Source: an uncultured virus (IMG/VR IMGVR_UViG_3300046171_000308) (Duplodnaviria; Heunggongvirae; Uroviricota; Caudoviricetes). Taken from it: a stretch of 64,000 nucleotides of DNA. Position numbers and translations under genes: made by a program. The stretch lies in IMG/VR virus record IMGVR_UViG_3300046171_000308. One strand, 5' to 3'. A model generated the notes under the pieces. That model was given only the letters and a program-made list of their open reading frames with translations, was not told the origin of the DNA and ran no database searches. This document shows, piece after piece, positions 1 through 64,000 of the stretch; within the stretch, counting starts at the first letter, position 1; each line of letters begins with the position of its first letter.

Positions 1-208
1 TACCAAAGCGTACCAAAGCTATAAATTTCTTAAATAAGCATAAAGCTGAGTGGTTAGTTGATACTACCTCTTATCTTAGAAGGATTAGAAAATTCTTACA
101 GTCTTGGTCTTACTATAATTTTGACACGGAAATAAGTCAAGAAATTAGAGAGAGTATAGAAGATATTAAGAGCGCACTTGCGCTAACTATGGGACTGGGT
201 GAAGAAGA

Positions 209-448
209 ATGACAGACGAACAAGCAATGGCAATTATAGATGAATGTAGAGCACGACTAACCGAAGTTGGAGTAGAAGATGTATTGATAGCAGTTGGTAC
301 TGGTAATGGTACAGCGTTTAGCTTCAAGGGTGCTAGTAAATCCCTCGCTTATTTATCTATGGCGGCATGGATGGAGATAATGCTAAATTCAATGGCTAAT
401 GACCCAATAGATGTCGGGTTTGGATTCAAACTGGAGGGAAATGAGTAA
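209..448 (+). CDS. hypothetical protein
   Basis: 79-aa ORF with GGTGA RBS upstream; stop overlaps the next start (TAATG). Confidence 0.65.
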   Translation: MTDEQAMAIIDECRARLTEVGVEDVLIAVGTGNGTAFSFKGASKSLAYLSMAAWMEIMLNSMANDPIDVGFGFKLEGNE

Positions 449-1062
449 TGGCACAAGATGAAAGAATCAAAGGTAAAGAATGGGATTTGAATAAGCGCTG
501 TCCTGTATGTGAAGATATCAAAGCAGGTAAAATTACAGATGACGGAGAACAGGTAATGATTCCTGGAACAGACAAACCATTCTTCTGTCCTAAATGTGGC
601 CACATGGAAATCCGCTTCTTTTGGCGAGCTGGTGCTGTTGAATCTGGAAGAACCTCTACAACTGGTCAAACTCAGATATGGGCTCATCAAGGTACAGTAG
701 AATGTATGTCATGTGACTGGAAGAAAACCGCTGGTTCGGTTCCATGTCTAGGTCGTCCGTGGGATGAAATCATGGGAGACGGTTTAGACCGCCCGGAACA
801 TCGCTCTAAAGAGCAACACCATGCGATTGGTTGGTCGAATGAGCATGCAGTTGGACTTAGAAAGGGGCAAGAAAAATATGACCCTAAAGCAAAACTTCGC
901 GCCAAAACATATAAGGCCAAGAGGAAGATACGTAGTAACAAGACGGAGGAAGGCATAGCCAAGTCGGACCCAAGTATGATTACGTGGAAACCCAATAAAG
1001 ATGAACGCAAGATGCCCAGATTCCGCAAAAGAACAAATAAAAAATCTAATGGAGATGATTAA
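448..1062 (+). CDS. zinc-ribbon protein with basic C-terminal tail
   Basis: CPVC, CPKC and CMSC motifs; Lys/Arg-rich C-terminus. Confidence 0.65.
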   Translation: MAQDERIKGKEWDLNKRCPVCEDIKAGKITDDGEQVMIPGTDKPFFCPKCGHMEIRFFWRAGAVESGRTSTTGQTQIWAHQGTVECMSCDWKKTAGSVPCLGRPWDEIMGDGLDRPEHRSKEQHHAIGWSNEHAVGLRKGQEKYDPKAKLRAKTYKAKRKIRSNKTEEGIAKSDPSMITWKPNKDERKMPRFRKRTNKKSNGDD

Positions 1063-1064
1063 GA

Positions 1065-1238
1065 ATGGCTAAGGAAATGAATGAAACAACAGTAAGCATG
1101 GAAATTGTATATGATGGCGTAAAGACCGTCTTGACCCGCGTTATCGCTAACGTAGGTCTTGAAGATGGTGTCGCAGCTATGAAGAAACAATGTGACTTGC
1201 TCAATATTTCTTCTGGCGGACTAGCAAAGCCTGAGTGA
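1065..1238 (+). CDS. small hypothetical protein (57 aa, MAKEMNETT...)
   Basis: Translated by hand (below the ORF-track cutoff); GGAGATGA RBS-like sequence upstream; follows directly after the previous gene. Confidence 0.6.
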   Translation: MAKEMNETTVSMEIVYDGVKTVLTRVIANVGLEDGVAAMKKQCDLLNISSGGLAKPE

Positions 1239-1279
1239 AGTTAATTCACTTAGTTTTACGTTAACTATTAGCGTAAGCT

Positions 1280-1711
1280 TTAGTCTTGAATAAGAAGGTA
1301 ACCAAGAGCGCCTGTTGTTATTACACCAATAGCTGCACCTAGAAGACCATTTCTTTTAGCGATAGTCTGATAACTTAAATTACGCTTGTTACCAATAAAA
1401 AATTCTTGACTCCAAGCTGAAAACATACCGCCTATGGCAAACGTACCTGCAAGTAATACTGTATTACTTAATCCAATACCAGTTAGCCCTAGAGCTTCTT
1501 GGCCAGTTAGGTCACCTAGCCCGTAGAAACCATTTGGTAAGTCTTCAGGAGCTGTATAAGGAGCGTTAGTTTTACTACGAGGTGCTGCTACTGTGCCACC
1601 TTTCTTTAGAACTAGATTGTTTAGTTCTGTAAATTCATAATGACTCATTCCTTGTACCCCATGTTGAGGACAATGTGGATTTACTCTAACTCCTGCGCAG
1701 TGACAACTCAT
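1280..1711 (-). CDS. small membrane protein, probable virion component
   Basis: Two hydrophobic C-terminal segments; GLG motif; N-terminal CHC...HCPQH cluster. Confidence 0.65.
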   Translation of the reverse strand: MSCHCAGVRVNPHCPQHGVQGMSHYEFTELNNLVLKKGGTVAAPRSKTNAPYTAPEDLPNGFYGLGDLTGQEALGLTGIGLSNTVLLAGTFAIGGMFSAWSQEFFIGNKRNLSYQTIAKRNGLLGAAIGVITTGALGYLLIQD

Positions 1712-2328
1712 ACATATACCTCCATGTCATCTTCTTCTTCTTCTTGCTCTAACACCATACCTGGAACATCGAAATGTCTAGTAGTTGGTAGCCCTGCTAA
1801 TTCAGGAGTTTCTATTTTTTGCGGAGCTTCAGTTAAGCCCCCTAAACTAAATGAATTAACTGAGACTCTTCTTCGTACAGATGGAGGTCCATTTAGGATG
1901 CTTCCACGCTTGAACTTACCTGTACCGAACATCTCCATCTTTTCTCCTGGTATACTGTGCTTGTCCCATGTAGAGCCAGTAGGAGCTTTTGTGTTACCTC
2001 CATGAGCTGAGGATGTTGAAGTTGTAGTAGATGTTGAACCTAATTGTTTGATTCTATCTGCTTGCCCAGCATGCTTCTTTGAAGCAGCATATAATTCATC
2101 TGTTATCGCGTTCAATTCTTTCTTTTGGTCGCCTGTAATATGTCCTAGCCTATCAACGAAGTATCCACTTCTAACATCATCATAGGTACTAAATGGGCTT
2201 TGTCCTTTAGGATTGGTTGTAGATTCCCATATAGTCTTAATTGCCTCTACAGCAGCGAAAGCAATAACCGAACCTGCAATAGGGTGCTCGAAAAAGTATT
2301 CTTTCAATTCTTTACTAGATGGTAACAT
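1708..2328 (-). CDS. hypothetical protein with N-terminal hydrophobic helix
   Basis: 206-aa ORF in the operon; EHPI followed by a hydrophobic helix, as in 3374..4069; repeated LG motifs. Confidence 0.65.
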   Translation of the reverse strand: MLPSSKELKEYFFEHPIAGSVIAFAAVEAIKTIWESTTNPKGQSPFSTYDDVRSGYFVDRLGHITGDQKKELNAITDELYAASKKHAGQADRIKQLGSTSTTTSTSSAHGGNTKAPTGSTWDKHSIPGEKMEMFGTGKFKRGSILNGPPSVRRRVSVNSFSLGGLTEAPQKIETPELAGLPTTRHFDVPGMVLEQEEEEDDMEVYV

Positions 2329-2340
2329 AATTAGGCCTCA

Positions 2341-2787
2341 TTAAATTTTTTGTCCAGTCCAAACTATTCCAAAGAAGGTAGCTACTAGGCCGCCACCGAT
2401 AGCAGCAGCCAATGCCGCACGTCGTGCTCTTGGACCGGTAAGACCCTCTGGTATTGTTCTGCGGTCGTAAGTAATTGCTCCAATAACTCCCCCTGCTAAG
2501 GCTCCGAGCATAGTCGGACTTAGCGAACCTCCAACCGTAACAGGAGAATAATAATCAGGGTCGAAAATTCCAGACAAATTTTGCAGGTTTCTGAACTCCA
2601 TGTAATCTGACACGTCGTCGATTTGAGCATCAGCGCGAGCAATGTAACTTTCTGCCCATTCATCTACATTTGAGTCGCTGTTTATTTTTTCATTGATTGC
2701 ACGGCTTTTAGACTCGAGTGACTTAAGCTGCGCCTTAACCATATAGTTACGACGCTTGAGCTTTCCTAAGTCACTATTCATACGCAT
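2341..2787 (-). CDS. membrane protein, probable virion component
   Basis: AGGTGA RBS; helical N-terminal domain; two glycine-rich TM-like helices at the C-terminus. Confidence 0.7.
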   Translation of the reverse strand: MRMNSDLGKLKRRNYMVKAQLKSLESKSRAINEKINSDSNVDEWAESYIARADAQIDDVSDYMEFRNLQNLSGIFDPDYYSPVTVGGSLSPTMLGALAGGVIGAITYDRRTIPEGLTGPRARRAALAAAIGGGLVATFFGIVWTGQKI

Positions 2788-2796
2788 GTAATCACC

Positions 2797-3369
2797 TCAG
2801 ATAACTTTTGCAGGGTTTGGGTTATTGTATCTAAAAGAAGCCGACCTTTGGTTTCTGTTTATGAAACTGTTGGCATTCGTTGCCAATTGAGGAAGTATAA
2901 TATGGTCGATACGAGACTGTTGGTTTCTCAATTTATTATTCTCGGTTTCCCAGCGCGACCATTTAGGATATGTTCTTTTGATGGTAGTAACATCTACAGT
3001 ACTAGGGTTGAAGGTTTGGGTGAATAAACCATAATAATACATCTGCTCAGTTGATACCATATCAGTGCTTAAAATTCCTCTAGCTATTGCTTTTTTAGTA
3101 GTATCGCGGTCATAAATAGCCTCTTGTAGCTCTCTCTTTAGGTCTAGTAGCTTAGCTTCGGCAATTGCTTGTTCTTGGAGCTCTTCATCTGCTTTGTTAG
3201 CAAATCTAACTATCTCTGCTTTTGATGTTCGCAACAAAGCTTCGGTTTCTTGGCTATCACTTAGAGCTACACTAGTTCTTCTAGATGCTTGAGCAGTTTG
3301 GCTAAAGTACATTAACCCGCCAATCATGGTTCCGGCCATTAATAGTGTTCGCGCTGTTTTTGCTTTCAT
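2797..3369 (-). CDS. N-terminally anchored coiled-coil protein
   Basis: AGGTGA RBS; signal/TM-like N-terminus followed by a heptad-rich helix. Confidence 0.7.
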   Translation of the reverse strand: MKAKTARTLLMAGTMIGGLMYFSQTAQASRRTSVALSDSQETEALLRTSKAEIVRFANKADEELQEQAIAEAKLLDLKRELQEAIYDRDTTKKAIARGILSTDMVSTEQMYYYGLFTQTFNPSTVDVTTIKRTYPKWSRWETENNKLRNQQSRIDHIILPQLATNANSFINRNQRSASFRYNNPNPAKVI

Positions 3370-3373
3370 ATTT

Positions 3374-4069
3374 TCACCTTAGTTTGTGTAACATACCAAG
3401 ACCAGCGAAGACGCTGTCTTGGCCAAGGAGGTTCACTACTGAGGGGTTTGCGTGGAATGATTCTGCGGATGATACTGGGGCTACGTATGTTTTTCCTGCT
3501 ACTGGTGGAGCTATACTTCCACCGTTACGGTGGTCGCGCTGGGAAGCAATAGGATTAGTTACCCCACTTCCTTTAGCAGGGTGAATAGTTTGTAGATGTC
3601 TAGTGTCTTTATAGAAGTTCCCAGCATTGTAGCCTTGATTTGGTGGTGGGGCGTAAGGAACAACGATATTGTATTGGCCGCTTGCAGATAATTCGTTATA
3701 CCGAGCTGCGGCGTAATTATTGATTAAATCAGGAGCGATTTCGCCAGCTTTTGCTCTTTGACACGTCTCATCATACGCAATCTTAAACAATTGGTCACCA
3801 GTTAGAGAAGAACCAGCTGGTGGAACATTACCTAGAGCACCAAATTGATGAATGTCTACATTACCACTTCCAGTAAATTGACTTCTTTGAGATGACGACA
3901 TAAGAGTAGGGATATTTCCTAGTCCTGGTTCTCCATACTTTGCTGTGCGTATTGTTTTACCAATTAGTCTAGCGGGGAAGTAGAAGAAGACAGTAGTCCC
4001 GAAAAGAGAGAAGAGAATTGGGTGTTCATGAGCAAACTGTATTACTGGGTGCTTGAATTTCTTAGCCAT
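3374..4069 (-). CDS. membrane-anchored protein, probable virion component
   Basis: AGGTGA RBS; N-terminal TM segment; GLGNI, ALGNV, LLGQ and GLGML motifs. Confidence 0.7.
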   Translation of the reverse strand: MAKKFKHPVIQFAHEHPILFSLFGTTVFFYFPARLIGKTIRTAKYGEPGLGNIPTLMSSSQRSQFTGSGNVDIHQFGALGNVPPAGSSLTGDQLFKIAYDETCQRAKAGEIAPDLINNYAAARYNELSASGQYNIVVPYAPPPNQGYNAGNFYKDTRHLQTIHPAKGSGVTNPIASQRDHRNGGSIAPPVAGKTYVAPVSSAESFHANPSVVNLLGQDSVFAGLGMLHKLR

Positions 4070-5582
4070 CGTAGCTCACCTCTAATTTGTATTTGACATC
4101 TGCTCTCATAAGGAGAACGTGGGGGTCTACTTCTGCTTGAGTAGTAACATGGCCCGCAGCTCCGTTTTTATTCCCAGCAGACGCTATAGAGCCAGCTCCT
4201 ACATTGGTGTCACCACATAAGTGACCTTGTAATGCAGTAGTTAGGTATCCTCCAGCGCTTGCTGCTGTTATTACCTGATTATGGGGAATGGCTATTGGAG
4301 GTTGTTTTTGCTGCATGCCAGGTGTTACGTCGAATCTTACCCCATTATGCTGTGTAAACGAACCAGTGCGTGTAACTGCGCCATGATATTCTGTAGGTAT
4401 AGCAGTACCGGTGTCGGTAATCTCGGCAAGTTGTACTGTCCCGGTTCCCGTACCCGGGCCCGTTGCTGTGAATTTAGCTCCTACGGTGTTCGAGGCAGAC
4501 CCTATAAGAGTAAAGTTGGTCGTACCGGCGGTAGTAATACGGTAGATTTTTCCAGCTTCTATATCCGTAGCAGCAGTACCAATCTCGATAGTACCAGCTG
4601 TTGGTACAGAAGTAAGCTCTCCGGGGAAATAAAACCGCCCATTATTATCTTTGATAAACAATCTTGCCCCAGCTGCAAAGGTATGCAAATGCCCCGCTTT
4701 CGCGTTGTCTCCTATATTAGCTATGACTATTTGTTGCGCTACATTGTCTCCGCTTGGAAGTCTTGGGTCGAAAAAGGCTGTATGGAATTCATCCATGTTA
4801 CCACCGTTGCTAGGTGTGATGATTAATCTTTGAACTGTAAAGGTGGGTTTTCCAGCTATTCCAACATATGGATGGTGGATACCTCTGCGAGCCCCCGGGT
4901 CGTTACGAATTGCTGGGTTTGGCCAAGTTGCTTCATACATAGGCGAAGTGGTTGAGGTCGCGAAAGCTGCTGCTGCGCTTTCAAAGTTAGGTAAACTAAT
5001 CCCGCTATCATCTTGAAATACCCCTACGTCAAAGTTTAAATTTGCAACCTTGGGCTGAGCTCCGCTAGACCAAAATGAACCAGCGTTAAATCCAAGGTTT
5101 TCAGGAATTGGTAATCCATTACCTGGAACATAAGACTTAGTGTAGCCAAATATTACATGCGGTGGAATACGGTTTCTAAGCGTGACCCTAAATCTTTTCT
5201 CAAAGGTTTCTCCGCCCATTGGTGTATAGTTTAGAACATATCCAGTGCCTGGGTTACCGCCATTAGTAGAGTAAACTTCGTAGTCACTTTTTACAGTATC
5301 TCCATTATACATTAGCTCTGCTGCATAAATTCCATCTACACGATAGTCGTCTATTTCCAGTATCATCTCTATATATGGATTATCTGTGACTACCTTAACG
5401 CTTCTAACTACGCCTTTGCCTTTTTGGTCGACAAGGTTTACAACGTTGTTACCATTTATTGCTGAAATAATTTGATTACTACGGCGTATATTGATTACTC
5501 GGTTATCTTCACGAAATGCTCGCGCCCTTTTCGATTCTTGAGGTTGATTGTTCCCCAGAAACAAAAATGGGTTGTCTGCCAT
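4062..5582 (-). CDS. beta-rich structural protein (candidate vertex/penton or spike base)
   Basis: 506 aa; beta-strand pattern at both ends with a Gly/Thr/Ala-rich fibre-like insertion; lies next to capsid candidates. Confidence 0.5.
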   Translation of the reverse strand: MADNPFLFLGNNQPQESKRARAFREDNRVINIRRSNQIISAINGNNVVNLVDQKGKGVVRSVKVVTDNPYIEMILEIDDYRVDGIYAAELMYNGDTVKSDYEVYSTNGGNPGTGYVLNYTPMGGETFEKRFRVTLRNRIPPHVIFGYTKSYVPGNGLPIPENLGFNAGSFWSSGAQPKVANLNFDVGVFQDDSGISLPNFESAAAAFATSTTSPMYEATWPNPAIRNDPGARRGIHHPYVGIAGKPTFTVQRLIITPSNGGNMDEFHTAFFDPRLPSGDNVAQQIVIANIGDNAKAGHLHTFAAGARLFIKDNNGRFYFPGELTSVPTAGTIEIGTAATDIEAGKIYRITTAGTTNFTLIGSASNTVGAKFTATGPGTGTGTVQLAEITDTGTAIPTEYHGAVTRTGSFTQHNGVRFDVTPGMQQKQPPIAIPHNQVITAASAGGYLTTALQGHLCGDTNVGAGSIASAGNKNGAAGHVTTQAEVDPHVLLMRADVKYKLEVSYDG

Positions 5583-5592
5583 TTAGACCACC

Positions 5593-6540
5593 TCAGTTAG
5601 GGAATGGTCCACTCAAGCTGCTTGCACTAGGAATACCTTGTGGGTTAATGATAGCGTAGGTAATTTTCTTGCCTGACCTTTGAAGGTCTTCTATACGAGA
5701 CATACTTAGTTCTGCGATAGAATATTTCCATCCAACTAGTCTAACTCTGCCGTCCAGGATAAATTCTTCAGAATCATTACACATACGGAAGGAAGGTAAG
5801 TTGTTTTCACCATGTTCGATAAACATAGAGAAGTTCCAGTTTGGTGCTTCCATTGGGCTGATGCTGTAGTCAATAAAACCGCTTAGTCCAAGAAGAGAAC
5901 CAGTAGCTGCGGAACCTGAGTCACCTTCAGGTGCTTGGTCTAGTACGTTAATTGGTGAACCAACTGGGTGCTTGATGTATAGTTTTGATGAAATTGAACC
6001 AACAGGTGATTGGCCGTCGGCGGTGATGAAACCAATTGGTACCCCGCCATTTGATGGCATTCCTGTTGAAGCAGGAGTAGAAGGCATCAAAAACTCGCCA
6101 GTAGCACAGTCAATAAACTTAGGCTGGAAAGGCAAAGTTGGACATAGTTGATACATGTGTCCAAAAGATGGTTCTAGGTCATCGAATTTTATGTATCCTG
6201 AATCGAAGTTAGGAGATAAAACGGATGCTGTTTTAGTTCCAGCAGTTAAACCACCAGTTGGGCCTAAAAGAGCTGAAACTGAGTTTGGTCCATACTTTAC
6301 TAAACCAAGACCATCAGCACCACCGTTTATTACGTTGCTGCTAACTGTGATTACGTGAGAATCGGTAAAGAACAAATCTACTGATAGTGCTTCTCTAGCT
6401 TCTATCACATAGAAATTGTTTCTAGCCTTAATTACATACCCTGGCTTTAGGGCGTATTCCATTCCGTTGTTTCCATGGCCGCCTCCAAATGGAGTACCAA
6501 ATATATTTCCTGCTCTGCTTCCTTGATTTACGTTCGTCAT
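5593..6540 (-). CDS. candidate single jelly-roll capsid protein
   Basis: Own BRE-TATA promoter and strong RBS; beta-rich; the C-terminal pattern GFID.SISP..P...F....P.F...N...VRLVGWKY resembles, from memory, structural proteins of tailless archaeal viruses. Confidence 0.45.
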   Translation of the reverse strand: MTNVNQGSRAGNIFGTPFGGGHGNNGMEYALKPGYVIKARNNFYVIEAREALSVDLFFTDSHVITVSSNVINGGADGLGLVKYGPNSVSALLGPTGGLTAGTKTASVLSPNFDSGYIKFDDLEPSFGHMYQLCPTLPFQPKFIDCATGEFLMPSTPASTGMPSNGGVPIGFITADGQSPVGSISSKLYIKHPVGSPINVLDQAPEGDSGSAATGSLLGLSGFIDYSISPMEAPNWNFSMFIEHGENNLPSFRMCNDSEEFILDGRVRLVGWKYSIAELSMSRIEDLQRSGKKITYAIINPQGIPSASSLSGPFPN

Positions 6541-6601
6541 AATTTTTCACCTTGTTTTTGTATGGTGTGGGCCGGACCCATTTAATCCCAGGCTAGTCCA
6601 T

Positions 6602-6617
6602 GATATAATTCCTTTGG
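6602..6617 (-). promoter_or_regulatory. archaeal BRE-TATA promoter (CCAAAGGAATTATATC)
   Basis: 14/16 identical to 8666-8681; upstream of an A-rich leader and AGGTGA RBS. Confidence 0.6.
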
Positions 6618-6664
6618 ACAGGTAGAGTGTTTTTACTCTAGTAGGCTAATTAAGAAATCAAGCC

Positions 6665-7807
6665 TTATTCATTAGGTGGATGAGTGTCTACAATACCTAT
6701 TACACTAATGAAACCAAATATGTTTGTAACCGAGGTAAGCGTAATTACTGCGTCAGTCCCAACACCGTTGGATGGTGAAGTAAGGGTGACTGTCTCTCCT
6801 ACAACAAAATTAAGGCCAGGGTCTACTGCGTTTAAATCTTGACCATTAGACCCGGCACTAAGGGCGGTAATCTCTCCACTGCCGCCGACAGATTCGACTT
6901 TCACTGTAAGAGCTTGGCCAGCTTCACTCCCAGTCAAACCACCTGATATATCACCAGCAGTATATCCGGTTCCGGCATTTGTTAGTGTAAAATCTCCGAC
7001 ACTCCCTTTGCCTGAAAATACATCTGCAAGTGTCGTTGGACTTCTTTCCTGAGCGTTCCCTCTAGGTATGAAGTTAGTAGTAAGAGCCGCTGAATCTGGC
7101 CTCCAATCAACTGAAAGGCGATTAGCATTCCAGTTTACTCCGTCAAGTAAACCAGAACTGGACTCTTCGCATAAAGTTCTAATATCAATCATCGAGCCAC
7201 CACTAGGGTCAGTACCAGTGCCTTGAAGATATTGGGCTTGCATTAGCCTATTTGTTATATCGTCTAATGGGGATTGGTCGGTATTTAGTAATGGTACATT
7301 TCTGGCGTTAAACCGACCTACTGAATTTGTACCATCAAATATAACTTCAAGTCTAGCTACTGCTGTGGAAAGAACATCTTGAATAACACCGTTGGTTTTT
7401 CTCATGAGGTCTTTGGCTCTAGTCATTGTATCAGCCGAAGCAGCAGTTGCAACTCCGTCAACATAAGCGGTATAACCAGAATTGGCACCTAAATTAGGGT
7501 AGTTAGGCCCTATTAGTGGGACGAGTCTTGCAGCAGCTTCTCCTGAGTGACCTTCCAGCTCTATTATATTGGGAGAGACTCCGGCTGCATCTCTGAACGC
7601 TGGAGTAGCGCTCGAGAATCTTACAAAACACAGATAATCAGCCTGCATGTCGTTAGGTAAAAGTTGATTCATAAGAGTAAGAAAGTTTGTAGCTCCGGTA
7701 TCATTATAATTGGTTCCAGGGAAAAGCCTAGCGACTATATAGTTAGTTCTGACTATTTGATATCTCGACCCGGGTCCTCCGGTAAATCCTCCCATTACTG
7801 TTGGCAT
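6665..7807 (-). CDS. virion protein, paralogue family A (divergent copy with fibre-like insertion)
   Basis: Start reassigned to MPTVMGG after GAGGTGA; shares GS...IVRTN, ADY and P.GN...PTT motifs with the other three paralogues. Confidence 0.7.
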   Translation of the reverse strand: MPTVMGGFTGGPGSRYQIVRTNYIVARLFPGTNYNDTGATNFLTLMNQLLPNDMQADYLCFVRFSSATPAFRDAAGVSPNIIELEGHSGEAAARLVPLIGPNYPNLGANSGYTAYVDGVATAASADTMTRAKDLMRKTNGVIQDVLSTAVARLEVIFDGTNSVGRFNARNVPLLNTDQSPLDDITNRLMQAQYLQGTGTDPSGGSMIDIRTLCEESSSGLLDGVNWNANRLSVDWRPDSAALTTNFIPRGNAQERSPTTLADVFSGKGSVGDFTLTNAGTGYTAGDISGGLTGSEAGQALTVKVESVGGSGEITALSAGSNGQDLNAVDPGLNFVVGETVTLTSPSNGVGTDAVITLTSVTNIFGFISVIGIVDTHPPNE

Positions 7808-7817
7808 ACTTCTCACC

Positions 7818-8606
7818 TCACTGTGCATCCCGCACTAACGCGGTTACTGATAAAATTACATAACTTTTGTTATGGACCAAAGAGTCCAAAGTCGTAAAAG
7901 TAGTAGGAGTAAGGCCACCAGTATTACCTTCGGCAACAAACCCACTGTTTAATGCTGTAGCAGAGTAGTCTACATCGCTAACACCCTCTGACCTTATGTC
8001 TGCAATTGGTTTACTTAAGTCAATACTAACTGAGCCTGTTGCTCCGTTTAGCTGGCGGCTCAGTAAAGTACTGTTAATAAAATCTAGATGTGCTTCGTCA
8101 TTAACCCCGCCCTCGAATTCAACCGAGCTTGTCCCGAAGAAGGCGTCCGCATTTGAAGCACTGGTCTTAAAAGCCGAAATACTAGTCACAGCAAGGACTT
8201 TACCGCTTGCTTTACTTTGAACATCAGTAAAGGAGTTTGCATGTGTTCCAGCAGCGGACTTAACTGCTAGACTAGCAGTACTTGGTCCCATAAGCGCTAT
8301 GTTGGTATCACGCGCATGGTCAGGTAAGCTTGCGCTAGCAAATCCAAAAGCAACATTACTATGCTGTGAAGTTTTAGCGACTTGCCCAGTAGGTATACTG
8401 GGAAATACCTCTGAGTCTGAATCAACAACCAAAATATAATCGCATTTCAGTAGTTTGGGTAGTCTATTGTTAGCTAATGTTAGAAAGTTAGCTAGTGCTT
8501 GACTTGTATTTGCCCCAGTACTAGTCATCTCTGTGCAAAGAAAATTGGTACGAATTAATTTAAGTTGTGAACCATGTCCTAAGTCTAATCCACCTAATAT
8601 ACCCAT
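7818..8606 (-). CDS. virion protein, paralogue family A
   Basis: N-terminus MGILGGLDLGHGSQLKLIRTNFL; C-terminus SVTALVRDAQ. Confidence 0.75.
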   Translation of the reverse strand: MGILGGLDLGHGSQLKLIRTNFLCTEMTSTGANTSQALANFLTLANNRLPKLLKCDYILVVDSDSEVFPSIPTGQVAKTSQHSNVAFGFASASLPDHARDTNIALMGPSTASLAVKSAAGTHANSFTDVQSKASGKVLAVTSISAFKTSASNADAFFGTSSVEFEGGVNDEAHLDFINSTLLSRQLNGATGSVSIDLSKPIADIRSEGVSDVDYSATALNSGFVAEGNTGGLTPTTFTTLDSLVHNKSYVILSVTALVRDAQ

Positions 8607-8665
8607 TTTCTTATCTCCTGTGTTTGTTACAATCCTCGGGGTTAGTTAAGCGCATGCCCACTCAA

Positions 8666-8681
8666 GATATAACCCCTTTGG
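8666..8681 (-). promoter_or_regulatory. archaeal BRE-TATA promoter (CCAAAGGGGTTATATC)
   Basis: Near-identical to 6602-6617; upstream of 7818..8606. Confidence 0.6.
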
Positions 8682-8706
8682 GTATCTCAAGTTGTCTTGT
8701 CTTAGT

Positions 8707-8868
8707 CTAACTATTTGCCTCTAACAAGTAAGCACCAATGTTAGCCACTGAGTAGCCAGCAAACATCAAACCTAACGCATTTCTTCCACCTTTAACGTGG
8801 ATGACTGCGGTAGCTAAGTATGCTACTGTAACTCCTAGTGTTAACTTCTGCGACCATGACATTGCCAT
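8707..8868 (-). CDS. small two-TM membrane protein (53 aa, MAMSWSQKLTLG...)
   Basis: Translated by hand; AGGTGA RBS; two hydrophobic helices. Confidence 0.7.
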   Translation of the reverse strand: MAMSWSQKLTLGVTVAYLATAVIHVKGGRNALGLMFAGYSVANIGAYLLEANS

Positions 8869-8886
8869 TGTATCACCTGCTTAAGG

Positions 8887-8933
8887 CCCTGAGCGTAGCC
8901 CTCCCCCGAAAGAGAGAGCTTACGCTCAAAGGG
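8887..8933 (-). terminator. stem-loop downstream of 8967..9698 (terminator or mRNA stability element)
   Basis: Inverted repeat GAGCGTA...TACGCTC with an apical TTCG loop on the minus strand. Confidence 0.5.
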
Positions 8934-8966
8934 TTGTAAAGCGTATACTTCTAACCGTTGTTAGGC

Positions 8967-9698
8967 TTACTGTGCAGTGCGAACAAGCGCTGTGATAGAA
9001 ACCAATGAGCTTGTGTTTGCCGGTGGTGTAGTAATGTCTGCGACAGTTGTCTCAGCGTCGCCAGCAGCATTGCCCTTCATCTTGAAGCTTGCATTGAGAG
9101 CTGCGACTGTTACATCACATGTACCAGTAGCACTTAGAGTACCAGTAGCGGTTGCTTCGCCAGCAAGAGCTGTCATATCAACAAAGAACACAGGGCCTCC
9201 AACAGAATCAGCTAGAAGCTCAGCATTCAGTGCTTCAGCGTGGGTAGTTGTAGTAGCCAGCAATTCAACAACAGCTGGTGTTGTGAAACCTGCGCCGTCA
9301 AAGCTAATCAAACCGGTGTTAAGAATCGACAAGATTGAAGCACCAGCGTTTGGTCCGGTTTCAGCAGCTGTGTTACCAGTTGCGTGAAGGTCGGATGCAG
9401 TAGCTAAGTGGGCACGAGATGGTCCGACTAGTGGAGCCAACATGCTAGCGTTTAGGTCTGCAACTACTGGGTCGGTACCCGAGGCTGGTGTTACTTCTGC
9501 GTTCGCTACAACAGGTACGATGTAGTCAGCTTTTAGTAGTGAGCCTTCTCCTTGGATTCGGTTGTAAACATGCATGAGGTTAGCAAATGCTTGAGCAGTT
9601 GTACCGGTGTTTGTGCTTACTTCGACAAAGAGAAAGTTAGTACGTACAATTTTAACTTGTGAACCATATCCTAGGTCCATTCCTGCTAATGTTACCAT
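8967..9698 (-). CDS. virion protein, paralogue family A (probably abundant)
   Basis: Perfect GGAGGTGA RBS; MVTLAGMDLGYGSQVKIVRTNFL...SITALVRTAQ; follows the MCP candidate. Confidence 0.75.
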   Translation of the reverse strand: MVTLAGMDLGYGSQVKIVRTNFLFVEVSTNTGTTAQAFANLMHVYNRIQGEGSLLKADYIVPVVANAEVTPASGTDPVVADLNASMLAPLVGPSRAHLATASDLHATGNTAAETGPNAGASILSILNTGLISFDGAGFTTPAVVELLATTTTHAEALNAELLADSVGGPVFFVDMTALAGEATATGTLSATGTCDVTVAALNASFKMKGNAAGDAETTVADITTPPANTSSLVSITALVRTAQ

Positions 9699-9744
9699 AT
9701 CTTTTCACCTCCATATTTTTGAATATCTGAGTCCCGTTGGGGAA

Positions 9745-10356
9745 TCAGCTCAATTCTCCGATAGTTTGTCTCTGTTGAATTAGCTCGTGGTGTTGTCCAA
9801 TAACGCTACCAATGACTCTCCACTTCTCTGCACCAGCAATGGTGGAGTTTCCGTAGTTAGCAAGTCCACCGACTACACGGTGAGCACATACGATAGTTTT
9901 CTCAGGTTCTACAATAATTGGCATTTCGTACCAGACGAAAGGCTCTTCTAGAACTTCGAAGATTTGTTGGTCAACTACTGGTGTTTCTACACCGGAGATT
10001 CTCCATTGGTGCTCAGTTACAAGTAGAGGTGATACAGGGTATTGAATTCCCATAATCAAGTAGTAGAATTCTTCAAGGGTCTTGAAGTCCAAAACTCTTT
10101 GTGCCCAGCCGAAAGAATCGACGGTTACGCTGTTTGGGTTTCCTGTGCTACCGGATGAAGGGACTAGCCACTGTCCGAATGTTCCCAAAATTGAGAATTG
10201 GTCAGCTCTTAGTACACCTTTACCGTAGCCTTGCTTTGGCCATACGTATTTGTAATCGCCCCAGTGGCGGAAGTTCGCAGATACAGCCGAAAGAATTTCG
10301 GTGATGTATGCATCAATTGTGCTCATTGGTCTGTCATAATAAGGTCTTAGTTCCAT
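9745..10356 (-). CDS. candidate single jelly-roll major capsid protein
   Basis: 203 aa; first gene of the structural operon; alternating beta-strand pattern (YLIMGI, VTEHQW, PIIVEPEKTI, WRVIGSVIG) consistent with one jelly roll. Confidence 0.5.
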   Translation of the reverse strand: MELRPYYDRPMSTIDAYITEILSAVSANFRHWGDYKYVWPKQGYGKGVLRADQFSILGTFGQWLVPSSGSTGNPNSVTVDSFGWAQRVLDFKTLEEFYYLIMGIQYPVSPLLVTEHQWRISGVETPVVDQQIFEVLEEPFVWYEMPIIVEPEKTIVCAHRVVGGLANYGNSTIAGAEKWRVIGSVIGQHHELIQQRQTIGELS

Positions 10357-10569
10357 GTTTATCGCTCCATAATTTTTGTTTCCCCGCGTTTTTATTGGGC
10401 GGGTTATCCAGTGCTAGGTAGGTCCCCCTTATGAAAGACGGGATTCTATTGAGTAGCAATTGATATGAAATAGGTTGAATAGACTGCTTTTGCTCTACTA
10501 TGTCTTTTAACACTTTTCAAAGGCCTACTATTAGAAACCATTAAGTCCATCATGAAAGGTAGGGCAACC

Positions 10570-10779
10570 ATGAGTAAGACTCATCAGGTACAGATACGCA
10601 TGGATGCTGACGTATTTGCCAAACTAAAAGCCCTAGCAGATGATAACGGACTAGCACTAGCTACATACATACGTTCTCTACTTATACAGTATACTAAAGG
10701 AAAACTAGATACATTGGAGGATGATGTAGTAGCTAAGTTAGCAGGAATAACTACTACACGCCCGGATGTGACATTCTAA
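10570..10779 (+). CDS. ribbon-helix-helix transcription regulator
   Basis: QVQIRMD..VF.KLK.LA...GL.LATYIRSLL pattern; start reassigned to MSKTH, 24 nt after TTAAG. Confidence 0.8.
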   Translation: MSKTHQVQIRMDADVFAKLKALADDNGLALATYIRSLLIQYTKGKLDTLEDDVVAKLAGITTTRPDVTF

Positions 10780-11111
10780 TGCAGAAGACTCTAGGTACTA
10801 AGTTAGTGGGATTATCAAATCCTGAAAGCGAGCCAAGCTGGGTTATACAAGTAGAAGCTAGACTAGATACAGGCGCTTCTCGTTCTTCTATTGATGAAGG
10901 TTTTATTTCTCTTCTTAGATTAGAGGATTATATTTACGAAGGTGCAATCAAAGTAAAAAGTGCTAACGGTACTCAAAGGAGAGATACTGTAGTGTTGGTA
11001 ATTGTTGATGATGACGATGAAGAAGTAGAGCTAGAAGTATCAGTAACTAATAGGGAACACTTAGGATATCCTATGATACTGGGTAGAGATTACATAGAGG
11101 GATTGAATTGA
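10779..11111 (+). CDS. retropepsin-like aspartic protease (RimK-associated/DUF785-type)
   Basis: ARLDTGASRSSI catalytic motif, VKSANG flap, and R....YPMILGRD C-terminal motif. Confidence 0.88.
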   Translation: MQKTLGTKLVGLSNPESEPSWVIQVEARLDTGASRSSIDEGFISLLRLEDYIYEGAIKVKSANGTQRRDTVVLVIVDDDDEEVELEVSVTNREHLGYPMILGRDYIEGLN

Positions 11112-11320
11112 ATATAGCAGACGCAGCTAGATTTATTGCCGATGGTATGGTAATGAAGATAGAGTTAAGCGATAGTGTAGATAAAAAAATAGATGATATT
11201 CGAGCAGAAGTAAAAGAAATAACCAAGGAAGCGATAGATAAGATAGACCGAAGATGGTATATTACTCAAGTTTTGATTGCCCTTGGTTTAATTGGTAATG
11301 CTGTTGCTATGTTAGTATAG
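11108..11320 (+). CDS. small coiled-coil protein with C-terminal TM helix
   Basis: 70 aa; overlaps the protease stop codon; hydrophobic C-terminus. Confidence 0.6.
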   Translation: MNIADAARFIADGMVMKIELSDSVDKKIDDIRAEVKEITKEAIDKIDRRWYITQVLIALGLIGNAVAMLV

Positions 11321-11321
11321 G

Positions 11322-12167
11322 TCACAGTATTATATTACCGAAGGTGCTAGTTGAATTGGAACTAACTTGTTGCATGGGAACGTGAAGGAAAACTCCGTTA
11401 TTCAATCCAGGGGCGAGGTTTTTGCCATCGCTGTAAACCTTGTAAAAGTGTCTAACACTCATTTGACCAGACCCAGAAAATTGGTCTTTTAATTCAGTGC
11501 TTGTATGCTGCAAGACTATGCGTAACATCGAGCCATCGGGGAAATCAAAAACCACTGACGCTCTCTTGATTCCGTAACCAGGAGTACCTTCAATGAACCC
11601 ACGTAAAATATGTCCGTCAACATCTTGGGCGATAGCAGTGTTCCAGTCATACTTTGCGTTCGCTCCCCCGGGGCCTTGCATTGCCCAAAGCTGTAAGACA
11701 TTAGTCTCTGATTCTGGGTTGCTTAACCCTAGTAGGTTAAAACCAACACTTGATGCAGCTAGATTATTTTTAAAATTGGTAGCTTTCCACGGATTCCACC
11801 CGGACAAGTTCCACCTAAAATCAAAACTTTCAGGCCTTAGCAATGTCGTAGCAATAAGGTCCCTTGTCTCTGGGTCGACATCGTCGAGCGATATGTTGAG
11901 GGAGACTGTTTTTATTGGGTTTTGCTCAGTGCTTGTGAAAATTGGTGCAGAAACAATAGTAGGATTCGGGATTGGCGCCGAGTAGGGTTGATAATCTGGC
12001 TGACTCATCGGTGAGTTCGGATAATACTGTGACCTATACGTGGGGAAGTCTGGGCGCTTGGAGCTTGTCGTTGGGTCTATATTTAGTTTCATTCTACTAA
12101 GTAGATATGCTGCTACCCCAGCACCAATCAAACCACCTGCTGAAAGTCCTAAAACTTTCGCGACCAT
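11322..12167 (-). CDS. N-terminally membrane-anchored protein
   Basis: Gly-rich TM helix, Pro-rich linker and beta-rich domain; contains GLSNPESE. Confidence 0.7.
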   Translation of the reverse strand: MVAKVLGLSAGGLIGAGVAAYLLSRMKLNIDPTTSSKRPDFPTYRSQYYPNSPMSQPDYQPYSAPIPNPTIVSAPIFTSTEQNPIKTVSLNISLDDVDPETRDLIATTLLRPESFDFRWNLSGWNPWKATNFKNNLAASSVGFNLLGLSNPESETNVLQLWAMQGPGGANAKYDWNTAIAQDVDGHILRGFIEGTPGYGIKRASVVFDFPDGSMLRIVLQHTSTELKDQFSGSGQMSVRHFYKVYSDGKNLAPGLNNGVFLHVPMQQVSSNSTSTFGNIIL

Positions 12168-12207
12168 GATGTGCCGATACTATCGCAAGTTATCAAAGTA
12201 TTGTCAA

Positions 12208-12284
12208 TGGCGCCCCTGCCAGGATTTGAACCTGGGTTATTGGTTCCGCAAACCAAAGTGATATCCATACTACACTACAAGGGC
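12208..12284 (-). tRNA. tRNA-Arg(GCG) with encoded CCA
   Basis: Cloverleaf: acceptor GCCCTTG/CAGGGGC, anticodon arm TTGGT-TTGCGGA-ACCAA, T arm CCAGG-TTCAAAT-CCTGG, then G-CCA. Confidence 0.93.
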
Positions 12285-12464
12285 ATTGGGTATATTGAGT
12301 ACTGGAGGTCTAATAATAGCTTGATACCAGTCTCTAGGTGATTCCTTGTAAGGACTCCCCTGTGGCATCCATCCATCCTCCATCGCGTGATTTACTTTGT
12401 AGATTAAATCCTCAAGGCTATCGCCCATTATCACGTGATAGAGTTTATCTTGCACTAGTTTCAC
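12270..12464 (-). CDS. DUF1737-like small protein
   Basis: Y.VI.G....DL..KVN.AM.DGW.PQG.P....YQAI pattern; GTG start coupled to the upstream stop. Confidence 0.65.
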   Translation of the reverse strand: MKLVQDKLYHVIMGDSLEDLIYKVNHAMEDGWMPQGSPYKESPRDWYQAIIRPPVLNIPNALVV

Positions 12465-12640
12465 TCTCTTAGTGAAAGAATGTGCTTTCTAACAACGTCA
12501 CAGGATTTCTTAAGTTCAAGAAGTCCTTTTCTGACACGTGTCCCAGCAGCTTTTTGTCCTTTATCGACTTTCTCTGCGTCAACATCTAGTTCATTCAGTT
12601 GTTCTTTAAGCTCATTCAATAGGTCGGTAACAGTCGCCAT
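12461..12640 (-). CDS. Hc1-like (bacterial histone H1-like) small protein, 59 aa
   Basis: Translated by hand: MATVTDLLNELKEQLNELDVDAEKVDKGQKAAGTRVRKGLLELKKSCDVVRKHILSLRE; the DAEK..KG.KAAGTRVRK motif is typical of the Hc1 N-terminal domain. Confidence 0.8.
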   Translation of the reverse strand: MATVTDLLNELKEQLNELDVDAEKVDKGQKAAGTRVRKGLLELKKSCDVVRKHILSLRE

Positions 12641-12668
12641 GAAAGTAAATCAGCTTCGCCCTGACTAT

Positions 12669-12736
12669 AAAGATGGGCCCTCAAGCAAGACAGGTAACCC
12701 CTCACCTACATGGACGCTTGAGGGCCCGGGGATTGG
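12669..12736 (-). ncRNA. candidate small structured RNA 2
   Basis: Perfect 12-bp stem GGGCCCTCAAGC/GCTTGAGGGCCC (12675-12686 with 12716-12727) plus an inner AGGT/ACCT stem; TATA-like TAGTATAAG about 25 nt upstream. Confidence 0.45.
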
Positions 12737-12768
12737 CCCATGCAAGCAAGCGTAGCTTATACTAATAG

Positions 12769-12860
12769 AAAAAGTGGGCAGGTGGAGATAAGGGGGGAGA
12801 AAAGAAGAATTGCAAAAACCCCCCACCCAGGGCCACCTGTTAATCCCGAAATCCCTGGAC
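12769..12860 (-). ncRNA. candidate small structured RNA 1
   Basis: CAGGTGG/CCACCTG and G6/C6 stems around a pyrimidine-rich loop; TTTTTTATA box upstream and a T5 run downstream. Confidence 0.45.
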
Positions 12861-12924
12861 ATTTCTCCGATACCAGACTAGTATAAAAAAGTAGAACCAG
12901 TATAATCACTGATAAGTCTCAGGA

Positions 12925-14316
12925 CTAAACTTCTATGAATATAATGGGGAACACAAAATCCACAAAGGTATCTCCGAAGGCTTGAGTGTTAATTACGCAG
13001 CGAACTCGGATTGTGTGTTCAGACTCTTCAAAGCCTAGTGCAGGTACATCTATCCTCAGAGTATCCCAAACCCTTGAAGTCGCTGTAGTCCCAACCCAAT
13101 TAGTAGGGAAATTGAAATTGCCTGCCTTGTCGGCAAAGTTGACAATTGACCAAGAGTAGCTTACGTGGCCTAAGTTGTCAAAGTTGATACCGTCATCAGT
13201 CAGCGTTTTGATTGCCATGGTGATGTCTCCTGCTCCAGGGACTAGCCCTGTCGATGATACTTCAATCTCTAGAGCGCTTAGTGCCTCATATACGAGTGGG
13301 CTTGCTGATGACTGCCCATTTCCACTAAATTGGGTGTTAAAGGTAATAGAGCCTATATCCATATCACTAACTACCTTTGGCGTAAATACATTACCAGGTG
13401 TGCCAGAAAGCTGGGCTACCTTACTTTGTTTGGGCGAACTGTCGTTAAAATCTTCGTGAAGACCGGCAACGTATAACTCTGAGCCGTCCGAATTCCAATC
13501 AAGACCCGCCGGACTTGCGAAAGTAGTGGCATCAAAGTTACCTAGCCTACCGCCTAAATTAAGACTAGTTACAAACGTCTTTGTGGATAAATCGAAAGGA
13601 GTAGATAATGAAAATTCTGCGACTTTAGGGGTATCATTTGATTTATAGCAAACAAATACCTTAGTTCCGTCAGGGTTGAACCTTATGCCAAACAAAGCCG
13701 TTATAGTATCGCCGTCGTCATCAGTTACCGCTAAAGAAACCGTACTTGTCGAAAAAGTAGATGTAATATCATAATTAGTACTAAGTCCGACTACTTTTAC
13801 ATCAGCATTGTTACTCTCTGGCAAGAACATTACACTACCGTCTGTCTTGAACGCTATTCCTTGAGGTGAAGCGAAAGATGAGGTATCCGCTGTCGTCGTT
13901 GCTGCAACCGATGACAAATCATAAGGCGTAGAAAGGGCATATCTTTTCAAATAAGGGCTAGCCAACCCTATAACATACAGGAAACTACCATTGTTAGCAA
14001 AACAAGTACCTCTTGGGTTATGGGTATTTAACGAAATATCCCCTTCGATGTTATCGGTTTCAAAGATTGCGGTCGATATATTAGTATCATTGTAACTATA
14101 AGATATTAGTTGCTCATTACTGCCTGGCTCTGTTACAAGGAAGATTCTGTCTTGTCCTCCAGTCATAAGCTCTGTTTTTGGGTTGATACCTGCCCTCGCT
14201 ATTCTAACCGACGTACCAACATCGCCATCAACAGCTGTTTTTATGAATGCAAGACTGTATGTGTTATCTACTGCACTAGCTCCTTGAACAACTCCAAATT
14301 GCCAGTGTAGCCCCAT
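12925..14316 (-). CDS. beta-propeller adhesin/receptor-binding protein
   Basis: Repeated blades GxxFxxDGxxxYV and LSTPYDLS. Confidence 0.7.
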   Translation of the reverse strand: MGLHWQFGVVQGASAVDNTYSLAFIKTAVDGDVGTSVRIARAGINPKTELMTGGQDRIFLVTEPGSNEQLISYSYNDTNISTAIFETDNIEGDISLNTHNPRGTCFANNGSFLYVIGLASPYLKRYALSTPYDLSSVAATTTADTSSFASPQGIAFKTDGSVMFLPESNNADVKVVGLSTNYDITSTFSTSTVSLAVTDDDGDTITALFGIRFNPDGTKVFVCYKSNDTPKVAEFSLSTPFDLSTKTFVTSLNLGGRLGNFDATTFASPAGLDWNSDGSELYVAGLHEDFNDSSPKQSKVAQLSGTPGNVFTPKVVSDMDIGSITFNTQFSGNGQSSASPLVYEALSALEIEVSSTGLVPGAGDITMAIKTLTDDGINFDNLGHVSYSWSIVNFADKAGNFNFPTNWVGTTATSRVWDTLRIDVPALGFEESEHTIRVRCVINTQAFGDTFVDFVFPIIFIEV

Positions 14317-14320
14317 TTAA

Positions 14321-16054
14321 TCACCCAATCCTTATCCAGGTATTATTTCCACTACAAACAAAGGTAGCCGCTTTAAAAGATTCAATATCATCTAATGCAG
14401 TTGCGGCACCGCCATTAATAGTGGCAGAGTTTTGAACAGTTATTTTTGCGCTAATAGCAGAAGATGTTTCATTGAATACAGTAAACTGAACACCTGCGCT
14501 TGTATTATTATTAATTGAAGGCAGGGCCAAAGTTGAATTAGCATTTTCAAATATAACTAATACTCCTGAATCGGCTATAGTAGGTGAATAAGTCCCATTT
14601 CCTAAAACTACAGTAGTTACTCTTGAGTTAAGCCCTGGATGAGTAGTTGGTGTCGCACCTGCCGAAGCAGTAATAGTATCGGGTTGCCCTACATTTGCTA
14701 CAATGGTCGAAACTGTATCTTCATTTTCATCAATTAAAGATACACCGAATTTAAGATTACCACCTTTATCTGAGCTAGAGTGAGCTTCTGTTGCAATAGA
14801 GGCAATAAAGGCAGAAGATTCTAAAACCGAAGAAGGCACATTACCATCAGTAGAATCAAAACCAATTCCACCAAGTAAATCCCCGTCTTGGACGCCTGCA
14901 TCGACTCTAACAACCATTATCCCATTATTTGCGTCAGAACCGCTATGATTGACTTGAAACTTATTAGCGGGGGCAGTAGTTCCTATTCCTACCTTACCAT
15001 CAGATGTAATTCTCATCTTTTCATTAGCAGTTTCACTTGCACCTGTATTGAATAATAAAGCTGTGGCATTTACTGTATCACTAAATGTAGCAGTGGCCAG
15101 TGCTATAATAGAAGCACCTACTAAATCTGAATCTAACCCTGTATCTAACGGAGCTTGAAAGTCAATTCTACCAAGAACATCATTTGCCGCCACAGCTGTT
15201 TCTTTTGTTGATAGCGTTAATATTGCTCCTGCGGTACCTGTGCCATCTTGTATCTCTAATGAAGAAATAGGAGTACTGGTTCCTATGCCAACTTTGCCGT
15301 CAAGTCCCTTTATCCTCAATTTTTCAGTAGGTGCTCCACCAATCGCTGTGCTAAATATTAAGTCTGTTACGTTAGTACTTGCGGTAAATGTATTAGTAGC
15401 AACGGCATGAATGGACGCCGCAACGTCCCTTCCAGTATGTCCTACGCTGCCGTGTAATGGTGCTTGAAAGTCAATTCTACCAATAACATCATCTGTCGCA
15501 ACAGTTGTTTCTTGTGTTGCTAGGGTTAATACTGCGCCCAATGTCCCTGTTCCGCCTTGCACCTCTAAAGTAGAAGCCGGGGAAGTGGTACCAATACCTA
15601 CTCTGCCAGTGTTAGTAATTCGCATTCTTTCAGTGGCGGTTTCACTAGTCGCTGTTTTGAATAACAAAGCTGTTGCGTTTGTTGTATCACTAAATGCGGT
15701 GACGGCCAATGCTTGAATAGAAGCACCTACTAAATCTGAATCTAATCCTGTATCTAACGGGGCTTGAAAATTGATTTGACCTAGTACATCATTAGTATCA
15801 ACACTTGGTTCTTTTGTTGATAAAGTCAGTACTGCTCCTGTAGTGGTTAAACCATCTTGTATCTCTAATGAAGTGGAGGGAGTACCAGTCCCTATACCTA
15901 CTCTATTATTACCAGCATCAACCATAAGCATGTTGGTATTACCGCTACTTTCAACCCTAAAGTCGGCGTCAGAACCAGACTCGTTTATTGTTATAGCAGC
16001 ATCTAAATCAGTACCTCCACCACCGCTACTTGCTGGTGCATTGTATAATGGCAT
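14321..16054 (-). CDS. fibre/spike protein with three internal ~100-aa repeats
   Basis: Repeats of VGIGTxxP...LEIQ...IDFQAP...ERMRIT; the N-terminal INESGSDADFRVES motif is shared with 17028..18905. Confidence 0.8.
   Translation of the reverse strand: MPLYNAPASSGGGGTDLDAAITINESGSDADFRVESSGNTNMLMVDAGNNRVGIGTGTPSTSLEIQDGLTTTGAVLTLSTKEPSVDTNDVLGQINFQAPLDTGLDSDLVGASIQALAVTAFSDTTNATALLFKTATSETATERMRITNTGRVGIGTTSPASTLEVQGGTGTLGAVLTLATQETTVATDDVIGRIDFQAPLHGSVGHTGRDVAASIHAVATNTFTASTNVTDLIFSTAIGGAPTEKLRIKGLDGKVGIGTSTPISSLEIQDGTGTAGAILTLSTKETAVAANDVLGRIDFQAPLDTGLDSDLVGASIIALATATFSDTVNATALLFNTGASETANEKMRITSDGKVGIGTTAPANKFQVNHSGSDANNGIMVVRVDAGVQDGDLLGGIGFDSTDGNVPSSVLESSAFIASIATEAHSSSDKGGNLKFGVSLIDENEDTVSTIVANVGQPDTITASAGATPTTHPGLNSRVTTVVLGNGTYSPTIADSGVLVIFENANSTLALPSINNNTSAGVQFTVFNETSSAISAKITVQNSATINGGAATALDDIESFKAATFVCSGNNTWIRIG
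15107..15769. repeat. 54-nt direct repeat within the fibre gene (15107-15160 and 15716-15769)
   Basis: 52/54 identical, encoding FQAPLDTGLDSDLVGASI. Confidence 0.8.
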
Positions 16055-16063
16055 TATAATTCC

Positions 16064-16804
16064 TCATTGAGCAGTTTGAATCAGGGCGGTAACGGATAAA
16101 ACTACCCAAACTTTATTGTTTATGAATGGGCTATCGAAAGTAGTAGGAGTAAGTCCTGCTGTATTACCCTCCGGTATAAAAGAAGTAGTAAATACGGGTC
16201 TTGGGTACTGAATAGTGCTTGCTTCAGAATCTACGTCGTCGATTACATTGGTTAAGTCGACAGTCGAAGCTGCATTGAGCTCTTCGAGGAATTGGTCCTT
16301 GATAAGTTCTCCATTAATCACGTCAAGCATAGGTATATTATTACTGCCTATAGGGTTTAAGACCACAGTAGCGACAGTGTCAAAGGTGTCTGAAGTACCG
16401 TCTGCTGTTAGTTTAACAGCTCCGATACTAACTACTTGGTGGATAATCCCATTGGACTTCTCTCCAAGTTTAACGCTAGTATTCGCATGTCCTTCAAGGC
16501 CGCTTGCGTTTGCTAAGCTATTGGTGCTAAGGCCCATTAACGATACTTTTCCCTTGTTTTCATGAGTTGCAATTACCGGGCTTGTAATATTAACACCGCT
16601 GTTAGAATCACTTGAAGCCACAAATATATAATCGCACTGCAAATTTTTAGGCAAACGGTTATTTGCTAGTGTTAGAAAATTACTCAACCCTGTATTATGA
16701 GAGGCAGTCAGAGCACTATCAGCTGAACGAGTAACCAAAAAATTTGTTCTGATAAGCTTTGCTTGCGAGCCGTAACCTGTATCCATTCCGCCTATTATCG
16801 CCAT
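16064..16804 (-). CDS. virion protein, paralogue family A
   Basis: Start reassigned to MAIIGGMDTGYGSQAKLIRTNFL; shares NFLTLANNRLPK.L.CDYI and EGNT.GLTPTTF with 7818..8606. Confidence 0.75.
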   Translation of the reverse strand: MAIIGGMDTGYGSQAKLIRTNFLVTRSADSALTASHNTGLSNFLTLANNRLPKNLQCDYIFVASSDSNSGVNITSPVIATHENKGKVSLMGLSTNSLANASGLEGHANTSVKLGEKSNGIIHQVVSIGAVKLTADGTSDTFDTVATVVLNPIGSNNIPMLDVINGELIKDQFLEELNAASTVDLTNVIDDVDSEASTIQYPRPVFTTSFIPEGNTAGLTPTTFDSPFINNKVWVVLSVTALIQTAQ

Positions 16805-16845
16805 GTCCGTCACATAGGCCAATGCTTATTATACAATAAACGTAT

Positions 16846-16995
16846 CTACTCTGCTAATGCTTCTTCGAAAGCATCAACAATAGTCAACAGTGCTTCTGCA
16901 CCGCCTTTGCCTTTTACTTGCATGTTTGCATTTATGAAAGCTAATAAGGATTCTGCTATTTCTTTGGGTAGTTTAATGGTTACTTCTTCTGTCAT
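16846..16995 (-). CDS. small helical protein (49 aa, MTEEVTIKLPKE...)
   Basis: Translated by hand; TTTAAG box 23 nt upstream; lies between fibre genes. Confidence 0.6.
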   Translation of the reverse strand: MTEEVTIKLPKEIAESLLAFINANMQVKGKGGAEALLTIVDAFEEALAE

Positions 16996-17027
16996 AGTAC
17001 GCCCATGTTCGCTATGAACTTAAATCT

Positions 17028-18905
17028 TCAGGGGTCTTCTAATTCTAGTGGACTGAAGTAATATTTACTTTTACCGATGGCAACTTCTAGGGCACCGCCT
17101 TTCACTATCTTTGCATTAAATGAAATTGATGTAACATTATTCAGATGGCTGTTCCCATTTTTCCCGTCTGACCCTGCCGGGCCTTGCGCCCCAGTATCAC
17201 CCTTGTCACCTTTGGCTCCAGCAGAACCACTTGAGCCAGTATCACCCTTGTCACCTTTGGCACCAGGAGACCCAGTATCACCTTTGTCTCCTTTAGTACC
17301 GGTTATTTCGGTTAATTCCTTTTCCATCTCCGCTACTCTCTTTACAAGTAAGTCAATGTAGTTAACTGCCTTAACACCGCCACCTAAGTTGTAAACTAAT
17401 TCAGGGTAGTCATTTTCTATATCTTCTACAACCACACCGTATCTTTTACGAGTAGTATCACCTGTTCTGAATTCATATTCTTTGAATGGGATGACTTTAG
17501 CCTTGGTTTTAGTAATAGTTGCAATATTCTTTTTGAGGCTCTGCATAGATGTTTGAGTTAATGCATTACAGGTCATGTTTCCTGAAGCGAGGATAGCACC
17601 ATCAACTTCTAGCTCAACACTTGGATTATTGGTTCCGACACCTATATTACCATCCGACCCTCGAACGAATAGAGCATGTGTTTTGGGACTAGCCCCGGCA
17701 CTCTCAACACGGAAATCAATATCTTTTGATGATTCATTAATAGTTAGTTCAGTTCCACCAAATCGCATAAATTCAACTAAATCTGTTCCGGCTCTTGCAG
17801 CACTAAACAGCATTCTACCATCTTCTGTTCCTCCGGTTTCATCTAACATATCGGCAAAAATACTGGCGTAGTTGTGAATGTTTCCTCCATCATCTCTTCC
17901 TTTCCACCTAATATGTCCTATGTCCATAGAAGCAGCAGGTGATGCGGTGCTTCTGTAGAAAACAAGTTCCGGCTCATTAGAGGCTGTGCCAGTATTTTCT
18001 ATTAGGATAGTTGGTTCTGTTCCATCTGCGTCACTAAGATGTAATTTTTCGCTGGGCTGAGCAGTTCCTATACCAACATTACCAGCAGATGTAATACGCA
18101 TTCTTTCTGTATCAGTACCATCTTGTGCAGTATTAAAGACCATGAAAGAGTCTTGTGTTGAAGCGGTCGCACTAGTGTCTTCTTCCCAGGCGACCCCTAT
18201 TCTTCCAGCATGAACATCGGAGCCTCCGCTGTGGCGAAGATACCAGTCAAGTGCGGCTCCGCTACCATCGTTATTGGCGTCACCGGCTCCACCTTGTTGG
18301 TATAGGCGGAGGGTCGAACCCATAGTTCTGATAGTTGAGTTTTGGAATATTTGCACTTGTTGGCTGCCTGTAAAAAGATTGATGTCCATTTCTTGTTGGT
18401 TGTAATTGAGAGTGATGTTACCGGTGCCAGTTGGATGACCTTCCATCCACAACATGGTTTTTAGGTTATTTTGATGCCTTACCTGCATAAACAAACCGCC
18501 TGCTTTTGCGGTGTTTGAGTTATCGTCTATGCGGCCAAATATCTTTGCGTAGTTAACATCTGCCCCAGAGTCCGTCTTACCGGACATAGCAATACTGCCA
18601 ATGTAATCTCCGTCGGTGCTACTACCGCTTTTTAAGAGAATTTGAGGAGCGTCGTCTGCGGTGCTTGAACTTTCAGCTGTAGACTCGAATATTACTAAAT
18701 TGCCAGTTGTTGCATCTTGAACATGCAATAACGTTTCCGGTGTACCAGTTCCTATACCAACTCTATCATTACCAGCATCAACGAAAAATATATTCTGGTT
18801 GTCGTCAGACTCGATTCTGAAGTCTTTGTCAGCAGAGTTTTCGTTAATAGTGATATTGCCATTAACTACGCTGTGTGGTATCGGCGTTGGACGATATATC
18901 GGCAT
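17028..18905 (-). CDS. fibre protein with S74-type intramolecular chaperone followed by a collagen-like segment
   Basis: VGIGT repeats; TSMQSLKKNI...YGVVVEDI...YPELV...AVNYIDL; then GDKGDTG Gly-X-Y repeats; start reassigned to MPIYRP after GGTGA. Confidence 0.8.
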   Translation of the reverse strand: MPIYRPTPIPHSVVNGNITINENSADKDFRIESDDNQNIFFVDAGNDRVGIGTGTPETLLHVQDATTGNLVIFESTAESSSTADDAPQILLKSGSSTDGDYIGSIAMSGKTDSGADVNYAKIFGRIDDNSNTAKAGGLFMQVRHQNNLKTMLWMEGHPTGTGNITLNYNQQEMDINLFTGSQQVQIFQNSTIRTMGSTLRLYQQGGAGDANNDGSGAALDWYLRHSGGSDVHAGRIGVAWEEDTSATASTQDSFMVFNTAQDGTDTERMRITSAGNVGIGTAQPSEKLHLSDADGTEPTILIENTGTASNEPELVFYRSTASPAASMDIGHIRWKGRDDGGNIHNYASIFADMLDETGGTEDGRMLFSAARAGTDLVEFMRFGGTELTINESSKDIDFRVESAGASPKTHALFVRGSDGNIGVGTNNPSVELEVDGAILASGNMTCNALTQTSMQSLKKNIATITKTKAKVIPFKEYEFRTGDTTRKRYGVVVEDIENDYPELVYNLGGGVKAVNYIDLLVKRVAEMEKELTEITGTKGDKGDTGSPGAKGDKGDTGSSGSAGAKGDKGDTGAQGPAGSDGKNGNSHLNNVTSISFNAKIVKGGALEVAIGKSKYYFSPLELEDP

Positions 18906-18962
18906 TGGGCTCACCCATGCTAAAGAGGCTTAGAGCATAAAGTTACCCGATTAAGGGTCTAA

Positions 18963-18996
18963 CAGCCCCGAGAAAGCTTACGCTTTCCCGGAGCTG
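18963..18996 (-). terminator. stem-loop downstream of the protamine-like operon
   Basis: Minus strand GGGAAAGC-GTAA-GCTTTCTC, a GNRA-capped hairpin with an extended stem. Confidence 0.5.
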
Positions 18997-19021
18997 AGAG
19001 ACACTGTTTAGGATAGTGTGC

Positions 19022-19207
19022 TCACTTGCGCATCTTCATGAAGGCTAGCAAACCAACAGCTACAAGAGCAATGTGTCCAACATCGAAGCCTGCAAAGACT
19101 CCTCTGTTAAGAGTGTTCATTACTGCATTGTCACCGTCTAGTATGCCTGCTGAGCCGTCCATATATGGGTCATGTGCTGCGCCTAGGTTGCCGCGATAAG
19201 GGTTCAA
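19022..19207 (-). CDS. small membrane protein
   Basis: GAGGTGA RBS; GNLG motif; C-terminal TM helix followed by a basic tail. Confidence 0.65.
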   Translation of the reverse strand: MNPYRGNLGAAHDPYMDGSAGILDGDNAVMNTLNRGVFAGFDVGHIALVAVGLLAFMKMRK

Positions 19208-19216
19208 GTAATCACC

Positions 19217-20221
19217 TCAAAAGACGTTGATTACTCTACCCATGTCGTGGTAGCCAGCTGCGCCATCATGCATGCCGTGGGACATACCGAATGGTTCGAA
19301 AGGTGCTTCACCTAAGTAGCCGAATGCAGAGTCATTACCAGGCATTGTGTTGGAACCTGCTAGAAGTCCGCCAAATCCGGAGCTGCCAGATGGGTTAACC
19401 AATGCTACTCCTGGTAGAGGTAGGTTGAGGTAGGTGTTAGCAAGGTTTAGTACTGCAACAGTTGCACCAGCTAGAGCTATTGTGTTAGCGACATTGTTGC
19501 TAACTAGTCTCATACTGGACAGTGCGTAAGCAGCTAGACCGGTTAGAACACCGCCAGCAATTGGGCCTCTGAATCCAGATGTTAAGTCAAGGCTTCGTCC
19601 ACTAATCTTGGAGATTAGTTTTTCAGTCATTGCTGGTAGTCTAACACCAGCAACTAGACCAAGACCTAGAGATGCAATTGCTTCGAATGCGGTCATGTTA
19701 CCGATAACGAAGTTGTATGCGCCTTTCATGCTCATCTTCTTGCTACGAGTTGTGCGGCGACGTGAGACACGGCGACGACGGGAAGTTGTTCTGCGCTTTG
19801 GTGATGCACGGCGGCGTGTGGTACGGCGACGGCGTGTGGTACGGCGGCGCTTTGGTGATGCACGGCGGCGTGTGGTACGGCGACGGCGTGTGGTACGGCG
19901 GCGCTTTGGAGCTGATTTGCGACGTGTGGTACGGCGACGGCGTGTGGTACGGCGGCGCTTTGGTGCCGCTTTACGACGTGTGGTACGACGACGACGTGTG
20001 GTTTTGCGGCGCTTTGGTGCCGCTTTACGACGTGTTGTCTTTCTGCGCTTTGGAGCTGCGCGGCGCTTGGTTGTTTTGCGACGACGTGTGGTGGCGCGAC
20101 GCTTTGGTGCTGCTTTTCTACGGGTAGTTCTTCTACGAGCCATATTGTTCACTTTCCTAGTTTTAGTGGCTCGTCTGCTCTTCTTTCCCGGGTTTACAAT
20201 TACCAGTTCTTGAAGAGCCAT
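19217..20221 (-). CDS. protamine-like DNA-condensing protein with C-terminal membrane domain
   Basis: About 130 aa of RRRTTRRR/(A/S)PKR repeats followed by three hydrophobic helices; start reassigned to MALQEL after AGGTGG. Confidence 0.85.
   Translation of the reverse strand: MALQELVIVNPGKKSRRATKTRKVNNMARRRTTRRKAAPKRRATTRRRKTTKRRAAPKRRKTTRRKAAPKRRKTTRRRRTTRRKAAPKRRRTTRRRRTTRRKSAPKRRRTTRRRRTTRRRASPKRRRTTRRRRTTRRRASPKRRTTSRRRRVSRRRTTRSKKMSMKGAYNFVIGNMTAFEAIASLGLGLVAGVRLPAMTEKLISKISGRSLDLTSGFRGPIAGGVLTGLAAYALSSMRLVSNNVANTIALAGATVAVLNLANTYLNLPLPGVALVNPSGSSGFGGLLAGSNTMPGNDSAFGYLGEAPFEPFGMSHGMHDGAAGYHDMGRVINVF
19793..20008. repeat. 54-nt tandem coding repeat (4 units)
   Basis: GCGCTTTGG recurs at 19793, 19847, 19901, 19955 and 20009; the unit encodes xxPKRRRTTRRRRTTRRx. 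Confidence 0.9.
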
Positions 20222-20356
20222 TCTAGCCACCTGTGTTAAGCCGATTGAGCATAAGGGTATAAAGAGCTCTGTGATAGTATATGATAATATCATATTTTAG
20301 TGGGAGTAGACAATTTCTCCCTAATCCTCATAACCGTAAAGATAGTGGAGGGTTCA

Positions 20357-20656
20357 ATGGGGCGGCATCCAGAACGGGATAAAATTAGAAAGCAAGCCGT
20401 TTCTATTACTTTAGACCAAAATGATATTGCTTTTATTGACCAAGGAATTAACTTCCGCATGTTTCAAAATCGAAGCCACGCAATAGCTTGGGCATTACAA
20501 CTTCTAAAGCAACATGTAGCTAATATTACTCGTCTTCAACAAGAAGGGGCTCGTCGTCTAGAGGAAACGGCTCGGAGAGGGAGTCTAAATAATTCAGGAT
20601 TCCCACAGCAAGGGCCGACGCAGCCTGACGGTAGTTTAGGCCTTCCCCCTCGTTGA
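20357..20656 (+). CDS. ribbon-helix-helix (CopG/MetJ-like) regulator
   Basis: AVSITLD...IAFID......FQNRSHAI..AL pattern; start reassigned to MGRHPE. Confidence 0.75.
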   Translation: MGRHPERDKIRKQAVSITLDQNDIAFIDQGINFRMFQNRSHAIAWALQLLKQHVANITRLQQEGARRLEETARRGSLNNSGFPQQGPTQPDGSLGLPPR

Positions 20657-21152
20657 CTTCAATAAGTAATGATGGTACATCCATTAATACTGTGGCCATG
20701 TTACTAATGTAATTTTCAAAACCTCCCTGCTCTTCTACTGTTCTAATACTCATTTCTTCTAATGATTCTTCTACAAATGCCAGTAAATCTTGGTCAGTAA
20801 TGTCAGGAGTATTGAATATAACCACGGTGGCTTCTGACCAAACGAGTAAATCATAACCCGTGCTAGTTTGCATAGGCTCCTCTGTTGATGGGTAAGAGTG
20901 TAAATCTATGTGAACATCAGCAGTCAAAAGTGCATCTCTTACTTTTTGTACCCAAGGATGAGAATAAGCTCGAAGACGGTTTAAGTCTAATATGTCTCTA
21001 TTAGTTGTACCTACTAAGGTAGTAAATGGTATTTCTATTTCTTCTAGTGCTTCTTCTAGAAGTGGTAGAAGCTCTAAAGCACCAACATCGCTATTGCGCT
21101 CTCCGTCTCCGCTTGGTGACTCGCCGTGGGGGACTGTGATTACAACTGCCAT
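20526..21152 (-). CDS. Zn-dependent hydrolase (N-formylglutamate amidohydrolase/M14-like fold)
   Basis: ITVPHG, DLNR, HIDLHSY and LIEV motifs. Confidence 0.65.
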   Translation of the reverse strand: MAVVITVPHGESPSGDGERNSDVGALELLPLLEEALEEIEIPFTTLVGTTNRDILDLNRLRAYSHPWVQKVRDALLTADVHIDLHSYPSTEEPMQTSTGYDLLVWSEATVVIFNTPDITDQDLLAFVEESLEEMSIRTVEEQGGFENYISNMATVLMDVPSLLIEVNEGEGLNYRQAASALAVGILNYLDSLSEPFPLDDEPLLVEDE

Positions 21153-21868
21153 CGTGACAAGCGTAGACGCTTTAGGTTATTGTCATTACCGGTCTTTTCT
21201 TTCTTCTCTCCTACTGGTGCATGTTTTTTCCACACTCCGTCGCCTACAGTGGCATAAAACCAGTACCTATTCTCGGGAGCTTGGAAGTAAGGTAGAAGCT
21301 CTGAAAAGTGGTCAAGGTTACGAGAGCGTAAATATTCCGGGCGGTCTTCTACTTTGAACAGTATCTTATTTTCAGATTGAGACCAAATAGTCTCGTTGAG
21401 TAACTGTATACGTTGAGTAATGGCTAATCCTAGAATTCCCTGGCCAGCCCCTACTGTCCATAATCTTTCGATTCCATCATTACCTCCTTTCTTTACCATG
21501 AGTTGAACCTCATCAATTGCAAAAACCCGTTTTATTTGTTTGTATCCTCTCGTCTTCGAAACTTGAAAGGTTAAGTTAATGACACGTGTCAATTCATCAC
21601 ATCGCTTATTTTTCTCTGGACTTGGTCTGTAGATTATCGCTGGAGTTTTCGATAACAATTTAGCATAAACTTGCATAGGGGAGGTACAGATAACTCCTAG
21701 GTCAGCATAATCGTCATCATGCTTAGGGTCAAAGAAGATAGTATGGACTCCCTGGAGCTGTAGCTTTTTGAGGATAAACCTGGTTGCATACGTCTTACCT
21801 GAGCGTGTTTGACCTACAATAGCAGTATGACGGCGACTTATGTTAGTGAGTAGTCGCTTGGCTACCAT
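21140..21868 (-). CDS. genome packaging ATPase (A32/FtsK-HerA superfamily)
   Basis: Walker A GQTRSGKT, FFDPK, Walker B FAIDEVQ, and ITQR motif; 242 aa standalone, typical of tailless icosahedral viruses. Confidence 0.85.
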   Translation of the reverse strand: MVAKRLLTNISRRHTAIVGQTRSGKTYATRFILKKLQLQGVHTIFFDPKHDDDYADLGVICTSPMQVYAKLLSKTPAIIYRPSPEKNKRCDELTRVINLTFQVSKTRGYKQIKRVFAIDEVQLMVKKGGNDGIERLWTVGAGQGILGLAITQRIQLLNETIWSQSENKILFKVEDRPEYLRSRNLDHFSELLPYFQAPENRYWFYATVGDGVWKKHAPVGEKKEKTGNDNNLKRLRLSRWQL

Positions 21869-21898
21869 GCTCTGTGCACTTACTGGACGAACAAAAGG

Positions 21899-22384
21899 TT
21901 AGCCCCTGAGAAAGAAGAAGAGAAGACCAGCAGTAAGAAGGGGTGTAGGTATCTGTAGAGGCTTGGTTTGCTTAATTGACTGAGCAAGCTCGGGGAAGTC
22001 TGCTCTAAACTTTGGAACTAGTTTCTCTGCGTCATATAGGCGCATGTTACTTACTGGGTTCATTGTAGTAGGAGCATGTGTATGACCATAACCAAGTGCA
22101 TGTCCATATTCGTGAGCGATTAGCTTTTCGTCATTAGCATAACTACCGTCTATTACGATTAGAGAACTAGTAGCATCTCCCAAAGTAATACCTCTAGGGA
22201 AGTAACCCCTACCAGTTAGGTTGTGAACTTGTTTCATTGTGGGGGTAGAATACCACTCCATGTTATCTTTGTTTAGCTGACCGTTAACAAATACGACCCA
22301 GTCCTTGTGAGCAAGGGTAGCTATGGTTACATTATTACTAACACCTATGACTTGGTAACTCTCATATTCTCTCGCTTCCATCAT
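21899..22384 (-). CDS. matrixin-like metzincin metalloprotease with C-terminal membrane anchor
   Basis: HEYGHALGYGH followed by a Met-turn (TTMNP); hydrophobic C-terminus. Confidence 0.82.
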   Translation of the reverse strand: MMEAREYESYQVIGVSNNVTIATLAHKDWVVFVNGQLNKDNMEWYSTPTMKQVHNLTGRGYFPRGITLGDATSSLIVIDGSYANDEKLIAHEYGHALGYGHTHAPTTMNPVSNMRLYDAEKLVPKFRADFPELAQSIKQTKPLQIPTPLLTAGLLFFFLRG

Positions 22385-25300
22385 CTCACCCCTGCCTCTA
22401 CGGCTAGCTTGTGGTCGGGTTTACCAGGTCCCGTTGATGAATCTGCACCTACTACGAAGGCATAAACTCTTCCCGCAGCCCATTGATGTTGTTGAACCCC
22501 AGGTCGATGCCCTGTTCGCCACGCTGCTAGTCCTTTAGAGTATATTTTCTCTAATATCGACTTTTTGATTTTAGTTTCTTTGCGAATACGATTCAGAAAC
22601 TTTTGCTTGGATGTTTTACCAGATGGTTTGTAGTCTTTATCTATATTCTTACGATATATCTTGTAATACTTATCACGGTGCTTTGAGCTACCTATTTTTA
22701 ACCCTCGAGCTGTTGCTTTAATATCAGACTGCCAGAATTTGTATGCTTCTGGGTCATTTACGTCGTATTTGTAGCCTTTGTCTATTTCATCTTCCGCAAT
22801 CATTTTCTCTAGTTTGGTTAAGCCCTTAAGATATCTAGTAGGGACTTTTTTACCTCCGGGTGTACGACTAGGATTTTGTAAAACCATTTCATTTGTATCA
22901 CCTTCTAATAACTTGAACCCCATAGACTCATACCATTGAACTAGATGCTCTTTCGAGGCTAGGTGTATTCTTTCTCCTTTAGTTTTTGATAGTAACTCAT
23001 TAATTAGTAGCCTTCCTAAGTTTTTACCTCTATGGGCTGGAGAAACCTTGACTAACTCAAGCCATATTTTATCGTCTTTCCTATACCAAAGCAAGAACCC
23101 TATATTCTTCCCCTCTTCATGCAAGTCTATTCTTTGCATGTCTTTGGGGGACTCTGGGTCGGGGTCGGGATAGTGACTAATCTTTGGTGGATTCTTACGC
23201 ATCTCTTTTGTTTTCTTCTTCATCTCCTCAATGAACTTAGCATATACTTTTTGCGCGGCCTTTATTCCGGGGGTTTGATGTGCATGGAATCTTGCTCTTT
23301 GTTCCATAGCCATTGCTGCTTGTATCTTATGAGCGTGGGTTTTACCGGAACGCTTGATTATGTTTACTGACTTAATAGCAGTTGCTTTATCTTTGAACCC
23401 TAAGCCTTTAATTGTGTTCTCTTTATCTTCGTCCGTAAATAAGTCAGAATGCTCGTCCATGGGTTGCCCTTCGTATTTCTTAGGTATTCTATGTGCGCCA
23501 CCGTGGGGGTTTTTGCGGAAGAATTCTGTTTCGGTCAAAGCACCATGCGGTCCTATGAAAATTTCTTCTTCTGGGTTTGCATCGCTGACAGTTCGTTCCT
23601 CATCATGCAGATACATGACAGGAACAGGTGTATCTGCATGACCCATTTGCCTCAATGCCTCCATACGATGCCCCCCTTCTTGGCTTGTTCCAGAGTGGTT
23701 GATTGTAGGCATAGTCATGACTTGCCCATTTTTCAAACCAGCAACAATCGACATTATATAGTCGATTCCCTTATCCGGCCATCGCACTTTTGCGCTTCTT
23801 TCAGGAATGCCGTAGCCACCTGCGGTCAGCAGGTCAAAGTAATCGTTAGGAGACATTCGCACTACTTTTCCAACATTCACTACTTTCGTCCAATCGTATA
23901 GGTCGTCCTTTTCTTCATTGTATAGGTATCTTGAGGTTGACGTAATTGGGTCTTCCCCGATTAGTCCTCTTTCATGCTTCGATGCTTCGATGATTTCTGA
24001 ATCCCAGTTGTATTCGCTTCCGAACACACTTGGTTTTTCCATGTACGCCATTCGAACGCCGGGGATTCCTGATTCAATTACTGGGTTGGTTTTGGGTCGT
24101 GAAGTCGAGTGGTAGATGTTCAGAGGTGGGTTCATCCTCGCATACTTTTCACCCAGCTCATACTTACCACTAACACGGGGAATCTTACCCATAGACTTGA
24201 GGGAGGAAGTTGCAGTTGAACCAATTACATTTCCAGCCTTCCAAGAGGCATAAGTTGTTTTAGCTTGTTTCATAGTCTTGAATGGTGACTTCTTTACTCG
24301 GGCTTTGTTCCAAGGGAATGGCTTAGAGCGAGGAGGGTTAAGTTGAGAGATAGAAATTGTTTGTTGGTAAAGTGCTGCTGGACCTTGATGTAGCTCTCCG
24401 GGGAACATAGCGATACCTGGAGGGGGTGGGTTACTCCGAGTGGAAGGCCCGTTAATTACTTCTAATTTCCCATACTTTCTTTTTTCTGTCATACCAACCC
24501 AAGGTACGTCTGGACACTTAGGCATGTTAGCTATGCCTTGTTTTCTTGCCCATCTCCAAGGGTCATGCGCCCATACCCATAATCCAAGTAATCTTCTACT
24601 TGGTTGGTTTTGTGTTTTTTGTTTCTTAATTAGTGGCCCTTTAGTAGATTCTTTAGCCTTGTTGTAAGGAAATCCACTATGACGCTTGTTGAATCTTACT
24701 TGAGTCTTACACCAGTCCCAGTCAGTTTGATTCCATTTATCAACGGCCTTAGCATAAAAAGCTTCGACAGTTCTCGGCTTGCGATAGTCTATGTAGTCTT
24801 TAGGTCCGGTTAGTCCTAGTTTCTTACGCATTCTGATAATAGCACGGAAACTGTTTTGTCCGCTTTTTATCCCCATCTTCTTTGCTTCTGCGGGAGTTAA
24901 ACCTGCTACCTTAAACCAAGGAGATTTCATAAATGCCTTCATCTCTTTGTTCTTCATGTTAATTAATTCTGACCACTCTTCAAACCAATCAAATAGGTCT
25001 TTGGGAGGATTTTCTTCTTCCTCTTCTTCGTTTAATTGTACGGTGTCAAATGGTAAGTCACTTTGGGGAAATTGGTTTTCATCCTTTTTGTTTTGAGCCT
25101 CTATCTGGCGTTTTCTTTTTCGCTCTCTTCTTTTAGCTTCTTTTCTATCTAAAAAGTCGCTTTCCATAACACCTGTAGTATCAATTCCAACCTCATCTAA
25201 TTCGGGTTGAGTGGTTGGTGCTTGAACAAACTCTTTTCCCAAATATGTACGCCCTGTTGGCGGCTTATAATCAAGGCCAAAGTCATCAAGTGAAAGCCTT

Positions 25301-27939
25301 TTAGGAGTTTCTTCCTCTTCGTCTTCATCTTCTTGTGATGGGTTGTTTAGTGGTAAATTATGTAACACTCTTCTAGCTCCGTCTAAGTAGTTGCCTTTCT
25401 TCATCGTAACTCTTAGGTCAAAGTTTACTTTCTTAGATTTCTTAACATTTTCAGTTGCTACCTTTGCTCTACGCTTAGCTTCTTCCTTTGAAAGTCCACC
25501 CCTTCTAAAGATAGCTTTAGCACGGTCTTTCTCTGTTAGCCTTGGGTCAGGGTCAAGATAGATAGAGAAAACATTGGGGAATCTGGCTTCGTAATGCTTC
25601 TTGCCTTGTAGTGTAACTTCTACTATGGCGTACTTACCTTCAAAGTCATCGAAGACTCTACCGTAATAATGGCCGTTTCCACTTACTACATACTCTACTA
25701 ATTTACCTTGTTCAATCATTTTCTTAAATGTGGCCTTAGTAACAAACTTGCGGTCAGGCCCATCGGTAGGTCGACGAGGGCGTGTAGTGTAGGTTGGTGG
25801 TATGCTAGAGTCTGGTAAGTGTCTGTGTAGATATTTGAGAACAGTACTTTTGCCGCCTCCTGATGGCCCACTAATGAGAATGATTTGTAACTTGCCTGCG
25901 TGACGGGGATTTACTACCACTTCAGGCTCTACTGGTTCTAAATCAATATCGGGATAAGATTCTTTGAGCCTTTCACCAACTGCTTGGTAAATTAAATTTG
26001 CATCTTGCTTACCTAAGTCTTCGGGCACTGGTTTACCTACGGTGATGTTTAGATTACTGGAACTAAGAGCGAAGTTTGCTTTGTAAGGGCGAGATAAGCC
26101 AGGAACTACCTCGGCATTGAACCTCATAGAGTATAAATGCCCACCAGAGCTTCTATCACCTGGTGGTGCTAAATTACCATCCTCGTCAGGCACTACGCTT
26201 TGATGGAATTCTCCTAACAGTTCCTCGACTTCTTCCATAGCTAAATTAATCAGGCCATAACTCGATATCCATTTGAGTGTTGTTACTTTTGGTGGTGGGT
26301 TTGGCAAGACATAATTGTGGTCTAAGAAATCTCTTAGCTGGTCTATCATCTGTACCATAGCCTCTTGCTTGTAAGCTTCCCCGCCTTGTTTGGTATACAT
26401 TGTAGGGTGATGAGTAATCATATCTGCCATGTGAACTAGCTTGCAAGCACCGTAATAATCTCCAGCTTGAGGTAAGAAGTCTGTATCTGTAATACCTTTA
26501 CGACCTAGGTCGGTGTTAAGTAAAAAGGTTAGGTCTTCGGTTAACTTATCGGGTAATTTTAGTTCAGGCCCTATTTCCTTTCTAAACATCTCTGCGCCTA
26601 TTTCCCATCCTGGTTCTTTAGCATTTTTTTCTCTTAGTTTAGCTATATCATGGTAAAGTGCTAAAAGATATACTACGTCCATATTGTTGTAGTTACCTAT
26701 TACTGGTTGAGATAGATACTGTCTTAACTTCTTACGAGTGTCACTATCTAGCCCATATTCATTTAGTTTAAACAATCTACCTTTGGGTTGTTTAGTAGTC
26801 GGCGCAAGGTGATGCTTTAGCCACCAGTAAACATACATTGTATGTCCGTACTCGTCTGCGCCATAGTGTTCATGTGCGTAATCTAAGCCTTTTAGTTCTT
26901 CTAAAGCCTTCGCCACGTATTTGTCTTCAACCCTGATAGGCGGGTTTGGACGTAAGGCGAGTAAGGCTGAGAGGGGGGAAGCGGACTTTTTAGCAAGCTT
27001 GCTGCGTGAGTTCTTACGCCTGGGACGAAAGGAAATCTTTGCTATGTTACTGAATTTTTTATTGAACCTATCTACCATTTCTTTGGTAATTCGATTCTGG
27101 AAATCAATATCTGGACTATCCTCACTCACCTCCTTCTTAGCCACTTCTTCTCCTTCTTCTATCAGACCGTCTATCGCATCTATGAAAGCATCTTCTTCCA
27201 TCCTTAGATATTTTTCTTTACCACCTTTTTTACCAGTAATCTTGAAGTAATCTAACTTGTGCTTCATAACTGTATAGAAGTCATTTATCCCCCACCTGAA
27301 GTGTAGGTCTAAGTAAAACTGTATGTCATCAGCGGAGGTTAGACTTGGCTCGTCCTTAGCTGGGTGAGTATGATAAAACATAGTAGCACCTTTTAGTGCT
27401 TTGTTGATTTTTATTTTTGGCATGATGAACGAAGCTCTGCGATGCCATAAATCGTCTCCTTTTTGCCAACCATAAGCCTCTCCTGCGTAGGTTACTCCTT
27501 TCCATAGCCTTTCATGTAGCTGGTCTTTGTTCTTTACCGTATATTTAGTAAAATGCTTTTCTGGATTGTCTATTAGCATTTCGTCCATTTCTTTATCAAA
27601 TTGGCTAGGGCTTATTGGGTTAGGTCTAGCATAATACATATGACCTCTTACTATAGTAACATCCCCTGGTGGGTTTGTTCTTGCATGTGTCATTCCTTTA
27701 GCAGCAAACGATACTAAGCTATATTTGTCTTGTACAGGTAAAGCAAAGTGTGTACTGGTAAGTTGTTTCAGTGCTTGCTTTACTTCTTGAGCAGATAACT
27801 TTCCTCTTATGTATATGCCCCAATTCTTACCTTGTAAGTCCACTACAGACTCTGTTACATAGTGTCCGCCTATCGACTGACCAGCTCCGGGGAATGGAGT
27901 GTTGTCAAGCAACGTTTGAATCTTCATTTTCTGATTCAT
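22381..27939 (-). CDS. 1852-aa multidomain polyprotein (JAB-like, HD, guanylate kinase, DUF3140-like, ParB-like, GNAT, DUF5824-like)
   Basis: HTHP..S.DD; LYHDIAK/ADM; GPSGGGKST+YTTRPRR+HYYG; INM...WAHDP; QEGGHRMEAL; VSPAHRGKNLG...WYESMGF; KGLAAWRTGHRPG..QHQWA..RVY. Confidence 0.85.
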   Translation of the reverse strand: MNQKMKIQTLLDNTPFPGAGQSIGGHYVTESVVDLQGKNWGIYIRGKLSAQEVKQALKQLTSTHFALPVQDKYSLVSFAAKGMTHARTNPPGDVTIVRGHMYYARPNPISPSQFDKEMDEMLIDNPEKHFTKYTVKNKDQLHERLWKGVTYAGEAYGWQKGDDLWHRRASFIMPKIKINKALKGATMFYHTHPAKDEPSLTSADDIQFYLDLHFRWGINDFYTVMKHKLDYFKITGKKGGKEKYLRMEEDAFIDAIDGLIEEGEEVAKKEVSEDSPDIDFQNRITKEMVDRFNKKFSNIAKISFRPRRKNSRSKLAKKSASPLSALLALRPNPPIRVEDKYVAKALEELKGLDYAHEHYGADEYGHTMYVYWWLKHHLAPTTKQPKGRLFKLNEYGLDSDTRKKLRQYLSQPVIGNYNNMDVVYLLALYHDIAKLREKNAKEPGWEIGAEMFRKEIGPELKLPDKLTEDLTFLLNTDLGRKGITDTDFLPQAGDYYGACKLVHMADMITHHPTMYTKQGGEAYKQEAMVQMIDQLRDFLDHNYVLPNPPPKVTTLKWISSYGLINLAMEEVEELLGEFHQSVVPDEDGNLAPPGDRSSGGHLYSMRFNAEVVPGLSRPYKANFALSSSNLNITVGKPVPEDLGKQDANLIYQAVGERLKESYPDIDLEPVEPEVVVNPRHAGKLQIILISGPSGGGKSTVLKYLHRHLPDSSIPPTYTTRPRRPTDGPDRKFVTKATFKKMIEQGKLVEYVVSGNGHYYGRVFDDFEGKYAIVEVTLQGKKHYEARFPNVFSIYLDPDPRLTEKDRAKAIFRRGGLSKEEAKRRAKVATENVKKSKKVNFDLRVTMKKGNYLDGARRVLHNLPLNNPSQEDEDEEEETPKRLSLDDFGLDYKPPTGRTYLGKEFVQAPTTQPELDEVGIDTTGVMESDFLDRKEAKRRERKRKRQIEAQNKKDENQFPQSDLPFDTVQLNEEEEEENPPKDLFDWFEEWSELINMKNKEMKAFMKSPWFKVAGLTPAEAKKMGIKSGQNSFRAIIRMRKKLGLTGPKDYIDYRKPRTVEAFYAKAVDKWNQTDWDWCKTQVRFNKRHSGFPYNKAKESTKGPLIKKQKTQNQPSRRLLGLWVWAHDPWRWARKQGIANMPKCPDVPWVGMTEKRKYGKLEVINGPSTRSNPPPPGIAMFPGELHQGPAALYQQTISISQLNPPRSKPFPWNKARVKKSPFKTMKQAKTTYASWKAGNVIGSTATSSLKSMGKIPRVSGKYELGEKYARMNPPLNIYHSTSRPKTNPVIESGIPGVRMAYMEKPSVFGSEYNWDSEIIEASKHERGLIGEDPITSTSRYLYNEEKDDLYDWTKVVNVGKVVRMSPNDYFDLLTAGGYGIPERSAKVRWPDKGIDYIMSIVAGLKNGQVMTMPTINHSGTSQEGGHRMEALRQMGHADTPVPVMYLHDEERTVSDANPEEEIFIGPHGALTETEFFRKNPHGGAHRIPKKYEGQPMDEHSDLFTDEDKENTIKGLGFKDKATAIKSVNIIKRSGKTHAHKIQAAMAMEQRARFHAHQTPGIKAAQKVYAKFIEEMKKKTKEMRKNPPKISHYPDPDPESPKDMQRIDLHEEGKNIGFLLWYRKDDKIWLELVKVSPAHRGKNLGRLLINELLSKTKGERIHLASKEHLVQWYESMGFKLLEGDTNEMVLQNPSRTPGGKKVPTRYLKGLTKLEKMIAEDEIDKGYKYDVNDPEAYKFWQSDIKATARGLKIGSSKHRDKYYKIYRKNIDKDYKPSGKTSKQKFLNRIRKETKIKKSILEKIYSKGLAAWRTGHRPGVQQHQWAAGRVYAFVVGADSSTGPGKPDHKLAVEAGVR

Positions 27940-30900
27940 AGTATTCGTCTCCTAAGTCGCCTTCTATAACAGAAAAGATGTGAGAATCTTCGTCCGCCTC
28001 TGTTCTTGCGAAGACGCTATTGATAATGGTTTCTTCGGCGGGCGTATATAGGAAGTCTTCCTCTGCATCCATGAATTTCATTCCTTTATCGAGTAAAGGT
28101 ATTTCCCAAGATTCGTAGTTGTTTAGTGCCGCAGTTAGCCACTCTGCTTTGGGATATGGCTCCTTGTCCCACTCTTTGAACCTCTTACGATATTCTCTAG
28201 TTCTTTCGTTCCATAAAGAATTATTAGAAGCTGGGTTAGACCTAATAGGTTCTCGGTTTAAATCACTAAATCCTTTTGATGCAGTAAATGCTCGGTTCTT
28301 CATCTTTGATTTGATGAAATTTCTTTTATCTTCTTCGGATACTTCTTTCTCTAATAACCCGGATAAAATCTCTTTACTATCCTCTTCGGATGTATTTGCT
28401 ACCTCCTTGGCAAAGGCACGACCAAACTGCTTTGCATCTTCGATATTTTGCTCGTCGGTGCGATGATATTCACGTGATAGTAATTTCTTTAGTGGAAATT
28501 GTTTTGTTTGCTGCATGTCTATGCCATCTCTTGACCCGGGAATATTCGGGCCTCTTTCGTCGTATATCGCATCAGCAGAAGCAAAAGATAGCCCAGTCAT
28601 TTCTGGGTAGTAATCAATACCAGTGCCAATGTGCTGTCTTGCGTTATCCCAAATAGGACGGTAATGTGGCTTCCAACCTGACTTTCCTCTTCTTGGAGCT
28701 CCGCGCTCAACGGGGTCGATATATTCTTTTTCTAATGTTGCACTAACATCTCCGAATGAAATATTGCCAGCTGGAAACTGAGTTCCTGTTGGAGATGCAG
28801 GGCCACCGGCTGCAATATATCTTGGTCCACGCGCATAACCATACATTGGATTTGTTCTGACACGTGTTACTTTCATTATTGCTGGGTTTTCTAACTCGTC
28901 GGCTGCAATGGTTCTGACTTTTTTGGTGCTTATTTCTAACCCACCAGCTCCTTCTGCTTGTGTGTGAGAAATATCTCTTGGGCTGTCGCCTGTTTTATCG
29001 GGGCGAATAGCAATAATAACCGGAGGACCAATTAGCCTTCTGCTGGTAAATGCACCTTGAGGCTTCAACCGATAACCACGCTGACGTGCTGAGGGCGATT
29101 GACCGGCTTTTGTTGATTGTTCTAAAGAAAAACCATAAGCCAGTCGAGTATTCATACCTAAGCTTTCGTACTCTACTTCGACTACTACTTTAGGGTCTAC
29201 CCAATATATCTCAGGTGCGGTCTCATTGACTATTGAAGGTACAACATTAGCAAAGCTTTTGCGTTCCCAATCATCGTCTCTTCGCTCACCAAGTATCTGA
29301 TGGAACAGGTCTCGGCGTTTCTCTTCAGTGATACGGAAGTTACCTATTCGCTGAAACGCTACATAAGTAGGGCCTTTAGAGGTTCTTTTACTTACAGCTA
29401 CAACTACTGTGGGTAGTATTTCTTTTTGGTCTTGCCAGTATTTAGCACTGGTGTCAATGCCAATAATGACTGCATCTAGTGTGTATTTTCTCTTTATCTT
29501 ATAGCGGCGACCATTAGCGTGAATGACTAGTCCTTCGTTTTGTAATTCTTCTACGTTACGCTTCCAGTAAGCCTCAAAGTTTTCAGTTATGTTATCGGTT
29601 ACTACTTCGTGTGGCATTATTGAAATTCGGTCATTCTTAGCAGAAGCAAACAAAGCGAGACGCTGAGCAATAGGTATGTCTCTATCTATGTCATTGCCGT
29701 CAAATGAAAGAACATCATGTATGACGAATTTTAGTCTTCTAAATGCTTTATTGTCATGAGTAGAGATTTTACCTTGTGGTTCAGCTTCTTGTTTAGAAAC
29801 TATACTGGTAACAGCCTCCCTACGCGCTACTAGACCTTTATCGTTGTAGGTTACTATTTCTCCGGTGACTATTGCCTCTGTTACTCCCACTTGGCGGCAT
29901 ATATCTTCAAAGGCGTGAGTAAGGTAATTGTCCCAACCAAACAACCCACCTTTGGTACTAATAACTGCACGTTGCTTTTCGCTTTGTATAGAGTCTATCA
30001 TGCCCTCAAACTTTTGGGTCTTGTCTAGGCTTTGCCCGTTTACTTTGAATTTGCCCATTATGTTGAAAGCCATTACGCCAACCCAGCCATCTAACTTGGG
30101 CATCATAGTAATTGATTCGTTTTGCAAGACTTCTTCGCCAACATTTTTCTTAGATATCTCTGTCATTTTTGGGGATTTCTTCCACTCTTCTAAGCGTTTT
30201 ACTAACTTGTTATCTGAATCATTGTGTCCACTTGCAGTACGATAGCAAGGATAGCCCGCATCCACGTACGGGAAACCTTCACCTAATCCTACTTCTTGAC
30301 AAAACATATCTACTCTGGCTTTGAGTTCGTCGAATTTAAGCAAGACATTCTCTGGGTGAGCGTCTACCAATGGTTCGAACTTAGACAGTTCACTACGTTT
30401 AACTGGTATTCTAACTAATCCTGTTGAGTCTTCTAATCGTCCAGGCTTGAAGTGCATACCAAAAAAGAACCCCATACGCTGAGTCGTTTTGTACACGCTA
30501 GTATCAACCAATATTTTTTGTTCTGCTATTGCCTTATTGCGATACTTAACAGAGTTACCTACTATTGCGCCAGCTTGATAGCCGTAAGTTTCTGCAATAT
30601 TCTTGATATCGCTAGCATAATTGAATCGCTCTCCCTTAATTGGTGCATACCATATCTGATAGTTGCGACCGCTAAACATAATCAAATGATTGCGGCCAAC
30701 TTCGTCGAGCATTTTACTAATCTTTGCTACCACTTCTTTGTGCTTGCTTTCTTCTAGCTCTGCTGGGTTATCTATGTCAATCCAGCCAAACTTGGGGTTA
30801 CTTCCATCTTCGTTTAGTACCTCAAGCCACAAATCTCTAAGTCCTTGGTGCATACCACCCTTTAGTGAGTAATATGATGTTGAGTCTACAAACTCTTCTA

Positions 30901-31420
30901 TGTCTTCTTGGCTTGAAATGATAACTTCGCCCTTCTTGCCGTCAATATCTATTCTACCAGATGAACTACTAAACCATACAGTAGCTATTGGGTGGTGCAT
31001 GGTCTTTGCAAGTCTGAACGGCAGAGTCTTTTGGTTGTACTCTAAAATACGCTCTTTGATGATAGCCATTTGTTGTTTGCCTCTATCATCCTCTACTTTG
31101 AATGGTTTAGGTGACCAATCTCTAGTAAATGGCATATCACTTGGTGGCCCGTATGCTTTGGTATAGCTTTCAATTAACTGTGGCAAGATAGCTTCCATAT
31201 AGTCATCAGTAGTGAAATTCATCTCTGAAAAAATAAATACCGGTTCTCCATCTATCTTTTTGTTAGCTCCGTTGTACATGATACCATTGATGAAGAAAGT
31301 GCGACGTGTCAAAAAGGACTCAAGAAAATCTCTGATTTCGGGTATACTTAGTTTGATATTAGCAATGTATGAGTTACGAGCGTAGTTCTCGAAAACTTCT
31401 AGTAAACCGCCTATCTTCAC
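27905..31420 (-). CDS. AEP primase-polymerase fused to ATP-dependent DNA ligase (LigD-like)
   Basis: AEP: IDID, FSGRNYQ, VD, H.K...TGLV; ligase: PKLDG, TGEIV, FVIHDVL, EGLVI, YKIK; OB domain: DAVIIG, P.VVVEVEY, IRPDK. Confidence 0.88.
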   Translation of the reverse strand: MKIGGLLEVFENYARNSYIANIKLSIPEIRDFLESFLTRRTFFINGIMYNGANKKIDGEPVFIFSEMNFTTDDYMEAILPQLIESYTKAYGPPSDMPFTRDWSPKPFKVEDDRGKQQMAIIKERILEYNQKTLPFRLAKTMHHPIATVWFSSSSGRIDIDGKKGEVIISSQEDIEEFVDSTSYYSLKGGMHQGLRDLWLEVLNEDGSNPKFGWIDIDNPAELEESKHKEVVAKISKMLDEVGRNHLIMFSGRNYQIWYAPIKGERFNYASDIKNIAETYGYQAGAIVGNSVKYRNKAIAEQKILVDTSVYKTTQRMGFFFGMHFKPGRLEDSTGLVRIPVKRSELSKFEPLVDAHPENVLLKFDELKARVDMFCQEVGLGEGFPYVDAGYPCYRTASGHNDSDNKLVKRLEEWKKSPKMTEISKKNVGEEVLQNESITMMPKLDGWVGVMAFNIMGKFKVNGQSLDKTQKFEGMIDSIQSEKQRAVISTKGGLFGWDNYLTHAFEDICRQVGVTEAIVTGEIVTYNDKGLVARREAVTSIVSKQEAEPQGKISTHDNKAFRRLKFVIHDVLSFDGNDIDRDIPIAQRLALFASAKNDRISIMPHEVVTDNITENFEAYWKRNVEELQNEGLVIHANGRRYKIKRKYTLDAVIIGIDTSAKYWQDQKEILPTVVVAVSKRTSKGPTYVAFQRIGNFRITEEKRRDLFHQILGERRDDDWERKSFANVVPSIVNETAPEIYWVDPKVVVEVEYESLGMNTRLAYGFSLEQSTKAGQSPSARQRGYRLKPQGAFTSRRLIGPPVIIAIRPDKTGDSPRDISHTQAEGAGGLEISTKKVRTIAADELENPAIMKVTRVRTNPMYGYARGPRYIAAGGPASPTGTQFPAGNISFGDVSATLEKEYIDPVERGAPRRGKSGWKPHYRPIWDNARQHIGTGIDYYPEMTGLSFASADAIYDERGPNIPGSRDGIDMQQTKQFPLKKLLSREYHRTDEQNIEDAKQFGRAFAKEVANTSEEDSKEILSGLLEKEVSEEDKRNFIKSKMKNRAFTASKGFSDLNREPIRSNPASNNSLWNERTREYRKRFKEWDKEPYPKAEWLTAALNNYESWEIPLLDKGMKFMDAEEDFLYTPAEETIINSVFARTEADEDSHIFSVIEGDLGDEYYESENEDSNVA

Positions 31421-34400
31421 TCTTCTTCACCATCCTCTCGGAAGATAAGGTCGTCGGGTCCTGGGTAGTCTGGACCGAATTCTTCTTCTGGCAACTCTGC
31501 TTCTGCTTCTGCTTCTGCTTCTGCTTCCCCGCCCCCTCCTACAACTAGTTCACGAAGTTCTGCAAGGGGTGGCAACTCTGCTGCTTCTTCTGCTGGTGGT
31601 TCAGGACGTGTAAACCTCTGAACTGGTGGTCCAAAGGCTGGTTGCACAGTTGGTGTTGGAGGCTGTTCTATAGTTTGACGACTATAATCTAAGGCTATTT
31701 GCTCATTTAAGACGGATGGTGGAACGGTGATTAAATCTCTAAATATTCTAATCAATTCAGGGGCAGCAGCAAAGCTGAACCGATTTAGAATCTTAGTATT
31801 GCGGTAAGTATTGTATGTTTTCTTAAAGGCGTTAATGAGCTCTTCTTGCTTCATCTCTTGTACTCTTACCGTTTCTATCGCTGCGGCTAAGTCAGCTATT
31901 AAGTTGTAATCGTTGAAAAACGCGGTTTGTAAGTATCGTAAAAACGCTGATACATCATCAGTTGCTAAACTGGGCGGGAGAGATAATTCTCCCGGAGAAC
32001 GTAATAACTCTCCGAAGTTAATGAAAGAAGTAGAAGCAGGGACTAGCGGTATTGCTTGTGAGGTTCTACGCTGATGGGTTCTCGCTGCTATAACTAGCTG
32101 ACGCATCATCAAATGAGCAGGCACTTGACCAGTTTGTACCGTATCAACCGCGCGTTGTGTCAATAGCGGCCACATACTCTTGAGAATTGATTTAGTAGGG
32201 GCGTAGGTTTTTTTATCGTCTTTGTTGTCTTTCTTACCAATAATATTTTTATCAAGACCTGGGATAGCGGTAATATCTTCTTCGACCCCTCCTCTGGTGG
32301 TGTTTCTAACCCCTTCGTCGAGCTGACGAGCAATGTTCGTATACCATCGGTAAAAACTGTTATTGAGCTCTCTATAACACTCTTTCAGTAGTGGGCTATC
32401 GAGAGTATAAAATACAGCTTCTGGGTCTGCGGAGCGAGTAAGTTGCGGATATCCTCCTTCTTGTACTCCACCACGAGGAACTCTAGTAGTTAAGCGTAGG
32501 CCAGAAACAACTTCTTCTCTTGGAGTTTGTGGCCTTGCACTAGTAGACAAATAAGTCGTAATTGCACCAGTGTAATATGCTAATTCGTTTACATAAAAGT
32601 CTCCAGTGTAAAACGCTACAAAGGCGTCTCTCTCAGTACCTTGTAACTTATCGTACATTACACCTAAGTAATCACCAACAAGGTCTGCTCTTAGTTCGGC
32701 GTAGATGTCAATGATGCCGGGTTTGTTGCGTTCATGAGCAGTAAAGGCTCGGCGGTTGGGGCGAGTAAGCTCGCGTATTAACTCGGGGTGTTGGCCTAGT
32801 GGCTCATCTTTTCTTAGCTTGCGCATGTCTCTTTTTACTGTGAAGTAAGCACCTGCATTGAAAATGTGGTAAGAAGTAGATAAGAGTGAGCGACCATACG
32901 CATTCAAATAAGAGTAGTTACCGATATTATACCCAGTTTCTCTGTCGAGTATGATTGTAGATTTAGTCTTATTATCACGAGTAAGCTTTACTGGCATATT
33001 TTCTATGACTATTGTTTCATTTCCAGCATGTCTTAAGTTAAGAGAGTATTGAAACTTCTTCTTCTTTTTCTTTCGCATAACTTTGGTTATAACGAAATCG
33101 GCACCGTTCGCGTCTAGCCAATCATTGGTAATGCGTGGTATTGGGGGTGGTGCATCATCATCTGCGTCGTCGTCGTCATCGCCTTCGTCGCCTTCGTCGC
33201 CTTCGTCGGCATCTGCGTCAACTTCTTCTTCTTCTTCTTCTTCTTCGTCGTCGTCGTCGTCGTCTTCCTCCTCTTCTTCCTCTTTTTCACCTCCTTCGTC
33301 GTCTTCTTCTTCGTCTTCTGCTTCTGCATCGAATTCGTCTTCGTAATCATCTTCGAATTCGTTGTTTTCTTCCTCTTCTTCCTCTTCTTCGTCTTCTTCC
33401 TCTTCTTCTTCGGCAACTATTTCGGCTTCTGTTTGCTGTTGCTGTATAAGCTTGCGTACAACGTCTCGGTCTCTATTGATAGTAACAGTATTGCCTACTA
33501 TGTATTCACTTTGAAGCTGGAGGAAAAAGGCATTGAAAAATGGTTCTAAAATCTGCTTAGCTTTGTCATCAGTAAAATTCTCGTTTGGTACAACGTATGC
33601 TATATCGTTTCTTACCTTGGTTTCTAAGATTTGATTTAGTTTAATGGTAGCAACTAGCGCTTCCCCATACAAGGGAGTTAGTGCTGGTACAATGCTAGGG
33701 GATGTTACACTGTATAAGTAAAAGAAACAAAAAAATGGCATGTCTCCATAGGTCTCTAAAAATGTATCTTGGTCGCTGATAGAGTTTGCTAAATTAATAC
33801 CACCTTGGGTTCTATCTCTTAAATAGGCACTAATACGTTCCTGTCCGCGGTCCGGACCAAAATCCTGATATACATTCTCAAGTTCCATCCGGACAGCAGT
33901 ATTTTCGGGTGCCGCTAAATCAAATCCAGGGTTTCTAATCTGAATTGCTGGGACCGCAGTATAAGTTGTACCGTCTTTTCTGGCTAAAAGCTGTTGACTA
34001 TTATTTAAGAAATATATGGCTTCGCTTACTAAAAATTTAGATACTTTTTCTTGAAAGTCGTCAGCTACAGGTAATAGCTGATAAATTAAGGAAGCCTGCT
34101 CAGGAAATAAAAAATTGAGAATTCCGCTGCCGGATGTTACTTCTCGTGTTAAGAAATGCCGGTCCGCTGGTTCATCTAATGAAAAATGAGCAAAATCAAT
34201 CCCGAACTCCATCCCTTCAAATAAATGTGGTTGGAGGTCGTCGAGGTTCGGCCAGTAGTCGATATTGTCTACTATATCAACCGCAGGCCCTCCATCTATG
34301 CGGGTTCTTCTGGGTATATTGACTAATCTCGGTGGTATTTCGTATGGAATATCTAGTTTGGCAAATTGGTCCTCTTCTAAGCCACTTGGCATTGTAGTGT

Positions 34401-34629
34401 CTAGTCTATAATCGCCATACAGGTGAAAATTGTAAAGAGAACGTGCATCGAAACCTAGTGACCGTCTTGCTCCGTCAACGTATACAGCTTGGTTGCGGAG
34501 ATAATTGAGGTAATAATGGTCCTTTATCCATGGTAGAAGGTTGTTTACTGCCTTCTTTACAAAGTCTTGAGCGCCTTTGCTAATCTTTTCATTAGCAAAA
34601 GGTGAAGAGTTTGCATTGTACTTGGACAT
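31417..34629 (-). CDS. large hypothetical protein with long Asp/Glu tract
   Basis: About 1070 aa; start reassigned to MSKYNAN just after the upstream stop; ~85-aa acidic tract. Confidence 0.75.
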   Translation of the reverse strand: MSKYNANSSPFANEKISKGAQDFVKKAVNNLLPWIKDHYYLNYLRNQAVYVDGARRSLGFDARSLYNFHLYGDYRLDTTMPSGLEEDQFAKLDIPYEIPPRLVNIPRRTRIDGGPAVDIVDNIDYWPNLDDLQPHLFEGMEFGIDFAHFSLDEPADRHFLTREVTSGSGILNFLFPEQASLIYQLLPVADDFQEKVSKFLVSEAIYFLNNSQQLLARKDGTTYTAVPAIQIRNPGFDLAAPENTAVRMELENVYQDFGPDRGQERISAYLRDRTQGGINLANSISDQDTFLETYGDMPFFCFFYLYSVTSPSIVPALTPLYGEALVATIKLNQILETKVRNDIAYVVPNENFTDDKAKQILEPFFNAFFLQLQSEYIVGNTVTINRDRDVVRKLIQQQQTEAEIVAEEEEEEDEEEEEEEENNEFEDDYEDEFDAEAEDEEEDDEGGEKEEEEEEDDDDDDEEEEEEEEVDADADEGDEGDEGDDDDDADDDAPPPIPRITNDWLDANGADFVITKVMRKKKKKKFQYSLNLRHAGNETIVIENMPVKLTRDNKTKSTIILDRETGYNIGNYSYLNAYGRSLLSTSYHIFNAGAYFTVKRDMRKLRKDEPLGQHPELIRELTRPNRRAFTAHERNKPGIIDIYAELRADLVGDYLGVMYDKLQGTERDAFVAFYTGDFYVNELAYYTGAITTYLSTSARPQTPREEVVSGLRLTTRVPRGGVQEGGYPQLTRSADPEAVFYTLDSPLLKECYRELNNSFYRWYTNIARQLDEGVRNTTRGGVEEDITAIPGLDKNIIGKKDNKDDKKTYAPTKSILKSMWPLLTQRAVDTVQTGQVPAHLMMRQLVIAARTHQRRTSQAIPLVPASTSFINFGELLRSPGELSLPPSLATDDVSAFLRYLQTAFFNDYNLIADLAAAIETVRVQEMKQEELINAFKKTYNTYRNTKILNRFSFAAAPELIRIFRDLITVPPSVLNEQIALDYSRQTIEQPPTPTVQPAFGPPVQRFTRPEPPAEEAAELPPLAELRELVVGGGGEAEAEAEAEAELPEEEFGPDYPGPDDLIFREDGEEE
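33150..33411. repeat. trinucleotide low-complexity tract encoding poly-Asp/Glu
   Basis: (TCT)n/(TCG)n runs on the plus strand. Confidence 0.85.
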
Positions 34630-34630
34630 C

Positions 34631-35125
34631 TCAGGCACCCTCATAGCGGAAACGTATAGGTCGAGTGTCCGCTTGAGATGGACCAGGGAGTACTGAGACT
34701 TCAATTTGTAGGTATCCATTACTGTTTAATTCATTAATAACATCAAGCTTTGGTATACTTACGGATTGTGCTCCTGGAGAAGTTGCTACTGTTTTCTCTT
34801 GGCTGCCATATTTTACCCGGACATTTGCGAGTTCATCGCCAGAAAGTCTGAAGTTAAGTTGGATTTGCTCCTTTGCTCCTACGACTGTGTCGCCATCACT
34901 TACTCTGGTTCGTGTAAAGCCTATAGCGGAGACGTCAGCAAGGTAGTGACTTAGTTCTAAGTTGATTAGTTTAGTAATAGGTTTTGCAGGTGCTGATTCT
35001 GGCTCCTTTTTGAAGAAAAGTTGATACGTTCCGCCTAGTAAAAATAAACCGGCTACGACAGTCGCTAGTCCTTGGTCGGTTCTTACAATGTTTCCTCTCG
35101 CGCCCGCGTGATATATCTTTACCAT
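34631..35125 (-). CDS. membrane-anchored protein with small beta domain
   Basis: N-terminal TM helix; GGGGGAGGA RBS. Confidence 0.7.
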   Translation of the reverse strand: MVKIYHAGARGNIVRTDQGLATVVAGLFLLGGTYQLFFKKEPESAPAKPITKLINLELSHYLADVSAIGFTRTRVSDGDTVVGAKEQIQLNFRLSGDELANVRVKYGSQEKTVATSPGAQSVSIPKLDVINELNSNGYLQIEVSVLPGPSQADTRPIRFRYEGA

Positions 35126-35135
35126 AGTCCTCCCC

Positions 35136-35543
35136 CTAGATTATTTGGTTACGGTTGTTACCTTGAAGGTTTCCCACCTTAAGGTTAGTAACTAGTTTGG
35201 TAGCTACCATCCTGTCGCGTATCTTTGTATCGAATAAACTTGTTTTGCTTTCTACTACATCTACAGCATTCTTTAGCAATAACGCTGCACCTAATACTGT
35301 GCTCAAAACATTGATTTCTTTCCAAGTGGTTCTTTCAAAGCCTAGTCTAGAAAGACTCTCTAGTCTACGACTTTTTAGGCGCCCACCAAAAATGCCGTTT
35401 GTTCCTACTACGTCAAGGGTTTCTCTAAGTGTGATAAGAACTAACAAACCAATTGAGCTTAACTCTATTTTATCCCATGTAGCAATAGAAATGCCGAGTC
35501 TCTTCTCGATTTGCTTTTCAATAGTGCTATCTCCGTTTACCAT
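35136..35543 (-). CDS. two-TM membrane protein with internal repeat
   Basis: RLG....TW..I...S motif occurs twice, each before a hydrophobic helix; GAGGTG RBS. Confidence 0.7.
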   Translation of the reverse strand: MVNGDSTIEKQIEKRLGISIATWDKIELSSIGLLVLITLRETLDVVGTNGIFGGRLKSRRLESLSRLGFERTTWKEINVLSTVLGAALLLKNAVDVVESKTSLFDTKIRDRMVATKLVTNLKVGNLQGNNRNQII

Positions 35544-35552
35544 GATAACACC

Positions 35553-37760
35553 TCAAATATAAATCCATGATACTTTACCGTCTGAATCAACGTCTATGTA
35601 CCAGTCTCCGCCCATAATAACCATCATTTGTGACCCGTCTTTGTTCTTAACATAATACAAGTCTGGCTCCTTGAATTTCTTGCCTGACTCTTCGTCTACG
35701 CCAAAGTTGTGAATATATTTCTGTTTATTGTCTCCGGTTTCTTTACCAGAGCGATATCCAATTGACCAAGCTTTGCCAAGACCAATCCATGTATCCCCAA
35801 AGTCAATTTTTTGTTTCTTAACACTACTAGGGTTTTTCTGATGAAATTGCTTATACATTTCTTTGGCTTCTGCGACAGTTCCTGGGTTAGTCCTGACCAC
35901 ATCACGGGGCGGATAGTTTCTGTCTACTGTTGAGTTTCCATAGAACTCTCGCGCATAAGACAAACCTACAGCGAATCTTTGAGCTCTATCGGGGAATTCC
36001 TCATTCATTTTCTTGTTACCCATGAAGCGCTCGATGTACTTCTTTAGTGGTTCCTTACGCATGCTGCCGTTTTTACTACGCTTCTTGCGAGGCTTTGGAA
36101 GAGGGTTGGATTTTGGGTATTCTTTGTGTTGTTGGAGGATATTGAAGAGTCGCCACTCTTCCTCTTCAGTTGAATCGCCATCTGGTGAAAATCTCCGAAG
36201 AGCATTTATCACATCATCGGTGTTGGTGAAGGAAATTCCCAATTCCTCTTCGACTGCTTGGCGGTGTGTTTTTTGGGACTCTTCATCACTCTCTTCTTCC
36301 ACCTCTTCTTCCTGGGTTTTGAAACCCTCCATATCTGTGCCGAACCTATCCATGAAGGCTGCTTCTGCTTCTGCTTTCAGGCGTATGGCGTCTGCTTCTG
36401 CTTGTGCTTTCAAGACGGTCCTCATGTCCTGTGCTTCTTCAGACGGAAGCTGTGTTGGATTGCCGTCTTTGTCGTAAGCAACTGGTGGATTGGAGAATAT
36501 TTTGTTACCATAGAACTTCGCAGCGTAAGTCATAGCTACGGCGTAGCGCTGCTTGCTGTTGGGAAAGTTGCTATTCATCTTGGGGTCTTCCATAACCCGG
36601 CGGATGTACTTCTTGCTTGGTTCCTTACGCATACGCCCTGCTTTGTCACGCTTCTTGCGTGGCTTTGGTGGGGGTCGAGGCGTTGGAGGGTTAGACCTCA
36701 TACCGTCTTCGCCATAAACTACTTTCTCGGCTGCTTCTGAGGAAAGACCATCTTCTATGAGGTTGCCCCAGCGAATTATGTTTTCTAATGAATTTAAGTC
36801 CCTTTCTAACTCTGTTTTTTCTCTATATGCCTGTGTTCGTCTTTCTAGTTCTTTTGCTTCAAATTCTACAATATCTGTGTCTTCCCAATAATTTTGAACT
36901 GGGTCTGGTAGAGAATCTATAAATGCTCGGTCTGCAGCTCGTATCTCCCTTCGTTGCTGTATAATTTCCGGGGTCGTAGAAAAAGCAGAGGGTGGCATTC
37001 TGTAGCTACCTACTGGCTCATAGCCTTCTCGTCGGATACGTCGGTCTTTTACATAATTTTGGACCTTTTTCTTGAGTCTATCGAACGCACCATTAGGCAA
37101 AGGAGGTTGTTCATAAGCATGTGTTGATGAAGCCGAGCTCATCATAGGATTGGAACGCGGGTTGTCGTTTCCGGTATATGCACTAATTGACGGATAAACG
37201 CCAGGAATGAACAGGGATTTGGCCGCATCACGGAATTCTGGAGTGTCGTCAAAAAAGAAATCTACATCGAATTTACTTTTGAGATGTGTCAAAACGTTTA
37301 ACTTATGCTTTATCAGATTCTGTTTGCTGGGATTCCCGCTATGTAAGAAAATCAAATCTTCTTGTAAAGCATCTATTGGAAATCCGGCTTGCTGTAGGCT
37401 TTTCTTGGTAGCAGCTAAAACAGAGCGAGGACGACCAGATAGGTATGCAATAGTATAACCGCTTTTAGATAATCCTCTAACAAAATTAGTCGTTCCTGGT
37501 ATAGCTGTGTCCATTAATACGTACTGATTTTGATTTAGAAATTCAAACCACTTCTTTGATTTGGGCTTAAGTCCTTGACGACGAGCAACTCTTTCTCGAC
37601 GAGATAAATCAAACAAGGTATTGTCTAAGTCGAAAACTGCCAATTTAGAAGTTACTTTTCTAACACTTGGCTGGTTTTTTCTTGTTAGTTCTAAGTTGCA
37701 TACCCGACATGTTGAGGCATGGTCGGGGTTTAGGTGGTTGCAGTGTGGGCACTCATTCAC
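35553..37760 (-). CDS. multidomain protein: zinc ribbon, HAD phosphatase (PNKP-like), duplicated basic module and C-terminal domain
   Basis: CPHC/CRVC; FDLDNTL, LSGR, K and FFDD HAD motifs; two copies of PKPRKKR...KKYI.R.M...FP...QR.AV. Confidence 0.82.
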   Translation of the reverse strand: MNECPHCNHLNPDHASTCRVCNLELTRKNQPSVRKVTSKLAVFDLDNTLFDLSRRERVARRQGLKPKSKKWFEFLNQNQYVLMDTAIPGTTNFVRGLSKSGYTIAYLSGRPRSVLAATKKSLQQAGFPIDALQEDLIFLHSGNPSKQNLIKHKLNVLTHLKSKFDVDFFFDDTPEFRDAAKSLFIPGVYPSISAYTGNDNPRSNPMMSSASSTHAYEQPPLPNGAFDRLKKKVQNYVKDRRIRREGYEPVGSYRMPPSAFSTTPEIIQQRREIRAADRAFIDSLPDPVQNYWEDTDIVEFEAKELERRTQAYREKTELERDLNSLENIIRWGNLIEDGLSSEAAEKVVYGEDGMRSNPPTPRPPPKPRKKRDKAGRMRKEPSKKYIRRVMEDPKMNSNFPNSKQRYAVAMTYAAKFYGNKIFSNPPVAYDKDGNPTQLPSEEAQDMRTVLKAQAEADAIRLKAEAEAAFMDRFGTDMEGFKTQEEEVEEESDEESQKTHRQAVEEELGISFTNTDDVINALRRFSPDGDSTEEEEWRLFNILQQHKEYPKSNPLPKPRKKRSKNGSMRKEPLKKYIERFMGNKKMNEEFPDRAQRFAVGLSYAREFYGNSTVDRNYPPRDVVRTNPGTVAEAKEMYKQFHQKNPSSVKKQKIDFGDTWIGLGKAWSIGYRSGKETGDNKQKYIHNFGVDEESGKKFKEPDLYYVKNKDGSQMMVIMGGDWYIDVDSDGKVSWIYI

Positions 37761-40700
37761 CTTGTGGCCCCCCTCTGTCTAAACCAACGTTGAATACTCG
37801 GCCTAATTGACGACCGATGTAATTTAGGCTACTTCTACTAAATGCCTTGCCTTTCCCGAATATTGACTCAAGTTGTTTGATTAAGGTAACAGAGACTTCT
37901 TCGGCCATTGTAGATAGTTCTTCTGTTAGTACGCGACGTGCTTCGTTTCTGCTACTAAGCGGTTCCATCTTGTTTAGAAGCGTCTGTAAGTAGTTTAAGA
38001 ATGAGTCATCTAAATCGGTAGCTTGGAAACCGTTGTAAAGTAAATATCCTATTTCATTTTCAGCAGTTTGAGTTTGATACAACTTTTGCATTGCTAATCT
38101 GTTGTTACTACCGCCACTGACTAACTTTGTATTACTAACTACTTGGTTTGTAGCTGTTTGATACATAGACCCATCTACTAAACCTGGGAAGTTTCGTGTT
38201 AATAGGTCAAAGATTCTACTTTGAAGTAGCTCTACACCCTGCAATATGCCGGGTGCTCTACGTGCTCTAGGTCTGGCTAAGTCTTGCCTATACATATCTC
38301 GTGCGAAACGGCGCACCTCGCTAACGTCTGGAGCAAACCCGCCTCCTGCTTGTCTTAGTCTTAGGTTTGCATCAATGGTGAGTCCTTCTCTTTGTGCATA
38401 TCCTCTGAGATATCTTCGGTAACTAATACTGGTGTCATCAAATGCGGACATAATATCTCTCATAGCGGTATATTCATCCATGAGTAACATAACCAAGTCT
38501 GCGGGGAATAGAGTTTGTAATCTATCAACCTCAGCGAAATCAGACATTATGCCGTTAACAGTATCATGGGTAAAATTTAGTTCGTTGCCTATTAACCGCA
38601 TAAACTCCTTCATCTGAGCCACGTAATTTATCTCTGTTTGTGGTGGCGGGTTATCTGCATCGACCCCGAGTGTCATCAATTGGTCTAAACTTGTACTTAC
38701 GTCGTCGATTGTTGTTATTTGGATTGTACTGCTCCTAATAGCTCTTGTCGCAGCTTCTACTGCGGCAATTGGTTCATCGGTTAGTATAGCAAGACATAAT
38801 TCGTTTAGGTTAGAAATATGAGATTCAACTGCTAATCGGGCTTCCCCGAACAAATCTTCTACTGCACTGATAATTCCTGCTTTGTCGGGTCCTGGCTCTT
38901 CTAGTGGTCGGAAGTATCTTCTGCCCTCGCGCAGCGAAGCTACCATTTCTGGGATAATCGCTTCGTGAAGAGCTTGTATTATTGGTTCGTTAATAGTGCC
39001 TCTAATCTCTCTCTCCATGCTATCTATGACATCATTAAGGTTATTTCTCATTTTTGTTCTTGCCCCGGCAGTAATAGCAGGAGTATCTATATGACCAGGT
39101 TCGTGAGGGTTAGCGAAAACTTCCTCTTCCTCTGGCCCATCTTCGTCGTTTAGTAACTCTCTTGCTACTATATGGGCTAAATATGCACGGAGCCCTTCTT
39201 CGTCTATGACCCCGTCTCCTAAAGCTGGGAGGTCCTCAGTAACACGCCCAATAAATCTCTCACTAAACGCATCACTAGCGTCTTCAAAAGTTGTACGTAT
39301 ATCATCAAGCACTGTTGATACTTCTGAATGTAGATTCATCTGGCTCAAAGAATAATAAACCAAAACTACCATGAATCTAATATCGTTCTTAGTAGGCGTG
39401 TAGTTATACTTTAGTTCTGATAACTTGAATGCTTCTTGTAATAGTTGGTAAATTGAAGGACCTTTGGAGTGTTGCGTTGGCATGATTGTAGCACTATAAG
39501 AAGTATAGAAACTAGGAGTCTTGAATAGAGTATTTTTTGTGTTGTCTTCGCTTAATTTTGCTATTAGAGCTCCTACGCTGTTATCTTCAGCGGCTGCTGA
39601 ATTTGCATCTATGACTGCTTGTATTTGTACATCTGCATTGCCGTCTCCAAACTCAGCTCCCAATACTTCGTTCCCTATACCGACAAATCTTGGTTTGATG
39701 TCTTTAAGGAATTCTATAGCGTCTGCATTGATATCGCCGTCATTTGAAAGGGCCTCCCGACCAAGTGCTTCTAGTTCTAGAAGTCTTGCTATAAAGTCAC
39801 CTACTGATTCAAAGTTTTTGCTAAATCTTTCAACCGAACCCACTCCCATGTTAATTCCACTTGGGACTAAGAAGTCTGTAGCGTTAAATTCACCTCCGCC
39901 TAATCCAGTAAGCTTATCTTTGTGACGACCTAAAGTCTCCATCATACTCAGTACAAACTGTTGTGGCCAGTTGGTTGGGATTGGTCTAATACCTGGCAGG
40001 TCTGTGAAGTAAAATGCTTGTTGGTCCTCCATTGCTCTAAATCTTTCAGCTTCTGTTGCTAGTGCTGCGGCTTGCTGTGTTTCAGCGATTAGAGTATTGA
40101 ATGCACTTTTATTGATGTCACTGGTATCTAGTGAGCGTGAAACTTTGTCTAATATAGAGTATATTCTATCGGTTAGGCGAGAAGTATTGAATTCCTTTTT
40201 ACTGAGTTGTTGTTGCTCGGCTTGGTCTAGGTATTTTATGTGCTCTTCTGCACCTGATACGACCTTAATCGCCCCGCTTTCTCTATCGTACTCTACTGGG
40301 CGTTGCATCTGTTGGAATGCTTTGAAAGTAGAATCTTTGAGGTTTGTAGGCATTGGGAAGAGAACAAGACCAGCACGAGGGAATAAGAAACCGGGGTGGG
40401 CTATCAAAGCTAACTCTTTACCCATGTAGAAGTCTTTGGGGTCAGTGGCTAGTCTTTTGACTAATGCCCTATAAGAAGCATCTAACTTGCGTAAGTTAGC
40501 ATCGGATTTCTTACCAGAGTTAGAAACTAAAGTACGCATACTTGGGAGGATATATTCGTTGATATACTTTAGTGCATTTACGTTGGCGGCACTGGTAACT
40601 AAATATGGCGCTAAAACTTTTTGAGCAAAGTTATCGAATATGTCTCTACTGTTGTCATAAGTTAAGCCCAGTTCTTGGAAAACAGATATTAGTGCACCTG

Positions 40701-41883
40701 CCTCAGCATTGTCGTCATCACCAATTTCAACTTCGACGCCGTCTAATGCACTATCAACAAATCGCTTGATGTCACTAGCTGTTTTATTTGACTGAAGCGC
40801 TCTAACAGGAGCTAAGTTAGCATTAACGTCAGTAATTGAACTACCCAGTCCTAGGCTTTCATAAGCCGCTATTGTTTCAGCTTTTGATGGGTTGCTACGA
40901 GGGCTGGTGCCTAACTTTGTTATTTTTCGCAAGTTGCCAATTAAAACAAAAGAGCCGTCGTCGACCCCTGCATAGACATCAAGATGTGGAGGAAATACGT
41001 CAAGTCGCCCTCCCAGTAAGTCCAAGTAAATGACATTATACGTTTGTAGTATGTTAGTCCCTTCTACCGCCTCGTGGAATAAGCCGAAATAATCCAGACT
41101 GGCGGTGGCACCAAGTCTAATAGGGTCTTCGAGTTGTTCGTATGTTTTTCTTGGTTTTGGAAGTGCTCTCTCTGGGGTAAACTTGTATTTGAAATTTCGC
41201 GGCGGCGGGGTTCTTCGTTGGGGGGGACGTGGCATTGGTAAGTCGTTTGGATTAGATTTGGAGTCTTCTAACATTTCTTCTAGACTATCGAAAACTACTG
41301 CACTACTCATAGTCGAGAAACCACTAGATGGGTTACTTCTACCTCTTTGATTTCTTTTGTTCTTGTTATCGCTTTTCTTGTCGCCTTTTAGGTTAAGACC
41401 AGTAGGAGGTGGTATGAAACGGTGAGCTGGTAATAGTGATTCACCCTTTCTTGCTTTGATTAGTTGAGATGTCCTAAGAGGATAGCGAAGAGCAGGAGAG
41501 ACAGGACGGGTGAGGAGAATAGAAAGAATTTGAGTTGCACCAAACAAACCATATTCTTCGACCATGTTATTGTAAAGAGCTGGAGTCAGGTCTCTTTCAG
41601 TTAATGCTGTTAAGCGAGCTTTATACATAGGAGTTGGAACTTCCATGAAACCTGATAATTCTGCTGGGTGAGCTGGATTGCTTCTAGTCGTTCCTTGTCT
41701 AGTATTAATTGTTACATGACTAGAAACTCCTTTAGTTAAGTCTCCTAGACTGATTTTCTTACCGTTTTCATCGGTCAGTGTGTAATCTAATACTTTACCG
41801 TGTGTAGCTAACAGTTGCTCTCTAACCCACTCATGAGCCTCGCCTAAACTTGCGCCTGTCAATCTATTGGGAATATTCAACAT
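37753..41883 (-). CDS. 1376-aa hypothetical protein with NP-delimited segments
   Basis: Long helical ORF; three RSNP, one KSNP, plus FANP and ADNP. Confidence 0.75.
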   Translation of the reverse strand: MLNIPNRLTGASLGEAHEWVREQLLATHGKVLDYTLTDENGKKISLGDLTKGVSSHVTINTRQGTTRSNPAHPAELSGFMEVPTPMYKARLTALTERDLTPALYNNMVEEYGLFGATQILSILLTRPVSPALRYPLRTSQLIKARKGESLLPAHRFIPPPTGLNLKGDKKSDNKNKRNQRGRSNPSSGFSTMSSAVVFDSLEEMLEDSKSNPNDLPMPRPPQRRTPPPRNFKYKFTPERALPKPRKTYEQLEDPIRLGATASLDYFGLFHEAVEGTNILQTYNVIYLDLLGGRLDVFPPHLDVYAGVDDGSFVLIGNLRKITKLGTSPRSNPSKAETIAAYESLGLGSSITDVNANLAPVRALQSNKTASDIKRFVDSALDGVEVEIGDDDNAEAGALISVFQELGLTYDNSRDIFDNFAQKVLAPYLVTSAANVNALKYINEYILPSMRTLVSNSGKKSDANLRKLDASYRALVKRLATDPKDFYMGKELALIAHPGFLFPRAGLVLFPMPTNLKDSTFKAFQQMQRPVEYDRESGAIKVVSGAEEHIKYLDQAEQQQLSKKEFNTSRLTDRIYSILDKVSRSLDTSDINKSAFNTLIAETQQAAALATEAERFRAMEDQQAFYFTDLPGIRPIPTNWPQQFVLSMMETLGRHKDKLTGLGGGEFNATDFLVPSGINMGVGSVERFSKNFESVGDFIARLLELEALGREALSNDGDINADAIEFLKDIKPRFVGIGNEVLGAEFGDGNADVQIQAVIDANSAAAEDNSVGALIAKLSEDNTKNTLFKTPSFYTSYSATIMPTQHSKGPSIYQLLQEAFKLSELKYNYTPTKNDIRFMVVLVYYSLSQMNLHSEVSTVLDDIRTTFEDASDAFSERFIGRVTEDLPALGDGVIDEEGLRAYLAHIVARELLNDEDGPEEEEVFANPHEPGHIDTPAITAGARTKMRNNLNDVIDSMEREIRGTINEPIIQALHEAIIPEMVASLREGRRYFRPLEEPGPDKAGIISAVEDLFGEARLAVESHISNLNELCLAILTDEPIAAVEAATRAIRSSTIQITTIDDVSTSLDQLMTLGVDADNPPPQTEINYVAQMKEFMRLIGNELNFTHDTVNGIMSDFAEVDRLQTLFPADLVMLLMDEYTAMRDIMSAFDDTSISYRRYLRGYAQREGLTIDANLRLRQAGGGFAPDVSEVRRFARDMYRQDLARPRARRAPGILQGVELLQSRIFDLLTRNFPGLVDGSMYQTATNQVVSNTKLVSGGSNNRLAMQKLYQTQTAENEIGYLLYNGFQATDLDDSFLNYLQTLLNKMEPLSSRNEARRVLTEELSTMAEEVSVTLIKQLESIFGKGKAFSRSSLNYIGRQLGRVFNVGLDRGGPQGE

Positions 41884-42158
41884 TAAATCACTCTCCTTGC
41901 ATTACCTAAGACTCCGGCTTCAACACCTTTGTCAGCAATAAATATAGACACTGGAAGGGCTAATAATCCACCTATAGCGGCTCCTCTAACGAACAGATAG
42001 TTGTTATCTGAACTGCGCTTGTAACCTGGAATTGCCTTGTCTATTGCTCTTCCCAAGCCAGCAGAAAGAGCTGCACCGCCTACTAACATTGTACCCACGA
42101 GGAATTTCCTGCGTGAGTCACTGGCCAGTAGTGCGTCTAGAAAACCCATAGTAATCAC
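41883..42158 (-). CDS. small two-TM membrane protein
   Basis: Two Gly/Ala-rich hydrophobic helices. Confidence 0.65.
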   Translation of the reverse strand: MITMGFLDALLASDSRRKFLVGTMLVGGAALSAGLGRAIDKAIPGYKRSSDNNYLFVRGAAIGGLLALPVSIFIADKGVEAGVLGNARRVI

Positions 42159-44398
42159 TTCTTGGTCGGGGTTGCTCTTAGTTTACTGTAAAATGTTCCT
42201 CTGTCTGCCTTCTTAACCTTAAACAGGTTCTTTGTGCCCTTTCCACCACTATAGGTTGGTACACCATATAGTGAAGTGAATTTTTCCCATGCTGGGTTGG
42301 CTTCTGCCTTGCGGTGTTTTGGCCTAACGGTGCGTCGGCCTTTGCTGTCAGTAAATGCTTCAAAGGATTTGCGTGGTAAAGCAATCAACCAAGGTACAGG
42401 TTTGCCTGTGCGCTTGTGAATAGCTGTTTTGATAAAGTATCCATCGTTACTTGGGCCACCAGAGAAAACACCTGCAAGACCTGTGCTGTCGGAAACTTTT
42501 GTTCCTCCTTGCTCCCAGAACTGAGTTGCGTTCTTCTTGCCTTTGTGCTTACCGGTAAACTCTACTTGTGTTTTAGGTAGTAGTTGTACTTGAATAAAAC
42601 TGCCTCTACCCATGGTTCCTTGTCCACCAAAGCGGTTTGACCTAACTTCGGGGTTGGGTGTATACCAAAATCGCAGCCCAAAACCACTCTTATCCAGTTT
42701 AAATTCACCATTATAGATTAGGCTGAGTTGGTTTTCAACGGCATCGTGGCTGCCGAACAGTTCTACTAAATTGTCGTAATCTCGAGATACAGAGTTTTTT
42801 TCTCCATAATCTTTGGTGAAATCGAATGAAAAAGTAGGCCCTGCTTGAGTTTTCATGGCGTTGTCGACTGAGGAATCAATCCAATCACTGCCGAACTTTT
42901 GTAACGCTGTTTCTGCATCTGCCCGTTGCTTTCTTCGGATTTCTCCGAGTCTTGCCGCGCCATCAAAAGGTGCGTTGCTACGAGGGTTGCTCATTGGTGC
43001 GCGGTTTCTTGGTCTACGGTCTCTACCAGCACTACGGCGTGGTCCTTCTTCTTCACCAGCACGGAAGTCTCTCGCTGTTTCGTCAAATGCATTGAAACCA
43101 CCAATTAGATTGCTCAAGGCTAACGCTCGTGTATCTTGATTGGCTGAGCGAATGTTTGTGTTGTCGCCCATCTTGAAAACCTCCCATGTTCCCTTTATAC
43201 CAATACCGTTATCCTTGATTTCCATGTAATAGCCTTCAGGGGTATCTTTGCTAATCTTGTTGTCGGAGGTTTTCAACTCTATAACGTTTCCACTTGCATC
43301 ACGGCCTTGTTTGTACATTAAGCGAGTAGTTAGCTTACTACCTTTCTTCTTTTTACCACCTAGTTTGCCTTCGTTGAATTGAACGTAGACAACTTGATTT
43401 GGTGAGACAAAGTTTCCACCAGTAGGGCTACTGAGGTTGATGTTCATAGCCGCAGACTGATAGTTGTATGGTGCAGCCACTAGTGCATTTAGGTTAGCAC
43501 GAACAGTAACTGTGTCGCCTAATTCCATAGCTTCAACAGTTTGCTGCATAATAGCATATGCTTCTGAAGCATCTCCAGTAAGACTTGTACTCATGTTAGC
43601 ATAGCCTCTACCACCAGCTCTGATTCCGTTTTCTAATTCTTCTACCATAGAAACTTCTGTGGCAGTAAGACGAATATAACGGGATAGGAAGTCACGGTAA
43701 AGACTTGGTCCTTCTTCTGCGTGTATGCTGTTTAGTGTATAGAAGTTATATTCACGGAAAGGAATAGAAGAAAGAATATCGTGAGCAAGACGGATAGGTA
43801 TTGGGTTGTTACCTCTTCGGCCATCGTCAGGAGAAGTTCTTAGGCGAATCTGCCTAGTGCAAATGTCATAAACCATGTTACCTTTCAAGATAGCATCTGC
43901 TTCGTTAGTAGAAGGATGGTTGATTAGTCGCTGCCTAAATGACACGTGTCCTGGGTCTACATTGCTCCACTCTTCACAAAAGGCTCTCAAACTAAGAGCT
44001 TCTTCGGGGCTGTATGCTGCGTTGATTTCTAGTGCATCGTCAAGTGGGTCCATGTTGTTAATGTATCGCTGCCACATACTAGCGGTTATCATTTGTTTGT
44101 AAGGACTATCTCTGATAGTAGTGCCACTCCAAAATGGAATAAAACTGCCTAAAGAGTTCCAAAAACTTCCTCTCTCGCCTGGTCGTCCGCCTGGAAGGCG
44201 TAAAGCTGCCCAGCCTCTAGCGCTAAGGAATAATCCTCGTACTCCGCCTTTATGTCCTGGATTCAATGCTGCATTCTGTGTATTTATGTTATCTGCCATG
44301 TCTGAAACCCCTAAATTTTCTACTTCATCATCAAAGTCATCGAGGCCGTGGTCTTCTGTTGGTTCGTTACTTATTCCGCTGCTTGCATTCAATACCAT
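42155..44398 (-). CDS. 747-aa hypothetical protein with NP/RSN-delimited segments
   Basis: GGGGGAG RBS; ALNP, GNNP, MSNPRSNA, TPNPEVRSNR and EANP. Confidence 0.75.
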   Translation of the reverse strand: MVLNASSGISNEPTEDHGLDDFDDEVENLGVSDMADNINTQNAALNPGHKGGVRGLFLSARGWAALRLPGGRPGERGSFWNSLGSFIPFWSGTTIRDSPYKQMITASMWQRYINNMDPLDDALEINAAYSPEEALSLRAFCEEWSNVDPGHVSFRQRLINHPSTNEADAILKGNMVYDICTRQIRLRTSPDDGRRGNNPIPIRLAHDILSSIPFREYNFYTLNSIHAEEGPSLYRDFLSRYIRLTATEVSMVEELENGIRAGGRGYANMSTSLTGDASEAYAIMQQTVEAMELGDTVTVRANLNALVAAPYNYQSAAMNINLSSPTGGNFVSPNQVVYVQFNEGKLGGKKKKGSKLTTRLMYKQGRDASGNVIELKTSDNKISKDTPEGYYMEIKDNGIGIKGTWEVFKMGDNTNIRSANQDTRALALSNLIGGFNAFDETARDFRAGEEEGPRRSAGRDRRPRNRAPMSNPRSNAPFDGAARLGEIRRKQRADAETALQKFGSDWIDSSVDNAMKTQAGPTFSFDFTKDYGEKNSVSRDYDNLVELFGSHDAVENQLSLIYNGEFKLDKSGFGLRFWYTPNPEVRSNRFGGQGTMGRGSFIQVQLLPKTQVEFTGKHKGKKNATQFWEQGGTKVSDSTGLAGVFSGGPSNDGYFIKTAIHKRTGKPVPWLIALPRKSFEAFTDSKGRRTVRPKHRKAEANPAWEKFTSLYGVPTYSGGKGTKNLFKVKKADRGTFYSKLRATPTKK

Positions 44399-44442
44399 TT
44401 ATTCTCCCCCTATGTTAGCGCACTCCATATTTAATAATAGAC

Positions 44443-45936
44443 TCATCGGTCCCCTAATAACATCTTTTCCATCTTTTTGTCACTACGATATTCAAAGCCT
44501 CTCGCTAATAAAAAGTAAGCTCCGATAAGAACGGTGCCGGTTCCTAATAGCCTGACGAGATTAATTTGACTTAATTGTGGGGTATCGTATGTTTGGATAA
44601 AGCCTAAGTTGCCAGCTGGAAAACCGTCTTTTACTGCTTGGTCATGTGCAGGTCCAAACTCCATACCCTTTTGCATGTAGGTGTGCATTACATCTATGTG
44701 AGATTGTTTGGTTCCCTTTGGATGTTTTGCTCTGATTTGTGCTTTAGTCATACTACCTAAACCAGTTTCAGCAATTTTAGTATAGTATTTCTTAGCTTCT
44801 TGCATAGCAACTACATCACCACCAAAGGCTTCTTTGTTTAATGAGTTAACCTGCCTGGTAAAGAACGGTCTTTGGTCTTTGTTAATACCGCCTTGTGCTT
44901 TAATGATTGAAGCATTGTGTTGCACGGTTTCTAACATTTTTTCTCCTGGTACATCAGCCATGTTGTCAAGTTTCTTGAAGGCAATGCCTAAGCCCCCGCT
45001 AAAGTTAGCGAGGGCGTCTTGAAAAGGTGGAACACTTCTCATTGTTCTCATTCGTGTTTGAGCAGCTTTGCGGGTTCTTTGGTTCATTCCACCAAGCTCG
45101 TTACCAAAGCGGGCATTTTGGATAACTTTACGCATAATCTCTAAGTCACTATCTACTAGCTGTAAAGAGCGTTTGAATATTGATGCATCATAACTCGAAG
45201 GGCTTGCTGCGGCTTTGTCGAGTTTCTCCATAATTCTACGACTTGCGTCGTTTACTACAGAGACTTGTTGCGGAGTTAGGTCTGCTTCAAGCAATTTAAC
45301 TTGTGATAAAAGAGAAACTCTTTCTTGGTCTTTCTCCATTATAGATAACTCTAAACCTGCTGCGCTTGATTGTGCAACTTGAGAGTCCATTCCAGCTTCA
45401 AGCGCCTTTATTGCATTAAGAGATGTTTGTAGATATCTTACCGAAGAGTCTCCAGAACTATCTCTTGCAAAGGCAATCTGAGCGTTTTCTACTAAGGTGG
45501 CCAAGGTAGTATCTATCTTTCTCCTTGCCGCATTGTCCATGTTTGAAATGGTCGCAGCATAAGTATTGGTAAAATTATCAATAGCAAGAGATACACGGGA
45601 GAATGCTTCTTTCCACATAGGATTCGTTAAGACAGAGTCAGAGTCGAGGCTACCAAACACACTACCTAATGGCACTTGATTTTGGAAGAGAATTTTCTGT
45701 ACTAATACCTTTACTCTATCGACGCTTTCACCGGACATCATACCAGCTTTGGTTCTTGTCATGTTGCGTTCTCTTTGCATAGAGCGAAGATTATCTAGTG
45801 TCATGTCGACTTCTTTCTGTATGTTATTCAGTACCGCTGTTCCTTTTTTGTCTAGTAAATTTGCACCCTCAAGCACAGCGTCTACTTTTAGTAGGTATGC
45901 GTTTATTTCTCTGTCAAAGCTTTTTTGTTCCATCAT
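44443..45936 (-). CDS. helical protein with C-terminal TM anchor
   Basis: Coiled-coil body; ELG, GLG and NLG motifs; C-terminal hydrophobic helix. Confidence 0.75.
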   Translation of the reverse strand: MMEQKSFDREINAYLLKVDAVLEGANLLDKKGTAVLNNIQKEVDMTLDNLRSMQRERNMTRTKAGMMSGESVDRVKVLVQKILFQNQVPLGSVFGSLDSDSVLTNPMWKEAFSRVSLAIDNFTNTYAATISNMDNAARRKIDTTLATLVENAQIAFARDSSGDSSVRYLQTSLNAIKALEAGMDSQVAQSSAAGLELSIMEKDQERVSLLSQVKLLEADLTPQQVSVVNDASRRIMEKLDKAAASPSSYDASIFKRSLQLVDSDLEIMRKVIQNARFGNELGGMNQRTRKAAQTRMRTMRSVPPFQDALANFSGGLGIAFKKLDNMADVPGEKMLETVQHNASIIKAQGGINKDQRPFFTRQVNSLNKEAFGGDVVAMQEAKKYYTKIAETGLGSMTKAQIRAKHPKGTKQSHIDVMHTYMQKGMEFGPAHDQAVKDGFPAGNLGFIQTYDTPQLSQINLVRLLGTGTVLIGAYFLLARGFEYRSDKKMEKMLLGDR

Positions 45937-48896
45937 GTTGGTGTCCTCCTCGTATTAATGGAGTCTAAATATTCTATTTTAGCTTTTTTTGCTTCATACT
46001 TTGTTTTCTTCGCACGGTTTCTCACCGTACTGAGCTCAGATATAGTTTTTATACCCCTCACTGCTACCATTCCGCCTAGTATAAGTAATGCACCACCTGC
46101 TATATCGGTAACAGTTTTCTTGACTGTGCCCATGTCGAACCCTATCAAATCGTCAAGTGGACTACCTAGTGGTGCTATGTTTTTGGCAGATATATTGCCT
46201 AAGTTGATGTTGTCTTGTTTGTTTTCTGTTGAATACTTCATTGGGTTACCAAGACCTGTTGCTCGTGCCATTAGTGCACCTCTATTGCTATTGCCAAAGT
46301 TTGCCTCATTCGTCAGCTTAACTGGTACTGATGACTTAGGCTCTGGGGGTAAAGTAACTAATGAGTTCCCCTTTACACCTTCCATAACGAACAAATCGTT
46401 GAAGTGATACTGTTGAACGTTGTTTGTACTCAACCCATCAAGACTAGTAAAGTGGTCTGCGCTATATGTGTTGGTAACATCTGTTATTTGACCTGGCCCT
46501 GAACCTAAGAGAGTAAGTTTTTGATATGGTCGGTCTACTAGTTCTCGCCTAAAGAACCAACTTCCATAATCAGCTGTAGTATCATTACCATCATCCTTTC
46601 TTTCTTCTAGGGTCTCTTGACGATTTTGGAAATATTCTTTAGTAGTATCTACCATGTCATTTTCTAAATCACTAACGGCAAAGGTTTCGGCACCTATTAG
46701 TCCAGCTTCTGTTAGTTGTCTTTGATATTGTATTTCTTCTTCAAGATTTACTTTTTCTTCCTTAAGGGCGAAGTAATTATTGAAGTTTCCAATATGTACT
46801 ACACTCGGCCCTGACGGCTCGCCTTCTTCGTTGAATTCTATAGTTGGGCCCCACCAGCCTTGTGGTATATTACAGAAAGAAAGTGTGTAAGGGTGGCGAT
46901 ATGTTTGTCCCATGTAAGTGGTTTCATACCTTAATGGGTCGTCAGGCAAGAAGCCTCTTAATTCTGTATAAGCAACATTTTCTAGCTCCGGTAGATTAGT
47001 TCCTTGGATTATAGCTACCAATATTTCTTTAGTGAATGGTACCCCCGGGAAGACAGAGTCCCAGATTGGCTTAAACTTCGAAACCTTTGCTGGGTCGTCA
47101 ATATCGGTGGCTACAAAACGGTTATTGTTTAGAATTCTATCTGCAGTGAATTGGTTTGGTCGTGGCTCGCCTCGTACCATATCGCCTTGTTGTTCGATTA
47201 AGTCAAGCGGTCCGTTGTTTTTAGTCTTAAGAGGTTGAGAAGATACCCAAAAGTGGCCAAAGAAATCCATTGCCTGTCCTAGTAGCATAAATGAACCACC
47301 GGGTGTAAAATTGCCGTTAGTCCAGTAGGCTTTCAAAATGTCTGGATTGTCAGCGTAGCTAAAGGATATGGGGTCGGCGGCTTGCACTGAAACTAAACCA
47401 CTAGTTTCCATCATTGTTGGAATATAATCTTTCTTTTGTCGCTCTCTATCTAAATTGCGTACATTACCATCATCCGATTTAGCCTCTGGTGCTACCATTA
47501 CTGTGTAAAGTGGCGATTCAGGTCTTGCATGCAGTGTTTTTCCTTCAATCTGTAAAGTTAAAGATGTCTTTTCTGCTTTACCTTGATGATAAGGGCGGCC
47601 TATACGTGCATATCGTATCTCGTTATTATTTAACATCGGGTAGCAGTCGAATGTTTTTGTTACCTGCCATTGTGGAGTTTTGTAGTAAAACTCGTCGCTT
47701 AATATTAGCTGTCGGGGGAATCTAAAGTAAAAGGCGAATTTACCGTCTTGTGTTAGTTTTGCTTCCCATGGTGGGTGAACCGCTGGGCTGCTCCACTCTC
47801 CGGTCTCTGGGTTCCACCATTCGACCTTAGCACAATAATCATCCGACGAGTGGTAATCCGGGCCATTAGTAGTTGGGAACCACTGTCCGCCTTCGAATGC
47901 TTGTTCGACTGCTCCGCCATCTATATAGGCGTCCTTTGCTTGGATTTCGTAATTTATTTTCTCATACCCTTTATGGTTCTGGTTATTAGAACCAATGTAA
48001 TTAACATAGTTCATTTCCATCAAGCAGATTCGGTCTCCTCTGATTGTAGCTGCGCTAGACCAATAAAAATCATTGGCTGCAGCTCGTTGGGCTACTGCTA
48101 CGGGGCTTACATTCCACTTGGGGGGTATATCGAAAGGGGCATCAGCGTACGGATGATACTCTCCACCTACTCCATAGGTGTTTTTGTAACCTACTAACTT
48201 TGTAACTATGCAGTGTGGTTGTCCGACTTGTAAAGTTAAAGTTCCCATCGAACCAGGGGTTACCCAAGATTTGCCATCGTAAACATACACAGCAGAAGTA
48301 CCTAGCCAACCACCATCTAAGTTTTGCGAATACCTTACATTCTCTCCACGTGTCTTTTCAGCAGTATTTATCCCGTGACGAGTATAACTATGCTCGCTTA
48401 TTTTCCCACCCCACTCAGTATCGCTGACTGAATCTGCGACTACTGCTTCGTTAGGAATGAAGCCTAAGCTCTCGTAAGTATTGGGGTTATTACGTAATAG
48501 TTGTCGGGACTTTACGTCTAAGTAAGTTGGGTTAAGGTCTGTTGGTATGGTATGAGCAATATGGAAGTTTAGATTGTTAAGGGGCTTTTCGAGAATAAAG
48601 GAATAAGAAAGAGAACGGGTAACGGGAGTGACGAATGCTAAAAATTGATTTCGCTGGTATTGGAAGGTGCCGTAAAAGTATCCTCTACCAGAGAGCTTGG
48701 CGTGTATGGTAATTCGCTCACCTACGCGATAATTAAAGTTAGACTGGCTAATCATACCGTCTTTGACTATAATTTTGGGTCTAATGTTACCACGTTGAAT
48801 AGCAACTTCTTCTATTACAGGGCCAGGGTCTGCTCCGCCTAGGCTTGATGGCTTAATGAAGTGGCTAGTTTTCCTAGCTGCTTGTCTTGCTCTCAT
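45933..48896 (-). CDS. 987-aa beta-rich protein with C-terminal TM anchor
   Basis: Aromatic-rich beta body; LG-rich linker; TM helix followed by a basic tail. Confidence 0.75.
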   Translation of the reverse strand: MRARQAARKTSHFIKPSSLGGADPGPVIEEVAIQRGNIRPKIIVKDGMISQSNFNYRVGERITIHAKLSGRGYFYGTFQYQRNQFLAFVTPVTRSLSYSFILEKPLNNLNFHIAHTIPTDLNPTYLDVKSRQLLRNNPNTYESLGFIPNEAVVADSVSDTEWGGKISEHSYTRHGINTAEKTRGENVRYSQNLDGGWLGTSAVYVYDGKSWVTPGSMGTLTLQVGQPHCIVTKLVGYKNTYGVGGEYHPYADAPFDIPPKWNVSPVAVAQRAAANDFYWSSAATIRGDRICLMEMNYVNYIGSNNQNHKGYEKINYEIQAKDAYIDGGAVEQAFEGGQWFPTTNGPDYHSSDDYCAKVEWWNPETGEWSSPAVHPPWEAKLTQDGKFAFYFRFPRQLILSDEFYYKTPQWQVTKTFDCYPMLNNNEIRYARIGRPYHQGKAEKTSLTLQIEGKTLHARPESPLYTVMVAPEAKSDDGNVRNLDRERQKKDYIPTMMETSGLVSVQAADPISFSYADNPDILKAYWTNGNFTPGGSFMLLGQAMDFFGHFWVSSQPLKTKNNGPLDLIEQQGDMVRGEPRPNQFTADRILNNNRFVATDIDDPAKVSKFKPIWDSVFPGVPFTKEILVAIIQGTNLPELENVAYTELRGFLPDDPLRYETTYMGQTYRHPYTLSFCNIPQGWWGPTIEFNEEGEPSGPSVVHIGNFNNYFALKEEKVNLEEEIQYQRQLTEAGLIGAETFAVSDLENDMVDTTKEYFQNRQETLEERKDDGNDTTADYGSWFFRRELVDRPYQKLTLLGSGPGQITDVTNTYSADHFTSLDGLSTNNVQQYHFNDLFVMEGVKGNSLVTLPPEPKSSVPVKLTNEANFGNSNRGALMARATGLGNPMKYSTENKQDNINLGNISAKNIAPLGSPLDDLIGFDMGTVKKTVTDIAGGALLILGGMVAVRGIKTISELSTVRNRAKKTKYEAKKAKIEYLDSINTRRTPT

Positions 48897-50413
48897 CGGC
48901 GCAACACTCCCTGCATGCTACTACGCAGTGCAGGGAATAATCCAGCAAGGCCGGGGGTGCGCTGATTAGGAGTTAATACTGGCCGTCCATTTCCTCTGGT
49001 CTTATCTACACTGCCTAAACTTACTTGCCTAGAAACTGGGATGTTAATATTTCTGGGTCTACTGCCGATGTTGTGACTTAGAACTGTGCTATTTTGCCTC
49101 ATTGTACAGGCTCTTTCGACCGCGGTCATAAGGCCTTTAAAATGAGAATCTTCTAGTTTTCCAAGTTCTTTGTTAATTAATTCTCGAACTTCTATGACTG
49201 ATTTACCTCTTGTGCTTTGGGAGCGATTATCGGTGCTAATATTGATTCCAGATTGTAGTTGACCGCTTTCCCACTTTATCAGAGTATCCCTGACTATTTT
49301 TTCTGAGGTTGCAAGTACTGATAGAGTTTTATTTATCCAAAACTCTCGCTCTGATGCGGTAAGACATGCTCCGTATTGTCCATTAACCCCAAGAGTCTGA
49401 AGCGCGAATTTTTTTCCGTCTTTGAGTCTTTGTAGATAAGTGTTCAGTAAATCATAGTATTCAGCAGAATGGGTTACGACTGGGCCGGGTGCGGATTGGC
49501 GAATATCCTCGGTAAACTGGTCGGCTATAGCACTTCTATTAGCAGAAGAAGGAGAACGCATAGCAAGAAGAAGGGCAGTTTGAGTTACTATGCCTGAACC
49601 TTTGTGTACCGGGCGTGGACCTTTCATATGCTTAGGTACTGCACCTAGTCTAGATGAATGTGATTTACCTACTATGTTAGCTGCTTGATTTTGCACTACG
49701 TTATTCACGCGGTTGGTAGAGTTAATTGCATTTTGCACAATATTATCAACAGTCTGGCTTCTTGCCTTAGACTTGGCTGCCTCTTGTACCATTTGCTTTT
49801 GCTTTTCTTTAGTAGCGTTTTTAGCGTCTACCATACTTTTTTTGCCGTTCATAATTAGCTCAGTGTCTCGCTGGGCTTCATACATATCTTTGACTGCTTC
49901 TGCTTTGATAACAGCGTTGATTTGATTATTTACTCTTACTTGGTCTGATACCTGCTTTAGCCATGGCATACTTGGAGGGGCAGTAACACGGTCTCTTCTT
50001 CCGGTATCAATAATTTCATTGACTGGTTTAACAGGGCCGTTTTGCCTCTTGGCTTGGTCTTTAGTTACGGGTTTATCGAGAGAGACTCTGTCATTGGACT
50101 TAAACATGTCAAGGATAGAAACCCTGTCACCTTTTGGTTTTTTACGAGCTACTTCGTCTTCATAGAAGAACGTGTCTCTTAGATTTGTTAACTCTCCCTG
50201 ACGCTTATAGAGGGCTTCGATATTACCTCGGTGATAGTTTAGCATTTTTTTGCGGTAGTTGTTTTGTCTATCTAGTAATTCTAGGTGACGGGTAGCTAGT
50301 CCGACGTTTGATACTAAGTTTCTATTGATATCGCTGCGTCGACGATTTATTTCTTGGTCAACAATACCAATTGTCCTTCTCAAGGTTTCTACTTCTCTGA
50401 CGCTACGGAACAT
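48893..50413 (-). CDS. basic coiled-coil protein
   Basis: 506-aa ORF in the operon; RLG, SLG and GLAG motifs. Confidence 0.7.
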   Translation of the reverse strand: MFRSVREVETLRRTIGIVDQEINRRRSDINRNLVSNVGLATRHLELLDRQNNYRKKMLNYHRGNIEALYKRQGELTNLRDTFFYEDEVARKKPKGDRVSILDMFKSNDRVSLDKPVTKDQAKRQNGPVKPVNEIIDTGRRDRVTAPPSMPWLKQVSDQVRVNNQINAVIKAEAVKDMYEAQRDTELIMNGKKSMVDAKNATKEKQKQMVQEAAKSKARSQTVDNIVQNAINSTNRVNNVVQNQAANIVGKSHSSRLGAVPKHMKGPRPVHKGSGIVTQTALLLAMRSPSSANRSAIADQFTEDIRQSAPGPVVTHSAEYYDLLNTYLQRLKDGKKFALQTLGVNGQYGACLTASEREFWINKTLSVLATSEKIVRDTLIKWESGQLQSGINISTDNRSQSTRGKSVIEVRELINKELGKLEDSHFKGLMTAVERACTMRQNSTVLSHNIGSRPRNINIPVSRQVSLGSVDKTRGNGRPVLTPNQRTPGLAGLFPALRSSMQGVLRR

Positions 50414-50850
50414 TATTCTACTCTCCCTATTATTGCTGTGATTCCTAGTAGTATTGTTATACCTGCTAATGCGAAACTGGTTTTGTTACCCATAGCACCT
50501 AATCCTACTGTATGTAAAGAGTTTCTTTGTAGACGCGAATATTCTTGGAGAGGGGATAGGGTTTCTTTCTTCATTTGCGCTTTTAGTGCTAGGTTGATTT
50601 TTTTATCTGTGTCTTTTAGGTCTTTGAGGGCTTTATCGTATTTACCTTTTAATTCTTTCATGTCCTTTTCAGCCTGCTTTTTGTAAGCTTTTGCTGCTTC
50701 TAGCTCTAGCTTTAGTTTGCTTTCTTGCAAAGCTGATGTATTATTATTATTTATCACGGGTGGTTTTGGCTTGCTCGCGCCTGGCACTAGGTTGAAGTTG
50801 TCAGCTATGTAGTCTGACTTGCTTCTTAGCCCGCCGAGCAAGAAAATCAC
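50413..50850 (-). CDS. coiled-coil protein with C-terminal TM helix
   Basis: Lys-rich heptads; GLGAMG immediately before the TM helix. Confidence 0.7.
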   Translation of the reverse strand: MIFLLGGLRSKSDYIADNFNLVPGASKPKPPVINNNNTSALQESKLKLELEAAKAYKKQAEKDMKELKGKYDKALKDLKDTDKKINLALKAQMKKETLSPLQEYSRLQRNSLHTVGLGAMGNKTSFALAGITILLGITAIIGRVE

Positions 50851-51284
50851 CGTGTCAATAGGTAACCTATTCCAAATAAAACTGCGAGTGTGCCCATTGA
50901 CCCAGCAGTACTAGAAAGCATACCTAAATTGGAACCTGAAGAACCTGGTAATGATGGTACATCACCGAAGGTAGTTACTGAATTCATAATACCGCCTTCT
51001 TTTCTAACCATTTGCGGGTCACTACCGAAGTAAGCTAGTCCGACAGTTGCACTACCTATGTTATCGAAGCCTTTCTCTGATAGAGGAACCTCGTCTGGTA
51101 GTGGGTCAGACTTGTGAACTAAAGCTGACGAATTTACTTTCTTGTAGTAAAGTGCTTTAGGTGGGTTTGCTCGACCAAAAGTATTGACCTTTGAGAAAAT
51201 TCCATCTTCATGGGCGTTCCCAAATACGGCTACGCTGCCGAGAGATTTTGCTTTAAGTTTGGCTAATTGGTGGTTTGTTCTCAT
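50847..51284 (-). CDS. small membrane protein rich in [LFMI]G motifs
   Basis: SLG, VFG, TFG, NIG, YFG, TFG, NLG and SMG; C-terminal TM helix. Confidence 0.7.
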   Translation of the reverse strand: MRTNHQLAKLKAKSLGSVAVFGNAHEDGIFSKVNTFGRANPPKALYYKKVNSSALVHKSDPLPDEVPLSEKGFDNIGSATVGLAYFGSDPQMVRKEGGIMNSVTTFGDVPSLPGSSGSNLGMLSSTAGSMGTLAVLFGIGYLLTR

Positions 51285-51288
51285 ATTA

Positions 51289-51660
51289 TCACTTCACATA
51301 GGTGTCAAAAAGGTGCTTTCCTAATACCCCAACGGCGAAAGACAAACCAACAACGCCCCAGAATTCGCCACTTTTCATATCAAGTTGGCCGAATCTCTTA
51401 GACATTTTCGGGTTGCCTCTAGGCATTGGAGCAGGAATGGCGGTAGATGCTGATGGGGCATGACCTAAATTAAATTCTTTTTTTACTTGTGGGGAATTTA
51501 CCGCGTTCATTGCGGTGTTATCGGTTTTGAAATCTTTCATATCAGAGTTTCCTAAGCCGGAAACCATCTTTCCATCAGAACCCTGATTCATAGTTTGGAC
51601 AAATATAGGCCCGTCGTCAGTACTTGCTTCGTCGGTGATTCCCATGAATGGTTTATGCAT
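51289..51660 (-). CDS. small membrane protein
   Basis: FMG, GLG, NLG and RFG motifs; C-terminal TM helix. Confidence 0.7.
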   Translation of the reverse strand: MHKPFMGITDEASTDDGPIFVQTMNQGSDGKMVSGLGNSDMKDFKTDNTAMNAVNSPQVKKEFNLGHAPSASTAIPAPMPRGNPKMSKRFGQLDMKSGEFWGVVGLSFAVGVLGKHLFDTYVK

Positions 51661-52367
51661 TACTTTCTACCTCCTAATAATCCTAACTTTCTAGCCCATA
51701 CTATTGGTCGCGGCGTAAGTGCGCCTAAACCGGGCGAGGGACTTCTACCAAATGAATTAGTCGGTCTACCAGATAATCCAGCTATTTGCTGTTTCATAAC
51801 AGGAACCCTACTAGTTCCTGGGTCAGCTACTAACGGATATACGCTACTAACCTTTACTGATTCTCCTAGCTTAAATGTAGGGAATATTAACTCGCAAGGA
51901 ATCCACCTAGTACCAAATTCCTTTGTTGGGGCGGTTGTTCTAGTAAGAAGCATTACATGATTGAATACTCCATCAGCATTAGAGTCCACTATTAATGCCC
52001 CACAAGGATATCCAATCGAACCAAGTAAGGCTCCAGCTACAATTACAAAGTCATCGCAATCAGCTGCGCTCCTTCCTTCTTCTACATCCTTGAGAAGTCT
52101 TCTTGCAGACATAAAATACTCTACATTCATTGGGTCTTTGCGATAAACTACATTGTTTTGTACCCATTTGACTATGGCTCTTATTTCACCTAGTTCATCG
52201 TGACCTTTAACGCCTGCTCGGTCTACTATACTAATCGCTTTGCGACGAACATATTCATCGCGTAATCCGTCTTCTATTAGTTGTTGAAGATAAGTTACTA
52301 CGGACTTGAATCTTTTCTCTGCTGGTACATGGTCAGGGTATCGAATACGTAATATTCGGTCCGCCAT
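51660..52367 (-). CDS. transglutaminase-like cysteine protease
   Basis: WV.NNVVYRKDP, ADCDD (Cys), FNHV (His) and WIPCE (acidic residue) motifs. Confidence 0.85.
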   Translation of the reverse strand: MADRILRIRYPDHVPAEKRFKSVVTYLQQLIEDGLRDEYVRRKAISIVDRAGVKGHDELGEIRAIVKWVQNNVVYRKDPMNVEYFMSARRLLKDVEEGRSAADCDDFVIVAGALLGSIGYPCGALIVDSNADGVFNHVMLLTRTTAPTKEFGTRWIPCELIFPTFKLGESVKVSSVYPLVADPGTSRVPVMKQQIAGLSGRPTNSFGRSPSPGLGALTPRPIVWARKLGLLGGRK

Positions 52368-52437
52368 AACGACCCCATATCACAATATGACTTAACTGTG
52401 TCCCAAGTATTAAGGTCAGAGTGAAGAGTCCCTACTC

Positions 52438-52878
52438 ATGGTTAAGCTACTAATTAGCATACCAGCCGAGCCAGTGGCTCAGGGGCGTCCTAGATTAAGT
52501 AGTAGGGGAGGCTTTGCTAGAGCTTATGACCCCCCTAAAAGTAGGTCTTGGAAGGCCTTTGTGGCTGACTATGCTGAACGTGCTATGAAACAAGCGGGAT
52601 TAGAAACTCCTATGGATGGACCATTAATAGTCAAAGTAAGATTTGCTTTTCCACTGCCTAAAAGTCAACATCGTAAAAAAATTAAACCAGCAACTTGGCA
52701 TATGAAGCGCCCTGATTTAGATAATTTATACAAAGGTCTGATAGATGGAATGGAAGGAATAGTATATCATCGTGACTCTGAGATTGTCAAAGTAATAATG
52801 GACAAAATAATAGTTGAGCAAGGAAAGGCACCGTATGTCAACGTCTCGATAGCGACAATCGAGGCTTTGAATCTCTAG
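52438..52878 (+). CDS. rusA: RusA-family Holliday junction resolvase
   Basis: PVAQGRPR, YDP, KRPDLDNLYKGLIDGM and YHRDSEIV motifs. Confidence 0.9.
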   Translation: MVKLLISIPAEPVAQGRPRLSSRGGFARAYDPPKSRSWKAFVADYAERAMKQAGLETPMDGPLIVKVRFAFPLPKSQHRKKIKPATWHMKRPDLDNLYKGLIDGMEGIVYHRDSEIVKVIMDKIIVEQGKAPYVNVSIATIEALNL

Positions 52879-53668
52879 TTAATTTTTTATCATTCCTAGC
52901 AAGACGTGGGGTTGGTTTCGGCATTTTAATATCCCGAGATACTTCTTCGTTGTCTTCTAGTAGATTGTAATTACCTTCTGATTCAGTAGTTGCAAATTCA
53001 ACCCAATCATCTGCTTCTTCTGTGGGTAGGCTTGGTGATAACTTAATCTGAGACGTGTCAATTTCGACTATGTCCGAGGCAATTGGTTGTCTCTCCTGGA
53101 TAAACGACATAATTTCTTCTGCTGCTCCTAAAAGTTGCTTCCAATTAATTCTTTTAGCCTGAGAGATATACTCATCAACTTCTATATTTCTCAGGTTGTC
53201 TAATACTGAATTTAGTCCAGACTTATTTTCTTTTAGTTTTTCTACTACATCAGATACACTATCGAGGTCTAACCCAGTTAAATCTACTCCTACTGACCTA
53301 AATATTTCTTTTGCTTCGTCTAAGTCGTTAGTAAAACCATTCACTTTTTGATTAGCTTCTTCTAGAGTATCTTCTAGCTTGTCCATCTGTGCATTTACAA
53401 ACTCCAAATGCTGAAGAGACTCGCTGCTTTTATCATCTAGCTTAATGGTAATATAAGCAATAACGGAATTAATAGAGCCGTTCATTATAGCTAAAGATAC
53501 TATCCCGGAAAATAATGCATCCATACCTATCGCTACATATAACAAACCAAAAGTAGCGAGAGCAGGGATGAAGAAAAAGAATGCATAAAGCCAAACTGGC
53601 CACTTTGCTTTGCCAGCGAAATGGTCTTTGGCTTCGTCGATAGTCATTTCTTGCATTTCCCAACCCAT
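52838..53668 (-). CDS. two-TM protein with coiled coil
   Basis: AGGTGAG RBS; two N-terminal TM helices, then heptads. Confidence 0.7.
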   Translation of the reverse strand: MGWEMQEMTIDEAKDHFAGKAKWPVWLYAFFFFIPALATFGLLYVAIGMDALFSGIVSLAIMNGSINSVIAYITIKLDDKSSESLQHLEFVNAQMDKLEDTLEEANQKVNGFTNDLDEAKEIFRSVGVDLTGLDLDSVSDVVEKLKENKSGLNSVLDNLRNIEVDEYISQAKRINWKQLLGAAEEIMSFIQERQPIASDIVEIDTSQIKLSPSLPTEEADDWVEFATTESEGNYNLLEDNEEVSRDIKMPKPTPRLARNDKKLTRDSKPRLSLSRR

Positions 53669-53676
53669 TTACTCAC

Positions 53677-55257
53677 CTACTGTGATTGTATCTGAGTTAT
53701 AATCGTAGTACATAGGGCGGCGACTTCTGGTCTGCTTAAGAATTGGTAGTCAAATTTAACTCCGCCTGTTTCGACGAACGGTTGTATTATGCCCATGAGT
53801 TCTGTATAGTTATTCTTCGAGAATATTTCCCAGAATACTGGGTTTTCTTTAAGCTGTCCGATGATATAATTCACAACCACGGTTTCTGATGTTCCTTTTT
53901 GCACTTCTAAGAGAGCCTTTTCTAAGCCTTGTGCAATATCTCTGATAGAACGGATGAAGGTTATTCGCTTGGCTACTTCTTGTAGTTGTTGTTCAACCGT
54001 ATAATTAGAATACTCTATCAGTATATTATCTACTGTAATGGAAACCTGTTGCTGGACTGCTTCTAATTTCTTAGGGTCTTCTAACTCTGGGCCCATATTA
54101 GCCTTTAGTTGCTCCATTATTGCATTTTTATATTCTGCTGGTTGCGGCTTCAGTTCAAGTATCTCTTGTTCTGTTATTTCAGGAGTATTTTCTTCTACTC
54201 CCTCATCACCGAAAAATAAATCACTGGCTCCAGATGTTGTTGGTGGTGTGGGTTCTGGACCTGGTACAACCATTGGTTCTGGTTCAAAGGCCTGTGGTGG
54301 AGCATAGTTGGCTACACTGGGTGTAGGTGCTACTGGAGTTCCTGCGTATGGGTCGTAATTTGGACTATCATAACCGGCTGGTCGGACTGGTTGATTCTTA
54401 GCTAAAGCTGCGCTAGCACCAGTTGCTACTGCTCCAAGTATTTCTGGCTGCAATAGTTTTCCAGCTACTCTTTCAAGTGCACTTTCGCTGCTACCGCCGC
54501 CTCCGTCTAATAGATTTTCTACCATTTTCTGTTTGAAGATTCCTTTCATATCAGAATCAAAAAAGCCGTCGCTATCCTTTGTGCGCATCATTTCTCTCAT
54601 GAAGCTCATTTGTTGCATAGAAAATTGTTGGTCTCTTGCTTGTTGCTCTCTTCGTAACTCTGATTCTCTTTGCTGGTCTAGTCGGCGTTGCTCCATTTGC
54701 ATCATTTGTGCTTGATGTTGTTGTCGTGCTGCAATTTGTTGTTGCATCATCATGAATTGCATCATAGCACTCATAGAGTTTGATACAGAATCACCGCCAG
54801 GTGGTTTTGGCATTCCTTGTACAGAATACATGCCGTTATCTAAGCTTGGGTCTGAGAACGCTTCTGACTCCATTTTTTGCATTTGTTGCTTGTAAGCGTT
54901 AGACGGTTCTACCTTTACTGATTCTGGTAGAGGGGAAACTACAGGAGTAACTCCGGCAAAAGAGTTAGTTTTTGGTGCGTTGCGTATTGCTTCGGTGATT
55001 TGGTCTTTGGTAAATCCCTTTGCCTGAAGCCAGGCTGCATAATACATTTTAATATCGTCACTGCGGCAACCAAGTTTAGATGCAATCTCACCAATAGCTG
55101 GGTGATATGCTCCGCCTTCGTGGTAAGCTGGTCCATCATACCATTCACCATCTGCAAAAACTGCTTTGAGTAATTCTTTGCGGTCTTCAGAACTTAAGCG
55201 GTCCCATTCTGACTCTGGGCTATCGCTACCGCCCATGTCTAGGCCCAAGTCATCCAT
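53677..55257 (-). CDS. hypothetical protein with Gln/Met-rich and Pro-rich regions
   Basis: 526 aa; MMQFMMMQQQ coiled segment, Pro-rich linker and helical C-terminal domain. Confidence 0.75.
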   Translation of the reverse strand: MDDLGLDMGGSDSPESEWDRLSSEDRKELLKAVFADGEWYDGPAYHEGGAYHPAIGEIASKLGCRSDDIKMYYAAWLQAKGFTKDQITEAIRNAPKTNSFAGVTPVVSPLPESVKVEPSNAYKQQMQKMESEAFSDPSLDNGMYSVQGMPKPPGGDSVSNSMSAMMQFMMMQQQIAARQQHQAQMMQMEQRRLDQQRESELRREQQARDQQFSMQQMSFMREMMRTKDSDGFFDSDMKGIFKQKMVENLLDGGGGSSESALERVAGKLLQPEILGAVATGASAALAKNQPVRPAGYDSPNYDPYAGTPVAPTPSVANYAPPQAFEPEPMVVPGPEPTPPTTSGASDLFFGDEGVEENTPEITEQEILELKPQPAEYKNAIMEQLKANMGPELEDPKKLEAVQQQVSITVDNILIEYSNYTVEQQLQEVAKRITFIRSIRDIAQGLEKALLEVQKGTSETVVVNYIIGQLKENPVFWEIFSKNNYTELMGIIQPFVETGGVKFDYQFLSRPEVAALCTTIITQIQSQ

Positions 55258-55472
55258 TACTCTTCCTCCTCTTCAGGTCCTACTATTTGTTCGATATCTT
55301 TGAGATAGCCGTCGAGGGTTGCTAATTCTCCTTCTATAATTTCTATAGTTTTTGTTGCTTGTTCAAGCTGGCCTTCTGCTTGCTCTTTTGCTTGAATCAT
55401 TTGTGCTCTGTTATTTTTATAGCCTTCTCTTAATATTTTCATATGTTTTTCTACAATTGTTTCTTCACTCAT
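55257..55472 (-). CDS. small coiled-coil protein
   Basis: Start reassigned to MSEET after AGGTGA. Confidence 0.65.
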   Translation of the reverse strand: MSEETIVEKHMKILREGYKNNRAQMIQAKEQAEGQLEQATKTIEIIEGELATLDGYLKDIEQIVGPEEEEE

Positions 55473-55926
55473 TGTCTTCACCTTCCTCTAATGGAAATCC
55501 GTTTTCGTCACAGATGACTTCGTTTCCGTCGTCATCGTAAAAGAATAGTTCTCCGCTTTCTTCGTCTTCGTAAATTACTATCTCTTCAGCATCACTAGGT
55601 ACTCCGTCGTTTACTTTTGAGATATTTTCTTTAACGTTTCTAAAAAATGATACTCCTTTGGCCACAGCATTAGAACCTAACATTGACGCTGACTCTGCTA
55701 CAGCCTCTTGCATAACATCTGTGAGGCTACGCTCTTTTTTTGGAGGGCTAATCGGGATACCAGCCTCTATCAATGTAACCAAAGTTGCGATTATTTCTTG
55801 TCGCATGATGTTTAATTGCTCATCAGCACGATAGGGGTTACCTTTCAAAGCTGCGAATGCAACATCCATATTTTTTTGATGGAGTGCTAGAGCTTCCGAC
55901 AAACCAGGGGGTATAACATCAGTCAT
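55465..55926 (-). CDS. acidic hypothetical protein
   Basis: GAGGTGA RBS; acidic C-terminus. Confidence 0.7.
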   Translation of the reverse strand: MTDVIPPGLSEALALHQKNMDVAFAALKGNPYRADEQLNIMRQEIIATLVTLIEAGIPISPPKKERSLTDVMQEAVAESASMLGSNAVAKGVSFFRNVKENISKVNDGVPSDAEEIVIYEDEESGELFFYDDDGNEVICDENGFPLEEGEDNE

Positions 55927-55935
55927 TTAATCACC

Positions 55936-56280
55936 TCACTGTGCGTATGGGTCGTTGTTTGGGTCATCTTTATCTTTTGGAGCTTCGGTAGTTTCAGGCG
56001 TTGGGGGTGGAGTTTGAGCTGATGGTTCTTCTTCCCACTCATATTCCTCGTCGTCGAATGCATCGGCAATAAGTTCTGCTAATGCTTCTTCCCAAACAGA
56101 TTCCCTAGCCTTTATGTCAGTCCATTTTAGATAGAGAACATTTTCCCAGACATACATTTCGAGCTTATCTTCGCTCTTGATGAACAATCCAAGGTTCCCC
56201 ATCAAGGTAGTTACGTCGCTAAATTCAACTGGTTTGCCATCAGGGCCTCTTACAATCACAAGGTCGGTCTTCGCCTGCAT
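55936..56280 (-). CDS. hypothetical protein
   Basis: Leaderless-type promoter TTATGGTCA-N21-ATG. Confidence 0.7.
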   Translation of the reverse strand: MQAKTDLVIVRGPDGKPVEFSDVTTLMGNLGLFIKSEDKLEMYVWENVLYLKWTDIKARESVWEEALAELIADAFDDEEYEWEEEPSAQTPPPTPETTEAPKDKDDPNNDPYAQ

Positions 56281-56331
56281 GATTATACCAGGGTTTCACC
56301 ATGACCATAAAGAAAATGACGAAATGAATAT

Positions 56332-56358
56332 ATTTTACATACGTTAATTATGTAAAAT
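56332..56358. promoter_or_regulatory. inverted repeat, candidate operator
   Basis: ATTTTACATA-N7-TATGTAAAAT between divergent genes. Confidence 0.45.
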
Positions 56359-56488
56359 TAAAGTATACTTCTACACTTTGTAGCTGGGAGTATAAAGTAA
56401 TAACACAAAGAAACGACAATACACTTATGTTCATGATGTAAACGTAGTACAGAGTGCAAATAGTGTTTTGACACGTGGCGGAATTATC

Positions 56489-57154
56489 ATGTCAAAGAAA
56501 AGAGGTGGGCAGAGAAAGTTTAGAAATCTATTCACTGGAAGCAAAGAAGAAGATGAAAGTGATATTTTACCCTCTGAAGAAGAAAGTGATGAAAGTAAAA
56601 CCAAGTCCTGGAAACGGATACGGTCCAAACAATTTATGGAAATATTTTCTGATATGTATGGTGAGCTCCCACCAGAACATCCTGACATAGACAAGTTCAA
56701 ACCAAAGGCTGTTAGATTAACTGGCTCTACTATTGGATATGTGGAAGCCTTGAGAAAGATGCAAAAGCTCGGAATGTTTTCTGATATCCCTACAGAAGTA
56801 GTAGCTCAGATGGAGAGTGAAGTTAGAGGTATGTATATTTTCAATCATAAAGATGCTGATATGCTAAATTATCCGTTAATGATGCATATTGCTGTTAGGT
56901 TTCTCTATTGGTATATGTTAGGCGCTAACAAATCTACTGCCTCTATGTTAAGATATATGACTAAGATGGATGGTAATGCTTTCAAATTGAAAACTCAGCG
57001 ATTAAAGGTAGACCAAGGCTTCATCTTAGAACAAGAAGCTTTGGCAGAACTGGGTTATATTGAAGAATTAGAAATAGAAGAGTTAGAAGAAGAGTTACCG
57101 ACAGAAGTAGACGAAGATGAATTTGATTTCGAAGGATTGGAAGGAATACTATAA
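56489..57154 (+). CDS. hypothetical protein with acidic tail
   Basis: Start reassigned to MSKKR; helical body. Confidence 0.65.
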   Translation: MSKKRGGQRKFRNLFTGSKEEDESDILPSEEESDESKTKSWKRIRSKQFMEIFSDMYGELPPEHPDIDKFKPKAVRLTGSTIGYVEALRKMQKLGMFSDIPTEVVAQMESEVRGMYIFNHKDADMLNYPLMMHIAVRFLYWYMLGANKSTASMLRYMTKMDGNAFKLKTQRLKVDQGFILEQEALAELGYIEELEIEELEEELPTEVDEDEFDFEGLEGIL

Positions 57155-57390
57155 CCTGCGAGCTGCCATTGCGTGATATTATAGTTCCCATTGTGAACTA
57201 TCCCTACTTTTTTAAATTCGTTGTTTCTAGACAAAATATTTACTAAAATGGCCTTAGTGCAGCCATACTTTAGATTCCTATTGTTGTTTAAAAAATCTAA
57301 AATTTCATAAAAATTTCTAACGGAGCCACAGCTCATAAAGTTGACAATTTGGTCAAAGGTTCTCTTGTTTCTGCTTTTTGCTCGACTCAT
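57055..57390 (-). CDS. DUF3860-like winged-helix protein
   Basis: I..F......N..EIL..LN....YG.T...L.NILS....F.KVG....G.Y.I..W pattern, recalled from Poseidoniales proteins. Confidence 0.6.
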   Translation of the reverse strand: MSRAKSRNKRTFDQIVNFMSCGSVRNFYEILDFLNNNRNLKYGCTKAILVNILSRNNEFKKVGIVHNGNYNITQWQLAGYSIPSNPSKSNSSSSTSVGNSSSNSSISNSSI

Positions 57391-57432
57391 TATTACACCG
57401 TATCTTGGCGTAACGGTGAGGGCTATTATAGG

Positions 57433-57870
57433 TTACGAAGTAAGCTTTATCTCTATCAGCTCTAACGCGGGTGGTCTATCCATCTGCGCAAAGCGGTCTT
57501 GATTAGCTTTGTAATATTTTTTAGTAAATACGTGAGCTTCGTTTTCTGTCTTAAACGCTGCTATGACTCCTAATGGGTGATGGGATTTTTGTGGTCCTTT
57601 ATCTATTACGACTTTAGATTCTATTATAGTGTCGTCACTACCTTCAAGGTCTTTTACTTCGCCGTCTTCAGTAAGACCCTGGGCTTCAGATGCCTTTATT
57701 TTAATCGTTTCAACTTCGAGTTTCCGACCTAGGTTAGGACAGGCAGACTTTGGACACCATATCCTAACAAATGAAGGGTCATATACAACCCAAAAAGAAT
57801 CAGTGAGTACTTCTACCCTTTGAGCTGCTTCCAATGCTTGAAGACGAGCTATTAACTCTTCGTTATCCAT
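57433..57870 (-). CDS. hypothetical protein with possible metal-binding site
   Basis: GAGGTGA RBS; CPKSAC and HH residues. Confidence 0.65.
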   Translation of the reverse strand: MDNEELIARLQALEAAQRVEVLTDSFWVVYDPSFVRIWCPKSACPNLGRKLEVETIKIKASEAQGLTEDGEVKDLEGSDDTIIESKVVIDKGPQKSHHPLGVIAAFKTENEAHVFTKKYYKANQDRFAQMDRPPALELIEIKLTS

Positions 57871-57879
57871 ATAATCACC

Positions 57880-58413
57880 TCAATACAAAGGTGCGTCATT
57901 CATGTTTTTGTAAAATAAAACTTCTATTTTTAGCATTGGGTAACGGGTAAATAGTCGATTGGTTCTGGTAAACTTGTTCTTGATTTTGACGACTTGTTCT
58001 TGTTCATCAAATACTTGAGTATCTACTCTTACAGCTCCAGTACCAAACATTTGCCACCATCCACGTGTAATAGTAAAAGCAACATTTTGAGTATGATTTT
58101 CTAAAATGCAGTTGTTGGTAGGACCTAACCACAAAGTCCACCCGTCTGTTGGGTTCGCTTGATAGCCACTAACTGGAGATAATTCTTTTGACAGTTTATG
58201 ACAAAGGTCTCTAGCTGCTTGAGCTTCTTCTTCAGTAGCTATTTTACCGCCATAAGCAATATTGTATGCTTCATTGTAATCTTCGTAGGGGTCAGTTTCA
58301 GCCTCTTTTTTTGGCTTATATGTTCCTTCTTTGTATTTTGTCCACAGTTCAGAAACTTCTTTTTGTGGTTGGCCGGTGTGTGCTCTTCTAAACTGGGTCC
58401 AGGTTAGTTCCAT
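57880..58413 (-). CDS. hypothetical protein
   Basis: Promoter TTATGGTCA-N21-ATG; small N-terminal helical motif W..F...H.G.....S.LW..YK. Confidence 0.7.
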   Translation of the reverse strand: MELTWTQFRRAHTGQPQKEVSELWTKYKEGTYKPKKEAETDPYEDYNEAYNIAYGGKIATEEEAQAARDLCHKLSKELSPVSGYQANPTDGWTLWLGPTNNCILENHTQNVAFTITRGWWQMFGTGAVRVDTQVFDEQEQVVKIKNKFTRTNRLFTRYPMLKIEVLFYKNMNDAPLY

Positions 58414-58446
58414 GATTTAGCCATTGTTACATGCTGACCATAATAG

Positions 58447-59334
58447 TTATGATTGAGTTAACACTTCTTTGAGGAGCTCTGTATACTGCTTTATTTTGGG
58501 TGAAAGTGTACTTCTAGATACTCCCGTGGCCTTTGTAGCTTCGAGTTGTGTGAGTTTACTGCCACTTTCTCTAGCATATGCAACAATAAACGCCACGACT
58601 TTATCTCTAATGGCTCCGCGTGGATGAGCAATTTGGTCCCAAACTTCTTGCATTGGTAATATGAAATTGGCGGGTAGTCCTAGTGATGGCGTATAAATTT
58701 CTATTAGATATGCACCCTCATTATATTCCTCTCCCTTATATTTAGCTATGAATTGTAAAGCTTCTTTGATTAAACCGGTTTCTTTGTATCCCGTCACCTT
58801 TTCTAATAACTCAAACCTAACAGTATCATTCTCCATCATCATGTAGGCACAAGCGGTCTCTAGTACCTTTTTCTTTTTATCCGAGGGGTTATCTATGATA
58901 GCAAAAGGTCCATACTTGGTAAAAAGGGTATAAAATGAAACGATGTTGTCGAACTCTATTGCAAAAAACATGGTGTAAACATCTGTCTCTCCACCTCCTT
59001 GCTGTAGTTCATCTATTATTTCTCTTAATTTCTTCTGGGTATCTCTATACATAGCTTCTTCTGGGGTATCACTTTTGACCATAGCATCTACGGGAGTGCC
59101 AATACTATCGTTTAACTCGTCATCTTCTCCCTCTCCATCGGTACCGTCCTTTTCTCCGGGTTGAAAGTCTGAATCATTGCTTGCGTCTATGTCTGACTCT
59201 GTTCTAAGAATATACCCGCATATATCGCATTCATAGTAAGGTGGGCGGTAATTGACATCACCAGTAAATGCCCCGCATTCGCTGTCGTCTAAGTAAACGT
59301 GGCATTCACCGGGACGCAAAAAATTGTTGGACAC
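58447..59334 (-). CDS. tfb: transcription initiation factor TFB (TFIIB) homologue
   Basis: N-terminal zinc ribbon (C...C...ECDICGYIL), cyclin repeat ACAYM, and C-terminal HTH LTQLEATKATGVSRSTL. Confidence 0.78.
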   Translation of the reverse strand: MSNNFLRPGECHVYLDDSECGAFTGDVNYRPPYYECDICGYILRTESDIDASNDSDFQPGEKDGTDGEGEDDELNDSIGTPVDAMVKSDTPEEAMYRDTQKKLREIIDELQQGGGETDVYTMFFAIEFDNIVSFYTLFTKYGPFAIIDNPSDKKKKVLETACAYMMMENDTVRFELLEKVTGYKETGLIKEALQFIAKYKGEEYNEGAYLIEIYTPSLGLPANFILPMQEVWDQIAHPRGAIRDKVVAFIVAYARESGSKLTQLEATKATGVSRSTLSPKIKQYTELLKEVLTQS

Positions 59335-59533
59335 CTTCTAACCCCCGATACGCTCTACCATCAACGGTCAAGACTGGAGGCCGCTTAGTACCTGTTACGG
59401 CGCGCATTACCTCGTAACCAAACATTGTACTATCTGGTTCGATTAATTCATAGTCCATTTCAGCTTGCTCTATGAGGTTTATTACCTGCTCAGTTGTAGG
59501 TTCGTCCCTCACCCCGAAAAGCTTGACCGGCAT
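59306..59533 (-). CDS. glutaredoxin-fold protein lacking CxxC
   Basis: VKLFG...EPTT, TGTKRPPVLTVDG...G pattern; no cysteine. Confidence 0.7.
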   Translation of the reverse strand: MPVKLFGVRDEPTTEQVINLIEQAEMDYELIEPDSTMFGYEVMRAVTGTKRPPVLTVDGRAYRGLEGVQQFFASR

Positions 59534-59593
59534 GATTAGTGCTAGGGTCTTGCTCGGATAACCTTTTTCCTCACAACTTAACCTGGGAGGTTT

Positions 59594-60289
59594 ATGGAAG
59601 AGCTTGGTAACATATTCAGAAATCTAGGAAAATCTTACACATCATCGGAACCAAAAGAAGACTATGATAAGAAATTAAATGATATACAAGCAGAGCTTTA
59701 TGGGACTATAGATGCTCTTTTGTCTAGGGTTAGAGCCCTTGAACACCAAGTTGCAGAACTGACAGTAGAAGTTAAGGACAGGCCTGATGGGGAATTTACT
59801 AACTTGTTCGATATCATGTCTCCCGAAGAAGTTCTAGGTAGAGCGCCAAAACCTATTGAGCCACTAGAAGCAGAAGACGTCACCAGTGTCAAAGGGTTTG
59901 TAGCACCCGTACCCCAACAAAGAGTAGAACGAGCTGAGGAATTAACTGGTGAAACTGAAACTACAGATACCACAGATTTCGACCTTCCATCTGAAGATGG
60001 GTTATCTGAGCTTGAATATGGTATTCTTGATGATGAAGACCCCAACCACTTAGATGCTAGCGAAATAATTACCTACATAGAATCTTATGGTGGTATACTA
60101 AACCAGGAAATGAAAAAGAAAGAAGTCATGCGTGACGATATTTCTGATAAAGACCGAAAGGAAGTTTATGCGCTCCTAGAGAAGTGCGGCGTAAAAACTT
60201 ACAAGGCTAACAAGTTTAGAACTTTCTTTTATCTCGGTGCTGAAGATGAAGGCAAAGAGAAGTATGAAAGTTACATGAGTAGAAAGTAA
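59594..60289 (+). CDS. coiled-coil protein with possible C-terminal winged helix
   Basis: GGAGG RBS; N-terminal coiled coil, acidic linker, and helix-helix-beta C-terminal domain; adjacent to the origin candidate. Confidence 0.7.
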   Translation: MEELGNIFRNLGKSYTSSEPKEDYDKKLNDIQAELYGTIDALLSRVRALEHQVAELTVEVKDRPDGEFTNLFDIMSPEEVLGRAPKPIEPLEAEDVTSVKGFVAPVPQQRVERAEELTGETETTDTTDFDLPSEDGLSELEYGILDDEDPNHLDASEIITYIESYGGILNQEMKKKEVMRDDISDKDRKEVYALLEKCGVKTYKANKFRTFFYLGAEDEGKEKYESYMSRK

Positions 60290-60379
60290 AACTACACGTG
60301 TCAACTTTACTAAAACTATGTTATTGTGATTATTCTTTCGCGCGTACGCATACGCAAGGGAAGCTGTGGAAAAACTTTT

Positions 60380-60724
60380 CCACCCTTTATTTTATAGACC
60401 TCAGTAAGTCGAATAGGTTCTCAAAAGAGTGGAAAAAAGGGTGGGCCACCCTTTTTCCACCCTTTTTTACCAGGCTCTCAGTACCCCTGCCACCCTTTTA
60501 CCACCCTTTTGCAAAAGGGTGGCAAGAAATATTTTCCACCCTTTTTCTCCAGAATTAGGTGCGGGGGGTATTTTTGCAGGAAAAACATGCTTTCTTTATA
60601 TAGTCGGTACCAAAAAAGGGTGGAAAGTATAGTTTACCACCCTTTTACCCTGAAAAAAAGTGTTGGTTTTCCACCCTTTTTGCCACCCTTTCAAAAAAAG
60701 AGTGGAAATTATTTACCACCCTTT
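60380..60724. repeat. iteron cluster, candidate replication origin
   Basis: 13 exact CCACCCTTT copies (10 forward, 3 reverse) plus 2 CCACTCTTT variants in a non-coding region upstream of the MCM operon. Confidence 0.85.
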
Positions 60725-60762
60725 AGGAATCTTCATAAGCCGTTTGACACGAGAGAGGAATT

Positions 60763-61497
60763 ATGAGCGAAGAACCAGTTAATGTTGATGAATTAATATC
60801 GACCATAGGAGAAATGGGAGCACAAGACCGTCAGATATTGTTTGAGAGGTTGGGACAATTAGCGCTAGGGTGGTTTCCATCAAGGTCTGCTATCACAGAC
60901 ATTATGTTCCCACCAGTTAGAAATAATCAGCGACATGTTAACACTCTCACGCAATGTAGAGAGTTTGTACAGCAGAATGGTTACATTACTCGTAGCCACG
61001 TGTCACACATAGTAGGAGATATGGATGCTTCAACCTTTAGACGCTCAGTCATCAAAAAGCTCGTCGATGAAGGAGTTATTACTGATAGCAATAGAAAATG
61101 GAAACGCGATGGCCAAGGCCAAGCACATAAAGTCTACAAAGACAATACTAACAGATATCAGAATTTATCTAGCGACCAACCAACCAAAGTAGCTACAGAT
61201 TCCAACAGCATAGTTAAAGAACCGCAGAAAACCGCAGAGAAGTTTGTGAGAGAAGTTTTGACACAGGCAAGAGCACTTAGTATTGGATACCCATTACGCC
61301 CGGGTCTTATAGCTGCATTACAGCGACTGGGATATACCGATGTTAGTGAATCAGCGCTAAAAAAGTGGTGCGAAGTAGTAAAGCAAGAAGTCAATAAACA
61401 AAAGGAGACTACCCCACAGTTAAATGTCTATAACATATTCAATGGTAAAATTACAGTGAAAACAAATTCAGGAGTGATGATAAATGAGCGAAGATAA
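60763..61497 (+). CDS. candidate origin-binding/initiator protein (winged-helix-like)
   Basis: Lies between the iterons and MCM; EFVQQNGYITRSHVSHIV...FRRSVIKKLVDEGVI is HTH-like. Confidence 0.55.
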   Translation: MSEEPVNVDELISTIGEMGAQDRQILFERLGQLALGWFPSRSAITDIMFPPVRNNQRHVNTLTQCREFVQQNGYITRSHVSHIVGDMDASTFRRSVIKKLVDEGVITDSNRKWKRDGQGQAHKVYKDNTNRYQNLSSDQPTKVATDSNSIVKEPQKTAEKFVREVLTQARALSIGYPLRPGLIAALQRLGYTDVSESALKKWCEVVKQEVNKQKETTPQLNVYNIFNGKITVKTNSGVMINERR

Positions 61498-63943
61498 TAC
61501 AATTACTGCACAACAAACAGTAGAACCCGAGCCACCAGCAGAAAGTGAACACGTAGGCACTGAACTGTCGCAAGAAGAATTGGACGCAGCAATTCAGGCA
61601 AATAGGAAATATGAGATGAAGCGCTCAGTTCATGCTTGGCTTTGTTTTCATTCTGGTTTGTTTAGCGAATGGGGACTGACCCACGACTACATTGACGATG
61701 CTGCAAATACAACATCTATCAGAATGCATGAAGAAGGTCACTACAGATGGGATAGTGCAATAGAGTCAAGAAGAAATGCGATGTGTTCGTTAAGAACTCA
61801 GATAGGGGTAAATATTACACCAGCCCCAATAGTTTTCGATATAGAAGGTATCGGCTTAGGCTATAATCTCCCTGGTTTTTGTGATATCCCTGATAACGTT
61901 TTAGCTAGCTTTAACACCCTCTTTGACAGAGATGCAGGGTGCCATTATTCTAGTTGGTCCGAGTATTGTAACTATTATCGCAACCTCGCATCCTACTTAG
62001 TTTACGATTTAGAAGCTGTACTAAATATTCTAAGCGACTTACTTCCTGACTATTTACCTCAAGTTGATAGCGCATGGGCTCAAAGACAACAGAACCGCCA
62101 TTATCGAAAACCTTCAATTCAAGTTTTAGGAGTCCATTGCGACAGAGACAGGACGGTTGGAGAGGCGCTTAGTTCCAGAGAACTCGGCAGATTAGTCCGG
62201 GTTCATGGACAAATTACGCTACTTTCTCCTAAGAAGACACAGTTTGTTGAAGCAGTTTTCAAGTGCAGTCGCTGCGATAACCCCGACAATCAGATAGTTA
62301 GACAAAACCCATATGACGATGAATTACTTTATCCACTTCCATGTTCAGTCCCAGGTCATACTGGTTGGACTTTACTAGAACCGCCAGAATCTAAGACTAT
62401 TACAATTAGAAGAGCACACATTCAAGACCCCCAAGTTAGTTCTAGCGATTCTCCTGTAGTCTTAGTAGAGTTTCAACAAGAACTAAGCGCTTCAATTGGA
62501 CCGGGAGAAGAGGTCGTTTTAGTTGGCTATGTTAGGTCAAGACCAATGAATAAGACTTCTAAAAAAGATAGAAACCGAGAGGTATTTCTAATTGTTACTG
62601 GGATAGAATCTAGTTCGGTTCAATCCGATATACAAGTCTTGCCAGAAGAAAGAGAAACGATAGAAGCATGGGCCAATGCTCGTTCTTTTAGTGAAAGAAT
62701 GGCAGCTTTGACACGCAGCTTTGCACCGCAGATTGTTGGTAGAGATTATGTCAAGCATGCTTTATTATTACAACAGGCTGGTGGTTCATCCAATACGACT
62801 CGGCCTGATATTCATGTTGCTTTGTTCGGAGACCCGGGTACTGGTAAGACTGTTATGGCTCGCGCAGCTTTAGGTTTATCACCCGCTTCAAGATACATTT
62901 CTGCAGAAAGAGCCACTATACCCGGTATGGTTGGTGGCATGTCTACAAAATCAGAGTTGTTTTCAAGCGGCGATAAAAGAGTCATAGTCCCAGGAGTTTT
63001 AGCTTCTGTCGGACCAGGTGGAATTGCTGTTATTGATGAAGCACACTTCCTAGATAGTAGGGGTAAAGATTTGTCAACTCAACTAAATACTGCTTTAGAG
63101 ACCCAAGAAGTACCATTAGCAATGGTAGACGGTGGAAAGGTTAGCACAAAGACGCCAGTTCTTTTTGCTGCAAACCCAAAGAAAGGAGACAATACAAGAT
63201 TCGATGAGTCTAGTAGCCTAACTTACGCTGAGCAAGCAGGTATGGCTTCATCTACTCTTTCTAGGGTAGACATACCAATTGTTATGATGGATAAGACACA
63301 AAGCGAAGACGAAGAAATGAGACGCGCCATGTCTGCTTTAATGAGTCTTAATGGAAATTTCAATACGGATAACCCCGACAGTGAGCTACTAGATTTGCGC
63401 TTTTTACAATGTTTCTTTTCTATGGCTAGAGAATTTAGACAAGTTTCTATCCCAATGGATATTATTCAATATATAGCAAAAGAACAAGTACAAAGTAGAC
63501 TAAATCGTACTGATGGAGATAGTGTAAGCAACCGTAGGATAAACTCTGTCGGCAGACTTGCTTGTGCAGCGGCGAAGATTTCTTTCTCTAATGTAGTTAC
63601 TAAAGAACACGCAGACTTTGCTATTTCTATTATGTCCAAGACTCTTATGGATATTTCGCCTTCAGCTTCTGAGGGCGGAAAAACTGCTCAGCAAGCGAAC
63701 CGAGACGAGGGAATTTGGAACGCACTTCACTCATATTATGCCTCTACTGAGAAGATAAAAGTCACAATGGGAGATTTTATCGAAGGTATTAGAGAACATT
63801 GGAATAATGTAAACGAGGGCCCTGTGCCAAAAGAAGTTGCTATCAGGAGAGCGATTACCGGATTCCAAGCTCAGGGCAAAAGACACCCCAAACATGGTGC
63901 TTTGCGCAAGTCAGGACAGGCATGGGGATTTGATAACGATTAA
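61484..63943 (+). CDS. mcm: MCM replicative helicase
   Basis: LGRLVRVHG; Zn site CSRC...C; FAPQIVG; Walker A GDPGTGKT; Walker B IDE; AANP; arginine finger LSR.D. Confidence 0.93.
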   Translation: MSEDNTITAQQTVEPEPPAESEHVGTELSQEELDAAIQANRKYEMKRSVHAWLCFHSGLFSEWGLTHDYIDDAANTTSIRMHEEGHYRWDSAIESRRNAMCSLRTQIGVNITPAPIVFDIEGIGLGYNLPGFCDIPDNVLASFNTLFDRDAGCHYSSWSEYCNYYRNLASYLVYDLEAVLNILSDLLPDYLPQVDSAWAQRQQNRHYRKPSIQVLGVHCDRDRTVGEALSSRELGRLVRVHGQITLLSPKKTQFVEAVFKCSRCDNPDNQIVRQNPYDDELLYPLPCSVPGHTGWTLLEPPESKTITIRRAHIQDPQVSSSDSPVVLVEFQQELSASIGPGEEVVLVGYVRSRPMNKTSKKDRNREVFLIVTGIESSSVQSDIQVLPEERETIEAWANARSFSERMAALTRSFAPQIVGRDYVKHALLLQQAGGSSNTTRPDIHVALFGDPGTGKTVMARAALGLSPASRYISAERATIPGMVGGMSTKSELFSSGDKRVIVPGVLASVGPGGIAVIDEAHFLDSRGKDLSTQLNTALETQEVPLAMVDGGKVSTKTPVLFAANPKKGDNTRFDESSSLTYAEQAGMASSTLSRVDIPIVMMDKTQSEDEEMRRAMSALMSLNGNFNTDNPDSELLDLRFLQCFFSMAREFRQVSIPMDIIQYIAKEQVQSRLNRTDGDSVSNRRINSVGRLACAAAKISFSNVVTKEHADFAISIMSKTLMDISPSASEGGKTAQQANRDEGIWNALHSYYASTEKIKVTMGDFIEGIREHWNNVNEGPVPKEVAIRRAITGFQAQGKRHPKHGALRKSGQAWGFDND

Positions 63944-64000
63944 TCACTTTCACTTAGGTAAAAACGGCTACAGGAATCTTTAATAGGCGTTTTACACCAC

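Follow-up and report, generated by a model that had tools for sequence, protein, structure and literature searches.

The window, a stretch of 64,000 nt, covers part of the genome of a marine virus, ~140 kb in size and with genes of archaeal type. It carries a single tRNA gene, a tRNA-Arg with anticodon GCG (12208..12284, minus strand, 77 nt with the CCA encoded), identified with ARAGORN and Rfam. On the same strand lie a gene for an Arg-rich protein (19217..20221 in the ORF list, 334 aa from a conserved MALQEL start) and, as the anchor of a conserved gene block, the gene for an FtsK/HerA-type P-loop ATPase, a putative genome-packaging ATPase (21140..21868; Pfam DUF87/HerA and AAA_22). One gene and a small divergent ORF separate the ATPase gene from the downstream Arg-rich gene. 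In PHROG the ATPase matched an FtsK/SpoIIIE-like family and the P-loop portion of a terminase family, and its only match among 50,697 phage records is a weak one to the ATPase of virus SH1 (25% identity, E = 3e-4). Collinearity with G004, a complete, closed 140-kb record of a relative of the window virus, delimited a ~9-kb block that is unique to the window's lineage (10357..19216, minus strand) and lies between the Arg-rich gene and a conserved 203-aa gene. This block contains fibre-like genes, small Hc1-like and DUF1737 ORFs and the tRNA; the Arg-rich and 203-aa genes of L001, L002, L003, L005 and L114 are ~0.8-1.1 kb apart.

That tRNA-Arg(GCG) is the sole tRNA had been claimed in an earlier sequence-only reading of this DNA, and this holds for the window with both programs. 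The single gathering-score match of Rfam in the window was RF00005 at the tRNA site, with 60.3 bits against a threshold of 29. The anticodon loop is TTGCGGA and the D-loop contains GGA. A20 and C35 are Arg identity elements; both are present in the viral tRNA, which has GCG and not ACG as its anticodon and is thus archaeal in type. The earlier description of GCG as the archaeal solution fits a scan with a pattern running from the D-arm to the anticodon, in which all 5 cellular matches were archaeal tRNA-Arg(GCG) genes, although the pattern itself fixed the anticodon and identity bases and the scan shows only where it occurs. The viral gene departs from the compared cellular archaeal genes in its 3' end, as CCA is encoded in 7/7 viral tRNA genes versus 0/6 cellular archaeal tRNA-Arg genes. 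Among six viral copies, 9 of the 23 predicted helical pairs were preserved through two-sided changes. Because of these compensatory changes and the CCA encoded in all 7 copies, the viral tRNA looks functional as judged from its sequence. Between the viral tRNAs and the closest cellular ones found, identity is only 71-81%.

Counted from the first ATG, the longest Arg-rich ORF spans 19217-20293 (minus strand) and has 358 aa, but the MALQEL start is the one conserved in relatives. Its poly-Arg repeat core (19739..20140, minus strand) is built of RRRxTTRRRxxxPKRR units, corresponds to residues 52-185 of the 358-aa ORF and has 63 Arg in 134 residues. Residues 1-165 of the protein comprise 66 R, 21 K, 30 T, 8 S, 8 P, 0 D and 1 E, a protamine-like composition in which extreme Arg content is combined with Ser/Thr and acidic residues are nearly missing. 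The core is followed by a Gly/Ala-rich hydrophobic C-terminal domain (19427..19729, minus strand), in which three to four helices are predicted at residues 165-265 of the 334-aa protein, with pLDDT 62-79 in AlphaFold2 and hydropathy peaks of 1.2-1.5. The model of the whole protein has a mean pLDDT of 52, and the poly-Arg core is of low confidence and without secondary structure. The protein could be assigned to no Pfam or PHROG family, Foldseek gave no match with E <= 0.001 in BFVD, and all 30 homologues found are unnamed or "hypothetical". An Arg-rich ORF of this kind follows the ATPase gene in 6/7 IMG/VR loci and 69/80 metagenome loci; the seventh IMG/VR locus, L004, stops at a contig end and the Arg-rich gene spans that junction. 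Between clades, identical non-Arg residues are encoded with 40-50% synonymous differences, and the Arg-rich reading frame is therefore under purifying selection. A putative DNA-condensing role is suggested by the composition and by the place beside the packaging ATPase.

Arg codon use sets this gene apart from the rest of the window. The Arg-rich ORF contains CGT 30, CGC 28, CGA 2, CGG 0, AGA 11 and AGG 1, compared with CGT 170, CGC 149, CGA 119, CGG 28, AGA 431 and AGG 113 in 53 other chosen ORFs, so that CGC and CGT (CGY) make up 58/72 versus 319/1010 Arg codons (Fisher p = 2e-16). The statements of the sequence-only reading that the repeat is nearly all CGC/CGT and that AGA is common elsewhere were both confirmed, since the codon map gives 58 CGC/CGT among the 63 Arg codons of the repeat core and AGA is the commonest Arg codon in the other ORFs (431/1010). 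By part of the 358-aa ORF, CGY accounts for 58/63 in the core, 0/4 in the N-terminal part and 0/5 in the C-terminal domain; the C-terminal part (residues 186-358) uses 4 AGA and 1 CGA, which is the genome default. The codon bias is therefore confined to one gene and to one domain of it. Arg-Arg neighbours in other genes showed no enrichment of matching codons (CGY 31% versus 32% and 26% versus 31%; CGG 7% versus 8%).

The core contains a tandem array (19815..20035, minus strand) for which Tandem Repeats Finder gave a period of 54 with 4.1 copies and 90% matches, and in addition a period of 18 over 19812-20002. Of the 58 CGY codons, 37 lie within the array region 19812-20035 and 21 outside; those in the array are not independent observations because they stand in tandem repeat copies. 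Likewise, 41 of 51 CGG codons of the Arg-rich gene at locus L082 are in tandem arrays and 10 are outside. As such arrays, with 64-90% matches, span most of the poly-Arg tract, repeat amplification accounts for part of the codon uniformity, and much of this uniformity may stem from it and not from selection on each codon.

The pairing of anticodon and codons was followed through the relatives. Exactly one tRNA, always for Arg, was found in 6/6 relative records searched whole (G001-G005 and G006:C22), including the entire 140 kb of G004 (ARAGORN), and in 7/7 cases, the window and the 6 relatives, it is on the same strand as the block of ATPase and Arg-rich genes. In six cases (window, G001, G002, G003, G005 and G006:C22) anticodon GCG is accompanied by a CGY-coded Arg-rich gene, with CGY at 58/72 Arg codons in the window and at 73/80, 67/79, 63/76, 61/79 and 56/72 in the others. 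G004 has a tRNA-Arg(CCG) instead, and CGG accounts for 51/73 Arg codons (70%) of its orthologous Arg-rich gene. In the remaining genes of G004, CGG is the rarest Arg codon (188/2288, 8%; p = 4e-36 versus the Arg-rich gene). The remaining genes of G006:C22 have CGY at 441/1456 Arg codons (p = 8e-16 versus its Arg-rich gene). CGY use is thus far from uniform in the window and in G006:C22. The Arg codon used most often genome-wide is AGA in the window, in G006:C22 and in G004; it is read by no viral tRNA. In the clade of G001-G003 the genes neighbouring the Arg-rich gene have 54-59% CGY, and the tRNA of these viruses may act for the genome as a whole.

The preference follows the density of Arg residues. 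In 42 Arg-rich genes of the CGY type, densely spaced Arg is encoded by CGY in 88% and isolated Arg in 68% of cases, and in 3 genes of the CGG type CGG is used for 79% of dense and 14% of isolated Arg. Within CGY, the dense tracts have CGC 1322 versus CGT 895, CGC being the Watson-Crick partner of G34, while the remaining genes of G006:C22 have CGT 326 versus CGC 115.

In an ATPase tree (MAFFT and FastTree; calculated without L106, which has a stop codon inside the match, L061, which is on the same contig as L001, and the short ATPase pieces of L057-L059, L070, L103 and L101), the branch of the CGG clade is shallow and lies within a group of CGC-rich relatives. Its CGC-rich sister clade (L088, L079, L078, L080, L085 and L105) was covered through the codons of its genes. 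A further clade (L052-L056) is coded in nearly pure CGC. The Arg-rich proteins of the CGG clade are 81-84% identical to those of the CGC-rich relatives, and each comparison gave 38-45 aligned Arg-Arg sites with CGG opposite CGC or CGT and at most 1 with CGG on both sides. Anticodon and tract codons have thus switched together, in one independent switch. The CCG tRNA of G004 is apparently a fresh capture and not a point mutant, because it is closer to a cellular Thermoplasmatota tRNA-Arg(CCG) (81% identity) than to the viral GCG tRNAs (64-73%). The match of anticodon and codons is found in four deep clades, whose ATPases have 59-65% identity to that of the window, and it is found anew after the switch. 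Because of the bias in the window, the matching pairs of the relatives and the joint change in G004, the tRNA and the poly-Arg tract look co-adapted.

The explanation that we favour, with a probability of roughly 0.65, is that the viral tRNA supplies decoding capacity for the poly-Arg tract and that selection keeps the pairing and not a particular codon. The tract is written almost entirely in the codons read by the virus's own, archaeal-type tRNA-Arg, and a demand of 63 Arg in 134 residues would be translated slowly by a host with about one gene per Arg isoacceptor, in which tRNA-Arg would be limiting. The Arg-rich protein would presumably be made abundantly and late in infection. Its Arg/Lys tail could then neutralise the ~140-kb genome, and the hydrophobic C-terminal domain may anchor the protein, perhaps in an internal membrane. 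An anticodon switch would have been feasible because turnover of the tandem units probably spread a new codon rapidly across the tract.

The sequence-only reading had gone further and regarded the tRNA as carried specifically for the Arg-rich gene, and as a whole this interpretation is partly supported. The link to the codons of that gene stands, as the co-variation proposed as a check was found in the relatives (six GCG/CGY pairs versus one CCG/CGG pair, in G004) and none of the 6 lacks the tRNA. Exclusive service is doubtful, as ~30% of the Arg codons in other genes are also readable by tRNA-Arg(GCG) and the neighbouring genes in G001-G003 reach 54-59% CGY. By codon count the Arg-rich gene holds 15% (58/377) of all matching codons in the window, 11% in G006:C22 and 21% (CGG) in G004, and the claim that it dominates the demand on the tRNA depends on an assumed expression level. 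A stronger form of the supply hypothesis, which we regard as unlikely, is that the virus runs a private decoding channel in which the poly-Arg tract has one tRNA and one codon class to itself. If true, synthesis of a potentially self-toxic, genome-condensing protein would be gated by the amount of viral tRNA, which would act as a translational timer independent of the host tRNA pool; the codon would be arbitrary and could be reassigned wholesale, as from CGY to CGG, by capture of a new tRNA-Arg and repeat turnover.

The same codon counts bear on a general codon compensation, in which the tRNA supplements a host isoacceptor to the benefit of all viral genes and the Arg-rich gene is one consumer among them. 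Of the matching codons, 79-89% by plain count belong to other genes. Among the Arg codons of these other genes CGY has a share of 30-32% in the window and in G006:C22; at the loci of G001-G003 the share is 54-59%. However, a tRNA with this purpose would hardly be expected to read CGG, as in G004, where this codon is the rarest elsewhere (8%) but accounts for 70% of Arg codons within the Arg-rich gene, or to leave AGA, the commonest Arg codon in the window, G006:C22 and G004, without any viral tRNA. We therefore consider this explanation improbable.

Two further explanations are less probable still, and about equally so. In the first, the tRNA is a present or former attachment site captured by a serine recombinase, with the codon match arising later or by chance. 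In G004 and in G001/G003 a serine-recombinase (resolvase) homologue indeed lies no more than ~1.2 kb from the tRNA, in differing orientation, and the CCG tRNA resembles a fresh capture. However, the tRNA genes are full length with CCA encoded, their cloverleaf has been kept through compensatory changes, and even the nearest cellular tRNAs found share only 71-81% identity with them. The tRNA of the window stands at another place than in the relatives, with no recombinase among 48 ORFs scanned against Pfam, and the search for an ATPase homologue in Thermoplasmatota genomes, described below, gave one weak and unrelated match. Capture would moreover explain the origin of the tRNA but not that the tract codons follow its anticodon. 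In the second, the viral tRNA is an insurance against defence or shut-off and replaces host tRNA-Arg that is cleaved or depleted in infection. Such a function has been proposed for phage tRNAs generally (PMC10264068), and an encoded CCA would free the viral tRNA from CCA addition; it does not, however, predict that the codons of one gene alone track the anticodon, and no tRNA repair or nuclease inhibitor gene was identified in the window with PHROG and Pfam. Coincidence, with uniform codons as a by-product of the amplification of one repeat unit and a tRNA that matches by chance, fits the arrays that span most of the tract but is barely credible given the match in four deep clades and again after the switch (two independent matches have a chance of ~5 in 10,000, a rough figure that assumes a lone tRNA drawn from ~46 anticodons) and the 21 CGY codons of the window and 10 CGG codons of L082 outside arrays.

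Phage tRNAs reportedly match codons that the virus uses more often than its host does, especially in late genes (Bailly-Bechet et al. in 2007). The present case is similar in that a virus-encoded tRNA reads codons over-represented in a gene of the packaging and structural block. It differs in having only one tRNA, in an excess demand limited to one domain of one gene and in a joint switch of anticodon and codon, in G004 to the Arg codon that is rarest elsewhere. A literature search at the level of abstracts found no such gene-specific case of tRNA and codons. In the silk gland of Bombyx mori, tRNA pools are adapted to the codons of fibroin. There too, tRNA supply is tuned to one repetitive protein of extreme composition, but by cellular, tissue-level regulation of host tRNA genes, whereas here the tRNA gene is viral and the codon choice free. 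Protamine-like genome-condensing proteins include baculovirus P6.9, adenovirus VII/mu and the SPRRR tail of hepatitis B core. The protein described here shares with them Arg runs with Ser/Thr and Pro, and its gene is near that of the packaging ATPase. Unlike those proteins it matched no sequence family, carries hydrophobic helices in a C-terminal domain of 170 residues and apparently belongs to a virus of an archaeal host. What viral tRNA genes are for has long been asked without a settled answer, and the usual evidence is a weak genome-wide codon correlation. Here the system is reduced to one tRNA and one tract with a natural switch, CGC/CGT with GCG and CGG with CCG, and the supply hypothesis is therefore directly testable.

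The gene order was compared with that of Haloarcula hispanica virus SH1 (Sphaerolipoviridae), which we take to be an internal-membrane icosahedral archaeal virus. The SH1 ATPase is ORF 17, annotated as 'terminase large subunit' with the note 'putative ATPase'. In SH1 the gene for VP12 (285 nt), presumably a membrane protein, is followed by those for VP7 (~185 aa) and VP4 (~232 aa), all annotated 'head protein'; similarly, the Arg-rich gene is followed here by conserved genes for proteins of 203 and 243 aa, in a genome ~4.5 times larger than that of SH1. A virion module of the SH1 type would comprise an FtsK/HerA packaging ATPase together with two capsid proteins of the single-jelly-roll kind. 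Profiles of the 203-aa family showed no similarity to SH1 VP7 and VP4 (hhalign, probability <1%), its AlphaFold2 model was unusable (pLDDT 34), and neither the ESM Atlas nor a sequence search of the PDB yielded a usable result for the 203-aa protein as a capsid candidate.

No near-identical DNA to this region or to its tRNA was present in the 50,697 phage records. The viral thermosome reached a best identity of 45-46% across 401 Thermoplasmatota genomes, with no lineage prominent, and a profile search of these genomes identified no close ATPase homologue. One of the 401, considered as a candidate provirus or host, matched the ATPase profile weakly (45.6 bits); its contig was judged unrelated because of its 70% GC and the lack of an Arg tRNA in the 36 kb examined. 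In 3 oligo-dT marine RNA runs, identity to the window was confined to scattered contigs, 151-414 nt long and at a depth of 2-6; DNA carry-over is possible in these runs, and the contigs cannot rank genes.

The window is collinear with G004, in which Pfam identified DNA_pol_B, Cpn60_TCP1 (450 bits), Resolvase and RNA_pol_Rpb1 domains 1-5, and none of its genes was recognisable as a head-tail capsid, portal or terminase gene. The PolB, thermosome, resolvase and RNA polymerase A genes of G004 lie outside the window. For group D, a magrovirus group of Marine Group II archaea, four genes are listed in PMC5434244 and PMC10160649: PolB (the DNA polymerase of family B), a thermosome subunit, a resolvase and subunit A of RNA polymerase. 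All 4 are present in G004, and the gene set of the window virus fits "magrovirus group D", a putative assignment made by gene content. Group D is an abundant marine archaeal element whose nature as a virus or a plasmid is left undecided in both papers, which describe neither a closed genome nor a morphogenetic block (PMC5434244, PMC10160649). In contrast, a closed 140-kb record is available here together with a block that comprises the FtsK/HerA ATPase, fibre-like genes and an Arg-rich protein with a putative hydrophobic anchor, and these are the first candidate virion-side genes for this group.

A single tRNA gene, tRNA-Arg(GCG), was predicted by ARAGORN across the 64-kb window (12208-12284, minus strand). 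In the Rfam scan, the match to RF00005 at the same position (60.3 bits) was the only one at the gathering score, as the sequence-only reading had claimed for this stretch. The 3' CCA is encoded in the gene (12208-12210). This was found for all seven viral tRNA-Arg genes (the window; loci L008-L012 and L108 from relatives) and for no cellular archaeal tRNA-Arg gene among the six compared, and CCA addition would be unnecessary for the viral tRNA. Among six viral copies, 9 of the 23 predicted pairs had changed on both sides with pairing kept. A scan for the pattern from the D-arm to the anticodon loop matched six genome contigs: five archaeal tRNA-Arg(GCG) genes (two Thermoplasmata MAGs, Methanosphaera, Iainarchaeum and one further archaeon) and a related viral contig, G006:C22. 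Because the scanned pattern itself fixed those bases, the scan informs only on the occurrence of the pattern.

The Arg-rich ORF (19217-20293, minus strand) encodes 358 aa, and a MALQEL start conserved among relatives, at 20221, gives a protein of 334 aa. Its arginine codons (CGT 30, CGC 28, CGA 2, CGG 0, AGA 11, AGG 1) were compared with those of 53 others in a set of 54 non-overlapping ORFs chosen by length (CGT 170, CGC 149, CGA 119, CGG 28, AGA 431, AGG 113). CGC and CGT (CGY) account for 58 of 72 codons vs 319 of 1010 in the remaining ORFs (Fisher p = 2e-16); CGY usage in the window is thus not uniform, and AGA is the top arginine codon of the other ORFs, where it had been described as common. 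Only the repeat core shows the bias (19739-20140, minus strand; residues 52-185 in the numbering of the 358-aa ORF). It had been read as nearly all CGC/CGT and contains 58 CGY among 63 arginine codons; no CGY is present among the four of the N-terminal part or the five of the C-terminal domain (4 AGA and 1 CGA). A tandem array at 19815-20035 (minus strand; period 54, 4.1 copies, 90% matches; period 18 also called, from 19812) contains 37 of the 58 CGY codons, and repeat amplification accounts for part of the codon uniformity. Antisense to the repeats lies an ORF of 201 aa (19608-20213, plus strand; RRRVVRRRFG...), which recurs among relatives; it is a by-product, the mirror image of CGN repeats, with no sign of a gene.

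No tRNA was found within the ±10-kb loci around the ATPase genes of relatives. Whole records were searched with RF00005 (IMG/VR records G001-G005) or ARAGORN (G006:C22), and each of the six contained exactly one tRNA. A GCG anticodon was found with a CGY-rich gene in the window (64 kb, partial; 58/72 CGY), G001 (71 kb; 73/80), G002 (65 kb; 67/79), G003 (46 kb; 63/76), G005 (106 kb; 61/79) and G006:C22 (101 kb; 56/72). The complete 140-kb genome G004 carries tRNA-Arg(CCG), confirmed by ARAGORN as the single tRNA of the whole genome, and in its Arg-rich gene, which straddles the contig junction, 51 of 73 arginine codons are CGG (CGT 4, CGC 6, CGA 7, AGA 3, AGG 2). CGG makes up 188 of 2288 arginine codons (8%) in the remainder of G004 (p = 4e-36 vs the Arg-rich gene), and CGY makes up 441 of 1456 (30%) in the remainder of G006:C22 (p = 8e-16). 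The anticodon thus co-varies with the codons of the tract, as six GCG/CGY pairs and one CCG/CGG pair, and no searchable relative with these codons lacks the tRNA. The link proposed in the sequence-only reading between the tRNA and the Arg-rich gene is supported by these pairs. In all seven records the tRNA shares its strand with the block of ATPase and Arg-rich genes; its distance downstream from the ATPase gene is 9 kb for the window and 26-32 kb for the others. G006:C22 (L108, L114, L133-L138), whose ATPase is 59% identical to that of the window, is found in a GTDB species genome that carries a Flavobacteriales MAG label; its placement there probably reflects misbinning and no signal of a host.

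The codon match is specific to the tract. In other genes, arginines beside arginine showed no enrichment, with CGY at 31% vs 32% in the window and 26% vs 31% in G006:C22, and CGG at 7% vs 8% in G004. In 42 CGY-type Arg-rich genes CGY reached 88% in dense runs vs 68% at isolated arginines, and in three CGG-type genes CGG reached 79% vs 14%. CGC, the Watson-Crick partner of G34, exceeded CGT in dense runs (1322 vs 895), whereas G006:C22 outside its Arg-rich gene has the opposite preference (CGT 326, CGC 115). By plain count, only 11-21% of the matched codons sit in the Arg-rich gene, and in the G001-G003 clade the genes neighbouring it are already 54-59% CGY.

Of 69 metagenome Arg-rich genes, five were CGG-type and CGY was the largest class in 64, two of these are short fragments of the N-terminal part, in which CGY reaches only 42% and 55%. 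The CGG-type members of a 79-row ATPase tree (MAFFT, FastTree) fall into a single shallow clade with CGC-rich relatives around it; therefore the switch is one event, and the anticodon switch occurred once in the data, as one CCG/CGG clade. The CGG-type protein is 81-84% identical to its CGC-rich relatives, and each comparison showed CGG opposite CGC/CGT at 38-45 aligned Arg-Arg sites and CGG opposite CGG at one at most. Tandem arrays contain 41 of the 51 CGG codons of the CGG-type gene, and the new codon probably spread via turnover of repeat units. The CCG tRNA shares 64-73% identity with the viral GCG tRNAs (77-100% among themselves) and 81% with a Thermoplasmatota tRNA-Arg(CCG). These identities argue against a point mutant of the GCG tRNA, and suggest that the latter was replaced by a newly captured CCG tRNA. 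In relatives the tRNA adjoins a serine recombinase (resolvase) gene (L008, G004 28866-31937; L009-L012), in an orientation inverted in G004 vs G001/G003, and this recombinase may be the means of tRNA capture or exchange.

The tRNA of the window has a different location, a lineage-specific ~9-kb block with fibre-like genes, bounded by the Arg-rich gene and a conserved 203-aa gene. Family matches of the window ORFs revealed no recombinase near it, and thus the tRNA is kept independently of the recombinase. Just upstream, a 59-aa ORF (12461-12640, minus strand) matches Pfam Hc1 (61.4 bits, E = 7.6e-17), the histone H1-like protein of Chlamydia, and is a second putative DNA-compacting protein. A small ORF matching DUF1737 (12270-12464, minus strand) overlaps the 5' end of the tRNA. 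A fibre-like protein of the block (17028-18914, minus strand) contains collagen triple-helix repeats (GDKGDTG units); its match to the Peptidase_S74 chaperone is weak (20.0 bits, cut-off 22).

These results are best explained by co-adaptation of a virus-encoded arginine isoacceptor with a poly-Arg tract written in its codons. The sequence-only reading took the Arg-rich protein to be abundant and DNA-condensing, and composition and position suggest that it may be. Purely for illustration, each molecule would bring a net charge of about +86 to a 140-kb genome with roughly 280,000 phosphates, and even partial neutralisation would take hundreds to thousands of copies per particle, so that the poly-Arg tract would be the main late-infection user of the matched codon. 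Codon compensation and anti-defence are known general ideas for viral tRNAs. Full-text searches, judged largely on abstracts, gave no viral tRNA linked with a protamine-like or arginine-rich gene, and a lone tRNA whose anticodon switches with the codons of one gene appears undescribed in the literature searched.

ATPase relatives occur on at least 83 marine metagenome contigs, 80 of which were kept. An orthologue of the Arg-rich ORF lies downstream of the ATPase gene in 6 of 7 IMG/VR and 69 of 80 metagenome loci, separated from it by a small divergent ORF and one gene of ~200 aa. L004 stops short of this position, as do the 11 metagenome loci left; in G004, the record of L004, the gene runs across the junction. 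The reading frame is real: comparison of clades showed synonymous differences at 40-50% of the non-Arg residues that are identical. Residues 1-165 contain 66 R, 21 K, 30 T, 8 S and 8 P vs one acidic residue and had no confident structure in AlphaFold2 (27-row alignment), which modelled residues 165-265 as three to four helices (pLDDT 62-79) with a low-confidence tail after them. Because the hydropathy peaks of the helical region are moderate (1.2-1.5 over 19 residues), a membrane anchor is suggested only tentatively. No Pfam, PHROG or BFVD-fold match and no named homologue were found for this protein. Directly upstream, on the opposite strand, a small ORF (20300-20656, plus strand) is conserved in 10 of 10 relatives checked (36-74% identity); it has no Pfam match and by eye looks like a ribbon-helix-helix regulator (VSITLD...RSHAI motif). 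Three paralogues of 243-262 aa (7818-8606, 8967-9698 and 16064-16804, all minus strand) have a single counterpart in G004, a 243-aa gene, with 25-28% identity. No known relative was found for the product of the adjacent 203-aa gene (9745-10356, minus strand), which is conserved more strongly than any other protein of the family (about 77% to all clades). The paralogues and the 203-aa protein are capsid candidates.

Most window ORFs had no family match (Pfam, PHROG). Those recognised include an FtsK/HerA-type ATPase (21140-21868, minus strand), an MCM helicase (61484-63943, plus strand), RusA, fibre-like proteins with collagen repeats and a weak, sub-threshold Peptidase_S74 match, and very large ORFs with nucleotide-metabolism domains. 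Three marine RNA runs yielded only small scattered contigs from the window. The ATPase has seven IMG/VR relatives at 61-65% identity; its sole match in 50,697 records of phages and archaeal viruses was the ATPase gene of Haloarcula virus SH1 (ORF 17; 25% identity, E = 3e-4). The window is collinear with G004 (140,336 bp, 55-base terminal repeat), its positions 64000 to 1 corresponding to G004 from 93.8 kb across the junction to 8.7 kb. G004 encodes a family-B DNA polymerase, a thermosome subunit (450 bits), two archaeo-eukaryotic primase homologues, MCM, RNase H, a serine recombinase and an Rpb1/A-type RNA polymerase subunit. Philosof et al. (PMC5434244) ascribe PolB, thermosome, resolvase and RNA polymerase A to 'magrovirus group D', for which they obtained neither a closed genome nor a morphogenetic block; in a later paper the group is still viewed as possibly plasmid-like (PMC10160649). 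G004 contains all four listed genes and is by gene content a putative member of group D. A closed 140-kb record and a conserved block are present here. The block of FtsK/HerA ATPase, fibre-like genes and Arg-rich hydrophobic protein is a candidate for the missing morphogenetic module of group D. In the very large ORFs (up to 1852 aa), nucleotide-metabolism domains are fused to long unknown regions: guanylate kinase, GNAT and DUF5824 (22381-27939, minus strand) and HAD phosphatase (35553-37514, minus strand) in the window, and Ham1/ITPase with DUF5824 (L019:15416-17944) and HAD with NUDIX (L019:450-3200) in G004. The domain content varies between relatives at the same position.

Follow-up and report, generated by a model that had tools for sequence, protein, structure and literature searches.

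A family of modular giant proteins with Asn-Pro joints and its interpretation as a putative polyvalent polyprotein of a marine archaeal-type virus-like element

A giant protein with modules joined at Asn-Pro

In the window, by which we mean the whole stretch of 64,000 nucleotides that was analysed from the contig of an uncultured virus (IMG/VR record IMGVR_UViG_3300046171_000308), a single reading frame encodes a protein of 1852 amino acids with at least nine distinct modules, which meet at Asn-Pro (NP) dipeptides (Table 1). We consider it highly probable that this protein is a modular array whose NP joint is under selection. The complete proposal, in which it would be a polyvalent polyprotein that is cut at the NP joints by a protease of the virus, is built on sequence statistics, and we favour it by a modest degree. 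The frame, already reported in a preliminary description of this DNA, was confirmed as open on the minus strand.

The protein contains 16 NP dipeptides, whereas 5.0 are expected from its composition, and NP is its most enriched dipeptide (3.2-fold). They are located at NP89 (Asn codon starting at window position 27675), NP107 (27621), NP125 (27567), NP332 (26946), NP547 (26301), NP677 (25911), NP866 (25344), NP977 (25011), NP1170 (24432), NP1201 (24339), NP1270 (24132), NP1285 (24087), NP1455 (23577), NP1477 (23511), NP1583 (23193) and NP1689 (22875). When the protein was shuffled 5000 times, the mean NP count was 4.9 (SD 2.1), but the maximum was also 16, so that the excess in this single protein is just suggestive. 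Decisive is the excess in the family, which consists of this protein and 60 relatives of 1038 to 2979 amino acids: NP was enriched 2.7- to 4.7-fold in all 61 proteins, with a total of 1012 against 283 expected.

Each of the module boundaries listed in the preliminary description was reproduced at an NP codon; NP89, NP107, NP1201 and NP1270 were absent from that list. Domains spanning NP sites had been named there as grounds for refutation, and none of 44 Pfam matches (4716 residues in 13 proteins) contained an NP. In one relative, the Pfam domains glutaredoxin and DUF7831 are present together in a single NP-bounded segment. In the AF2 model (pTM 0.38), NP107, NP332 and NP547 lie in segments with pLDDT <50 that separate confident domains, which indicates that the modules are independent folding units. 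Moreover, other marine viruses encode modules of this protein as small proteins in their own right. Together with the shuffling described below, this gives good support to the earlier view that the protein is a string of separate enzymes and not one enzyme.

Table 1. Features of the window (positions in the window; amino acids numbered along the 1852-aa protein)
Feature	Position	Strand	Remarks
Putative polyprotein ORF (P0001)	22381..27939	-	open frame, 1852 aa; 60 relatives
N-terminal alpha/beta domain, constant, aa 1-104	27628..27939	-	family F3; holds NP89 beta-turn
JAB/JAMM-like metallopeptidase domain, constant, aa 125-331	26947..27567	-	E...HxH...SxxD set, VIA
HD phosphohydrolase domain, constant, aa 332-546	26302..26946	-	Pfam HD, motif, VIA
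TBP-like alpha/beta fold domain, constant, aa 547-676	25912..26301	-	family F4, VIA
Guanylate kinase, constant, aa 677-865	25345..25911	-	Pfam, PDB
Acidic/basic low-complexity segment, aa 866-976	25012..25344	-	family F36, 3/61 proteins
Module F5, aa 977-1169	24433..25011	-	DUF3140-like start, Trp/Cys-rich conserved end
Three short NP-bounded pieces, aa 1170-1284	24088..24432	-	31, 69, 15 aa; families F7, F11
Module with invariant QEGGHRMEALRQ box, aa 1285-1454	23578..24087	-	87 shorter homologues
Helical 'EHSDLFTDE' module, aa 1477-1582	23194..23511	-	stand-alone in cyanomyophages
GNAT acetyltransferase, aa 1583-1688	22876..23193	-	Pfam 2.8e-10
DUF5824 module, aa 1689-1852	22384..22875	-	Pfam 2.3e-17; usual last module, ending ...AGVR
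Metzincin-like zinc peptidase, 161 aa	21899..22384	-	hydrophobic C-terminal tail; start overlaps stop of the 1852-aa ORF
HerA/FtsK-type P-loop ATPase	21140..21868	-	61-65% identical in relatives
Retropepsin-like aspartic protease, 110 aa	10779..11111	+	DTGA and ILGRD motifs
735-aa protein	35553..37760	-	10 NP vs 2.7 expected; HAD phosphatase; duplicated NP-bounded module
1171-aa protein	27905..31420	-	conserved ~840-aa part ends at NP845/857
1376-aa protein	37753..41883	-	four [R/K]-S-N-P sites in first 331 aa

Shuffling of modules at the joints

When the 61 proteins were cut at NP, the segments fell into 132 families with narrow length ranges. These cluster end to end: in 21567 BLAST pairs the match extends over at least 70% of each segment, compared to 4944 partial pairs. 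The 61 proteins have 54 distinct architectures. A constant head (N-terminal domain, JAB, HD, TBP-like fold and guanylate kinase, in this order) is followed by a shuffled array that includes GNAT, DUF5824, SET, NUDIX, glutaredoxin and many unknown modules. The comparison of module content among relatives, which the preliminary description had proposed as a check, showed that modules are re-ordered, gained and lost exactly at NP, and one and the same module joins different neighbours via NP. Five additional orthologues had 132 internal homology break-points, of which 92 (~70%) were found within 10 amino acids of an NP. Random placement gave 15%, with a maximum of 30% over 2000 trials, and no dipeptide other than NP captured more than 26%.

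The last module ends in ...AGVR, whereas its internal copies read ...AGVRK-NP. Within modules, NP is avoided. The EHSDLFTDE module also occurs outside this family, in 79 ORFs of other loci. Of 75 copies from other lineages, 68 carry an internal NP, compared to 0 of 17 in the polyprotein family and 0 of 2 in the loci L001 and L005. The aa 1285-1454 module has a conserved Pro, which in its stand-alone homologues is preceded by M, A or T and never by N.

An extended motif surrounds the dipeptide, namely [A/V/P]-[R/L/K]-x-N-P-(P). Counting one site per module family, R occupies position -2 in 33 of 128 joints (4.3 times expectation), A, V or P occupies position -3 in 57 of 128, and P is present at +2 in 36 of 130. 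The KL values of the flanks were 0.46-0.49, compared to a 99th-percentile baseline of 0.20. Pro is enriched over several positions past the joint. NP itself is kept at 353 different junction types. The codons at the joints of the 1852-aa ORF vary (AAC 11 and AAT 5; CCA 10, CCT 3, CCC 2 and CCG 1), which shows that selection acts on the peptide. The shorter pattern [RKL]-x-N-P likewise exceeded expectation in the giant proteins encoded nearby (4 vs 0.49, 4 vs 0.87 and 3 vs 0.54). Judged from these patterns, the NP joint looks like a previously undescribed cut-here signal. The preliminary description had included neither this longer motif and its presence in the neighbouring proteins, nor the metzincin-like gene next to the ORF, nor the archaeal-type character of the element.

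Identity of the modules

The N-terminal domain and the TBP-like domain are each present in 57 of the 61 proteins. For the former, strands are predicted at residues 72-88 and 92-104 (AF2) and the best VIA score was just Z 6.6; the latter reached a middling Z of 7.9 to TBP. JAB/JAMM (MPN+) enzymes carry the metal and catalytic set E ... HxH ... SxxD, and in the second domain the residues of this set (E154, H190, H192, S202 and D205) are unchanged across 27 sequences. In the AF2 model, HxH is found where a strand ends and SxxD where a helix begins. The spacing between the second His and the Ser is 9 residues, compared to 7 in JAB/JAMM proteins. VIA, run within a 676-aa multi-domain model, matched this domain to P. 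furiosus JAMM1 (5ld9; Z 6.5, 105 aligned, rmsd 3.4) and to 3jck (Z 6.4). No Pfam match was obtained for the domain, and Foldseek returned weak proteasome-lid rows alone (E 0.16-0.2). The invariant set and the match to JAMM1 support the JAB-like label. The HD label is likewise supported: H366, H430, D431 and H510 are invariant and D506 is present in at least 90% of sequences, giving the H...HD...D set; the Pfam HD score of this protein, 19.7 bits, falls short of the cut-off (22), but the relative P0059 reaches 27.0 bits; and VIA gave Z 12.4 (3wfo), 8.2 (GppA) and 7.1 (Cas3 HD). The guanylate kinase matched PF00625 at 1e-13 (51.9 bits, cut-off 25.2); its PDB matches reached 1e-12 when the sequence alone was searched and 6e-27 when a profile was used. 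This label and those of GNAT and DUF5824 are all above the Pfam cut-offs.

Two further labels of the preliminary description fared less well. F5 is the most common variable module, found in 48 of the 61 proteins; its DUF3140-like label is weakly supported, with E 0.095 in this protein on the one hand, and 2-3e-4 in relatives and an Atlas value of 0.87 on the other. The ParB/Srx-like label of the aa 1285-1454 module was not confirmed. No Pfam ParB match was obtained in 35 members and no PDB profile match with E <1, and the only lead was one Atlas row (0.90) to a cluster where 21% carry ParB_N. The AF2 model of this part was unusable (pLDDT ~30). Many of the 87 shorter homologues of this module are stand-alone. 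From the domain types we infer, as was done before, a possible role in host takeover or anti-defence.

Neighbouring genes and candidate proteases

The metzincin-like gene lies directly downstream of the giant ORF in 4 of 4 related loci. Metzincins are defined by HEXXHXXGXXH plus a Met-turn, and both HEYGHxLGxGH and the Met-turn M108 recur unchanged in all five sequences compared. The Pfam Matrixin match (2e-4, 21.5 bits) is below the cut-off of 24, and 36 of 37 PDB profile matches are metzincins (best 0.0031). The retropepsin-like gene is situated 11 kb from the giant ORF and is above the Pfam cut-off for gag-asp_proteas (29.3 vs 28.2 bits). It has 46 homologue clusters; it was not found in three distant relatives (47-76% complete fragments), nor was it found in IMG/VR. 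The giant ORF is next to the HerA/FtsK-type ATPase gene and fibre-like genes, and this position is the one hint that the protein may enter the host along with the DNA.

Possible processing and alternative explanations

In the proposed mechanism, the joint signal [A/V/P]-[R/L/K]-x-Asn-Pro-(Pro) would serve as a processing site, and the chain would be cleaved there, at the Asn-Pro or beside it, by a protease that the virus encodes, freeing the modules as small proteins. The best candidate is the metzincin-like gene, which is translationally coupled to the giant ORF; the retropepsin-like gene and the JAB domain, acting in cis, are other candidates. The protein may travel in the virus particle, and the freed modules would act on the host as nucleotide and protein-modification enzymes. 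Any module that carries the signal would be a valid insert, so relatives could exchange, gain and lose modules there. Against cleavage speaks that most proteases disfavour a Pro adjoining the scissile bond. Moreover, not every NP can be a cleavage site, since NP89 lies within a predicted beta-turn of the folded N-terminal domain and, in the 1171-aa neighbour, the conserved IDIDNP represents a domain motif.

It is possible, though we think it less likely than processing, that the chain is never cut. The protein would then be a beads-on-a-string enzyme in which Asn-Pro(-Pro) is structural punctuation, for instance a helix or strand cap with a stiff proline linker, that stops neighbouring modules from misfolding together and hence survives module insertion. 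The beta-turn at NP89 and the Pro enrichment past the joint would fit this, as would the M-S-N-P-R with which the EHSDLFTDE module starts at the protein N-terminus in other lineages; NP at a module start may thus be partly intrinsic. Known polyvalent proteins, according to the available text of PMC5512222, can also act uncut. However, structural linkers usually drift, whereas here one dipeptide is kept at all the junction types mentioned above, with specific upstream preferences for R/L/K at -2 and A/V/P at -3. In addition, the interior of one module has been cleared of an NP that other lineages retain, and Asn replaces M, A or T before a conserved Pro solely in the polyprotein.

The remaining explanations are far less probable. 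That NP is the footprint of DNA-level cassette exchange at a short recombination joint AAYCCN, with a functionless peptide, is very unlikely: modules are indeed exchanged exactly at the joint and AACCCA accounts for 8 of 16 joints, but both codons vary, the nucleotides around them show no visible conservation, it is amino acids that are preferred at -3, -2 and +2, and five fixed bases are probably too few for homologous exchange. Still more unlikely is a break that needs no protease, by Asn cyclisation at the Asn-Pro bond or by ribosome skipping. The asparagine-lyase chemistry of FlhB/YscU and reovirus mu1 does cut Asn-Pro, and NP89 sits in a tight beta-turn, but such enzymes depend on a defined fold about the Asn, whereas most of the joints are predicted to be in disordered linkers, and their flanks are unrelated. 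Ribosome-skipping 2A peptides have an NPGP core with a conserved upstream D-x-E; here NPGP occurs in just 6 of 1012 NP sites, G follows NP in 26 of 1008, and the upstream residues are unrelated, and the 2A reading was rejected. We give practically no weight to the idea that the long ORF is an assembly chimera or consists of several gene calls fused in a row, although the data are metagenomic and one orthologue (L002) is broken by a frameshift. The preliminary description had named a chimera as a way in which it could fail, and this is already contradicted. Contigs from three other studies match the ORF without differences and, among the 32 pieces listed, run across 11 of the 16 NP codons, with 31 nt or more to either side; those at 27621, 25344, 25011, 24132 and 24087 are unbridged among these pieces. 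Furthermore, many different assemblies contributed the sixty related full-length ORFs, and synteny is kept in 4 of 4 loci.

Comparison with known systems

Picornavirus 3C, the adenovirus protease and the African swine fever virus pp220/pp62 system involve precursors that are cut at short consensus sites. The family described here resembles them in its conserved short joint site, with mainly upstream preferences, that recurs across several large virus proteins. In contrast, those systems belong to RNA or eukaryotic DNA viruses and yield fixed product sets, while here the set is hypervariable, the site is Asn-Pro and cleavage is putative.

Polyvalent proteins also bring together many unrelated catalytic domains in a single chain encoded by an invasive element, in mosaic architectures, and GNAT, JAB and ParB-type domains are among them (PMC5512222); the ParB label is the one unconfirmed in our protein. 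Its module count falls within their range of two to fifteen unrelated effector domains, and the family is equally mosaic. None of the hallmark domains MuF, ArdC-N, SNF2, methylase, ART and DdrB-like ParB was found in Pfam scans of the protein and 12 relatives. Nearly all large examples in the available text are bacterial, with a paucity in archaea (PMC5512222). Iyer et al. 2017 predicted processing by zincin-type metallopeptidases, and N4 virion RNA polymerase, ArdC and TraC1 are delivered uncut (PMC5512222). The MPTase is embedded in polyvalent proteins, whereas here a separate small gene is metzincin-like; no common junction motif is named in the available text, where the word 'linker' is absent (PMC5512222), whereas here the joint is NP.

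PPEP-1 of Clostridioides difficile is a zinc metalloprotease that cuts V-N-P/P-V-P (the slash marks the bond), so a protease that reads Asn-Pro-Pro exists (PMC10413326, available text). PPEP-1 needs Pro at P1' (PMC10413326), whereas here Pro follows NP in 243 of 1008 sites and the peptidase gene carries a metzincin motif.

Identity of the element

By gene content, the element appears to be marine, archaeal-type and virus-like, and fits magrovirus group D. As far as the available text of PMC5434244 and PMC10160649 goes, this group comprises marine elements of 110-140 kb with PolB, thermosome and archaeal replication genes, and is without recognised tailed-virus capsid genes. Portal, terminase and HK97 had no match in the 46 window ORFs, the window being 64 of 130 kb. 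The 1852-aa protein is unmentioned in the available text of Philosof et al. 2017 (PMC5434244) and Xu et al. 2023 (PMC10160649). The likeness to the group lies in the length of the contig (130,004 bp), in MCM, which is encoded in the window, and in the contigs of relatives, where both thermosome and PolB were present in 3 of 3.

Modules joined at Asn-Pro

The polyprotein is encoded in a single open frame and contains 16 Asn-Pro (NP) dipeptides, whereas 5.0 are expected from its composition; NP is its top enriched dipeptide. Shuffling the sequence 5000 times gave a mean count of 4.9 (SD 2.1), and the largest value was likewise 16. In the preliminary description the protein had been read as a string of unrelated enzymes, each bracketed by NP, and the Asn codons coincide exactly with the bounds of its segments. 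At the joints, Asn is encoded by AAC (11) or AAT (5) and Pro by CCA (10), CCT (3), CCC (2) or CCG (1). Since the codons vary, the signal resides in the peptide and not in the DNA. An assembly chimera, considered there as a possible source of the arrangement, is countered at 11 of the 16 joints, which contigs of three other studies span with zero differences. Contigs have loose ends at 25012 and at 25326-25333, where the sequence is of low complexity. The RNA sequencing run X22 gave four identical 151-nt contigs, which are no demonstration of transcription.

Features of the window and occurrence of the extended joint motif
Feature	Position (strand)	Length (aa)	[RKL]-x-N-P observed	[RKL]-x-N-P expected	Characteristics
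Retropepsin-like protein	10779-11111(+)	110			DTGA and ILGRD motifs
Two fibre-like proteins	14321-18914(-)				one with collagen repeat and weak Peptidase_S74 chaperone match
Metzincin-like protein	21899-22384(-)	161			HEYGHALGYGH, Met-turn, hydrophobic tail
Polyprotein	22381-27939(-)	1852	11	1.18	constant head, variable array
EHSDLFTDE core	23290-23350				
1171-aa protein	27905-31420(-)	1171	3	0.54	
735-aa protein	35553-37760(-)	735	4	0.49	Cys-rich N-terminus, HAD-type phosphatase
1376-aa protein		1376	4	0.87	
MCM-type replicative helicase	61484-63943(+)				OB, P-loop and lid domains

Rearrangement among relatives

When searching IMG/VR, full-length relatives were found at loci L001 (identical to L003), L002, L004 and L005, with matches of 4152-6882 nt. 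At L002 (9890-15632) the orthologue is broken by a frameshift near aa 590. The shift could be programmed or an error of sequencing, or the gene could be a pseudogene. A tblastn search of 50,697 phage records with the whole polyprotein gave matches of module size only. BLASTP comparisons showed that the first ~880 aa are collinear between relatives and window and that the remainder occurs in changed order, with segments ending on NP; via NP, a given module is attached to different neighbours. The last module of the window protein terminates in ...AGVR, and its internal copies read ...AGVRK-NP or ...AGLIK[AED]-NP. Internal homology break-points were located at most 10 aa from an NP in 92 of 132 cases (70%; the pairs are not independent), compared to 15% for random placement (maximum 30% in 2000 trials) and 26% for the next best dipeptide.

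With aa 1-900 as query against 5.8 billion proteins, 60 more proteins of 1038-2979 aa were obtained, on contigs of up to ~140 kb; the window's own contig measures 130,004 bp. NP is enriched 2.7-4.7x in all 61 proteins (in total 1012 observed and 283 expected). Cutting them at each NP resulted in 1073 segments with a median of 105 aa, and those that reached 30 aa or more (779 segments) were grouped into 132 families, 61 of them singletons, at a threshold of at least 70% coverage of both partners. Segment pairs matched over the full length in 21567 cases and partially in 4944. The head, in family order F3-(short pieces)-F2-F0-F4-F1 (N-terminal domain, JAB, HD, TBP-like fold and guanylate kinase), is common to all proteins and is followed by a variable array. 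Comparison of module content, proposed beforehand as a check, revealed rearrangement at NP, with 54 distinct architectures among the 61 proteins. The arrays of 12 relatives contained SET, NUDIX, glutaredoxin, DUF5754, DUF7831, GNAT and DUF5824 domains according to Pfam. Domains spanning NP sites, which would speak against the bracketing, were absent from the 44 Pfam hits in the 13 proteins scanned, none of which contains an NP; in a single case two Pfam domains lie inside one NP-bounded segment. We are highly confident that these proteins are modular arrays whose NP joint is under selection.

In many of the relatives P0004-P0061, the linker between JAB and HD holds three or four NPs in ~25 aa directly after JAB. 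Pieces of 12, 7 and 4 aa make this linker a cluster of joints without modules between them.

Identity of the modules

The labels guanylate kinase, GNAT and DUF5824 passed the Pfam cut-offs, and guanylate kinase was also clear against the PDB, where a profile of the constant head found nothing but guanylate kinases. An AF2 model of aa 1-676, built from a 27-sequence alignment, had a mean pLDDT of 77.9 and a pTM of 0.38; pLDDT was below 50 in three stretches, 104-107 (at NP107), 310-334 (at NP332) and 544-549 (at NP547). Foldseek returned low-TM rows for this model, mostly from the HD part. VIA-align of the same multi-domain model against 48,161 chains gave middling Z values, namely 12.4 (3wfo), 8.2 (GppA) and 7.1 (Cas3 HD) for the HD part (333-541), 6.5 (P. 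furiosus JAMM1) and 6.4 (proteasome lid) for the JAB part (137-310) and 7.9 for a TBP-like fold at aa 552-676. In the alignment, E154, H190, H192, S202 and D205 of JAB and H366, H430, D431 and H510 of HD are invariant. These residue sets support the prediction that both domains are active and, together with the Z values, they lend support to the JAB and HD labels. The DUF3140-like label persists as a weak match, and the ParB/Srx label of aa 1285-1454 was not confirmed. The AF2 model of aa 977-1852 was poor (mean pLDDT 51) and was left out of the fold search.

Residues flanking the joint and avoidance of NP

The flanks of the joint were compared with each of the 353 junction types represented by a single site. 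Position -2 had a KL divergence of 0.75 bits (R 31%, L 16%, K 14%), position -3 (P, V, A) one of 0.52 and position +2 (P 22%) one of 0.38; the baseline maximum was 0.08. When one site per module family was used, R was present at -2 in 33/128, A/V/P at -3 in 57/128 and P at +2 in 36/130, and KL values were 0.46-0.49 compared to a 99th percentile of 0.20. In two families the natural C-terminus is the -2 Arg of the joint (...AGVR and ...TPEDR).

NP is kept out of module interiors. Of 75 motif instances of the EHSDLFTDE module (aa 1477-1582) from other lineages (not de-duplicated), 68 contain ...DENPKG..., whereas none of 17 copies in the polyprotein family and neither of the two in L001 and L005 does. 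Where homologues of the aa 1285-1454 module stand alone, they carry M, A or T before a conserved Pro, and Asn is found there in the polyprotein only. However, there are counter-examples: NP89 lies in a predicted beta-turn of the N-terminal domain, IDIDNP is a conserved motif of a domain in the 1171-aa protein, and in other lineages the EHSDLFTDE module opens with MSNPR at protein N-termini.

NP-rich multi-module proteins elsewhere (L007, L008 and others) were rejected as joint cases, their NPs lying inside conserved domain motifs instead. One viral metagenome run covered the EHSDLFTDE core far more deeply (68.6), and there both flanks of the core had loose ends; this stretch is common to abundant unrelated viruses.

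Candidate proteases

The stop of the polyprotein gene overlaps the start of the gene for the metzincin-like protein (here, metzincin). The metzincin motifs are invariant in 5/5 sequences and Pfam scores are below cut-off; with a profile against the PDB, 36 of 37 hits were metzincins (best E 0.0031). The hydrophobic tail suggests membrane anchoring. A complex prediction of metzincin aa 1-140 with polyprotein aa 1150-1215 scored 0.02, which is evidence neither way. The Met-turn itself reads M-N-P in all five orthologues.

The retropepsin-like protein scored just above the Pfam cut-off, and its gene is on the strand opposite to its neighbours. In metagenomes it has 46 homologue clusters, one named by its source "RimK/LysX family protein". 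One homologue is on a contig of 117,698 bp, the same size as the contig of the polyprotein relative P0020, and we infer that the two contigs are identical. The protein was not found in the contigs of three relatives, which are fragments, nor by pattern search in IMG/VR; these three fragmentary contigs did not yield Peptidase_C48 or Peptidase_C13 either.

Cleavage or an uncut chain

The strict dipeptide, the upstream subsite preferences, the avoidance inside modules, the recurrence in several large neighbours and a peptidase gene coupled to the ORF together give the joint the look of a protease site, and we lean towards cleavage at NP. The main rival, in which the joint is structural and the chain stays uncut, seems rather unlikely to us; if the joints were uncut, it would still want explaining why one dipeptide is strictly kept at joints that number in the hundreds and are unrelated. 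The zinc protease PPEP-1 reads V-N-P↓P-V-P in the consulted part of PMC10413326. The polyprotein family belongs, as a variant, with the polyvalent proteins (Iyer et al. 2017, PMC5512222); the consulted part of that paper predicts zincin processing, has few archaeal cases and gives no joint motif. No NP-jointed polyprotein was described in the searched literature (supplements of the cited papers aside), which held nothing on DUF5824 and, by title or abstract, no report on archaeal-virus polyvalent proteins that concerned this polyprotein.

Under cleavage, we tentatively propose that a dsDNA archaeal virus has a system for sequence-specific processing at Asn-Pro, with the giant ORF as a plug-in library. 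Any small gene bearing [A/V/P]-[R/K/L]-x-N-P would be co-expressed in the giant ORF, and the modules, perhaps co-packaged via the single constant head, would then be freed as separate proteins. We infer the cleavage itself, and likewise its enzyme, the scissile bond and the packaging. If true, this would be the first known polyprotein strategy in an archaeal DNA virus, with a protease specificity so far undescribed in viruses, and the arrays would form a natural catalogue of >100 families of small effectors that viruses of Marine Group II archaea direct at their hosts. Cut joints would provide a new protease-site pair that is easily testable in vitro, would explain simultaneous delivery of many effectors by an archaeal virus, and would turn "cut at NP" into a simple rule to delimit and catalogue >100 unknown effector domains. 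The arrays bring together small proteins which in other marine viruses are encoded one at a time.

Neighbouring genes and type of element

The gene order 735-aa protein, 1100-aa protein, 1171-aa protein, polyprotein, metzincin, HerA-FtsK ATPase and 208-aa protein was kept in 4/4 loci examined. The 735-aa protein contains 10 NPs (2.7 expected) and reads as a second, smaller NP-punctuated protein; a module of ~70 aa beginning NP-x-PKPRKKR... occurs in it twice (aa 357-424 and 552-625), both copies NP-bounded. In the 1171-aa protein, the ~840-aa part common to the relatives stops at NP845/857 and the tail differs; an ATP-dependent DNA ligase was weakly hinted (2cfm, E 0.19), with no Pfam hit.

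The MCM helicase indicates an archaeal-type element. Thermosome and PolB were each present in 3/3 of the relatives' contigs, and no tailed-virus hallmarks were found among 46 window ORFs. The gene content fits magrovirus group D as described in the consulted parts of PMC5434244 and PMC10160649, where it appears as an abundant, enigmatic ocean element whose nature as virus or plasmid is debated. The polyprotein gene family would be the most variable large feature of this group. The two fibre-like proteins of the window are at odds with the description of group D as having no structural genes.
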